54,876 nucleotides of DNA from Nemertoderma westbladi (Eukaryota; Animalia; Xenacoelomorpha): the NCBI GenBank assembly GCA_032718475.1, contig JAUCBJ010005183.1:1-54876 (forward strand). The letters run 5' to 3'. Of the stretch, positions 1 to 54,876 are shown in pieces. Numbering within the stretch: position 1 is the first letter of the stretch; every line of letters begins with the position of its first letter. The position numbers were made by a program, and so were the translations under genes. The notes beneath the pieces are model-generated. The model was not told the origin of the DNA. It saw nothing but the letters and a program-made list of their open reading frames with translations, and searched no databases.

Positions 1-238
1 GGGGGTCTGTGTTTTGTACCTGGGGGGGTCTGTGTTTTGTACCTGGGGGGGTCTGTGTTTTGTACCTGGGGGGGTCTGTGTTTTGTACCTGGGGGGGTCT
101 GTGTTTTGTACCTGGGGGGGTCTGTGTTTTGTACCTGGGGGGGTCTGTGTTTTGTACCTGGGGGGGTCTGTGTTTTGTACCTGGGGGGGTCTGTGTTTTG
201 TACCTGGGGGTCTGGGGTCTTGGGTCTGTGTTTTGTAC
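1..238. repeat. 23-bp G-rich minisatellite (runs off window start)
   Basis: Tandem copies of gggggggtctgtgttttgtacct, degenerating after about 205. Confidence 0.95.
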
Positions 239-1025
239 ACAACCTAAGTTATCCGCACAACTTAGTATCTTGTGCGCACAACTTGACAACTTATATATAT
301 ACTGTATATACTCGCGCACATAAGCGCAAACCAGACTTGCTGGCATTTATTAATAAAATTGTGACAACTATGCGATTATACGGTTACACTATTATAACAT
401 CTTAGTAAAAAACAATCAGGATAAATATCACCACTAAATTATTAAATAAAATATATGTCATTAGTTGGCTAAAATAAAGCTTAAATTAAAATTGCATCAA
501 TAATTATACAATCAATGTGGGGTACGGTTAATATAGCATAGGGACGGGACGACACGTTATAATAAATATTAATACAAATTATTATTGCGACAGTATACGT
601 TTGTGTACCGTACGGTTCGAATTAACACCAATTGAGAGTAGGCCTATGCACTAAAGGAACAAACTTAAAATCCGTAAAATTGTAGTATTCTATTATGTTT
701 ACTTTTAAATGTTACTCCATGCAGATCATAGCAATTCTTTACGAAATTAGCACAAATTATGTCGTCAAGTGAGTTATTGCCAGTTTGGAATCCTGTCATG
801 AGCTCGTCTGTAGGTGCTCATAAGGCCCCTGTATAACGTGTGGGATATTGCGTTATCCAAAGCGATATATCGGAAGCTAGTTTGTAAGGTGAATATAGGG
901 CATCTAAGTATATGCAATGATGTGGAAACCGCGCTACGATAGGCCATGGTGCTAAGAGGCAACATGGTCAGGATCAGGAGCTCGTATAATGTGTCGTTGT
1001 TCATATAGACTCCAACGTGCAGAAG

Positions 1026-1433
1026 TCTTGTGCTCACAACTTATAGCTAAGTTGTGCGCACAACATATTAAGTTGTGCGCACAACATATTAAGTTGTGCG
1101 CATAACTTAGTAAGTTGTGCGCACAAAATACCGGTACTAAGTTGTGCGCACAAGATACCGGTACTAAGTTGTGCGCACAAGATACCGGTACTAAGTTGTG
1201 CGCACAAGATACCGGTACTAAGTTGTGCGCACAAGATACCGGTACTAAGTTGTGCGCACAAGATATCAGTACTAAGTTGTGCGCACAAGATACCCGTACT
1301 AAGTTGTGCGCTCAAGATACGGTACTAAATTGTGCGCACAAGATAATACATAATACTAAATTGTGCGCACAAGATAATAAGTTGTGCGCACAAGGTACCA
1401 AGTTGTGCGCACAAGATACCAAGTTGTGCGCAA
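1026..1433. repeat. Minisatellite of 21-27-bp units built on the palindrome TTGTGCGCACAA
   Basis: Units aagttgtgcgcacaacatatt and aagttgtgcgcacaagataccggtact. Inverted copies at about 245-285 suggest subterminal repeats of a non-autonomous DNA transposon. Confidence 0.85.
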
Positions 1434-2262
1434 TACTTCGGAAAAAAAATATATTTTCCCAAATGTACCACCTTTAGGGGCTCCGTACCGTACACATATG
1501 CTATAGCTATAGGCCTAGACAATATATTACGTGGTTAAAAAACCGTGGTTATGTAATTATTTTTAAAATGCAACTAATCCTAGATGGATGGTTTTCAAGC
1601 GCCCAAAATTTTATCATTTGTGCACAATGCTGGAATGGGTATAGGTTTATGAAACGACTGAATGTCCTAAATTTTGATAAGGGCTCATCTTAAAAATTAT
1701 TTTCTAACAATAAAGTTTTTTCCACATTTTTGACCTAAATTTGACACTTTTTGACATTTATTTTAATAAACAAAACAAAATTAATTAAGTGGTTATAGGG
1801 GGTGTAAAGCATCACCCAGTCAACATTCACGCAAAATCTCTACTGAATTCCTTCATTTTTGGAAAAGTCTTAGCTATTTGAAATTTATAAATCGCATTCG
1901 CCAGAAAATGCATTATACTGTAAGTTTATAGTTATATGGTAATGCTAGAATGCACACAACCCACCTAAAAATAACTTTACGTCCGTGCAGTTTTCTCATT
2001 TGACAGCGTTATATCTTCTTCAATTGCTGTCTGTCTGTCCTTCAAAATATAACCGACAGCTGAACAGACAAACAGATGGTTGCCTGCCATCAAACATGAA
2101 GGCTGATATCGGAAATTAAATCACCAATCATGAAAACCCCATAACAAAATGTTTTGCAAGTTGTTATGGATTCTTTCATATTACTTTGACAGACATATTG
2201 CTGGACAAACAGACAAACTGACATATATACAATCATACTATGGAAGTTAGGACAATTGCGAC

Positions 2263-2754
2263 CCGGTGTAACAGAGAATTTTCACTCCCCATGCAAAATC
2301 TCCCCCCGGTTAAATTTCCCCAATGTATTTTAAACCCCTCCAGTAAAAACTTACCCGTTCATTTATCAATTTTCACTCTGTGCAAATCCATCTCCGGTTA
2401 AATTCCCTAGTGTATTCTCACACCCGGTGTATTTTTTTTGTATCTTCTACAGTACTTTACTATTATACAGTACACATCTCCAGCGTGTGTATGTCTGTGT
2501 ACTAGAGGTATCTCTATCTGTGGTCTTAACTGTAGGCTTATATCGAATTTAAATTATATTGAAATCTAAAATATCATGGTGGTAAGAATACACTGAGGGG
2601 GGCTAAATTTCACTAAAAAATCACCCAGAGTAGTGTCACTCCTGGTTAAAATACCATAGAGAATTCTAACCGGGGGGTGAAAATACACTAGTAAATTTTA
2701 ACCGGGGGGGGGGGGGGGGAATTTTTAGGGGGTAGAAATTCTCTGATACACCGG
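2263..2754. mobile_element. MITE with 19-bp TIRs and 11-bp target duplication (MULE-like)
   Basis: TIRs ccggtgtaacagagaattt / aaattctctgatacaccgg (1 mismatch). Flanked by direct repeat acaattgcgac at 2252-2262 and 2755-2765. Confidence 0.8.
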
Positions 2755-2815
2755 ACAATTGCGACCCGATCATAAATAAATACTTACCGGTACAACATTG
2801 TATGGATTTCAAATA

Positions 2816-3735
2816 CACCGTGACCCGTAACATAGTGTCATTTTCTCATGACACGGACCCCCCCCCCCCCCCCCCAAAAAAAAAAAATTTCTACAAATCT
2901 TTATCATATTGCTTGAAATTTGAAACACCACTAGTTCCACTCACCGTGGTTGTTACCATGAAGCCGGAATTTTCGATTTCGCCTTTAAATTTTATTCATA
3001 AGCGTTTTAAAAAAGTGTCTTTTTCGAAATCGCACCCTCCGTATCGTGGCCAGTCTTCACTTTAGTCGTAATTTTTTAATATCAATAGAAAGCTTGCGTT
3101 GAAAGGATTCTAAATATGTAACAATGTCTGAATTTCGTTGAGAAACAGCTGAGAAATAGGCACTCAAAGATTGCAAGAATTATTGTTCACTGCAGGCCAT
3201 TTATTCTATTTAATAAATACACAATATTCTGGAACAATTTGTTTATGTATGATTAGCTATGTAATATAGATATCGTATAGGCATTCCGCTGTTGCCAACC
3301 AACTCATAAAATAAACAACACGTTCTAGAATATTGTGTATTTATTAAATAGAATAAATGCCTTACAGCGAACAATAATTCTTGCAATCTTTAAACGCTTA
3401 TTTCTCAGCTGTTTCTCAATGAAATTCAGATATTGCTACATATTTGGAATCCTTTCAACGCAAGCTTTCTATTGATATGAAAAAAATTACGACTAAAGTG
3501 AAGAATGGCCACGATACGGAGGGTGCGATTTCGAAAAAGACACTTTTTTAAAAAGCTTATGAATAAAATTTAAAGGCGAAATCGAAAATTCCGGCTTCAT
3601 GGTAACAGCCACGGTGAGTTGAACTAGTTGTGTTTCCAATTTCAAGCAATTTGATAAAGATTTGTAGAAAAATTTGGGGGGGGGGGGGGGGGGTCCGTGT
3701 CATTAGAAAATGACACTATATTACGGGTCATAGTG
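2816..3735. mobile_element. Fold-back non-autonomous DNA transposon with about 420-bp inverted arms
   Basis: 2816-~3235 is the reverse complement of ~3322-3735 with scattered mismatches. Ends are CAC...GTG flanked by TA. Confidence 0.85.
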
Positions 3736-5298
3736 TATATTATACAGCATCAATAGCTACAGTAGTTAAAAAATAATGCTTGAACAATGTTAACAATTAA
3801 TATATGTAGGTGCCAAAACAATTAATTTGAATTCTAAGCATTCCAGAATATCTAAAATTGCACATAATGTAGGGCCAATCGCTCCCTTTTGTTCAAATGT
3901 AGTTACTGTAATTCAATGTAGCTATAGTAATGAAATGTAGCTACAGTAATTATAATATAATTACTGTAGCTATAGTAATAAAATGTAGCTACAGTAATTA
4001 TAATATAATTAGTAAAATTAATATAAAAAGCATTCCAGAATATAACATTGCGAATAATGTAGTCACTATTTTAAAATGTAGCTACAGTAAATTAGATGTA
4101 GCTAGCTACCCGTACAATTTCGAACCAGCAAATTTAATAAAATCATGGGTCACAACCACTAGAGTAAAGCCACCTACGATCAGCATTTAAATCATTTTAA
4201 CCCTTTACTAACCTGCATAATCTATTAACAAGCATGTGTTAACTTGTGTTGTTCCCGGTAATTCTACCAATAACAATTCATCACAATCTGTTACTTAGCA
4301 ACAAAGAAATACATGAAAATATTATTGAATTATAGATGCGGTTTCTATAACACTAATTTTAATTAGTGTATTCCAGAATACAAACAGTGAGCAAGTATAA
4401 TATTACCGCTAAACATAATAAAACATTTAGCGCATCAGCATTTATTCGATATAGCCACGTTAACATCCGCTACTGCTACGATAATATTGCACATACTTGC
4501 GTGCTACTAGTGAGTTATACATCCCGAAATTAATAAGATTTCGCCATTGATTAATTAAAGGGGCAGTTCCGCCTATGGATACAGTAATATTTTTTCTGGT
4601 ACTTTCATACTAGCTAGTTTATTGCATTTTGTCTTTTAAATTATTCTATAACTTGTTAGCCATTGATTAAAATAATTAATCCAATTCTAGGACAAAAATA
4701 TTTGTTGTAGAACATATATTAACATGTTCAAGAACAATTATTTTTTGTTCCAGAACAATTTTCTTGCTTTCAAATTTTGCAATTATTTAAATGTTTTGAA
4801 CATGTTAGCTATATTTAAATGAAATTAATGTTCTGGAATAAACATTATTTGTTCTAGAAACTTTTTTGGAATTATAAGAACAAAATGTAGCCACGGGCGG
4901 AACGATACACCCATAAGAACGAAATCTACAAGAAAATAATTAAATAATAATATTAATAAACTTATGTATAACGCTATGTTCTTGGCGCTATAATACATTA
5001 CAATATTTACACTAATAACTAATTAATTTATATATTATTCACTGCTAATGTTAAAATAATGAACGTATTAATTATTTTCTTAAACATTTCTAAGAGCTCG
5101 AATTTACACACTCGAATTCACAACTAGTGGCAGCGCATTGTAATAAATAAATGTAGCCACAGGTGGAACTTTAATATCTATTTATAGTTATTAAGTTACA
5201 GTAGCCAACTTTTGTGAACTATACAAATTTTTACTTAAAGGACATTAGTAAGCGTGCCATAACTAACTTAGACCGCGCTAAAATATCCCTCACTCACA

Positions 5299-6674
5299 AT
5301 GATGGAACAAGATAATCTCGATGAGATGTTTGTTTCACTGAATGACGATTTAGTAACTATAGACGATGATTTCATCAATGATGAAGACCTGCGGCTCTCT
5401 CAAGAAATAGAAGATAAAAACTATATTACCACCAATAAAAATAGCAACACAAACGAGGCAACAAAGAGTGCAGTAGCAGCGCTAAAAAATTTCCTGCGTC
5501 TCATCAAATGCACCAAAGAAATAACATGTATGAGTATGGAGGAACTAGCATACCACACAAATAATTTCATTAAGAGATACAAAAAAAATCAGGAGAAAAA
5601 CTGGAAACCTCGACCCTTAGGAGTTACTTCTATGGCCTATTGCGTCATTACAAGGAACTATGTATTGGGAATGTCCTCGAGCTGAAAGAATTTAAAGACA
5701 CAAAGGCGGTGTTTCTTGCCAGGTTGTCGCAGCTCAAGGCCGATGGCAAGGGTAATAACCCAAATGCCAGCGACCCAATGGATACCCATGATTTTTCCAT
5801 CATGAAGTCAAGTGGGCAGCTGGGACATTCTACCCCACAGGTGTTGCGAAACACATTGTACGTTGTTTTAACAACACAATTTGGTTGCCGCCCTGGGTTA
5901 GAAATGAGAAACATGATGGTTGGTGATGTAAAGAAGTACTTGGACCAAAAGAAGGGTCTTCACTTCCTACAACTCAAAGAGCGAAATACTAAAACCAGAA
6001 AGGGTTCCACGCCAGGTAGAGTGGTTATCCCAAAGGCGTACGAGGTACCTACAGACCGCGATGTATGTCCCGTGTTCTTGCACGAAAAATACATGGAGAA
6101 ACGGTACCCCAACGGGAAAATAATAGACGAAGACCCCTATTGGGTTCGCCCGAATCCCAATCTACCTAAGGATGGCGCATCATGGTTTTGCAACCAGCCC
6201 GTTAGGAAGAATACCTTCGGTCAGATAATGAAAGATGTTGTAAAACGCTCTGGAATCAACACGGATGGTCGCAAGATCACTCCGATGTCATATAGGAAGA
6301 CAACTGCTCAAGCTATTGTTGACCAACATCTACCAGCGACATATGCCCAGAAACAACTTGGCCATTCTAGTTTGGCCACGACATCCCGTTACATCGACGC
6401 TATTGGAACGGCACAGTACAGTGTGAGCAACGCCCTCTCAAACGTTATATCTGGCGGCGAAATTGCCTTAGATGCGGATAACAACACCACGACATTGCCT
6501 CAAGCTATGATGGCTTCCACCGCATCGACCGCTACTACTTCCTTATAAACGACTACCACGGTACAGTGTACTGATGGCTCTATAGAGTGGACCATGGACT
6601 CCATTTTTAGCAACAATAAGTTCTTTGGGAACGTGAACGTATACGTTGGATCACACCAGAATACAAATAATTAG
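5299..6674 (+). pseudogene. Crypton-type tyrosine recombinase (DUF3504-like) with one frameshift and one premature stop
   Basis: ORFs 5299..5685 and 5640..6548 join if A8 at 5581-5588 is A9 (giving KKKSGEKLETSTLRSYFYGLLRHY). Motifs GCRPGLEMRNM, ERNTKTRKG, DVCPV, WFCNQPVRKNTF, ITPMSYRKT, QLGHSSLATTSRY give the YR R-K-(H)-R-H-Y arrangement. The frame continues past TAA 6546-6548 to IFSNNKFFGNVNVYV and TAG 6672-6674. No introns. Confidence 0.85.
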
Positions 6675-7233
6675 CTGCTGATACATCAACTATATATATA
6701 AATATATACTGTACAACATGCTAAATTTTAAATATCCAGTTATAACTGCCATTCATGATATATTTTAAAGTATGTTATTTATTTCATTACATAAAATATG
6801 AACCCATATGATTACATAGTATAACTTAACTAGATATTTGTAATATATTGCTTTTATTGACATTTCCACCCAAAATAACTCACCAATTTTTTAATCAACT
6901 CCCCCCAAACAAAACTCATTTTGAAGTATTTGAAATCTATCGTACGGGAACAATTAAGAGGGATAATGTCTAACAAAAAGTGTAACAACACAGTTATCCC
7001 TGTTAAATGTATTATTTTCCTATTGTTTAGCCCTCGGGTCAATAAATGTGTGAACCCTAGGTTTACACATAAATTTGTTTAGACCTAGGGCATACAATTA
7101 TACATGCACGCAGTTATAACCCCCCCAAAATTCCACGCCCCATTTTTAATCAACTCCCCCCAAACAAAACCCTTTTAGAAATGTTTAAAGTCTAGAATAG
7201 GGCAAACAATTAAAAAAAAGTGTAACAACACAG

Positions 7234-7311
7234 TTATTCCCTGTTAATTGTGTTGTTTTCCCTGTTGTTTAGGATAACAACAGGGAAAACAACACAATTA
7301 ACAGGGAATAA
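7234..7311. repeat. Perfect 36-bp-stem hairpin downstream of the recombinase gene
   Basis: ttattccctgttaattgtgttgttttccctgttgtt-(taggat)-aacaacagggaaaacaacacaattaacagggaataa. It sits at the end of an imperfect ~250-bp direct duplication (about 6885-7030 vs 7140-7270). Confidence 0.9.
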
Positions 7312-8276
7312 TTATTGTTAAATGTTTTGATTCATTCAATTCAGTTTCAGTTCTATATAAATTGAACTTTGTCGCCACCTAACGACGACTATACCAACCC
7401 GTATCTCTAACCTGATCCTCTACTTAAATGACTACCGGACGGTTCAAATACAATTAAATATTTATGTGTTTGTTCCATTGTCGTTTAAGATAGAACAATA
7501 ATTACAGCAAATAGGGCCTACAGGTATTGGAATTAAATAAAGCGTATTACAAACCACCATTGTAAACCACCAATCACGAGCGTTTGTTTCCGTTAATTTT
7601 TTTTGTAGATTATGATATAATAGACGACCACTGTCCTACTTACTGAGTGACAGTCACCCTCCAGACCAGACCCGTATGACACCTTTCCTTCAATAGCTTA
7701 GTTCTTTTTTCTTAATCCCGGTGAACCAGAGACCTACCCAGAGAATTATTTTGAAAAATACCGAAGACCATAGCCAGAGATCAGAGACTTTGCTTATTTT
7801 TGTTACATTTTGATTAGGCCCCTAAAGCACAAACAGGTACATGGATGGACTGAGAACTATTTTTCTATGGTTGAATTACAGTAAATCCAACCCATTTCAA
7901 CCCTTACAAATTGGAAGAAAATAAGCGCACGTACAGTTTGGGGGTTAAATAATATGAATTTGTTATTTGTTTATTAATTAGTAATTATTTCGATATTGTT
8001 AATTAATAATTACATTAATTACATACTTAATTTTATTATAAATTACATTAATTTGTTTTGCTACATATTAGGTACCGGTACTTTGCTAATTACGCATTTT
8101 TTTAACAATTTGTTCAAGTCATATACATTTCAACGTTCTATAAACTTGGTCATTTACGAATAGTTAGTGCACAAGTGTAGTACTCTACTCGCCGACTTTA
8201 CAATCTTCGTTACGCTCGTCCTATTCATTTGGTCGTCCTATTAATTATTATCTATCCTATAACAAGTTGTTGAGCT

Positions 8277-8400
8277 GGCGGGGTAGCTCAGTTGGTTGAG
8301 CGCCGGGCCTGCAATCTAATGGTTGTGGGTCCACTCGGCCTTTCATCCACTGAGGTCGATAAAATGAGTACTCAGTAAATTACTGGGAGCACCCTCGGGT
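8277..8400 (+). mobile_element. tRNA-derived SINE with Meta-like central domain
   Basis: A-box TAGCTCAGTTGG and a tRNA-like head with the B-box region deleted, then actcggcctttcatccactgaggtcgataaaatgagtac, which resembles the Meta/Sauria SINE core (recalled, not searched). Confidence 0.7.
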
Positions 8401-8869
8401 AGCAACTATCGAAAGAGAAGCCATCGGGTCGCCTACTGACTAAAGTTTATAATTTTGTTGAAGCGGTGTATTGAAAATATATAAAAATTAAAGTAATTAT
8501 TTATAGTAAAATAATTTGTGAAAAATAATCTTCATTTCACATTTTGTATTGTACAGGATCTATTTTTAAATATCTATTCCTAATTTGTAAAATCACTGAT
8601 CTCTGGGTAAAATGTCTGTTTTCAATACCCGGGACCGGGAACCAGAGACCTATCCGGAGACCAAAAAATAGCCCGGAGAATCCAGAGATCAGAGAACAGT
8701 TACAAGTCTCTGTTACAACTCTACTAACTACATTGCATAGAGGGAAGGAAGAGTTGGTTGGCTTAGCTTGGCTGGGTTGATCAAGGCCTCTCTCTCTCTC
8801 TCCCTGGCCACTCCATTGTGTTCACATTCCATTGATAGCTTGGTCTGTGTAAGTGCAGATCAACTGGTT

Positions 8870-8954
8870 GGAGTGCTCTGGTGTAATGGTTCTCTACGTG
8901 GTTGTATCTCTAGGTAGACGTCAGCATTGGCGGGTTCAAGTCTCCCTCACACTC
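8870..8954 (+). mobile_element. Degenerate tRNA-like sequence (SINE head or pseudo-tRNA)
   Basis: A-box TGGTGTAATGG, B-box GGTTCAAGTC, complementary ends gagtg...cactc. No clean anticodon arm. Confidence 0.5.
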
Positions 8955-9360
8955 GGGCGTCATGTCTCCCCACATGTGCTTTTTTTATATTAATTGATAT
9001 AATTTCAAAACGGCTGAACCAAAACTGGAAAACAATATATGGGAGTATAGTGCAATAATTAGTCAACACATGCTGTGAATTACAATTAACATACCGGTAC
9101 AGTAAAATAAGGATGCGAATTTTCATTCGTTGTAAAGGGCAAAAATTTACTTTTGAACCCAGAAAACGATTATTGACAATAAAACAAAAAATTACCAAAA
9201 GGTAATAAAACATTGTTGCGCGGGTGTACAGTAGCCAACATGTATTTAGTATTTTACACATTTTTGTGTGGTATTGTTAAATAATTTACAATAGTTTTTG
9301 AGTTATTAAAAAAAATCAAGTCTCCCCTAAAGTCAAGTCTCTCTCACACACTCTCTCACC

Positions 9361-10181
9361 CAGGACGTTTCGGCCCTGACGATTCGGCCCGGACGTTTCG
9401 GCCCGGACGATTCGGCCTGGACGTTTCAGTGTCGAAGTTTCGGCTCATGGTTGACAATGAATGAAAAGACCAGGTATATACTTTAATCACAATAATTATT
9501 CATTAAAATTATAATTATAATTTTCACAATAAGCTACTGTATAACACAATAACATACGTTTATTTCATAATTAATAGAAATTCAAACACAATCATTATTA
9601 TTCACAATTATAAAAATAACAGTATACAGTATAACCAATAAGATGTATTTCTTTTTATTCAGGAATAACATTTTTATCTGCCAGACTAAACCCAATGGCT
9701 TCCATGAAGTTTTGTATGGAACGAGCGCCGGTTGCCCTTTGCTGAGTGATCGTTCGCAAACGCTTATGTAAAGCTTCGATCTTAACAAACTTCCTAATAG
9801 GTGGATCAGTTCCCACCGATAACTGTGCCAGTAAGGTTTCGACTTCAGCTTGCTTGGCTTGTAGTGAACTCAGCAATTCAGAGAATGTGAAATTATCTTC
9901 GTAGATTTATAAAATGGAGAGGAGGTTTGGTTCATAACATCCTGTCTAAATTGCGCAACCGAAATATCTGTCTCATCAGTGTGGTAGTCCTTCGAGTGGC
10001 CATTTAATTCACTGGGGTCAGAATGATCAAATATAGTTCTAGAAGATCCAAAACACTTTGGCCTATTCACACAGCGCCAAACGAACGAGGTTTCGGATTT
10101 AACCTTTATACTATAAAACTTGTTGTTAAAATTAAGTTTGGCTTGTTTCCTTTTCGTAAGGAGAGGTGATGATGATGACAT
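9361..10181 (-). mobile_element. Internally deleted FLYWCH/Mutator-like transposon
   Basis: ORF 9870..10181 has a FLYWCH-like start (TKRKQAKLNFNNKFY...VWRCVNRPKC...H). ORF 9655..9876 resembles a MULE transposase C-terminus (LQAKQAEVETLLAQL...PPIRKFV...RL...FMEAIGFSL). The DDE core is absent. 15-bp subterminal repeats ggacg(t/a)ttcggcc at 9361-9445. Confidence 0.65.
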
Positions 10182-13164
10182 ATTTAAAATAGTTGAAGAG
10201 CATAAAAATTGAAGTTAAATAAAATAATTCAAAATAAAATATAAAATAATTGATTTAAAATTGCAACAATACAGTATCTTTCTATATAGGAGGTTAATTA
10301 AAATAATCCATTAACTAAAAAAAGTGATAGCGATTTTACAAGTTGTGACTGTATGACCTCTTTGTTATAAGGCCCATTAATAACATAGAAGCCCATTTCT
10401 CCAACAGCAGATACTATATTGCGCAGTATAATAGCGATTGGGGATCAAACAGTTTAATTAATTAAAATAATGAATGTGTGAGTTGAGTGTGAATGACCTA
10501 CTGTACATATTGCAAAGTGTAATAATTAATTACTGCAAGAATGCAAAACTCAATTTGATTTATTTATGGGATTGATTGACTCTTTGGGCCAAAACGTCCG
10601 ACAAGCAAATATGACTCAGATAATGAGGAGATATTAAGACATGTATTAGGAAATAAAAATAAATTGCAGAAAATAATCAGACAATTGAATGAAATGCAGA
10701 AACATTCGCATAAGGAGAGTGATAATGATGGAAATGAGAGTGATGAGGATGAATCGGAGGAGAGTAATGATGGTAGTGTAGAAGAAGCAGAGGAGAATGA
10801 CAATGAAAATGGACAGAAAATCAGATTAGGGAATGGAAAAGTTATATCACCAGCAATTGTTGTATATCGACCTAGGCGTATGAACAGTCGTACAGTTAAT
10901 GCGAGACATTAATTATAACTGATTATTTGAAATATTTATTATATTTAGTCGTATGAATTATGTGATTTCATAATAATATGTTTAATTAGACAAATAAAGT
11001 CAACCTGCTCCTATTGTAAATGCATAATGAATGGGTAACCAAAACATCAAATTAGTTAAACATTTTGACAAGAGATAAACAAATGTTCTCCTTTACAAGG
11101 TTGATTTGAGATGTGGGAAGAAGTGGTGTGCTGGAGAAGTGGCTGAGGGTGAGGGTGAGGCTGAGGGTGAGGTTGAGGCTGAGGGTGAGGCCGTGGTTGG
11201 AGGAATTAAGTTTATTATCATAGTTTGTTCTTTGGTAGTGTCCATCGTGAAGATAGTAGCAGGCACGGAATATAAAGTGAGCGAAGTTTGCTGAAATTAG
11301 AACGGGTTGGTTTAAAGTTGTATTTATCGTTAACGGAAAGAGTTTGTTTGACGAATCGAAATAGAAGCCAAACGAGTTGTCTAGTAGCGTATACTGATTC
11401 TCGCTGCAAACCATCTCATTGTTTGAATAGCTGATCTCCATAGTGGTATTGTGAAATTTTAGTTTGACTCGTTTTATGAAATAAATAAATACTTTTAAGA
11501 AAAATAATTCAAACTTTTTAACAATACAAATTAAAACATTCCCCAATGGGACAATCTAAGTTAATAATTCACTGCTTCTTTGCTAAAATTTTAGGAATAT
11601 ATAACCACAACCAGCTCTGTTAAATCAGATGGAACCGGTTTACCTTATCATGTGATGGTTATTGAGAAATGTTGCTGGTTGAGATAGACTCGGTAAGACA
11701 TGAAACAGGTAAGTCTTGGTGGGATAAATATTTCTCCATTTGACGCAACACCGCCGCGGCCGCTATGAGGGAGGTGAATACCGCGGCCGCTCCTAAAGCC
11801 GCAGGCCATCGCTAACTATATAGGTTAACTTGGGATTCTGGGGGACTTTTCGATGAAGGAACAGACCAAATTTTTTTATTTTCTCACCAGGGGAGCGGCT
11901 CGGAATTCTAAGATATTAGCAACTCTAACATTATTAAATCTAACCCTTCGACGGACACGGCGGACAAAAATCCGTCATTTTTTCGACAATTTTAAAATTT
12001 TTTTGAAAGGCGCTCTACAGTGGCTCGAAAAAACCCTAGGTTATTGCTTAGCCGACGCCGGGATACGATAGAAGGGATTAATTAGTGAATTCGTTTTTTT
12101 TTTCAAAAAAGATTACCACGCCTTTTTTCCGAAAATGTCCGTCAAAGTTGAAAAAACGGACAAAATGACTTTGCGGGATCCGCTATAACTCGGCTAATAT
12201 TAATCGTACGGGAACGAAAGTAACGCGGTTGGAAAGGGGAAGAGTGGTACTACCTTCGTATCGAATGGGGGTAAGATATTTATTAAAATTTCGGGTGGAA
12301 AAAGGGGCTGTAACTTTGTACGTTTTTGTCCGTCTTTTTTGGAAAACTTATTTCCGAAATGTTTAATTCGACAACGCGGGTAGGAATCCACTAATTCTTT
12401 TATGAAACTCGTAGAAGACCATTATTGGGGCTACGTTCCTATCGAATGGGGGTACAAAAAATATGTCGGCAATAGGGGCCAAAAAGGGCCAGAATTTGTA
12501 AAGTAGTTTTTATCGAATAATTTTTTATTTTTAACTTTAGTTGGTTAAGGTACATTCTATACAGTCAATATCCATACGGGGAATTCAAATATGCTATCGG
12601 TTTTGCTCCAAGGATGATATTAAAAAAATGAGGGCCAAAATTATAATTTCGCGCTTCAAACTTGCTTCGCGGGAAATCGTCTAGCTCGAAAACTACTTAA
12701 CTTACGGGAGATTTGTTTACACAGACTTATAGTGCGTTAAATTATCTATCTAACAGCGTTAATCACAGCGACGGAGGTATTATAAAACTGGAGCGGCAGG
12801 CGATCGTGTGAAATATAATATTTATAAAAAGGGACGAAACATTTTTTTTTTAACAAATCGCTATTCCATTATAATTTAGCGTATTGCGCCAAAAGTACCT
12901 GTAAAAAGTATCAAATTAACTCCGCTATCTTTTATCTTAACATATATAATTAAAATTACGAATTTTAAGGGTCGAAAAATATCGCGTTATTTTGGCCCTT
13001 TTTTTTAATTTTTTTGGGGCCAAAAATAACCCCTTCTCAAAAGATTAAGAAAAAAATTACGGCAAAGAATATACCAATTTTATTGAATTTGGACCACCAG
13101 AACCGAAGTCAGAGCGATTTTAGTGAAAAAATAAAAATAATTTTTTTTGCAAAAAAATTAAGAA

Positions 13165-13244
13165 TGGTCAGGTCAATATTGAATTTCGAACCCGCGAACT
13201 TAGGTTTCATTAACGTGATTGATAACCACTAGACTATGTGACCA
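13165..13244 (-). other. tRNA-like sequence embedded in transposon-like DNA
   Basis: Minus strand tggtcacaTAGTCTAGTGGtt...gcgGGTTCGAAAtt...tgacca: A and B boxes with paired ends, but irregular arms. Confidence 0.45.
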
Positions 13245-16239
13245 AGAGAATTTGAAATTTTCGAGTGACTATTTTTAAACATAAATAACTTCGGTTCTAC
13301 AGGGCCGTTTAATCTGAAACTTTTTTCATTGGATAGAGGATAGCTAGAGTGTGTGAAATAGGATACAACTTGGGAAAAGACTTATTTGCACTTAGTGCAA
13401 AATGCACTTAAATAGCGAACATTTTTTCGATATTTCAAACACTATTATTTCCAGTTCTATTCATCGTAGAATGTTATTTTTTGGATTAAAATGTAGTTTG
13501 TAATGATTTCTAACTATAATCGTAACATTTGTTTAACTTTTTATGTATATAAAGTGATTTAAAATGCCCATGAATATGGTCCAAAATCGCAAATCCAGAT
13601 TTATTAAATTGGATTTTTGACACTTTTAGCGACTGACACTTGATCATACACCATCGTAGATCGGTAGAGGATAAACATAAGTTTGTTGAATAAGAGCCAC
13701 CATTACGATCTGCTAAAGTGCATTTGTACAAATAAGTGTGCAAAAGTGCAAATTTTTTAATAAGGTCAAATTATATAGTATTGGGTTATTTTCTTTGCAG
13801 ATACTTTATTTTCATATTAATATGTTGTTTGGACCTTACTGAGCGCATTAGGGGATATGCGTACAAATAACCGGCCCTTATGAGGCTTCGATTGGGTAAA
13901 TTAATAAAACATAAGGTTGTATAGTATAATATTCTAAAAACCAGTGTGATATTAAATGCACTTTAAATAATAAATAGAAATCAAATAACAATTGGACCAC
14001 ACAATTAAAAACTCGCACAATTTTGTACTTATTATATCGCTTCAAATTAATTCAACAGTGGATATTTGGGGGAAGGGGGAAGTTACAGTGTGCATTCGGG
14101 GGAAGTTTGGTGAACTGCATTTATGCAGTGAATCCAAACTTCCCCCTTTGATATATCATATACTTAAGACATACTAGGGTGACGGGGAAATATTTGTTAC
14201 TGTCACACTTTGCTTCCATTTATCCTATCCTTTATTATTACCCCAGTCAGATAAGAGATAATAAATCAGTAAAAACTAAACTAAACTGTCTTTCATGCAA
14301 ACAAATTTCTAACTAAAGACGGGTGAATGACCATGACCATGGAAATAATTTTAAATATAATTGTATATCAACTATTTGGGGAGGCTTCCAAGTTAAACCC
14401 GAAAACAATTATTTTGTTACATAGTAAATAACGTTGTATGTTCTTCTTCCTCTCATAATAAAATATAAATGAAATATCTCAGATCGCTATGCCCTGTAAC
14501 ATTTCACAACCAAAATATTTAAGTGTGAAAAGTGTAGGCCTACCACACTCCGCCCAAACAGCCGCAAACGCATAGCCAACAAATTTAACAAAAGGTTACA
14601 TACATGTTGGGTTCATGACGAGATGAGTGAAAATTGATCGCGTAATATAAAGTAAAAAATTAAGAGACGGGCTGGCTCTCCTCCACTGTCTTACCCAATG
14701 GATATGTTGTTGTAATAATCTAATATTGGGGCGGCTTTCTCTCGGTGAGTGAGACCTAATAAATAACTACATATGCCTCACAATAATAGAGCTTTATCCT
14801 ATACTCTTTGTAGAAAATAATCCCCCTTCCATCTGAGAATATATATAATTTGCATACCCTACAGTTAGTTTGACAGAACAATAATTCATACAACCATCCC
14901 TAGTAGTGTCAATGTGAAAAGGACAGTTAGCATTAATGTAGAAATGACAATCTGCTTTAGGGTTAATGAATTTCTTATTTATTACAAATATTTCCAGAAG
15001 TTGCGTACCGGTAGTTGTTATTCTAAGTTCATTCTTCAAAACCATTTGTTTATACATTCCAGAAACATATACCGGTACTGTTTTTCCTGTCAACTGGCGT
15101 CTAATATATTGTTTAAACACATCATATTCATAACTTCCATGATCTAACCTTTCTAACGTACTTCAAAAAGTTTCAAGCTCTACTAGCTCTGGTACTGTAA
15201 TAGGGTTTAACGTAGTGGTACAGTAATAGTGTATCACGCATTCAGCTAACCTCATATTGCCCATGGTTGTAGTTGGCCTATGTGCGATTTGGGGTTAATG
15301 CTGGCGCGTAAGATGTAAACCTTTGGTTTCCAATCTTACATGATAACGAAGCTGGAGGTTTAAATAATTTACAGCTCGATGCAACCCCCACCTATGCGTT
15401 GACATACAGTACAGGATTCAAAGGGATTAATTAAGCAACAAATAATTGAGCAACAAAAAGTACCAATTTAAGAATAAAATTAAGTATTACATGGGAAAAA
15501 CTTTTTAATACTAGTACTTTTTTTTCAATATTCTCTCAACCCTTTATTAACTTCGCTGGCGTTCGGTAATTAAAATGCCTCGATAATAATGAAAAATGTA
15601 CTACTTTTTGTACTTGTACTACATTTTTTCCCATGAAAATAAATACGTTTTTTGATAAGTGAATAATGTGAATGAATATCACAGTTAGTTAACATAATCA
15701 AGTGTGAGTGGATACCCTCTTGTGGAATTGTTTATGTTTGAACAACATTGAAATTAGTCAAGTGAGTTTGTTGCATTTGTCTAAAATAATCAGTTTAAAT
15801 ACTTATAATTCAGACTCTTTTTTAACCCCCACACCCCAAATATAATTTTTGGCTTCCTCACAGAGCTATTGTGTGCTGCATCATTGACGGTCGCTCTCTC
15901 AGTGGGCAAATGGACAAAACTGTCCCAGAGGCTCGTGCTGCGCGAAGGCCCTACGAACTTCCTCCTTTCCATTCCATGTTCCAAATTTTATGGCTAACTT
16001 ACCTTATACGGTAATAACAATTATTTATTGATCCATGTTTTAATTTAATGATGTCATGTTTTACTGTACACCATGCCTTACTATTTATTCATCCATGATT
16101 TAATTTAATAAATAAAATATATATAATTTAACAAAGAGGCGAGATATCACTTCTCCGACCAAGAATTTGGGTCAAATTTCACACCCACCCCCTTCCCTGT
16201 CTCATGAACACATATCTGTCTGATATAATATTACATTGG

Positions 16240-16345
16240 AATTATCAATCCCGAATCTCCGGCTCCTGCAGCGTCTCCGGCCGGAGCTAATCTTGTAAAC
16301 TCCGGGCTCCGGCTCCGGATGAAATTTTAGCTCTGTTGCATCCCT
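16240..16345. mobile_element. hAT-like MITE end fragment
   Basis: Repeated ggctccgg motifs ending in gttgcatccct, similar to the complement of TAGGGATG-type hAT termini seen at 29780 and 52367. Confidence 0.4.
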
Positions 16346-16991
16346 TGCTCTGTTCCATGACTTATTTTCTCCATCGGGCTGCCAAAGGAAAATATTGTGT
16401 GCACTGACTGGTCTGGTCCTCACGGCGAAAGCAATGCCCTGCAAAGTGGAGACGGCTCCGTTCAAGTGTTAGGGTAATGAAACACCTCCAATACCGATAA
16501 GGTGGAAGACGTGTAAGTCACGGAATACACAGCTGTACTGTACAATACTTGGGCATTGGGTGAAACACATCGGGTCGCAAAAATAACATCTAAATTTGCC
16601 ATGTTTGTAAAACACGTTTATCCATTTTTAATATTTTTAAGATGTTTTTTGTGCAGGAGTAAAAAGACCCCATGTGAATAAAAATAGAGACTTGACATAA
16701 TTCAATGATCAAATTAAGAACAATGAACTTGTTTTTATTTTTCACATTATGTGACTCCTTATGTTTATATAAATTTTCTCGTCTGAGTCTTGATGGTCAG
16801 AATATTATACAAAGGTATACCATAAAATGTGGAAGAAGTTGTTGTAGGGTGTGTTGTATTTGGAAAAATGTATTTAAAATTAAATCTGATACAACATATT
16901 ATAATAAATATCGCAGTTACCATTAATTCAAAAATATTGAAAGCACATCTGTAGAAACACGGAATAAGGCAAACAAACAATTCACAACAAA

Positions 16992-16997
16992 TTTATT
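16992..16997 (-). promoter_or_regulatory. Candidate polyadenylation signal of DNAJC3
   Basis: AATAAA on the minus strand about 90 nt after the stop codon, followed by TG/T-rich sequence. Other AATAAA hexamers occur further downstream in this AT-rich region. Confidence 0.4.
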
Positions 16998-17084
16998 ACT
17001 TTTTTTAGTAAAGTGTATTAAATAAACCATAAAATAAATGTATGTTACAACAAACCCTCCCCCGAGTTAAGTAAAGTTGTTGCG

Positions 17085-17227
17085 TCATGTGAAGTGGAAT
17101 TTAAAGTGGGAACCCCCACCTCCGAATGGGTTGAAGCCACCGTGGTGGTGTCGGAATGGGTTACCGCGCTGCGCCTGTTCCTCCGCATCTAATGGGTCCT
17201 CCCCGCGGTCGAACTGGGCGCGTTTCT
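17085..17227 (-). CDS. DNAJC3: DNAJC3 terminal coding exon
   Basis: gtttatttcgtag|AG-KRAQFDRGEDPLDAEEQAQRGNPFRHHHGGFNPFGGGGSHFKFHFT-TGA. Matches the DNAJC3 C-terminus (FDDGEDPLDAE...FKFHFN). Confidence 0.95.
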
Positions 17228-17414
17228 CTACGAAATAAACGTAAAATTACCGTTGTCTCATACACCCCCGGTAATTAATGTCAAGATACTGATTTAAACT
17301 AAATAGTGGGTTAAACGGGAACATAAAGGATAAACTACCAGAAATAAACGGGAAACGTCTCATATAAAGGATCCTGGATACTTCCTTACACATTAATACA
17401 CGCACACAAACTAT

Positions 17415-20400
17415 ACATTGTTACCTGGACCCCTAAGGACTTCCTTTGCAGCTGCTATATCTATAAACATTGTTACCTGGGTCACTAAGAACTTCCTTTG
17501 CAGCTGCTATATCTATAAACATTGTTACCTGGGTCACTAAGGACTTCCTTTGCAGCTGCTATATCTATAAACATTGTTACCTGGGTCACTAAGAACTTCC
17601 TTTGCAGCTGCTATATCTATAAACATTGTTACCTGGGTCACTAAGAACTTCCTTTGCAGCAGCTATATCTATAAACATTGTTACCTCGGTCACTAAGAAC
17701 TTCCTTTGCAGCTGCTATATCTATAAACATTGTTACCTGGGTCACTAAGAACTTCCTTTGCAGCTGCTATATCTATAAACATTGTTACCTGGGTCACTAA
17801 GGACTTCCTTAGCAGCTGCTATATCTATAAACATTGTTACCTGGGTCACTAAGAACTTCCTTAGCAGCTGCTATATCTATAAACATTGTTACCTGGGTCA
17901 CTAAGAACTTCCTTAGCAGCTGCTATATCTATAAACATTGTTACCTGGGTCACTAAGGACTTCCTTTGCAGCTGCTATATCTATAAACATTGTTACCTGG
18001 GTCACTAAGAACTTCCTTTGCAGCTGCTATATCTATAAACATTGTTACCTGGGTCACTAAGAACTTCCTTTGCAGCTGCTATATCTATAAACATTGTTAC
18101 CTGGGTCACTAAGAACTTCCTTTGCAGCTGCTATATCTATAAACATTGTTACCTGGGTCACTAAGAACTTCCTTAGCAGCTGCTATATCTATAAACATTG
18201 TTACCTGGGTCACTAAGGACTTCCTTTGCAGCTGCTATATCTATAAACATTGTTACCTGGGTCACTAAGAACTTCCTTTGCAGCTGCTATATCTATAAAC
18301 ATTGTTACCTGGGTCACTAAGAACTTCCTTTGCAGCTGCTATATCTATAAACATTGTTACCTGGGTCACTAAGGACTTCCTTAGCAGCTGCTATATCTAT
18401 AAACATTGTTACCTGGGTCACTAAGAACTTCCTTAGCAGCTGCTATATCTATAAACATTGTTACCTGGGTCACTAAGAACTTCCTTAGCAGCTGCTATAT
18501 CTATAAACATTGTTACCTGGGTCACTAAGGACTTCCTTTGCAGCTGCTATATCTATAAACATTGTTACCTGGGTCACTAAGAACTTCCTTTGCAGCTGCT
18601 ATATCTATAAACATTGTTACCTGGGTCACTAAGAACTTCCTTAGCAGCTGCTATATCTATAAACATTGTTACCTGGGTCACTAAGAACTTCCTTTGCAGC
18701 TGCTATATCTATAAACATTGTTACCTGGGTCACTAAGAACTTCCTTTGCAGCTGCTATATCTATAAACATTGTTACCTGGGTCACTAAGAACTTCCTTTG
18801 CAGCTGCTATATCTATAAACATTGTTACCTGGGTCACTAAGAACTTCCTTAGCAGCTGCTATATCTATAAACATTGTTACCTGGGTCACTAAGGACTTCC
18901 TTAGCAGCGCTATATCTATAAACATTGTTACCTGGGTCACTAAGAACTTCCTTTGCAGCAGCTATATCTATAAACATTGTTACCTGGGTCACTAAGAACT
19001 TCCTTTGCAGCTGCTATATCTATAAACATTGTTACCTGGGTCACTAAGAACTTCCTTTGCAGCTGCTATATCTATAAACATTGTTACCTGGGTCACTAAG
19101 AACTTCCTTTGCAGCTGCTATATCTATAAACATTGTTACCTGGGTCACTAAGAACTTCCTTTGCAGCAGCTATATCTATAAACATTGTTACCTGGGTCAC
19201 TAAGGACTTCCTTTGCAGCTGCTATATCTATAAACATTGTTACCTGGGTCACTAAGAACTTCCTTTGCAGCTGCTATATCTATAAACATTGTTACCTGGG
19301 TCACTAAGAACTTCCTTTGCAGCTGCTATATCTATAAACATTGTTACCTGGGTCACTAAGGACTTCCTTAGCAGCTGCTATATCTATAAACATTGTTACC
19401 TGGGTCACTAAGGACTTCCTTTGCAGCTGCTATATCTATAAACATTGTTACCTGGGTCACTAAGAACTTCCTTTGCAGCTGCTATATCTATAAACATTGT
19501 TACCTGGGTCACTAAGGACTTCCTTTGCAGCTGCTATATCTATAAACATTGTTACCTGGGTCACTAAGGACTTCCTTTGCAGCTGCTATATCTATAAACA
19601 TTGTTACCTGGGTCACTAAGGACTTCCTTAGCAGCTGCTATATCTATAAACATTGTTACCTGGGTCACTAAGAACTTCCTTTGCAGCTGCTATATCTATA
19701 AACATTGTTACCTGGGTCACTAAGAACTTCCTTTGCAGCTGCTATATCTATAAACATTGTTACCTGGGTCACTAAGAACTTCCTTTGCAGCTGCTATATC
19801 TATAAACATTGTTACCTGGGTCACTAAGAACTTCCTTTGCAGCTGCTATATCTATAAACATTGTTACCTGGGTCACTAAGAACTTCCTTTGCAGCAGCTA
19901 TATCTATAAACATTGTTACCTGGGTCACTAAGAACTTCCTTTGCAGCTGCTATATCTATAAACATTGTTACCTGGGTCACTAAGAACTTCCTTTGCAGCT
20001 GCTATATCTATAAACATTGTTACCTGGGTCACTAAGGACTTCCTTTGCAGCTGCTATATCTATAAACATTGTTACCTGGGTCACTAAGAACTTCCTTTGC
20101 AGCTGCTATATCTATAAACATTGTTACCTGGGTCACTAAGGACTTCCTTTGCAGCTGCTATATCTATAAACATTGTTACCTGGGTCACTAAGAACTTCCT
20201 TTGCAGCAGCTATATCTATAAACATTGTTACCTGGGTCACTAAGAACTTCCTTTGCAGCTGCTATATCTATAAACATTGTTACCTGGGTCACTAAGAACT
20301 TCCTTTGCAGCAGCTATATCTATAAACATTGTTACCTGGGTCACTAAGAACTTCCTTTGCAGCAGCTATATCTATAAACATTGTTACCTGGGTCACTGAG

Positions 20401-23400
20401 AACTTCCTTTGCAGCAGCTATATCTATAAACATTGTTACCTGGGTCACTAAGAACTTCCTTTGCAGCTGCTATATCTATAAACATTGTTACCTGGGTCAC
20501 TAAGAACTTCCTTTGCAGCTGCTATATCTATAAACATTGTTACCTGGGTCACTAAGAACTTCCTTTGCAGCTGCTATATCTATAAACATTGTTACCTGGG
20601 TCACTAAGAACTTCCTTTGCAGCAGCTATATCTATAAACATTGTTACCTGGGTCACTAAGGACTTCCTTTGAAGCTGCTATATCTATAAACATTGTTACC
20701 TGGGTCACTAAGTACTTCCTTTGCAGCTGCTATATCTATAAACATTGTTACCTGGGTCACTAAGTACTTCCTTTGCAGCTGCTATATCTATAAACATTGT
20801 TACCTGGGTCACTAAGTACTTCCTTTGCAGCTGCTATATCTATAAACATTGTTACCTGGGTCACTAAGTACTTCCTTTGCAGCTGCTATATCTATAAACA
20901 TTGTTACCTGGGTCACTAAGTACTTCCTTTGCAGCTGCTATATCTATAAACATTGTTACCTGGGTCACTAAGTACTTCCTTTGCAGCTGCTATATCTATA
21001 AACATTGTTACCTGGGTCACTAAGTACTTCCTTTGCAGCTGCTATATCTATAAACATTGTTACCTGGGTCACTAAGTACTTCCTTTGCAGCTGCTATATC
21101 TATAAACATTGTTACCTGGGTCACTAAGTACTTCCTTTGCAGCTGCTATATCTATAAACATTGTTACCTGGGTCACTAAGTACTTCCTTTGCAGCTGCTA
21201 TATCTATAAACATTGTTACCTGGGTCACTAAGAACTTCCTTTGCAGCAGCTATATCTATAAACATTGTTACCTGGGTCACTAAGGACTTCCTTTGCAGCT
21301 GCTATATCTATAAACATTGTTACCTGGGTCACTAAGTACTTCCTTTGCAGCTGCTATATCTATAAACATTGTTACCTGGGTCACTAAGTACTTCCTTTGC
21401 AGCAGCTATATCTATAAACATTGTTACCTGGGTCACTAAGAACTTCCTTTGCAGCTGCTATATCTATAAACATTGTTACCTGGGTCACTAAGAACTTCCT
21501 TTGCAGCTGCTATATCTATAAACATTGTTACCTGGGTCACTAAGAACTTCCTTAGCAGCTGCTATATCTATAAACATTGTTACCTGGGTCACTAAGTACT
21601 TCCTTTGCAGCTGCTATATCTATAAACATTGTTACCTGGGTCACTAAGGACTTCCTTTGCAGCTGCTATATCTATAAACATTGTTACCTGGGTCACTAAG
21701 AACTTCCTTAGCAGCTGCTATATCTATAAACATTGTTACCTGGGTCACTAAGTACTTCCTTTGCAGCTGCTATATCTATAAACATTGTTACCTGGGTCAC
21801 TAAGAACTTCCTTTGCAGCTGCTATATCTATAAACATTGTTACCTGGGTCACTAAGAACTTCCTTTGCAGCTGCTATATCTATAAACATTGTTACCTGGG
21901 TCACTAAGTACTTCCTTTGCAGCTGCTATATCTATAAACATTGTTACCTGGGTCACTAAGAACTTCCTTAGCAGCTGCTATATCTATAAACATTGTTACC
22001 TGGGTCACTAAGAACTTCCTTTGCAGCTGCTATATCTATAAACATTGTTACCTGGGTCACTAAGAACTTCCTTTGCAGCTGCTATATCTATAAACATTGT
22101 TACCTGGGTCACTAAGAACTTCCTTTGCAGCTGCTATATCTATAAACATTGTTACCTGGGTCACTAAGGACTTCCTTTGCAGCTGCTATATCTATAAACA
22201 TTGTTACCTGGGTCACTAAGAACTTCCTTTGCAGCTGCTATATCTATAAACATTGTTACCTGGGTCACTAAGAACTTCCTTTGCAGCTGCTATATCTATA
22301 AACATTGTTACCTGGGTCACTAAGAACTTCCTTTGCAGCTGCTATATCTATAAACATTGTTACCTGGGTCACTAAGGACTTCCTTTGCAGCTGCTATATC
22401 TATAAACATTGTTACCTGGGTCACTAAGAACTTCCTTTGCAGCTGCTATATCTATAAACATTGTTACCTGGGTCACTAAGAACTTCCTTTGCAGCTGCTA
22501 TATCTATAAACATTGTTACCTGGGTCACTAAGAACTTCCTTTGCAGCTGCTATATCTATAAACATTGTTACCTGGGTCACTAAGAACTTCCTTTGCAGCA
22601 GCTATATCTATAAACATTGTTACCTGGGTCACTAAGAACTTCCTTTGCAGCTGCTATATCTATAAACATTGTTACCTGGGTCACTAAGAACTTCCTTTGC
22701 AGCTGCTATATCTATAAACATTGTTACCTGGGTCACTAAGTACTTCCTTTGCAGCTGCTATATCTATAAACATTGTTACCTGGGTCACTAAGTACTTCCT
22801 TTGCAGCAGCTATATCTATAAACATTGTTACCTGGGTCACTAAGGACTTCCTTTGCAGCTGCTATATCTATAAACATTGTTACCTGGGTCACTAAGAACT
22901 TCCTTTGCAGCTGCTATATCTATAAACATTGTTACCTGGGTCACTAAGGACTTCCTTTGCAGCTGCTATATCTATAAACATTGTTACCTGGGTCACTAAG
23001 GACTTCCTTTGCAGCTGCTATATCTATAAACATTGTTACCTGGGTCACTAAGAACTTCCTTTGCAGCTGCTATATCTATAAACATTGTTACCTGGGTCAC
23101 TAAGAACTTCCTTTGCAGCTGCTATATCTATAAACATTGTTACCTGGGTCACTAAGGACTTCCTTTGCAGCTGCTATATCTATAAACATTGTTACCTGGG
23201 TCACTAAGAACTTCCTTTGCAGCTGCTATATCTAGAAACATTGTTACCTGGGTCACTAAGAACTTCCTTTGCAGCAGCTATATCTATAAACATTGTTACC
23301 TGGGTCACTAAGAACTTCCTTAGCAGCTGCTATATCTATAAACATTGTTACCTGGGTCACTAAGAACTTCCTTTGCAGCAGCTATATCTATAAACATTGT

Positions 23401-26400
23401 TACCTGGGTCACTAAGAACTTCCTTTGCAGCTGCTATATCTATAAACATTGTTACCTGGGTCACTAAGAACTTCCTTTGCAGCAGCTATATCTATAAACA
23501 TTGTTACCTGGGTCACTAAGAACTTCCTTAGCAGCTGCTATATCTATAAACATTGTTACCTGGGTCACTAAGAACTTCCTTTGCAGCAGCTATATCTATA
23601 AACATTGTTACCTGGGTCACTAAGAACTTCCTTTGCAGCTGCTATATCTATAAACATTGTTACCTGGGTCACTAAGAACTTCCTTAGCAGCTGCTATATC
23701 TATAAACATTGTTACCTGGGTCACTAAGAACTTCCTTTGCAGCAGCTATATCTATAAACATTGTTACCTGGGTCACTAAGAACTTCCTTTGCAGCTGCTA
23801 TATCTATAAACATTGTTACCTGGACCACTAAGGACTTCCTTTGCAGCTGCTATATCTATAAACATTGTTACCTGGGTCACTAAGAACTTCCTTTGCAGCT
23901 GCTATATCTATAAACATTGTTACCTGGGTCACTAAGAACTTCCTTAGCAGCAGCTATATCTATAAACATTGTTACCTGGGTCACTAAGAACTTCCTTTGC
24001 AGCTGCTATATCTATAAACATTGTTACCTGGGTCACTAAGAACTTCCTTAGCAGCTGCTATATCTATAAACATTGTTACCTGGGTCACTAAGGACTTCCT
24101 TTGCAGCTGCTATATCTATAAACATTGTTACCTGGGTCACTAAGAACTTCCTTTGCAGCAGCTATATCTATAAACATTGTTACCTGGGTCACTAAGAACT
24201 TCCTTAGCAACTGCTATATCTATAAACATTGTTACCTGGGTCACTAAGGACTTCCTTTGCAGCTGCTATATCTATAAACATTGTTACCTGGGTCACTAAG
24301 AACTTCCTTTGCAGCAGCTATATCTATAAACATTGTTACCTGGGTCACTAAGGACTTCCTTTGCAGCTGCTATATCTATAAACATTGTTACCTGGGCCAC
24401 TAAGAACTTCCTTTGCAGCTGCTATATCTATAAACATTGTTACCTGGGTCACTAAGAACTTCCTTTGCAGCTGCTATATCTATAAACATTGTTACCTGGG
24501 TCACTAAGAACTTCCTTTGCAGCAGCTATATCTATAAACATTGTTACCTGGGTCACTAAGAACTTCCTTTGCAGCAGCTATATCTATAAACATTGTTACC
24601 TGGGTCACTAAGAACTTCCTTTGCAGCAGCTATATCTATAAACATTGTTACCTGGGTCACTAAGAACTTCCTTTGCAGCAGCTATATCTATAAACATTGT
24701 TACCTGGGTCACTAAGAACTTCCTTTGCAGCAGCTATATCTATAAACATTGTTACCTGGGTCACTAAGTACTTCCTTTGCAGCTGCTATATCTATAAACA
24801 TTGTTACCTGGGTTACTAAGAACTTCCTTTGCAGCAGCTATATCTATAAACATTGTTACCTGGGTCACTAAGAACTTCCTTTGAAGCTGCTATATCTATA
24901 AACATTGTTACCTGGGTCACTAAGAACTTCCTTTGAAGCTGCTATATCTATAAACATTGTTACCTGGGTCACTAAGAACTTCCTTTGAAGCTGCTATATC
25001 TATAAACATTGTTACCTGGGTCACTAAGAACTTCCTTTGCAGCAGCTATATCTATAAACATTGTTACCTGGGTCACTAAGAACTTCCTTTGCAGCAGCTA
25101 TATCTATAAACATTGTTACCTGGGTCACTAAGAACTTCCTTAGCAGCTGCTATATCTATAAACATTGTTACCTGGGTCACTAAGGACTTCCTTAGCAGCT
25201 GCTATATCTATAAACATTGTTACCTGGACCCCTAAGGACTTCCTTAGCAGCTGCTATATCTATAAACATTGTTACCTGGGTCACTAAGAACTTCCTTTGC
25301 AGCAGCTATATCTATAAACATTGTTACCTGGGTCACTAAGAACTTCCTTTGCAGCTGCTATATCTATAAACATTGTTACCTGGGTCACTAAGGACTTCCT
25401 TTGCAGCTGCTATATCTATAAACATTGTTACCTGGGTCACTAAGAACTTCCTTTGCAGCAGCTATATCTATAAACATTGTTACCTGGGTCACTAAGAACT
25501 TCCTTTGCAGCTGCTATATCTATAAACATTGTTACCTGGGTCACTAAGGACTTCCTTTGCAGCAGCTATATCTATAAACATTGTTACCTGGGTCACTAAG
25601 AACTTCCTTTGCAGCTGCTATATCTATAAACATTGTTACCTGGGTCACTAAGGACTTCCTTTGCAGCTGCTATATCTATAAACATTGTTACCTGGGTCAC
25701 TAAGAACTTCCTTTGCAGCTGCTATATCTATAAACATTGTTACCTGGGTCACTAAGAACTTCCTTTGCAGCTGCTATATCTATAAACATTGTTACCTGGG
25801 TCACTAAGGACTTCCTTTGCAGCAGCTATATCTATAAACATTGTTACCTGGGTCACTAAGAACTTCCTTTGCAGCTGCTATATCTATAAACATTGTTACC
25901 TGAGTCACTAAGGACTTCCTTTGCAGCTGCTATATCTATAAACATTGTTACCTGGGTCACTAAGAACTTCCTTTGCAGCTGCTATATCTATAAACATTGT
26001 TACCTGGGTCACTAAGGACTTCCTTTGCAGCAGCTATATCTATAAACATTGTTACCTGGGTCACTAAGAACTTCCTTTGCAGCTGCTATATCTATAAACA
26101 TTGTTACCTGAGTCACTAAGGACTTCCTTTGCAGCTGCTATATCTATAAACATTGTTACCTGGGTCACTAAGGACTTCCTTTGCAGCTGCTATATCTATA
26201 AACATTGTTACCTGGGTCACTAAGAACTTCCTTTGCAGCAGCTATATCTATAAACATTGTTACCTGGGTCACTAAGAACTTCCTTTGCAGCAGCTATATC
26301 TATAAACATTGTTACCTGGGTCACTAAGAACTTCCTTTGCAGCTGCTATATCTATAAACATTGTTACCTGGGTCACTAAGAACTTCCTTTGCAGCTGCTA

Positions 26401-28128
26401 TATCTATAAACATTGTTACCTGGGTCACTAAGGACTTCCTTTGCAGCTGCTATATCTATAAACATTGTTACCTGGACCACTAAGGACTTCCTTAGCAGCT
26501 GCGATATCTATAAACATTGTTACCTGGGTCACTAAGAACTTCCTTTGCAGCTGCTATATCTATAAACATTGTTACCTGGGTCACTAAGAACTTCCTTTGC
26601 AGCTGCTATATCTATAAACATTGTTACCTGGGTCACTAAGAACTTCCTTTGCAGCTGCTATATCTATAAACATTGTTACCTGGGTCACTAAGAACTTCCT
26701 TTGCAGCTGCTATATCTATAAACATTGTTACCTGGGTCACTAAGAACTTCCTTTGCAGCTGCTATATCTATAAACATTGTTACCTGGGTCACTAAGAACT
26801 TCCTTTGCAGCTGCTATATCTATAAACATTGTTACCTGGGTCACTAAGAACTTCCTTTGCAGCTGCTATATCTATAAACATTGTTACCTGGGTCACTAAG
26901 AACTTCCTTAGCAGCTGCTATATCTATAAACATTGTTACCTGGGTCACTAAGGACTTCCTTTGCAGCTGCTATATCTATAAACATTGTTACCTGGGTCAC
27001 TAAGAACTTCCTTTGCAGCTGCTATATCTATAAACATTGTTACCTGGGTCACTAAGAACTTCCTTTGCAGCTGCTATATCTATAAACATTGTTACCTGGG
27101 TCACTAAGAACTTCCTTTGCAGCTGCTATATCTATAAACATTGTTACCTGGGTCACTAAGAACTTCCTTTGCAGCTGCTATATCTATAAACATTGTTACC
27201 TGGGTCACTAAGAACTTCCTTTGCAGCTGCTATATCTATAAACATTGTTACCTGGGTCACTAAGAACTTCCTTTGCAGCTGCTATATCTATAAACATTGT
27301 TACCTGGGTCACTAAGAACTTCCTTTGCAGCTGCTATATCTATAAACATTGTTACCTGGGTCACTAAGAACTTCCTTTGCAGCTGCTATATCTATAAACA
27401 TTGTTACCTGGGTCACTAAGAACTTCCTTTGCAGCTGCTATATCTATAAACATTGTTACCTGGGTCACTAAGAACTTCCTTAGCAGCTGCTATATCTATA
27501 AACATTGTTACCTGGGTCACTAAGAACTTCCTTTGCAGCTGCTATATCTATAAACATTGTTACCTGGGTCACTAAGAACTTCCTTTGCAGCTGCTATATC
27601 TATAAACATTGTTACCTGGGTCACTAAGAACTTCCTTAGCAGCTGCTATATCTATAAACATTGTTACCTGGGTCACTAAGAACTTCCTTAGCAGCTGCTA
27701 TATCTATAAACATTGTTACCTGGGTCACTAAGAACTTCCTTTGCAGCTGCTATATCTATAAACATTGTTACCTGGGTCACTAAGAACTTCCTTTGCAGCT
27801 GCTATATCTATAAACATTGTTACCTGGGTCACTAAGAACTTCCTTTGCAGCTGCTATATCTATAAACATTGTTACCTGGGTCACTAAGAACTTCCTTAGC
27901 AGCTGCTATATCTATAAACATTGTTACCTGGGTCACTAAGGACTTCCTTAGCAGCGCTATATCTATAAACATTGTTACCTGGGTCACTAAGAACTTCCTT
28001 AGCAGCTGCTATATCTATAAACATTGTTACCTGGGTCACTAAGAACTTCCTTTGCAGCTGCTATATCTATAAACATTGTTACCTGGGTCACTAAGAACTT
28101 CCTTTGCAGCTGCTATATCTATAAACAT
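17415..28128 (-). repeat. 52-bp tandem array (about 206 units) derived from the DNAJC3 exon 3' end plus splice donor
   Basis: Unit (minus) ATGTTTATAGATATAGCAGCTGCAAAGGAAGTTCTTAGTGACCCAG|GTAACA. First donor G at 28082, last at 17424: 10658 bp = 205x52 minus two 1-bp deletions (near 18908 and 27955). Confidence 0.98.
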
Positions 28129-28192
28129 GACTTCAGCTTTCTCTTTCTCTTTTCCATCGTATCCATCGGGGTGCCATTGTGCCGCTAATTTC
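28083..28192 (-). CDS. DNAJC3: DNAJC3 J-domain exon with HPD motif, 110 nt; its 3' end is the first unit of the 52-bp array
   Basis: atttgcag|G-KLAAQWHPDGYDGKEKEKAEVMFIDIAAAKEVLSDP-G|gtaaca. It carries HPD and FIDIAAAKEVLSDP as in DNAJC3 orthologues. Only this first donor gives an open frame into the last exon by simple exon extension. Confidence 0.95.
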
Positions 28193-28554
28193 CTGCAAAT
28201 ATGATTCAATTATTTACATATGGCGAGGGGGGGGGGGGGGATTTATTCTAGAATAAAGACAAAAAACATTAGAATTTTAGAGATTTAAGGCTCAAAATGA
28301 ATACCTTTGAATTTGATATCACCGGAAGTTATTGGTGAAATTGAAAACGAAAAATAAATAAAGACGAAAAATAACGCAGATGGAGGTGGCTAAATATCGC
28401 TATTTTTAACGGCTTGTTGAATCGATGAAGCCCAGAAATTGAAAATCCGGCCAGGCCAGCACTAAGAAAAATTTTCGAACTATCATCATACCAAATTTCG
28501 TAGCTTATGATTGAAATTTGAAAAATATAGGGGGGGGGGGGATATTCCCATTGG

Positions 28555-29744
28555 CGATATCTCCTTTGCAGAAGTTAAGGCTGCTGCAAAGAGCATTAAG
28601 ACCAATCGTTCCAGTGGAGTAGATGGTGTCCCCCTGAGGTCTTTAAAATACCCGAGTTTTTAAAGCTCATCTATCCCATCATAGTAGACATGTACAGAAC
28701 AACAAGAGTTCCACAAGAAATGAAAACAAATAAGTTGGTGCCAGTTCCCAAGAAGGGCAACCTAACACTCTCTGGTTCTTTTCGGGGAATCTCATTGATC
28801 TCGATTGCTGCAAAGCTATACAATATAATTCTATTAAATCGCATCAGGGATTCTATTGAGAGACTGCTCCGTGGAAATCAGAATGGGTTCCGTAAAGGTC
28901 GTGGGACCGTGGAGCCCATTTTGGCACTTTAGAAGGATAATTTAAGAGTTATCAAAAAAGAAAGACAGGCATCTGGCTGTTATCTTTGTTGACTTCTTCA
29001 AGGCCTTTGATTCAGTCTCTCGCTCACGTATGTTCAGCATACTTTCATTATATGAGATTCCTGATGAAATTATTGCAGCAATCAGATCAGTATACGATGG
29101 TTCGACAACATTTGTGTCTACTGTTGACGGTGACACAGAACCATTTGAAGTATTATGGGGAGTCCTCCAAGGAGACACACTTGCGCCATTCTTGTTCATA
29201 ATTGTGGTTGACTATGTTCTACGCATGTCCTTAGATCACCACAATGATGATGGGGTGATGGTAACTCCACCTACTGGCTCCAGAAGTCGAGGAAATCCTG
29301 CCAAGTACCTAACTGATTCAGACTTTGCTGATGACTTAGGAGTACTCTCAGAATCACTAGAGGGAGCCCAACGGCTTCTCAGCTCGTTAGAACAGGCTGC
29401 TTCTAGTGTTGGTCTTTTTATTAACTCCAGAAAGACCAAAATTTTGACAGTTAACTTTGAGAATTCTCAGCAAGTCTCTGACCGGATGAGCATAAGCTCA
29501 AAGGATGGTATGCTTGAGCATGTGGGCGACTTCTGTTACCTTTCGCCGTGAGGACCAGCCAGTGCATAATCTTGTACTTTGGCAGCCTCATGGAGTAAAT
29601 AAGCATGGTGGACAGCCCATGACTTTCTTGAGAAGCATCTTAAAGGACACTGGCCTTGAAGATGCGGATGATCTAGCAAATGTCATGGGTGATAGGGAGT
29701 TGTGGCGGCGCAATTTTGTCAACAAGCCGGCACAGCATTCTTAA
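28555..29744 (+). mobile_element. Degraded RTE-clade LINE fragment (RT domain to 3' end), antisense in DNAJC3 intron
   Basis: PVPKKGNL...FRGISLISIAAKLYN...QNGFRKGR, IFVDFFKAFDS, GVLQGDTLAPFLF, DFADD, WQPHG...DRELWR. Has stops, frameshifts and an internal deletion near 29545. Confidence 0.9.
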
Positions 29745-29779
29745 AAATGCAGTTGCAATGCAGCATGCCGATCCTAGTA

Positions 29780-29870
29780 GTAGGGATGTCCCGGAATCGA
29801 TATTTTGATTCCGGCCGGAACCGGAACCGGAATACATCATGTCGGAATATTCTGGTCGGAATTTTGTATA
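29780..29870. mobile_element. hAT-like MITE left end
   Basis: tagggatgtcccggaat followed by tandem ccggaa subterminal motifs. Confidence 0.5.
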
Positions 29871-30621
29871 ATTTGTGAAATACACTAAATGTCTCCCATG
29901 AAACTATATAATTTTTTGTGAAAAAAAAAATAATTTTTTAATTTCAAAAGCCAAGATTACTTTAGATCAATCAGTAACTTGAGGGAATTAAGGTAGGTGG
30001 AGAGTGGCCTCGGCCGTTACGGCCTATGAAGGGTCGGGAGGAGGGTACTTTGGCCTTAAACGACAGTGACATGTTATTCGAACCAAAACAATATACGAGA
30101 GTTAATAGTAGATCTTACAGTTTAATTTTGCTGGGAATAAATATATTTAGGGTAACAAATAGCTTTGCAGTAAATATAAATAAAATTTAAAATTGAATTG
30201 AAATTGAATTGAAATTGAATTGAATAAAATTGAATAAGACACAATATTCCAGGAGATGGTGTAGGTACGCACCAACGAAGTGGAACTGGCATTTACCAAT
30301 ATTATATAAAAATAGCTATTCAAATAAGTGGTTTCAAAATTATAATACTTATTATTGAAATGAATCATAAAAAAAATGTTCTAGAAGACTTTTATTATCA
30401 AATCCTTCAAATATATGAAAAATTATTTTCAAAACGTGTGCCTACTAAATTTAGTAGGTAGAATACAGCTTTCATGGTCGTATATTTAGTAGGTCATGTG
30501 TAAAATAATTTAAAATCAATCTAAAAAAGTCATATTATAAGCAAATTATAAAACCACTCATTAAGGCCCGTGCTCCACTGGTAAGTCTTATGTCGTAAGT
30601 CAAAAAAATTATGGAACACAT

Positions 30622-31356
30622 TACTGTTTAAACGGTATCAGACTTATCCGGATTTCCGGGATCGGGACCGGGATTATCACTCTCGGGATCCTGTTTTTCG
30701 GGTTTGGGATTGCCATTTTGGATCAAATTCATCAAAGTTAATAGTATGTGGCAGGTTTTGGGTAACACTCACTTTATCTTACTTGATTCGTAAAGATAAA
30801 GTTATATAAAATTATTTTGCAATTGATTACTGGATGATTTTCTGATTCTGTCATAATTAGATAATACTCAATAAAGTTCCGTTCTGCTGGAACTATCAGA
30901 TATTCAACAATTTTACTTAACTATATTCTTCAGACCGTTATGACGTAAGGGGTTAAGGGTCGTTCACCAGTTTTATAAAAAATAATCAGTTTCACCGTTT
31001 GGCCATTTCACCCTTCACGGGCGTCTTCAGCGGTATTATAGTCAAATAAACAGTATTCAAATAAAATTTATTAAAATTATTTTTATTAATTATCCAGTGC
31101 TAATGATAGGGGGCGCGGGCTAAGTAAGGTTGGACGCCCGTCACGGGTGAAATGGCCATACGGTGAAACTGATTATTTTTTATAAAACTGGTGAACGACC
31201 TTTAACCCCTACGTCATAACGGTCTAAATAATTATGAATACGCCGCACGAAAAACGTCGTTCCGTTTTTTGTAATCCCTCTATATTTTACGGGATCCCGG
31301 TCCAAATTTTTGCCGGGATCCCGTTTTTTCGAGATCGGGATCCCGTTTAAACACTA
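30622..31356. mobile_element. hAT-like non-autonomous element with cgggatcccg subterminal repeats
   Basis: TIRs tactgtttaaacggtatc / gatcccgtttaaacacta. cgggat(c) motifs cluster at both ends. Confidence 0.6.
30932..31225. mobile_element. Nested MITE with about 93-bp TIRs
   Basis: agaccgttatgacgta...cacgggcgtc (30932-31025) is inverted at 31133-31225. Confidence 0.8.
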
Positions 31357-32629
31357 AAACAGTTGCTTTGAATGGGAGCGTCTCCACTGGTAAATCCAAA
31401 GTTACGACCTATGAGCCGAAAGTGATGAAGTGTTAATTCTAAGTGGCGATAAAGATGAAGAACACCACATTGACTGGGTAGATAAGGACGAGGTAGAGTT
31501 GGACCCAAGAAGTGGCACAATAGTAGAACCTGGTGCACTTCCGGTGATCGTCATTCCCATGGGAGTGAATATGTGGGATGTCTTCCTTGTTTATAGTCAT
31601 TGTGTACAGATTAATTAATTAAGTATTAACATTTAGTATTAATAACATACTAGCTAATTTCAAATTTAGCATTTTTTATTAACTATACTGGGTATTTTTT
31701 GTGACGTGACGTTCAAGGGGGGGGGTTACAAAATTCGTGAGAGAGTGTGACAGAGGGGGGGGGGGGGTCGAAAATCGTCAAAAAAAAGCGCGTGACATCA
31801 ATTTATTGTGGTATACATTTTATAGAATACTTTGGATGACATTTATCTCAAAGTATACACATTTGTTACCCAAAGTATACCGAAAATGATAAATTAATCA
31901 ATGCTAATTCTCCCAATATCTATTTTTATCAATATATACCAGTATACTATACTCAGAAACAATAACTCATTTATTTATACCGGTACCCAGTATACAAATA
32001 CACGACACGACAAATGTGCACACTATGTTCACACGAAGTGTCATGCGCCATTAAAAAATGTTATTCTTTACCAAAAATTTACTTTTATTGCATCCCCTAT
32101 CGTTTACTATGCACAATTTGATGAATAATACCTGGAGTATGTCTCGATGTGTCTAAAATTGTCAGACGCACTTACAGAATACATAGATATTTAAACAGAA
32201 AAGACACGAGTTGTTTATCTTGGTCCTGAATGAAAAGAAAGCAAAATTGCTATATAAAAGTAATATTTTCCAAAGTATACCATTTGGTAGACACAAAGGG
32301 GGTGATATTTGTCTGTATCATAAGGGGTGTTAGTTTTATCACATTTTAATATGATTCCTAACAGAAGCGGAATATAAAAACATTTCGAATGAGCCCTGAT
32401 TCATGAAAATTGGTTGAAAACTTCAAAAGTTATGAGTATATATTTATATATAGAAAACATGTTTAAGTGTAACGCTTTTTTTAAACAGGACCTTACAGCT
32501 GTGATGTAAATCCGTATTTTAGATAGTATTTGTGGGGTTGGATATAAGCCCCCCTCTATCGGATAAAATCTAATTACAACCAGTTTATGGGGATTTATCC
32601 ATTTCCATTGAGTATATAGATAGGCCCAC

Positions 32630-32798
32630 CTGTATGCTTTTGTTATCTCCCTCTTAGTGGCCGTTCTCCTAACTCCCAATATTTTGTAATAATCTCTTTT
32701 CTTTGACTGTTTTATGAGTTTCTGAGTTCTCTGAATGCCTTCGTGAGACCTCCTGTGGTCCTCGTCGATGCTGTGAGCTTCCTGAAAGTCCGCCAAAG
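32630..32798 (-). CDS. DNAJC3: DNAJC3 coding exon (end of TPRs, start of J domain), 169 nt
   Basis: tatttacag|CT-LADFQEAHSIDEDHRRSHEGIQRTQKLIKQSKKRDYYKILGVRRTATKREITKAY-AG|gtgggc. Contains the J-domain start KRDYYKILGV. Confidence 0.95.
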
Positions 32799-33169
32799 CT
32801 GTAAATACAAATTCGCATACTAAGCACAAATAAGGTCAATTGAATTAATAAAAATTAAATTACGTCTGAGAGAACATTTCAGCATTATCGTGTATTAAAA
32901 AAAATCATAATCAATGGTTTTCAATATAATTGCCGTCATTAGTGTATTTTCGAGCCAGTGTAAAAGTAAATTGGTGAATTTACCAGATAATTTACCTGAT
33001 TACTTCCAAAAATATAATAATAATGTGCAACTGTAACCTGCTCCATTACCTTACTGATATTTTAACATTGAGATGAGATATTAATTATCCGAGATGGGAT
33101 TTTCGTCAAGGTTGGGTTTATCTATACAAACATAGTGCAACACGGACAGTACCGGTACGCATGAAAAAT

Positions 33170-34860
33170 AACAAACATACACACAGACAAACAGATAGAG
33201 ACAGACAGTCAGAGACACATACAAACATACACACACACAAACACCTAGAGACAGACAGTCAGAGACACATACAAACATACACACAGACAAACAGATAGAG
33301 ACATACAGTCAGAGACACATACAAACATACACACAGACAAACGGATAGGAGACAGACAGTCAGAGACACATACAAACATAGAAACGGACACACAGATAGA
33401 GACAGACAGTCAAAGACACATACAAACATACACACCCGACAAACAGATAGAGACAGACAGTCAGAGACACATACAAACATACACACAGACAAACAGATAG
33501 AGACATACAGTCAGAGACACATACAAACATACACACAGACAAACAGATAGAGACAGACAGTCAGAGACACATACAAACATACACACAGACAAACAGATAG
33601 AGACATACAGCCAGAGACACATACAAACATACACACAGACAAACAGATAGAGACAAACAGTCAGAGACACATACAAACATACATACACACAAACAGATAG
33701 AGACAGACAGTCAGAGACACATATAAACATAGACACGGACAAACAGATAGAGACAGAGAGTCAAAGACACATACAAAGATACACACAGACAAACAGATAG
33801 AGACAGACAGTCAGAGACACATACAAACATACACAGAGACAAACAGAGACAGACAGTCAGAGACACAGACAAACAGATAGAGACAGACAGTCAGAGACAC
33901 GTACAAACATACACACAGACAAACAGATAGAGACCGACAGTCAGAGGAACATACAAACATACGCAGAAACAAACAGATAGAGACAGAGAGTCAGAGACAC
34001 ATACAAACATAGACACGGACAAACAGATGGAGACAGACAGTCAGAGACACATACAAACATTCACACAGACAAACAGATAGAGACAGACAGTCAGAGACAC
34101 ATATAAACATAGACACGTACAAACAGATAGAGACAGACAGTCAGAGACACATACAAACATAGACACGGACAAACAGATAGAGACAGACAGTCAGAGACAC
34201 ATACAAACATATACACAGACCAACAGATAGAGACAGACAGTCAGAGATACATACAAACATAGATACGGACAAATAGATAGAGACAGACAGACAGAGACAC
34301 ATACAAACATACTCACAGACAAACATATAGAGACATACAGTCAGAAACACATACAAACATACACACGGACAAACAGATAGAGACAGACAGTCAGAGAAAC
34401 ATACAAACATACACAGAACCAAACAGATAGAGTCAGACAGTCAGAGACACATACAAACATACACACACACACGCCGATAGAGACAGACAGTCAGAGACAC
34501 ACACAAACATACACACAGACACCCCAATAGAAACATACCGTCAGAGACACATACAAACATACACACAGACAAACAGATAGAGACAGACAGTCAGAGACAC
34601 ATACAAACATACACACAGACAAACAGATAGAGACAGACAGTCTAAGACACGTACAAACATACACACAGATAGAGACAGAGAGTCAGAGACATACAAACAT
34701 ACACCCCGACAAACAGATAGAGACACACAGTCAGAGACACATATAAACATACATTCAGGCAGGTAGGTAGAAAGAGAGGCTGACATGGAGTTAGGCAGGC
34801 TGACAGATAGACAGACATACATAGAGTCATACAGGCAGACAGAGAAATAGGTAGACAGAC
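33170..34860. repeat. 50-bp CA/GA-rich minisatellite (about 31 units) decaying into simple repeats
   Basis: Unit acacacagacaaacagatagagacagacagtcagagacacatacaaacat with variants. Confidence 0.95.
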
Positions 34861-35037
34861 AGTAAGACCGACAATCTCCTTTTGACCCGTTCATTAACAT
34901 AGGATAGCTAGAAACGAACAATAAGTGCCCCCAAAAAATATAAAAAAATATCATGTAAAAAATTATGAAAAAATATAATTATGTAGATTTGAAAGTAAGG
35001 GGTGTTTGCAATTAAACTACCAATTTGACATGAATAA

Positions 35038-35999
35038 CTGCTAAGTCAAAACACAAAAAAGTGGCCAAAATAAGGTAGAAATTTTCTACAAATATTATTT
35101 TTTCTTCCAAACCATATACCGGTAAATATATATCATTTTAAAGCTCTTGATTAATTTCTATATCATGTGGTCCCATAACGAAACATTTATTTACTCAATA
35201 GTTTTTCAGTTTTAAATTTCAGCGTTTGAACTTTTTGGCGGTGCTTTCTTTTTCAACATTTGATCCGATGGTGTGCACTGTGCAGGTGTGCAGTGCAGTG
35301 CAAGTGAATAGGAGTTTTTCAAAAATCCCCTTGATTTAGAACATAAAAAGATTAGACATTAACCATCAATTATTTGGTAAGGAGTATTTTTGAAAACATT
35401 TAACATCATTACAGGAGGGGATTTTTAAGATGGACTTTGCCAGACGTTCAGACCTTCAACAGCTGAAAAATTGTATCTCTAGTTTAGGCAAAATTCCATA
35501 GAATACAGGTACCGGTGTTAAATTTCTTGCTTTTTAATATAACAATTGTTTAGGCATTATTATCCAATAGGTCGCAGTGAGCAGCCTAAGGGGGGACACA
35601 AAAAAGAAAAAAATAGTCCAATGAACATATTTCTAATTTGGAACATATTTTTTAGATTTAATTAAGTATAGAGCATTGTATAAGGAACGGTCTAATATTT
35701 TGTGATCTTTTCAATGATATATGACATTTGGTGCATAATTATAAAACTGGAAGCGTAAGAGCTTTTTTTGAAGCTAAATTAAAATGTCCAGCATCAGTTT
35801 TAGCTTCAAATCAATGTTTGGAGTATTGGACCGTCTCATGTTTTGATAATGGGTGGATAAAAATTTATGGAACAGAAAATTTGCAAATTAATCTTCATTT
35901 GAGGGTAAATGTAGGAGATATGGTCATATAGGTCAAAAGTTATGGGGCCGCCAAATTTTGATAAACTATCTGGCCACTTTCTGTGTTTTGACTCAACTG
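35038..35999. mobile_element. Tc1/mariner-like non-autonomous element
   Basis: Inverted ends agtcaaaacacaaaaaagtggcca (35044-35067) and tggccactttctgtgttttgactcaactg (35971-35999). No ORF. Confidence 0.6.
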
Positions 36000-36009
36000 G
36001 GATTGTGGG

Positions 36010-36520
36010 GCGAGCCACGAAGTGAGAGAAGCATTAGCATATCGGTACCATTAACGAGTTGTCTGTCGTAGTCGTCGACTGTAGTAGTTTGTCGCCATCG
36101 TCTTCAGTCGTCGTCTAATTATTGATCTCCAATTACGTCAGTCATTCCTTGATGAAATTAAACCAAACTTTGTACATATGCAGTCCGTCAAAAGTTTAGA
36201 AAGAATCGGATAGATGGATGGGTCAAAAATCAGACAGTCTGTCAGTCGGTACCGTTAGTTTCAAACTTTTGATAAAAAGTAAAAACCAAAATAAGTCGGC
36301 TAATCATTGCTGAAATAAAAGCAAACTTGGTACAAATGCAGTCCGTCAAAAGTTTAGAAAGAATCTGAAGTTTGGTCAAAAATGAGACGGTCTGTAAGTC
36401 GGTACCGATAGTTTCAGACTTTTGATAAAAACCGAAATAAGTCGGTCAATCATTGATGGGATTAAACCAAACTTGGTACGTACGTATGCAGTCTCATGCT
36501 GCGCGAAGGCCCCCGAACGT
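36010..36520. mobile_element. Helentron/HINE-like interspersed repeat with internal ~155-bp tandem units
   Basis: aaaccaaactt(t/g)gtac...atgcagtc recurs at about 36160, 36320 and 36465, and there is a gtcgtc microsatellite near the 5' end. Family assignment is inference. Confidence 0.4.
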
Positions 36521-38316
36521 GGCCAGTACATAAAAACAAAGGTGGACTTTCAGAACAAATAGCATAATAGCATATGGAAACTCAGAAACGCGAGTTAAAA
36601 AACAAATGAAAATTCAAAAAAGGTTTCTCCGGAGTAAATGTGGACATTAATAATTAAAGTTGGTGCTCTTTCAATGCTGGTACTTTTTCAACGGGAATTC
36701 AGAGAGGAAACATGGAAAGGCAATTAGGCAGGTAGATCGATCGCGAAACGCACACCGGACCTATAAATAATTAAGTTAGATATATCCTTATCCAAAGCTA
36801 AGCGTGCAACTTCCACAGCCGGCGACTAACATCCAAGGGGGTCAGGTCAACCTTGGGTAAACACATCAAAGACGCGCATTCGCTTTGTACATAAATGTTA
36901 AGAACTCATTAGTGGTGGGACCGGTATCCATTTGTGGATCGCCTCCACGGAATTCCATTGGAATCCCACAAGTTTGGTTAGGTTCGATCGCATATCTAAT
37001 CACGCGCCGATGCTTTTATAGTTAAACGGCCCCTTGGGGCAACCGGGGGCAGACGTTGGTTTCTTGGAATATGTAATGTAGATTCTATAACAGTGAGAGA
37101 TACCCTACCAGACAGTAGAGAACCCGAGTTACATGAGGGCGAATTTACCCAGTTTAATATAATTGCATTCGTTTAGCGTGGTGTAGTGGTTAAATCCGCA
37201 GGGGAAATAAGTCGTAAGACTTTGTGCCTATAATCACAGGCCTAACGGCAGAAGAAACTTTACTATCGTTTACGGTTAACCACTTTCTTAGTGCTGAACC
37301 GTAAAGGGACATATAAAATAATTAATCACTTCAAAGCCAAGGGCGGATCCCGAATTTCATTTGTAATCGTCTCCACTTTCCTCTTTAACTGGATTTACAT
37401 CCTGTTTAACAAGCAGACTGGCCTAACAGTTCAGCAGTTTGACAGGGAGATGTGGCAGGACCACTGTATTGACGCAGTAACTGCGACAATACAAAAGTAG
37501 TTAGCGATAGACGCAGCCCAAACAATTCGGTATTATTCTTCCACGATTTTGTAATGCGAGAGACGTGTGAGAATAATACAAGAGTAATGAGAGCAGATGG
37601 CAGAAACCTAACAAATGCATGAAATTACCAAATTTAGAGTTGGGTTGAACAATACAAGGGAATTATTATAGTCAGGATAGGTTGGTGTTAGTAGAAAATA
37701 TCACTTATAATATGGAAATTAAAAATAACCTAAAGCCGTTTGATTCAAAAGAAGAAAATATTAAAACGCATTTTAATAAAATAGTACTTTATAAGATAAC
37801 AGTGCGGGGTTTATTTAAATTCTGAGCAGTAGCGAGCACAATAATAGAAAAGAGTTCTGTTAAATCAAGTGATGAAATCACTATGCGATTAAACTGACTA
37901 ATAAAGCGGAGCGGGTCGTCTGAGATTCTGTTTACCGGCCTATAAAAGAATCCGCTCGATTTCAGACACGAAAACTTAAAACACCAATTCATCATTTAGA
38001 ATTCCAAACAAGTAGCTCATTCGTTTTATTTTATTACTTAATACCCGCGAACTTATTTATTTCTATTTACGGCTGTACCTGTAATTGTTATGTAACTCAA
38101 CTGAAAAACTGTGAAAAATGCATTATTACAAGAATAACATAAATATTATTTTTGTAACTTTTTCAATTATGACAACGTGATTTCGTGTTCAGTTTTCCCT
38201 CAGTTGCGTTGCCGTACAGACGATAAGTTTCTGTCTTCGAATGTGAAACGCACTTTCCAGTAATAATAATACGTGGAATCGATTTATCTTGCAAAGTATA
38301 CAATTATATAGAAAAA

Positions 38317-41162
38317 TACTACTACTACTAGGTCGAGCGAACTCGGACAGTGGAAATGAGATCCTTCCAGGCTTCCCGATTCTCCATAGTTGTCGCAATT
38401 TCGTTTCTCCCAAGTTCAGTATCCCTTTCAAGTTGATCTATATATGTTATGGCCGGTCGTCCACGACTACGCTTTCCATGAGTTGGTTGCCAGAGAAGTA
38501 GATCTGGTATGACCTCGTCTTTACTTCGCCAGCAGTGCCCACTGAATCTTAATCTGCGTTCACGGAGGCTGGTTGATACAGGTGGTATTGTACCATAAAG
38601 CTCGGCGTTTGTCATGTGTTGTCTCCAGCTGCTGTTTAGGGCTGCCCTTAGTAGTCTTGTGTAGCAACCATCAATTCGTTGTTCAAGTGATTTAGTCAGT
38701 GTCCATGTCTCACCTCCGTATAAAAATACACTTTCCACTGTGGCTCGAAAGAACTTGGTCTTCAGGTGCCTGGAGAGATTTGATTTCCAGATGGTATCCA
38801 TTTTTGATAGAGCTACCCAAGCCTTTGCTTTCCTAACTTCTATGTCCTTTTTGCTACTCTCTATCCATGATCCAAGGTACTGGAAGTCATCGACCTGCCT
38901 TAGTTGATTATTATCAATGGTTGTCAAGTTTCCATCAACATTAAAGGTCATGAATTCGGTCTTGGTAGCATTTATATGCAATCCAACCTCCTTAGCAGCC
39001 CTCTCCACTTTATTTAGTAGAAGCTGTGCATCTGCTAGCGTATTAGAGAGCAGGGCGATGTCATCCGCAAAGTCGGTATCTGTGACTGTAGTTGCCGGAT
39101 ATCTACTACTTCTGCGTTCTTGAAGTGTGAATCCCAGATCTTCACCCTTTGTGGCCGTCCTCATTGCGTAATCCAGCACAATTACAAATAGTAATGGTGC
39201 TAATGTGTCACCTTGCAGTACGCCAGCCAGGATTGAGAAAAACTCAGTTTCACCATCTGGTGAGAGTACCTGCGCTTCTGTGTCACAATATAGCAATCCA
39301 ATGCCAGCAACAATTACTTCTGGTATTCCATAAGCTCTTAGGATTTCAAGCATTTTACCTCTATGGATGGAGTCGAATGCCTTCTTGAAGTCCACAAAAG
39401 TCATGACTGCGGGGAGATTCTTTGACTTGATTCCTTCAATCAGTCTCCGTAGTGCAAGTATCTGAGCTATTGTTGATCTACTTGGTCGAAATCCGTTTTG
39501 ACTCTTACGCAGTAGTTTCTCTATGTGAGGCCTAATCCTATATAGAATCATTTTATTGTATATTTTGGCAGCTACCACAAGCAGACAGATCCCACGATAG
39601 TTTGTTGGTATGCCGAGGTCTCCTTTCTTGGGGAGAGGCTTTAGTTGACCTTTAGTCCAAATTGGTGGTGGCTTTTCCCCTTTTAACATCCGGTTGCAAA
39701 CATTCAATAATGGTCTATTTAGCACTCCGGTTTTCCATACCTCCGCTGGGATTTCATCTAATCCACTCGCTTTATTATTGGACATGCTTTTAATGCTTCT
39801 TTGGAGTTCGGCAGGTGTGAAGTCCCCTGTTTCTATAGGTAGTGTCTTGTCATATATTTTCCTTGTAGGGCTGACCTCGATGTTTGGTGGCTGCCCAAGC
39901 AAGTTGCTGAAGTGATTTTTCCACTTCCCAACACGTTCTTCAGGACTATCGGCTTTGAGGCGCCCCTTTGCACTACTTTTCCGACCAGATACCTCATTTA
40001 CAGTTTGCCAGGTAAGTCTTGATTGTTGCTGTATGTGAGCAGTTGTAATTGCTTCAGTTTTATCCTGTATGTACTTTTCCTGGCTGATGTTGTAGGCCAA
40101 TTTAAGGTCGTCCTTAGCTTTCTCAACCTTGTTAATGTTTTCGGTTGTTGGTTGTTCGGTTTTAACTTTGTAGGCTATCTTAAGATATTCTCTCTTACAA
40201 GTAACCTCAGAGTTTTGCCATGGCACATACTGTTTTCGTTTAGGTTTCTGGGGGATATGCCTCTTAGCTGATTCCTTGTGGGCTGTTATTATATTCTGGT
40301 ATATTGAATCGGTGGACTGGTCTTCATCCATTGACTGAAGTGCTTCAAAGCGGTTTTGAACTTCTACTGTATAAGCATCCTTTACAGCATTGTCAGTCAT
40401 CCCAGTCATATTTGATTTGCTTGCTTGTCCTGGGTTTGCTGGCTCTCAAACTGAGTCTGATCTCTGCAGTCACAATTCTGTGGTCCGAACCAATTAGGTT
40501 GAACGAGCTGTATGCCTCGCAGTTGATCATGCTATTTCTCCACTTTTTGTTTATAAGGATGTAATCCAGTTGTGCTTTGGTTCCATTAGGGTATTGAAAG
40601 GTCCATAGCTTCCCCTTACTCTTTTCGAATGTGTTGTTTGTTGGTATCAATTCACATTCTTCCATTAGGTCAAGAGTAAGTACCCATTTCTGTTAGAACT
40701 GGTGTTATAGGTGTAACCCTTGATGTCTTCTGGGCCAATTTGCGCATTCAGGTCACCAGCAATGACTTTAACATTGTGTTTCGGGATGTCCTTAATAAGT
40801 CCAGTCAGTTCTTCATAAAACTTGACTGCTTGTTCTGGCTCTGATGCATTGGTTGGACTGTAGCAACATATAACTGTTGTCTTGGGATTCCCATCAAATG
40901 TTGCGATCATAACCCTGGAATTTATAGATTCGATGTTGTTTAGGGTCTTAAGTGCAAATGGGCTTAGCAGAATTCCTACTCCACCAATTGATGCATTGGC
41001 CGAGTTTCTTACTGCTGAGCTTGTTACTAACGTCCATCCATTTCCAATGTCATTGTACTTCATGGCAGTGTCTTCATGACAAATCCGATGTTCTTGGATG
41101 CAGATGATGTCGATGTTATATTCCATTGCCAGAGCGACCATGTCACCCTGTTTGCTCTCTGG
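38317..41162 (-). mobile_element. Nearly full-length RTE-clade LINE (APE + RT), 5'-truncated, two frameshifts
   Basis: ORFs 40665..41141 and 40393..40665 (APE: ICIQEHR, YSPT, GDLNA, LDYIL, SDH) and 38328..40409 (RT: FVDFKKAFDS, GVLQGDTLAP, FADD). (TAG)n 3' tail at 38317-38330. Candidate TSD atatagaaaaata (38306-38318) / atatagaacaata (41163-41175). Confidence 0.95.
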
Positions 41163-41479
41163 ATATAGAACAATATATATACAATTATATCGAAGACCTA
41201 TATAAAACCTCTACTAAGTGGATTAATAAAAAGTGGGAAGTGACAAAAAGTGATTTATATTTTTATCGAAATTACTTTATTTTTTTGTTCGATTTTTGTC
41301 ATTATAGTGCAGCACAGAAATGCACAACACACCTAGATACTTCAATCACCTGCTATCTATGATGATTTTAATTTATGATGGTTTAAGAGGCAGCATCCAT
41401 AAATGATGGGAGACATTTTTAGTAGCGAATTAAAATGAAAAACAAATTGTATCACTTAATAATCAAACAGCTAACCAAC

Positions 41480-41706
41480 CCTCATCGAATTCATCGTTTA
41501 GTAAATGTGCGTCCGCCCTGTCACACAAAACATCTGGTTGTTCCGGGTTTCTCTGCAGAACTTGACTGCATATTGATATTGCATCATCCACGAGTTTGGC
41601 TTTGCTGTGGGCGTGGCACAACTGCGTATCAATGCGCTCCGTAAACGCTGTCATCGTCGATTCAGTTTTCCTCGCTGCATATAGTTTTTCAATAGCCTCG
41701 GTGTAT
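41480..41706 (-). CDS. DNAJC3: DNAJC3 coding exon (TPR region), 227 nt
   Basis: ttttatcgcag|A-YTEAIEKLYAARKTE...LCHAHSKAKLVDDAISICSQVLQRNPEQPDVLCDRADAHLLNDEFDE-G|gttggt. It lies inside ORF 41463..41801 and phases fit the flanking exons. Confidence 0.93.
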
Positions 41707-42315
41707 CTGCGATAAAAGGAATGGAAAAAAGTTATAGGGGTGATAAATAAATCAGTTTTTTTGCTTATTCCTGAAAGTTTGCTATCATTTTTAAAAAGCA
41801 TTTAAAGCGCTTATACCGGTAACAAATGCAGAAAATTTCCATTTCAAACATCAAAATAAGTTTTTATCTCATATCGCAAATAGATTCGGAACCAATATGT
41901 AACAGGAAACAAATGTTTCCTGCAGCAACTCGTAGTGTCTATATGCCCGCACCTACAGCCAAATCAGCTGCTACCTGTTACAGCAGAGGAAATCCCTTTA
42001 CCATATCCGGTTTTGTTCGTAATTAACTTTACTGGGAACTCTAGATACGTCTATTTTAGGTACACTGAAAAAACAAAGTGCCGGTTACTAAATGAACCAA
42101 CGGTTACACGGCTCTACCGGGAGTAGCAAAATTAAACCGGTAGTTAAATTACATCATAATAGTGAATATCAACATATCATATTTGAACCAACAGTTGATG
42201 TCAATTACCGTTGGTTATAATTTAAATTAGATATTTGTAATTCATAAAATGTAATGTAACCGGCGGTTATTTGCATAACTGGAAGTTAACAATTTTCATT
42301 ACAAAATGATTGCTG

Positions 42316-43170
42316 ATACTGACCTACAATTCACGGTTATAATTAAATAACTGCCAGTTATATTGGACATTAAAAACTTTCGGTTTGAACCTGGCTTACA
42401 ACTCACGGTTATAATTAAATAACTGCCAGTTATATTGGACATTAAAAACTTTCGGTTTGAACCTGGCTTACAACTCACGGTTATAATTAAATAACTGCCA
42501 GTTATATTGGACATTAAAAACTTTCGGTTTGAACCTGGCTTACAACTCACGGTTATAATTAAATATCTGCCAGTTATATTGGACATTAAAAACTTTCGGT
42601 TTGAACCTGGCTTACAACTCACGGTTATAATTAAATAACTGCCAGTTATATTGGACATTAAAAACTTTCGGTTTGAACCTGGCTTACAACTCACGGTTAT
42701 AATTAAATAACTGCCAGTTATATTGGACATTAAAAACTTTCGGTTTGAACCTGGCTTACAACTCACGGTTATAATTAAATAACTGCCAGTTATATTGGAC
42801 ATTAAAAACTTTCGGTTTGAACCTGGCTTACAACTCACGGTTATAATTAAATAACTGCCAGTTATATTGGACATTAAAAACTTTCGGTTTGAACCTGGCT
42901 TACAACTCACGGTTAAAATTAAATAACTGCCAGTTATATTGGACATTAAAAACTTTCGGTTTGAACCTGGCTTACAACTCACGGTTATAATTAAATAACT
43001 GCCAGTTATATTGGACATTAAAAACTTTCGGTTTGAAACTGACTTACAACTCACGGTTATAATTAAATAACTGCCAGTCAAGTTATATTGGACTTTAAAA
43101 ACTTTCGGGTTGATACTGACCTACACTGCAACCCACTGTTATAATTAAATAACTGCCAGATATAGTGGAC
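42316..43170. repeat. 72-bp minisatellite (about 11-12 units) in the left arm of the EnSpm element
   Basis: Unit tattggacattaaaaactttcggtttgaacctggcttacaactcacggttataattaaataactgccagtta. The phase repeats every 360 bp (5 units). Confidence 0.95.
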
Positions 43171-43512
43171 TAAGAAAACATAGGTTTAAATTAACATAGA
43201 AACTGTCTGCAACCCACCCCTGATTTGAAAGTGTCCTACAAAAATATAATTTAATATGCTATAGGCCCTATATAATTTCAAAGTTTTAGCGCCAAGTTTC
43301 TGCGCATGCGCATAATTATGTTATATGTTACAGTACAGTACTGGGCACTGCAGTACTGGGGTACTACTGTTTTACCAACATCAGTACATACATCTGACAT
43401 CCCCACAGCCAGACCAGCAGACAGTAGTGCAAGTAGGCTCCCGCAGTTCCGCTACTGCTAAACCTCTGTACCGTCTGTCACACCCAGACCCCGTAATTCA
43501 TACCTATTTTTA

Positions 43513-44589
43513 GGGTAAATCTTTTCGACCTACGCGTAGGCCTACGCGTAGCTACGCGTAGGTCCTACGCGACCTACGCATAGGTGCTACCCATAACTAT
43601 GCCTATACGTCAGTACGTCGTTTATCATTAGTAGGCTTACGTATTCCAAGCGAGTCGTACTAAAATAAGACACAATACGGTATGTTCAATAAACAACCCA
43701 CAACCATCAAATGCTTTCAACAGTAATGTATCCTATACCTGTATACTCTATATAGAGGAATACGCGAAAACTACATATTCTTCACTTCATGCGTTGCGGG
43801 CGGTAAAATGTGTTAATAATTAATGTTTAGAGTTCAAAAATAGTTACAAAGGAAATAGGCCGATGGTTCTTATCGATTCTCTATGCTTTTTATTGCCTTT
43901 GTTCACGATAGGGCAAGGATATACTGTATTTAATATGTTAACCCCTTGACAAGGGAAGGGGAGACTAAATTGTCTACCATGATTGGTTGCACTTGTCATT
44001 TGACCAAACAATTTGATTATATGCAGTATTTATCAGCTTTCGCTTAACCTCTTCACCGGTAGACTGGTCGCTTTATTTACTACTGTTCAATATTTAAATA
44101 ATCCAATGGAAACAAAGATACTTGAATCATGAGACGTGAATTTCAAGTTTACTTTTTATTCATCCTCTGTGTTTGTATGTGAAAGAGCCGAATATTATTT
44201 ATTACCAGTCTGCCAGTGCTGTATGTAGAGATATGAGTTTCCGATTCTGTTATTACATTTGTCTGATAATCAGATACCTGACATATACCGATACTTGCCT
44301 AACAACTCAACCCTACCGGACCTGAAATGAAAAATCATTGTTATCAGGACTGCTACGCGTAGCACCTACGCGTAGCTACGCGTAGCACCTACGCGTAGTT
44401 TCAAAATACCTACGCGTAGTTCCAAAATAACTACGCGTAGTTTTAAAACACCTACGCGTAGTTGTTAAAAAGGCAGTAAGTCTGGCCCTACCGGTAAATG
44501 ACAGGAATGGAAGTTACAAACTACGCGTAGCTACGCGTAGCTACGCGTAGCTACGCGTAGGCCTACGCGTAGGTCGAAAAGATTTACCC
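43513..44589. mobile_element. MULE-type MITE nested in the EnSpm element
   Basis: TIRs gggtaaatcttttcgacctacgcgtaggcctacgcgtagctacgcgtag and its inverse. Perfect 9-bp TSD ctattttta (43504-43512, 44590-44598). Palindromic CTACGCGTAG subterminal repeats. Confidence 0.9.
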
Positions 44590-45149
44590 CTATTTTTAGA
44601 GTCACGGTAGGCCTGCCTGGGTATTTCAGTTATTGATAGTAACAATGTGTTGGCCTTGGCAAGCTGTATTTTTCGAGGTAGGCTTATCAGCTTATTTCAG
44701 TTCAGTCAGTTCTGCAGTTGCAGTTAGTAGATTTAATCCAGACTGGAATCTCTCGGGTTTTTCGGGAAGATGTCCGGCAGACTGACTGGTTGCCGGTGTT
44801 GGCGTTGGGTGTAGGCCAGTCCAGCAGTCAGCCAGTAGGCAGGTAGGTGGACCTATTACCTGACAGCCTGATTACTGTAGGGTAAGATACCCCTATTGGC
44901 CCTATTCCGACGTGTGGCTAAGTCACACGAATAGTTCCCAAAAGGCAATTTGGCATTTTTGAAATGCCAAATGGCAAACTCCCATGCTTGCATGGGAGTG
45001 TGTATCTACTGCTGTAGGCCTACTGCAGTACTGCCAGACTGCTGTACTGTCTGACTGTAATCTCTCACTCCTGCACTCTCTGACTGTTATTAATCTCACA
45101 TCACATACCGGTAGACCTATTAATCTCACAGCCTTAGATTTAAATAATC

Positions 45150-45986
45150 ATGTCTGCGTCTGGCATGTCAGAAAATATTCATAAGTGCGACTGCGGTGAA
45201 GATTTGCACCCCAAATTCAAGATATGTCCTAGTTGTGACAAACCCATTCACAAACCAAAGGCGGTCCCAAAATGCTGCGGGTATCCGATGAAATCCAGTT
45301 GGGCACCACGATGCCCAATATGTTTGAAAAACAGATCCACTGGTTCGGGTTCTATGTTTCAACAAATAGTGAGTAGGCCTACCAACGTCAGCCCATCCCT
45401 AAACCAAATGTCCCCTTCGGATGTCGAATCCGAAATCGAAAACTCGTGTACCGGTACTGGTACAGATAAGGGTAAGTGCACCGGTAGTTCTCTGTCGCCA
45501 CACGAGAGAATGAGATCAACCTTAAAAATAGAGTCTCTGGGTGGCGCCATGTACTATGTTCCTCCCCCCCTCTTGGACAACGACGGCATTTCTACAGTTC
45601 CCGTGTTGAAGTTGGAGATCAATAAAGCAATCCACGAGGGTGATCCTCTATTCAAGAAGTGTATTCGTCACTTCCAATCTATGATTGAATCTCATTACAA
45701 ACTCTTTGTCAGGTTGTACAAGAGAACTTTTCCCAAGCTCCATTACACCCTACATGTTGTGGACGATATCATTAACTTTGGTCCCCCCCGTTCGCATTGG
45801 GCCATGAGATTCAAATCACAACATGGCGTTTTAAAAAAATGGTTGAAAGCCCAGCAATGTTATAAAAATGTTCCACTTTATTTATGCAAGAGGCTTCAAG
45901 AACAATTGTGCTATAATCTGACAGTTAATAAATCGGGGTTTGTTTATGAGTTTATTAAAGGTGTAAGTCGGGTAGACAGTAATTAA
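45150..45986 (+). pseudogene. Chimeric EnSpm ORF: double zinc-ribbon N-terminus fused to transposase C-terminal fragment
   Basis: CDCG..CPSC..CCG..CPIC at the start. FPKLHYTLHVVDDIINFGPPRSHWAMRFKSQHGVLKK...YKNVPLYL resembles the animal EnSpm motif PKxHxxxH...FGP...WxMRFExxH, with E replaced by K. Confidence 0.75.
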
Positions 45987-46740
45987 TGGATGCTATAAGA
46001 AGATAAGTTTTCTAGGTCAAACATATATCGTAGGGAAGAGTATAATTAGTTTAGTGTATTCTAATGCTGATTTTTTACCTTGTTTTGGTCTCGTCCGCGA
46101 ATTGAAAGTTTTAAATATTAACACAGATGCTCAAATTAGATTGCAATTACTGCATACACTCTCTTATAATTCGCATATTGCCGCTTACGAAATAGGTATG
46201 TGGTTTAAATTTGGTTTCTTATAAACAATAAGGCACACCGCCAAATTAAATTTGCAAAATAACGTGTTTATTTTCGGTTTGGACCACATATTTAACCCAT
46301 TTTTTTTTTATAGAAAAGGGCATTAATGGTTTGTATGTACATATGTTTTAACCCTAACCGTAAACCATATACTTATTTGTTATCATTAGCTTTAACGAAT
46401 GAGTATCAATTATGTCAGTTGTCGTCTTTTTCTAGGATTCCCCATGAACTCAGGTGCCAACGATTTTCTGGAAGTTTTTTTGTAGCCCATAATTTTACAT
46501 TACTTTAATTAAAGGTAAAGCAAGAAATAAGGATTATTCGTCTTTCTCTTAATGTTATATTAGTTCGATCTTTTTACTTTTGTCATTATTTAGTGCTTCG
46601 TTTTAGGGTTAAAAGTTAATTATAAGTGCTAATGATATGATGTTATTGTTATAGTGTTTATAAAATAGTGTTTATAGTGTTTATAAAAGTGTTTAAAGTG
46701 TTTATAAAATAAAACGTTTAAAAGAAGTATACCAAATATT

Positions 46741-46900
46741 TTAAACCAGCCTGTAGTAATTCAAACAACCGTCAGTTTATTTTACAAAAACCGCCAGTAT
46801 TTGTAACATAAACCCCCGGTTCGATTTAAACCAGCCTGTAGTAATTCAAACAACCGTCAGTTTATTTTACAAAAACCGCCAGTATTTGTAACATAAACCT
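46741..46900. repeat. 85-bp tandem duplication in the right arm of the EnSpm element
   Basis: ttaaaccagcctgtagtaattcaaacaaccgtcag...acataaacc at 46741 and 46826. Confidence 0.9.
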
Positions 46901-47326
46901 CCAGTTTGGTTGATGTGTTACTAAACCACCCATGGTTGATTTTGAAGGATGCGACTTTAAAACCGACAGTTTGTTTAAAATTCAAACTGTTGGTTTAATA
47001 AACCACCGGTATTAAAAACCCATGGTATTTTGATGTTGTTGAAACCGCCAGTTATATTGCTCAATTTCTACTGCCGGTTAAGCCAAAAAACCGTTGGTTT
47101 ATTTGTTACAAAAACTACCAGTGGTAGTTTTTCGAACCAGTGGTTTTTTAAAAAAAAAACTACTGGTTACTTTTTTCAGTGTATAGAGAGACATTATTGG
47201 GATGTGCGGGGTTCGAAAAACCAGAAAATTTGCTTGACATACTTGAATATATTTGTTATATGTATTTTTTACTATATGTAACTTTGAATTTACTGTATTT
47301 ATAATACGTTTTTTTATGTTTATTAA

Positions 47327-47830
47327 CCCTATCCATACCGGGGTACTTTAGACGCTCAAACTACAGTAACAGTAAACTACTACAGTAAACAGTTGGGGAC
47401 GTAAAGTTTGGAAGCATATAACTTTGTGTGGTATGATGATATTACTTTAAAGTAAAAAGTTTTAGATACAAAATTTATTCCTCTTTTCAAATATGCCACA
47501 CACTAATGCTCAAATATAATATTTATATACTATAATTATGTTTAAATTGATTTTAAATTGATATTAAATTGATTGAATTTTAAATTTCCCTCCTACAATA
47601 GTTCAGCAATAATATGACAGTTTCAGAGACAGGTCAGTTTACGAGTCATTTACATGGTCATAAATAATAATATGAAAATTAATTTTTGTTTTAAGATAAA
47701 GAATAATAAATTTTAGGAAAAGTAACGGAATTTCACTTGCAATAAATGTGGTTTGGCTTTGAACCAAGCAATCAAATAAAGTGCGTCTCCAAAAGTCCCC
47801 CCCCCCCCCCCCCCCCCGGTATGGATAGGG
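47327..47830. mobile_element. piggyBac-type MITE
   Basis: ttaa|ccctatccataccgggg ... ccccggtatggataggg|ttaa: TIRs plus TTAA TSD. Confidence 0.88.
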
Positions 47831-48030
47831 TTAAGCGCTTTGAGATATGTTCAGAAAGATGCTATATAAATTATAAATAAATTATTTATTACTGACTATT
47901 TATAGTGACTATGTGGTATGACTACAAAGTACAAATCAAGCCGTGAAAGCGGACTGTATTGAACAGCCCCCGTAAGCCGAAGTTTGCAAACAACTCCTAA
48001 GTATCAATTTACTCGTGTAAATGCAGCTGA

Positions 48031-48105
48031 GCCTCCGTGGTGAAGTGGCCAGCAGCACTTCAGAACGGTAATTAGTAAACAAGGGTTCGACCTGCGTCGG
48101 AGGCA
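48031..48105 (+). mobile_element. tRNA-derived SINE head / pseudo-tRNA
   Basis: 7-bp stem gcctccg/cggaggc, A-box TGGTGAAGTGG, B-box GGTTCGACC. Anticodon arm does not pair. Confidence 0.6.
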
Positions 48106-49787
48106 ATAGCCTAAAAACACACTCCCACCTAATATAATCGTATGTTGTTAAATAACTCTGGAAGCCCTGTGTTATTAATACATTTGATTACAATGCTATC
48201 GCCTTGTTCGTCCATTCAAAAGACGTGTTAATCATAAATCTACTTCAAATTTTGGTGCTATTCACTTGTCTCGTGCCACCAAGGGCTATAATCAGGCTGA
48301 ATAACCTGAAAGGAACATCTTTATGGTAGACGTAAATGTAATTAAGTGTTATAAATTCGCTTTTACGCAATCAATTTAAATGAATTGCTCAGTTATAATA
48401 ATTAAATTACTCTAGGTACGGTACAGTAGAAGTATGCCTTGGTACAGTACCATCACACAAAGTGCATACTTACTGCAGGCGCTCGGAGAACGCCAGTGGA
48501 GCATAACAGCTCGTATCAGCTAAATTCGGGGTTCTTCTGATAGAAGAATGTTTTTGGATAAACAGATTGAAGTGTTTTTAAATAAATCCCAACTGAAGGC
48601 CACAAGGGCTTTCTCACCACTGGGCGACATAGCAAATAATACAAAGCGCGGTGGTCTCCCTTAGATGGTGTAAATTATTGTTTAGATAATAACTCAACAT
48701 AAATGCATTTATTTCTGCGCTTAAAACACCCTAAACTTTACACTACAACATATACGAATTTAGAAATAATTGAAGTTAATTCTTTTACGATTCCGTCACA
48801 AAAAAATATCAATTAAAAAAATATTAGCTGAATGAAATTAAATATTTTAATTAGTACGACGACCGGTTAACTATTAATTAATTAATGATAATAAAAAAAG
48901 TATTCAGGATGGTGAGTGCGGCATAAAAATGAATGGGTTAATTAATTCTAAAATGGATGATTTTCTCGAAATGTATTTTGGCATATTATTTAATAAAGAA
49001 TGATTATTGTAATTTATAACTAGAAAATAATGTTTCCCTAATAGCTAATAAATAAATCTCCTTTCTCCCTTTGCATTTTCTTCCACGACCTCTCCTTCTC
49101 GATTTAGAGATGCTCCCCTTTTATCTTCAACTTCAAAAAATCTCAAAATTCAGCCAGTTTACAAAATATAAACAGTTTTTAACATTTTATTAAAATAACC
49201 ATAACTTGGGCAACGTGTGACAACAATCACAAAAAAGTACCACTCCCATTTAAGCGGCGAATTTAAATAAATATCCTGCTACTTAATTCCTAAAGCGTCG
49301 AAATATTAACACCAACAACAACTACAGGCAATTTTATTATGAAATTGACAATTAATATTTTTTAATTTTCTATTTAAAACGAATGAAAAAAATAAATGGT
49401 ACAAAATCAAGAACAGTACGTTGTATTTTGAAAGTGTTAAATGTATTAAAATAAAGGCAGACTATTTTTAGATTGTATGTCAGCATTGTAAGGGAGTTAA
49501 ATAGCAGCTCCGCAAATTACGGTGATGAATGGCTGATAACACTGACAGAAGATGAACAGCTCAGTTACTACACGGGGAGAATGTACGCCAATTTTAGGAC
49601 AAATGTGATCTATTAATTCCTGAAAGGTCAACTTAAAGCGGTTAGAAAGGCAATCGTGATGAATAAATACAACTTAATGATTATTATTGGTGTAAAATAA
49701 TGAAGATCTAGGATATTGGGTAACAATAACCTAACCCTAAAGTATAATTCCTATGATATTTGTAGCATTTCTGTACGAATAACTTAC

Positions 49788-49907
49788 TCGTTTGTATTTA
49801 TAAATTCCTGAGCGTCTTTCAATTGTTTAGCCAACTTTTTCACTTTCTTGTAGAAGGTAAAGCATTGTTTGTGATCCGGGTCCAACTTCAAGCACTCGCG
49901 AACCATC
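49788..49907 (-). CDS. DNAJC3: DNAJC3 coding exon (TPR region), 120 nt
   Basis: ccctttgcag|G-MVRECLKLDPDHKQCFTFYKKVKKLAKQLKDAQEFINTN-GA|gtaagt. Phase is compatible with both neighbours and it matches the conserved 'VRECLKLDQDHKRCF' motif. Confidence 0.95.
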
Positions 49908-50015
49908 CTGCAAAGGGAAATTAATAGGAATCACACACAAGGGGATTCCTATATGTTTAATTTTATGTTAAAATATGATTATTTTGAATTTTACCATAAA
50001 AATTGTACCATATAA

Positions 50016-50270
50016 AATAAAGTAAAAGTAAGATTGTTCGGCGGACGACGACATATTTCCAGTCCGGTCCCCTCAGAACTATACTCCCCAGAGGAAAATC
50101 GCACTCATTTAGCTACCCTTTAAGGATACAAAGCAGAGTTGAGCCCTGGGTGTTCCCTTTAAACGCTTAAAGTATTCATAGCGAAACGAAATCTCCCCTG
50201 GACCCCATACTGGGATCGAATCCACGACCACCGGAGAGATGTGAATTAAAGGCAATGGATTAAACAATGC
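50016..50270 (-). mobile_element. tRNA-derived SINE with Meta-like core and (TTTAC) tail
   Basis: Minus strand has B-box GATTCGATCCC, core caactctgctttgtatccttaaagggtagctaaatgagt and tail ttacttttacttt. Confidence 0.55.
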
Positions 50271-50437
50271 CAATGTCAAGGTTTTATTATTAGTATTATA
50301 TTTTCATATTTTTATAACTTTTGGGGTTGAGCGCAGTGGCAGCAGATGATGGTATTGACAGATGGGAGGCCATAAGGAGGTAAATTGCGGACATATAAGG
50401 TATCGGGTAGTATTTCCAGGCATACAATAATTTACCT

Positions 50438-50510
50438 GAGCCGCTAGCTGAATGGTTAGAGCGTCAGACTTCCATCCCGGAGGTCACCAGTTCAATCCCA
50501 CCTGGACGTC
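50438..50510 (+). mobile_element. tRNA-derived SINE head / pseudo-tRNA
   Basis: A-box TAGCTGAATGG-TTAGAGC and B-box AGTTCAATCCC. Stems are imperfect. Confidence 0.55.
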
Positions 50511-53283
50511 ATTGCCGACTTCGCAAAGCTGTGCCCAACAAAAGTTATAATAATGTCAAGGTGGAATATTTATTTAATGTTAGTATATTTTGTAAATAAA
50601 CGAGAATTCGAGCGCCCAACTCGAAGCTAATTCTTAACGACATTCACATGTTTTCATAGGTTATGGCTATGGGGAATCTTTAACACCCATAAAATACCCA
50701 ATCGGAACCAAAAACATACTAAAAGAGACAATTAATTATTTTACAAAATTGACTTTGTTATAGCGAGTAAATAAATATATATAAATGTTGTTTTCGATAA
50801 AATAGGGTTCCGGGTTCTCTTAATTCCACTCCAATGCGAATTAATTCTCACCACTACTGCCACGCTATATATTTCCGAACTACTCATATCGTTTTGTCCA
50901 AAATATTTAATTTTAACACTGTGAGTGGAACAAATTTATAAATACTCTTTTAAAAATAATTTGATATGTGTATTGTATAAATTAATCACCAGCCCGTCAT
51001 GTGACAGTCATACTGTGCTGTGCACCTAACTTGCCTGCCGCAATCCAGGCCCTGAGCCAGACCTGGATATGAACCACACCTAGAAGAGGAACTTAGAGAT
51101 AATGCCGTCACACATTGTGAATTAATCATCTTATCCTAATAGCGATACATAGTACACAACGTCGCAGATATTGGTATGGTGGCTGATCACCACGCTTGCA
51201 TAAACTCATCGCTGACATATTATAGCCAAGCCAGCACATAAATAATAAATATAATTTATGGTGGGCTATGAAAATAGAAGATATTTACACTGTAGAAGGA
51301 GAGCTATTCCCCAAAGGGAAATGTGACTCACGGCTTTCTAGTTGTTAAGGATGAAGCTTACAGCTGCATGTCAACTTGAATAAAACTCAAACTAAATAGG
51401 TAAATTAATCATCATCTATAACCACTCGATAAAAATAAGTGCTGACGGTAAAATACCTCCGGGGCGGCTGCACCAATCCCCCTCACCAAAGGAGAGGATC
51501 ATTAGTAAATCAGAAGGCCCAGGTTAAACATCCTCACAGGGATGTGACAGACAGGGTGCGTTATCTTGTCAATTAGGGGCTTTCAGCCAGGGTACCTATT
51601 ACCATAATAGTAATCCTTCAAGGACAGGGCATTAATCAAACTAAAAACGTATACGGGGTTGGGGTCGAAGATAAACGCAAAGAGATAACAATAAGGGGTT
51701 ACTATGGGGAACCATTCAATAATCGGGAGAAAAAATCATCTTCCATTAAAGAAAATAGAGCTTAAAAACACCGCAAGGAGAATTCAAGTATTTCGGTAAT
51801 TCTATTCAATTTATATACAAAATTAGGGATCCAAATTATTCAATGTCAGTCGGGATCCGGCCAGGAGGTACATTTGATACAGTTAGACTCGAGTAATGGG
51901 AACAACATTGATACTCATAAAGTAGATAAAAATCATATACTGTTCAGGACAGAGTAAATGCGGGATGATCCATTCACTTTACAAACCACAACAAAGAACC
52001 AACATTTTTTCTGCTTGAAAACATCAAATTGAGGTTAAAGTGTCAACTGGTAACAACATACCATACCGTCAGCAGCTAACCGGAAGGTTTCATCTGGCAT
52101 TGGAGCAGGAGTGCATTCTCAAGAGACCCAATCAGGAAATGAGATCCATTAGTCAACTGATTTATATAAAGTGAAGTTAGTGTTGCTGCTACCGGTCTTT
52201 AGTTGCTGCACATGTGCATATTTATTAACTACCTTTGCCGTTTATTTTTATCCATTATTAGTGGTTATTCATTTGTGAAATATCGATTTCGGTTGATAGA
52301 AATTTCAGTAGACTGTAATGACCGAGATGAATTTACAGCCTATTACGTATTCGTATCCACCCAAACTAGGGATGTGAGTTTCCCGGAAACAGGTTTCGTT
52401 AAGAGATTTTACGGAAAAATGTTACGGATTTTACTATTTTATATGTTGCCATAAAGCAACCATGACGAGCCACTAAGGAGGAATTGCTTAATTATTATAT
52501 TATAGACAAGATTGTTTAGATTGTAGAGTTTGAAGATTGTTCAACAACTGTATTTGTGTTATAGAAAATAACAGTAGATTACTCTCAAAAATAAAACCGT
52601 GAACTGTCTTATTGATTTTCGTTTATTGTTTTGGTTAAAATAACGCGCCACTGTAACCTGCTACTTTCCCATACTTGATAATTTGACATTGAGGCGAGAT
52701 ATTATTTAGTCGCAGAGATTGGATTTTCGTCAGCTTTCGATGTATCATTATTTGAAGGGTACATATTACTTAGTTTACATTTTTGACACATCAAATATAT
52801 AACTCAGTAATAAATAGTATAATTGAAAAATATTGAATAATATAATTGAAAAAAACCATGAACATCTCTTAATGAGTACACACACACCTATATACACGTT
52901 GGGGCTCATGGAACCTTTCACTCCAGAGCATGAATAATAATATTGTATAAATTATAAAATAAATAATAAAAAAATAATAAATGTGAGTTAAGAACACCAG
53001 ATTAAAGAATACATTTAACTAGTTAGTTTTCAACTTCACTTCGCTGGACCTAGTATATAGATGCTGCGCTGGTGGTATTATACTAGTTAACGAATTACTC
53101 CACTACTATTGCAGAAAACTGATTTACATTTCAGTAGAAAAATTGGAGACATAATAACGAAAATAACTAAAAGCGAAAGTTTCTGAAAATCTTTCAAGGA
53201 AATTTTCAGGGGAAACTTTCAGTAACACCGTAACACATCATACAGGCAACGATAACACGAATAAACTGAAAGTTTCCACTAAC

Positions 53284-53465
53284 ATAAGTGACTCGTCTTC
53301 GTCCCCCACTTGGTAGTTGAGAGTGGCGAGCTTCATGTAGCCGTTGGTGTTATCGGTACGGAGTTTGGTTGTGGGCCGGAGATCGTGGATGGCCTTGTTG
53401 ACCTCACCAAGCTCCAGGTAGCAGTCGGCTCTCTGTTCCCTCAGTGCGGCATTCCAGGGGCAATT
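53284..53465 (-). CDS. DNAJC3: DNAJC3 coding exon (first in window, TPR region), 182 nt
   Basis: Minus strand reads tttctcccccag|NCPWNAALREQRADCYLELGEVNKAIHDLRPTTKLRTDNTNGYMKLATLNYQVGDEDESL+AT|gttagt. It aligns by eye with vertebrate DNAJC3 'VCVWDAELRELRAECFIKEGEPRKAISDLKAASKLKNDNTEAFYKISTLYYQLGDHELSL'. Confidence 0.93.
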
Positions 53466-54601
53466 CTGGGGGAGAAAGGAACAGCGCCCACGTGAAGAAT
53501 AGTTATCTATCAGCTTTCGGTTGAAATTTTATTGAAAGTTATGAAAAATTTGTATTTTGTTAAATTTCTCCTTTTTAATTTTAAGTGCTTTATAGCACTT
53601 ATTTATATCTTATAAACTATAGAGATACAAATTGGTTTATTGTTTTGATTAGATTCAGCACTTCTGCAACATGTGTTTTTAGTGAAAACCTGTTATTATT
53701 CGCATGGCAATATAAAATATAGTTCAGAAGAAAGTCTGGTATACGACATGATGCGACATATTATTATCCTGACAAAATGGGTTTGTATGGGGATTTTATT
53801 CAACAAAAGAAAATGGAAACATCGATAAAGGGAACTCAAATCGAAACTTTCCGATGTTAGGATGAATAATTAATGCTATAGTTATCTTTAATTAAGAGTA
53901 TTTTGAAAATATAATTAAATGAGAAGTTAGATTGGTGTCTAACATACTAAAAATATTAGCAGTCAATTTAATTGCAGCTACATGTTTTTTTATTTTCGTC
54001 AAATACTAGCCAATTTACGTCAATAATAGTACACCATCACCCCGGTCCCAATGAGCTCTGCAGTACCGGTACGGCTATTTATACCAACAACCGGGTAGGT
54101 AGATTATTCCCACGGTTGTTTTTCGGAAATAAATCATTGGAGACTGCTTGAATGGAGATCATTGAGAGCATTCCTGATCACTGTATGTGGCCCGCACACG
54201 TTGACCTTTAAAACAATGTCGTCTTGAGTCCCAAATTCGCGATAAATATATTAATATTAATCAACAAACATGGCATACCGTTGCTACTGCACCGTTTACC
54301 TGTAACGTGTAACATCTATCAGTAGATGTATAAGTTGTGGAAAAAAGGAGAATCTTGATTTGGTGTGGCTTTACCTTTACCAATAAACAGTCCAGTAAAT
54401 AATACGGAATCTATGTTTCTATTAGCTGAGTAATCTTAGTAACCGTTAGCTAGCTGAGTTAACTCACATAAGCATTGATCCTTGATTCACAGATCTCAGC
54501 ACAGTTCAGCCATCACAATAATTAAAATTAATTAATTAGATTATGATGTTATTAATTCGTATTAGATTGTACCTAACAGACAGCAAACGACTGGCCTTTA
54601 A

Positions 54602-54876
54602 CCCTATTACCACTGGGGGGGGGGGGGGGGGGGGGGGCGAATCGGCCCCTTCCTAGATTTTAATTGCTGTATCTATACAACCACATTATGTACCAGCCCA
54701 ATTTTTTACGAGAATTAGTCAAATGAAATGGCGCATCTTTTGCAAAAAAACGGCGTTACAATTAGATTTCAACTTTTCGAAGTGGGTGACACCTCAAAAT
54801 TTGGTCCCAAGCAGAAATATTTTATAAGGTCATTTGTGAGTTAGTAATTCTTTATTTTGCGGCTTATTTTATTGAC
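54602..54876. mobile_element. Left end of a second piggyBac-type MITE (runs off window)
   Basis: ttaa|ccctattaccactggggg..., the same terminal architecture as 47327-47830. Confidence 0.6.

Follow-up and report, generated by a model that had tools for sequence, protein, structure and literature searches.

How does splicing proceed when the end of a coding exon, together with its 5′ splice site, is repeated some two hundred times at the head of the intron that follows, and what role, if any, falls to the copies that are not used? The last intron of the DNAJC3 gene of Nemertoderma westbladi raises this question in an extreme form. The window analyzed here is a stretch of 54,876 nucleotides (GCA_032718475.1 JAUCBJ010005183.1:1-54876), in which Tandem Repeats Finder identifies a minus-strand array with a period of 52, 206.1 copies, 97% matches and a score of 20350 (Table 1). 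Read unit by unit along the minus strand, the array consists of 206 units, 204 of them of 52 nt and two of 51 nt, and closes with a 4-nt partial unit. The 52-bp unit is made up of the last 46 coding nucleotides of the J-domain exon of DNAJC3 plus GTAACA. This agrees with the preliminary description of the locus, which had reported about 206 copies of a 52-bp exon end with its 5′ splice site, the first of them being part of the real exon.

The array is highly homogeneous. Its units fall into 23 types, with 86 units matching unit 1 exactly and a mean identity of 98.6% over all 206 units. The junction AG/GTAACAAT (the slash marks the splice site) is kept in 206/206 units, which substantiates the earlier reading by eye that every unit retains AG/GTAACA. 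With one further base included, CAG/GTAACA is found in 205/206 units, the remaining one (unit 201) reading GAG/GTAACA, with G for C at position -3. Outside the array, CAGGTAACA is absent from the rest of the window's minus strand. The last intron measures 10,855 nt as assembled and would measure 197 nt if it held a single unit; the count of 206 units is that of the assembly and pertains to one haplotype.

The gene itself was modeled as six minus-strand exons (Table 1) with AG/GT borders and compatible phases. A Pfam search of the exons returned TPR, near-TPR or DnaJ matches of varying strength for three of them and no match for two. Exon E, the exon that the array copies in part, matches the Pfam DnaJ profile (E 3e-7), ending at profile position 56 of 63, and its best PDB match is human DNAJC3, residues 405-441 (E 1.4e-10), in which FIDIAAAKEVLSDP is identical. 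Both PDB matches obtained with exon C are DNAJC3 as well (2/2). The last exon yielded no PDB match and no Pfam match, and in a homolog search with exon C none of the 21 candidates was found at E 1e-10. Gene layout and mobile elements would suit an animal, probably an invertebrate. Judged by its sequence, with a TPR region followed by a C-terminal J-domain carrying the HPD motif, and with DNAJC3 as the nearest solved relative, the gene is DNAJC3 (P58IPK). DNAJC3 is known as an ER-stress co-chaperone with an N-terminal signal peptide and an ER location; the 5′ exons of the present gene are not part of the window.

Table 1. Coordinates of the DNAJC3 exons, the intronic array and its notable units in the window.
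Feature	Coordinates	Strand	Basis
Exon A (earlier exons outside the window)	53284..53465	-	Predicted; weak TPR matches
Exon B	49788..49907	-	Prediction based on reading frame and splice signals; Pfam search negative
Exon C, TPR region	41480..41706	-	Human DNAJC3 match, E 1e-11
Exon D, start of J-domain	32630..32798	-	Exon D end joined to exon E in X4 contig
Exon E (110 nt), from the HPD motif to LSDP	28083..28192	-	Joined to the last exon at donor 1 (contigs of X4 and X5)
52-bp minisatellite, 206 units and a 4-nt partial unit	17415..28128	-	Tandem Repeats Finder, unit-by-unit reading
Unit 1, formed by the final 46 coding nt of exon E and the first 6 intron bases	28077..28128	-	Exon prediction, contigs, PDB match
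Donor 1 (CAG/GTAACA), donor seen in use	28077..28082	-	9/11 matches to the U1 consensus, best of the window's 5 DNAJC3 donors
TAG reached with any later donor	28039..28041	-	Frame reading
Units 4-9; units 178-183 (18615-18925) repeat them exactly, and the rare 51-nt unit leads each block	27662..27972	-	Unit comparison
Unit 206 (distal edge), which shows 4 differences from unit 1	17419..17470	-	Unit comparison
Unique remainder of last intron	17228..17418	-	Unit reading
Last exon, with the end of the J-domain region, a Gly/Phe-rich tail, a stop that ends at 17085 and a 3′ UTR reaching the poly(A) site at 16844	16844..17227	-	Exon prediction, contigs

Donor use was assessed on contigs from four sequencing runs (X1, X2, X4 and X5, of six runs of one organism), which were compared with the stretches that hold one unit at each end of the array. 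The run search returned no run recorded as RNA. Runs X4 (study P3) and X5 (study P2) are recorded as 'DNA?' and are here taken as RNA because both hold spliced contigs, that of X4 ending in poly(A) at 16844. The X4 contig, 1185 nt long and with a depth of 2505.7, passes from exon E to the last exon between record letters 775 and 776, and at its opposite loose end it consists of exon D sequence; the 350-nt contig of X5 shows the same joint between exon E and the last exon, at 146/147. In both contigs exon E appears with 0 differences and no extra unit. Contigs running from unit to unit number 0 in X4 and X5, as against one in X1 and two in X2, and in neither X4 nor X5 does the distal unit show depth beyond that of the single spliced contig. 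A later-donor or unspliced form, if common, should leave a loop in the 31-mer graph and break the spliced contig, which is unbroken. A retrocopy is an unlikely source of the spliced contigs, since X5 shares its sample with X2, whose DNA has the array and no spliced joint.

At contig resolution, donor 1 is the donor used in the dominant mRNA of two studies. The preliminary description had left two options, a strict first-donor rule or a dial of donor choice or expression; the contigs of the two studies support the former, and the latter has found no support. A minor donor-2 product of the kind present in IFI6, CBS and ABCA7 would be missed, because contigs drop rare forms, and any use of donors 3-206 would be hidden by NMD, which was active in X4 and X5. 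Logan contigs are reported to undergo graph simplification (PMC12424806).

This layout is already known from human F7, IFI6, CBS, LMNB2, PDGF and ABCA7 and from the 'mirages' of lancelets, and the preliminary description overrated its novelty. The DNAJC3 array is an exon-intron border minisatellite of the F7 IVS7 and lancelet mirage type: unit 1 spans the real border, the donors follow in tandem and, at contig resolution, the mRNA is spliced at the first of them. Intron 7 of human F7 carries a 37-bp VNTR of 5-9 units, and minigene work on F7 is reported to show that splicing always takes the first donor that functions, that downstream donors work once the first is lost, and that far donors lead to skipping of the exon (Borensztajn et al. 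2006; PMC1557585). According to the same report, only the first donor is used in F7, LMNB2 and PDGF, and two further donors are used too in IFI6 (6-16) and CBS. The DNAJC3 array thus resembles F7, LMNB2 and PDGF in having its first unit over the exon-intron border, identical donors downstream and the first donor in use. It departs from them in size, with 206 units where F7 has 5-9 and IFI6, CBS, LMNB2 and PDGF reach about 26 at most, and in composition, the F7 unit holding few exon bases and the DNAJC3 unit being coding over 46 of its 52 positions. The further-donor use described for IFI6 and CBS is not seen in the DNAJC3 array at contig resolution.

The lancelet mirages, found at Adh3, globin, TnC and PGBD5, are reported to leave regular splicing undisturbed (PMC3087553, PMC3902484). 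Like the DNAJC3 array, they are tandem copies of an exon edge in an invertebrate, with splice signals, concerted evolution and a divergent edge unit. The DNAJC3 array is far longer than the globin mirages, which have 2-6 units of about 150 bp, and the available parts of the two mirage reports make no mention of a synonymous variant bias such as the one described below. The closest counterpart in length is the 25-bp VNTR in ABCA7 intron 18, which reaches 10,678 bp or about 427 units (De Roeck et al. 2018; PMC5954066). It too starts at the donor, and retention of one unit gives a frameshift and an early stop in ABCA7. The ABCA7 unit is nevertheless intronic, beginning with GT, whereas the DNAJC3 unit is a copy of the exon, and, of the two, an effect of repeat length on exon skipping is reported for ABCA7 only. 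Within the literature on DNAJC3 and tandem repeats, introns or splicing, no paper on such an array was found by title. What sets the DNAJC3 array apart is its copy number among arrays with exon-rich units and the silent-variant bias.

Why should the first donor prevail over its copies? The upstream context is the same for 46 nt at all donors, and what differs is the length of the exon that each would close, which is 110 nt for donor 1 and 162, 214 nt and up for the later ones. Masking of the later donors by RNA structure was considered and rejected on the basis of local folding: the unpaired probability is 0.63 at donor 1, 0.61-0.77 at the six inner donors tested and 0.43-0.52 at donor 206, the only one that is more paired than donor 1. 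Because local folding gives donor 1 no advantage in accessibility over the inner donors, position, rather than structure, remains. Donor 1 would then be preferred as the first to close the normal 110-nt exon, through exon definition or 5′-to-3′ scanning as shown for human F7, and any leak to donor 3 or later would be removed by NMD. Selection keeping the donors intact is not significantly supported: no donor position varies over the 206 units, with P 0.065.

First-copy use matches the known human and lancelet cases, so that the array is likely a tolerated repeat and not a control dial. We consider it probable, with some confidence, that this is an intronic minisatellite whose unit 1 is the real exon end and donor, that splicing obeys a first-donor rule, and that the remaining 205 donors are passengers which the gene likely tolerates. 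Against this explanation stand the invariance of the donor positions and the synonymous bias among the units, which shows that the array is probably not evolving freely.

This bias was measured on 15 distinct substitutions present in 152 variant copies, a two-copy deletion being excluded. In the exon frame, 7 of the 15 substitutions and 135 of the 152 copies are synonymous, as compared with 28 of the 156 possible changes (18%). The four commonest variants (43, 36, 32 and 18 copies, at unit positions 33, 18, 24 and 33) are all synonymous and lie at four-fold sites. In unit 1, positions 18, 24 and 33 correspond to 28111, 28105 and 28096 of the window. Permutation yields P values of 0.0002-0.0004 with weighting, 0.007-0.013 for distinct variants and 0.0008-0.0014 for the top four. 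When the five other frames are used as wrong-frame controls, the synonymous copies number 8, 3, 87, 8 and 1, against 135 in the exon frame. In all, 189 of the 206 units could stand in for unit 1 with the protein unchanged. Two simple sources of the silent variants proved insufficient: local template switching as the sole cause, because weighting for it leaves P at most 0.0026, and even-handed conversion with a constrained first unit, examined in a diffusion sketch (P 0.002).

An addition compatible with the tolerated-repeat explanation is that the coding unit, or the exon alleles of the homologue, serve as the preferred conversion donor and re-seed the array with silent variants, a proposal to which we would give somewhat less than an even chance. 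It would account for the synonymous excess in copies, shared by all four of the commonest variants, and for the rare variants standing at the neutral share (3/11 synonymous, P 0.32). Proximity points the same way, with 23 of the first 31 units equal to the exon unit as against 63 of the 175 others, the units not being independent, and so does the peptide encoded, FIDIAAAKEVLSDP, which is identical in human DNAJC3. Weighing against re-seeding, the bias was noticed after the fact, in one haplotype, at three sites and among units that are not independent; conditional on the 15 variants seen, the probability that the top four are all synonymous is 0.026; a local template of at least 5 nt exists for 37 of the changes, three of these four included; and none of these variants occurs in unit 1 of X4 or X5. 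Re-seeding would, moreover, need unit 1 or the exon alleles to be preferred 20- to 50-fold as conversion donor, a bias that is hypothetical.

Polar conversion is known at minisatellites. For the inter-allelic case, the available part of one report supports non-reciprocal exchange and finds no significant polarity (PMC2599865). In the literature searched, which left most subscription journals outside, no description of a synonymous bias in intronic exon copies was found. Taken a step further, and with slightly greater reserve, the array may be an archive of silent DNAJC3 alleles with the exon, or its alleles on the homologue, as master copy, kept protein-compatible in 189 of 206 units while none of the 205 copies is seen translated.

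The reading frame shows what the later donors would give. Read-through from donor 1 encodes PGNNVYRYSSCKGSS and then meets a stop, from which donor 2 is 8 nt away and donor 3 60 nt. The preliminary description had this right, both in the frame and in the NMD arithmetic, placing the TAG 8 nt from donor 2 and at least 60 nt from later donors. All later donors end at this one TAG, with no useful in-frame product, and their product would lose the end of the J-domain and the tail, because exon E stops short of the end of the DnaJ profile. By the 50-55 nt rule of NMD, a donor-2 transcript should escape decay and those of later donors should not. It is therefore especially telling that no donor-2 contig is present.

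This bears on the possibility that donor choice or array length sets the level of full-length DNAJC3, by way of a truncated donor-2 product and NMD of the later-donor transcripts, which we regard as improbable. The arithmetic just given would allow it, as would the intact donors of 206/206 units, and precedents are on record: ABCA7 has a one-unit retention product and its exon 19 skipping is reported to track repeat length (PMC5954066), and IFI6 and CBS are reported to use two further donors (PMC1557585). The difference in summed unit depth between X1 and X2 adds a weak hint of length variation. Yet neither X4 nor X5 holds a later-donor contig, though donor 2 would escape NMD, one-unit retention in ABCA7 is reported to be unchanged by repeat size (PMC5954066), and the conservation of the donors is, as noted, not significant. 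Since far donors are used less in F7, extra distal units should also add little.

Two forms of stepwise or repeated splicing were also considered. With CAG/GT at the end of each unit, excision of whole units would restore an identical donor, and a transcript mis-spliced at a later donor could be re-spliced to the normal mRNA; a 36-nt part of each unit could also serve as an in-frame microexon. The geometry is exact for the first form, whose mature mRNA would not differ from that made with donor 1, so that the X4 and X5 contigs fit stepwise removal as well as direct use of donor 1; for the second, 36 nt lie between the AG at unit positions 9-10 and the donor, with equal phase at both borders. 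The unit end is nevertheless a poor acceptor, with a pyrimidine share of 0.40 and three upstream AGs, compared with 0.45-0.85 and 0-1 AG at six real acceptors, and the joints listed for X4 and X5 include none that goes back 36 nt. Both forms are thus very doubtful, and splicing at the first donor of a tolerated repeat remains the better account.

The sequence of the array also offers indications of how it arose. With ATGTTTATAG at the start of its units and ATGTATAG directly behind the last one, the unit is flanked by short ATGT repeats. Slippage or unequal exchange between these ATGT repeats could have given birth to the array, and unequal exchange could have driven its growth. The identity of units 4-9 with units 178-183 is best read as a long-range duplication or conversion inside the array. 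Like variants cluster, with 23 adjacent pairs of like variants against a mean of 10 and a maximum of 21 over 2000 shuffles (one unit pair being mis-split), and few units diverge as much as the distal unit 206. A run of 8 unit types is the longest to recur exactly; 11 of 200 shuffles reached this length, so that by itself it shows nothing. The genome forms minisatellites readily, as is seen from two additional arrays in other introns of DNAJC3 (33171-34753 and 42325-43170) and from further ones nearby in the window.

The array is also seen outside the assembly. The DNA-like run X1 has one contig going back 52 nt, with a depth of 2926.8 against 32.1 on the single-copy flank, that is, 91-fold. 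The assembled array leads one to expect 129-fold for consensus 31-mers, and the observed value corresponds to an average of about 146 copies on each chromosome, a gap that a second, shorter allele would explain. X1 may be the source sample of the window, showing 0 differences over 1025 nt. X2, a DNA-like run from another sample and study, has two contigs going back 52 nt, with a summed unit depth of 924-2016 against 24.2 on the flank (38- to 83-fold), which speaks for many copies, summed contig depth not being equivalent to copy number. Positions 28145-28212 have no cover in X1 or X2, a gap that a filter may cause. The preliminary description had asked whether the array could be an assembly artefact, and the unit-to-unit junction is present, at contig level, in these two DNA-like runs of two studies. 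That the array is an artefact, or much shorter than assembled, is scarcely credible in the face of unit-to-unit contigs from two studies, the 91-fold depth in X1, and variants that are structured, clustered and include a block duplicated inside the array, even with no spanning long read seen and an X1 depth that implies about 146 copies, not 206.

The locus presents about 205 spare donors, each with the full 46-nt exon context and 52 nt apart, and yet its dominant mRNA is spliced at the first donor, which makes it an extreme specimen of its class and a natural test, outside mammals, of 5′ splice site choice among identical donors. If re-seeding is true and general, exon-edge minisatellites would record one-way conversion from exon to intron. 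The silent-variant bias, if confirmed in other alleles and in other arrays, would mean that a coding exon can steer a large intronic satellite via biased conversion.

Every unit of the main array (the 206 52-bp repeats of a DNAJC3 exon end and its GTAACA donor) contains a 36-nt piece that keeps the phase of the exon. It is flanked on one side by the AG of unit positions 9-10 and on the other by the donor and, judged from sequence, is possibly an in-frame microexon. The joint expected from such a microexon is absent among the joints listed for the contigs of X4 or X5, two runs taken as RNA.

Donor-like motifs also occur in two of the other tandem arrays (see table): each unit of the 23-bp array carries CCAG/GTAC on the minus strand, with no exon seen adjoining its first unit, and the 72-bp array contains GTGAGT on the strand of the gene. 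The introns of DNAJC3 further harbor two LINE sequences and an open frame that has no Pfam match. Elsewhere, frames matching DUF3504 and phage integrase resemble a Crypton-type tyrosine recombinase element.

Features of the window.
Feature	Positions	Strand	Location
23-bp array, perfect	1-210		extends past window edge
Frames matching DUF3504 and phage integrase	5272-6548	+	
36-nt piece of main-array units	28083-28118	-	
LINE fragment, reverse transcriptase	28600-29760	+	intron directly upstream of J-domain exon
50-bp array, 32 copies	33171-34753		another DNAJC3 intron, away from exon edges
LINE, near full-length, endonuclease and reverse transcriptase, with frame breaks	38328-41210	-	intron between DNAJC3 exons C and D
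72-bp array, 11.6 copies	42325-43170		another DNAJC3 intron, away from exon edges
Open frame, 280 codons, with cysteine pairs	45144-45986	+	DNAJC3 intron, opposite strand to gene

At the end of the main array, the contigs of X2, a DNA-like run from a sample and study other than the possible source of the window, depart from the window at two bases (17414-17415), and the distal border of the array is therefore variable between individuals.

Follow-up and report, generated by a model that had tools for sequence, protein, structure and literature searches.

Common variants are silent in an intronic array of exon-end copies in a DNAJC3 gene of Nemertoderma westbladi

In a gene of the xenacoelomorph Nemertoderma westbladi, the last intron is filled by tandem copies of the end of the preceding exon, and the variants that have become common among these copies are all synonymous in the exon's reading frame. 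Why should an array that lies almost wholly within an intron vary as if it were translated? The question is addressed here for the window, a stretch of 54,876 nucleotides (GenBank contig JAUCBJ010005183.1), which is compared with X1-X4, four of six runs; in the other two, X5 and X6, its share was small or nil. The first-pass annotation of this DNA offered three options: the units are translated, they exchange sequence with the exon so that selection on the exon filters the array, or they archive past silent alleles of the exon end. We give about an even chance to a form of the second, in which the array, a non-coding minisatellite, has its common variants kept compatible with the protein by indirect selection, acting through the overwriting of the single unit that belongs to the exon.

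The DNAJC3 gene and its last intron

To judge from homology, an animal DNAJC3 (P58IPK) gene lies on the minus strand, its 3′ part falling within the window, and six of its exons were placed by homologue search, comparison with PDB 2y4t (E 2e-13) and tblastn. Their order is that of DNAJC3, TPR repeats coming first and a J-domain with the HPD motif at the C-terminal end, and the best matches, from several invertebrate groups, reach 65-75% identity across one exon. Three TPR exons lie at 53480-53286, 49909-49796 and 41707-41478 (tblastn, borders approximate), and the start of the gene is outside the window, beyond these upstream exons. The next exon (32630..32798) contains the end of the TPR region and the start of the J-domain, and is joined to the penultimate exon in a spliced contig from run X4. 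The penultimate exon itself (28083..28192) carries the J-domain with HPD (Pfam DnaJ, E 3e-7) and shows 0 differences from the X4 contig. The last exon and 3′ UTR occupy 16844..17227, with the stop codon ending at 17085 and the poly(A) tail at about 16844. Between these two exons, the last intron (28082-17228) is filled by the array and then by about 190 unique bases (17228..17418), which end in the acceptor AG (17229-17228). An Rfam search of 27800-28300 gave 0 matches.

Anatomy of the array

The array (17419..28128, minus strand) is a minisatellite of 206 units, 204 of 52 bp and two of 51 bp, and spans about 10.7 kb. Each unit consists of the final 46 nt of the penultimate exon and 6 nt of donor; unit positions are numbered from the unit's first base on the gene (minus) strand. 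Unit 1 (28077..28128) is the true exon end (28128-28083) together with the authentic 5′ splice site (GT at 28082-28081). Full length is kept by 189 of the 206 units, and the 15 residues that these encode are those of unit 1; 86 units are identical to it. The donor (positions 47-52) is invariant across all tabulated units, and variation is absent from positions 45-52 and 1-6 as a whole.

At the far end lies a divergent edge unit, unit 206 (17419..17470), with four differences from unit 1 (33C, 39G, 41G and 42T), among them the changes S>R and D>G. Positions 19-52 of this unit are common to a contig from another sample, and pieces of the same type recur in the interior at units 32, 56 and 83. 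A haplotype with a 1-bp deletion is likewise present at both unit 4 and unit 178. Because these deletion and edge haplotypes recur up to 9 kb apart, units must move far within the array. The unit thus spans an exon-intron border, the first unit is the authentic border, the splice signal is reiterated through the intron, and a homogenised interior is followed by a divergent edge. This is a known kind of repeat, the junction minisatellite, here unusually long. The unique remainder of the intron opens with the same four bases as an array unit, which suggests that the founding 52-bp duplication was guided by microhomology.

Two further minisatellites in the window are purely intronic. One (42325-43170) has 11.6 copies of 72 bp and is nearly invariant, and the other (33171-34753) has 32 copies of 50 bp and is variable; their distances of 618 and 373 bases from the nearest exon borders rule them out as junction arrays. 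The 72-bp array also contains too few variants to serve as a control (2 singletons in 9 units).

Splicing of the array

Transcript evidence comes from one contig of X4, a run recorded as ‘DNA?’. The contig, 1185 nt long, joins the previous, penultimate and last exons in spliced form and ends in poly(A). It holds a single array unit, with the first donor used, although contigs hide rare forms. The authentic splice site is therefore the one used in the mature RNA, as far as one contig can tell. Splicing from any later donor would put the sequence out of frame and lead to a stop in unit 2.

These observations bear on the option that the units are translated. In this case, an in-frame micro-exon of 36 nt from each unit would sometimes be spliced in, and the resulting peptide would be selected directly. 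The sequence does offer the required signals, with an AG at positions 9-10 in the right phase, like the gene's own acceptors, and a GT at 47-48. The GT..AG stretch over the unit junctions (positions 47-52 and 1-10, 16 of the 52 sites) holds just 1 of the 16 variant alleles (P 0.02, post hoc). Against this, extra in-frame units are absent from the spliced contig (one contig, one study), and no back-joint of 36 or 52 nt is listed for X4, where rare forms would be dropped from contigs. Read-through meets the stop in unit 2, and inserted peptides would land within a highly conserved helix of the J-domain. Translation of the units is therefore unsupported, and we consider it very improbable.

Array and exon in other samples

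The distal flank in X1 shows 0 differences from the window in 925 bases; X1 probably has the same source as the window and hence is not independent of it. The highest depth of an array contig relative to the flank is 91 in X1 and 17 in X2, depth being a poor measure of copy number. Since X1 reaches 91 times the flank and the window itself contains the 31-mers of the consensus 87-195 times, the large array is not an assembly artefact. Compared with the window, the flanks in the other samples show 8-10 changed letters in 936, about 1%. A contig from X3, which derives from the same sample as X2, reads as unit 1 followed by one edge-type unit that carries the deletion seen in window units 4 and 178. 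It may be an allele of two units or else a collapsed path, and is suggestive of length polymorphism between alleles. In metagenome contigs, exact-pattern scans gave 0 loci.

In the last exon, a silent third-position difference at 17121 is common to X2, X3 and X4 as against the window and X1, so DNAJC3 exons do carry silent polymorphism.

The first-pass annotation had suggested looking for the silent alleles of the array in the true exon. None is present in unit 1 of the window, in X4 (0 differences) or in X3, whose unit 1 is resolved for positions 1-21 only and is thus informative at position 18 alone. With mixing of exon and array, an all-consensus sample of exons would be expected about 0.2 of the time, which makes this weak counterevidence.

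Variation among the units

The 206 units contain 16 variant alleles, of which four are common (18-43 units each) and twelve rare (1-5 units). Two of the common alleles affect the same Val codon (33T>C in 43 units and 33T>A in 18), one the first Ala (18A>T, 36 units) and one the Ala before Lys (24A>T, 32 units); in unit 1 the three sites, positions 18, 24 and 33, correspond to 28111, 28105 and 28096. All four are synonymous changes at fourfold-degenerate third positions. Complete tabulation thus bears out the initial observation that the common variants are silent and fall at three fourfold-degenerate sites in one Val and two Ala codons.

The silent bias is confined to these common alleles. Among the rare ones, 2-3 of 12 are synonymous, which is the neutral share (3 of 12 gives P = 0.37-0.50). 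The rare synonymous alleles are 15A>C, 36T>C and 42C>T, the last being always accompanied by 41A>G and hence part of the D>G change. Rare non-synonymous changes include A>S (4 units), P>S (2), P>R (1), D>N (1) and D>G (5, including 25229 and 17430), and further I>L (23235), A>V (24210) and S>R (25231 and 17432); two units have the 1-bp deletion (27955 and 18908). The first-pass list of rare changes placed its entries correctly. It counted D>G in three units instead of five, and missed I>L, A>V, S>R, the deletion and the rare synonymous alleles.

With 28 of the 156 possible substitutions in a unit being synonymous, the probability that four of four common alleles are synonymous is 0.0010-0.0022 for transition weights of 1-8, and 0.0071 when alleles are matched by type of base change. 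The value of about 0.002 originally proposed lies at the low end of the range of 0.001-0.007. If intron positions are counted as silent, P is 0.004-0.007; for three sites instead of four alleles it is 0.006-0.010, or 0.02-0.025 with the intron counted as silent. Given that 7 of the 16 alleles are synonymous, P = 0.019 for the top four all being so. Nucleotide diversity is 0.118 at synonymous and 0.005 at non-synonymous sites (piN/piS 0.042). The cut between common and rare, at 8% of units, is post hoc, but no allele falls between 5 and 18 units. At face value the bias is real; it consists of four events on one haplotype, recognised post hoc.

The main competitor of indirect selection is chance, in which four early third-position mutations in a neutral minisatellite hitch-hiked on expansions and were picked out by a large scan. 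We regard this as rather unlikely, though it deserves weight: there are only four events, P rises to 0.007, and the window was chosen from a very large scan for this very pattern. Moreover, the rare alleles are neutral, the sampled exons are monomorphic, 33A has expanded locally, as has the non-synonymous 22T block, and 33C shares an old edge haplotype with D>G and S>R. The reading frame, however, was set beforehand by the gene, and in the five other frames 0, 0, 0, 0 and 2 of the four common alleles are synonymous.

A mutational origin of the pattern can also be imagined, in which the same changes recur through the correction of hairpins, or through slippage by 3 nt within the run of three Ala codons, and are silent by coincidence. 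The alleles 24T, 33C and 33A each create a perfect local inverted repeat (arms of 6, 5 and 4), and 18T copies the adjoining triplet. Such arms are easily produced, however: 46 of the 156 substitutions give arms of at least 4, and just 9 of these 46 are synonymous. Of the 17 with arms of at least 5, 11 non-synonymous ones are never seen, while two of the four synonymous ones are common. The best candidate for slippage, 21T>A with a match of 7 nt, is absent, and the common alleles alter folding in no common direction (RNA ranks 0.07, 0.17, 0.35 and 0.90). Templated mutation or drive is accordingly judged improbable.

History and movement of the units

The arrangement of alleles along the array bears on the remaining option, in which growth from unit 1 has left the array with a store of former or foreign silent exon alleles, while mutations of its own go unselected. 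Some features agree with such an archive. Of the first 26 units 18 equal unit 1, 18T is missing from the first 35, and 33C appears to be old, being present on the edge unit that is common to another sample. Against it, divergence shows no gradient along the array away from the exon (Spearman 0.06, P 0.39), and a relic of the deletion type already lies at unit 4. Units with a common allele mostly differ from the exon type by one step, so the haplotypes form a star and not a chain. Allele doubles are at or below random expectation, save for 24T-33C (9 against 6.7). No exon variant was seen at the array sites, and with allelic divergence at about 1%, silent changes numbering four among some nine silent sites are too many. 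A serial archive is disfavoured, and we consider it improbable. For the three widespread alleles, lag-1 autocorrelation ranges from -0.05 to 0.19, and 33A forms a local block.

Overwriting of the exon as a proposed source of indirect selection

Selection acting through the exon would operate as follows. A microhomology-guided duplication of 52 bp would have founded the array, and unequal exchange and conversion would then amplify and mix the units, unit 1 included. An array allele that changes an amino acid, present at frequency x, would cost about u*x of the descendants per generation through its entry into the J-domain exon. In a large population this cost may be enough to keep protein-changing alleles from becoming common; silent alleles would drift freely, and new, rare alleles would escape. 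The same process would keep the donor intact in every unit. The transfer of array alleles into the exon, on which all this depends, is proposed here. The strong conservation of the 15 residues encoded by the exon end, in which 8 of the first 14 columns are invariant in 106 homologues, counts in favour of this explanation. The frameshifted unit at unit 4, close to the exon, counts against it.

Its feasibility was explored in simulated populations whose units overwrite each other, including unit 1, with a penalty on a protein-changing unit 1. The 23 parameter sets, three of which were neutral controls, were scaled and run with 1-2 seeds; the samples are autocorrelated, and the scan of parameters went on until some gave a fit. 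The values for turnover rate, population size and fitness cost are assumed inputs. Neutral controls gave piN/piS of about 1.1. With 2Nu of 40-120, long-range movement and some inter-allelic exchange, piN/piS fell to 0.04-0.25, the common alleles being filtered and the rare ones barely so. A conversion-type setting (theta 0.01, 200 units, 2Nu = 120, 5% inter-allelic long-range events) produced piS of 0.10-0.15 and piN/piS of 0.04-0.05, compared with 0.118 and 0.042 observed, and two parameter sets match both quantities. Other sets failed, with piN/piS of 0.85 and 0.48 at 2Nu of 4 and 12, of 0.88 under local turnover in steps of 3 units, and of 0.36-0.39 at 2Nu 40 without inter-allelic exchange. 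A crossover-only model followed the same trend and reached only 0.39-0.88 in the range run.

With the real site classes and 2Nu = 90, simulated arrays held 3.1 common and 11.4 rare alleles (observed 4 and 12), and the synonymous share of the rare ones was 0.22 (observed 0.25). Among 115 arrays with at least three common alleles, 35 had no protein-changing one; only 3 were strictly all-synonymous, because intron positions +3 to +6 were left free. The likelihood of the observed pattern under fitted models of this kind (0.03-0.3) is about 25-70 times higher than under chance (0.001-0.004). In these models, selection through the exon would need long-range turnover at about 4,000-12,000 times the point mutation rate at theta 0.01. 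For an assumed point mutation rate of 5 x 10^-9 this means 2-6 x 10^-5 per generation. Such turnover would lie within the rates of minisatellites. Filtering by exchange with the exon, the second of the original options, is thus feasible in simulation for part of the parameter range.

Relation to known systems

The ‘mirage’ minisatellites of lancelets were reportedly described by Canestro in 2002. Examples are found in Adh3, the globins BflGb6 and BflGb9, TnC and PGBD5, and consist of tandem copies of exon-intron borders that include the splice signals and are spliced normally (PMC3087553; PMC3902484). Like the DNAJC3 array, they show concerted evolution with divergent edge units, and they vary in length. 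BflGb6, however, has 3-6 copies, as against 206 (10.7 kb) here, and the parts of these reports consulted describe no codon-position bias among units (PMC3087553; PMC3902484). Donor-spanning VNTRs of humans, in F7 intron 7 (37 bp, 5-9 copies), CBS intron 13, LMNB2 and PDGF, are also similar, in that the first unit spans the border, the most upstream donor is chosen and the later pseudo-donors are mostly silent (PMC1557585). The F7 unit contains 4 exon bases, compared with 46 (15 codons) and 205 decoy donors in DNAJC3, and a signature of selection on the units is not described in the consulted part of that source (PMC1557585).

Selection across copies has precedents elsewhere. In multigene families conversion lets selection act across copies, and non-functional copies such as pseudogenes can pass damaging changes to the working gene (PMC3924837, citing Mano and Innan 2008). 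That theory, as far as the consulted text goes, concerns expressed copies or diversifying selection, whereas the signal here is a purifying one, and 205 of the 206 units are fragments within an intron. The unexpressed vls cassettes of Borrelia bear a codon-level signature of selection through recombination into the expressed locus, and their helix regions show slightly more synonymous change (PMC3828179). By contrast to this programmed, diversifying antigen system, the DNAJC3 array has no evident programme or benefit. Diversifying selection on amino acids is not seen in it (piN/piS 0.042), and array alleles occur in 0 of two fully and one partly resolved exon copies.

The literature searched, to which most subscription papers do not belong, yielded no description of synonymous bias among the units of junction arrays. 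The bias is probably real and apparently undescribed, although the present evidence amounts to four events at one locus, in an array of a type already known. A tentative generalisation, which we put at somewhat under an even chance, is that exon-junction minisatellites of animals with large populations are untranslated and held in frame by second-order selection, through leakage into the exon. If this were true, the variant spectrum of an array would be a measure of how often exons are rewritten by intronic repeats, and rates of repeat-to-exon conversion could be estimated from a single long-read haplotype. Non-coding DNA would show selection of the coding type (piN/piS about 0.04) through the risk of recombination alone, so that a low dN/dS would no longer imply translation, nor codon bias in intronic repeats prove hidden exons. 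Intact decoy donors in such arrays would be explained, and second-order selection on mutability could be tested cleanly on a natural system.

Other elements in the window

The DNAJC3 introns and the adjoining DNA contain several further elements. An open frame of 280 codons with a Cys-rich start (45144-45983, plus strand) lies in a DNAJC3 intron and has no Pfam match, and a weak FLYWCH match below cut-off (9585-10214, minus strand) is possibly a transposase remnant. The intron before the J-domain exon holds a broken fragment of a LINE reverse transcriptase (28560-29750, plus strand; RVT_1, E 4e-17); the adjoining segment 28230-28550 matches many high-depth contigs and is a dispersed repeat. 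At 5272-6545 (plus strand) lies the frame of a tyrosine recombinase, which matches DUF3504 and Phage_integrase and probably belongs to a Crypton-type transposon. A LINE-type element, on the same strand as the gene, lies within another DNAJC3 intron (38331-41210, minus strand); it has a frame of 705 amino acids (RVT_1, E 5e-35), preceded by an endonuclease frame whose match is below the Pfam cut-off.
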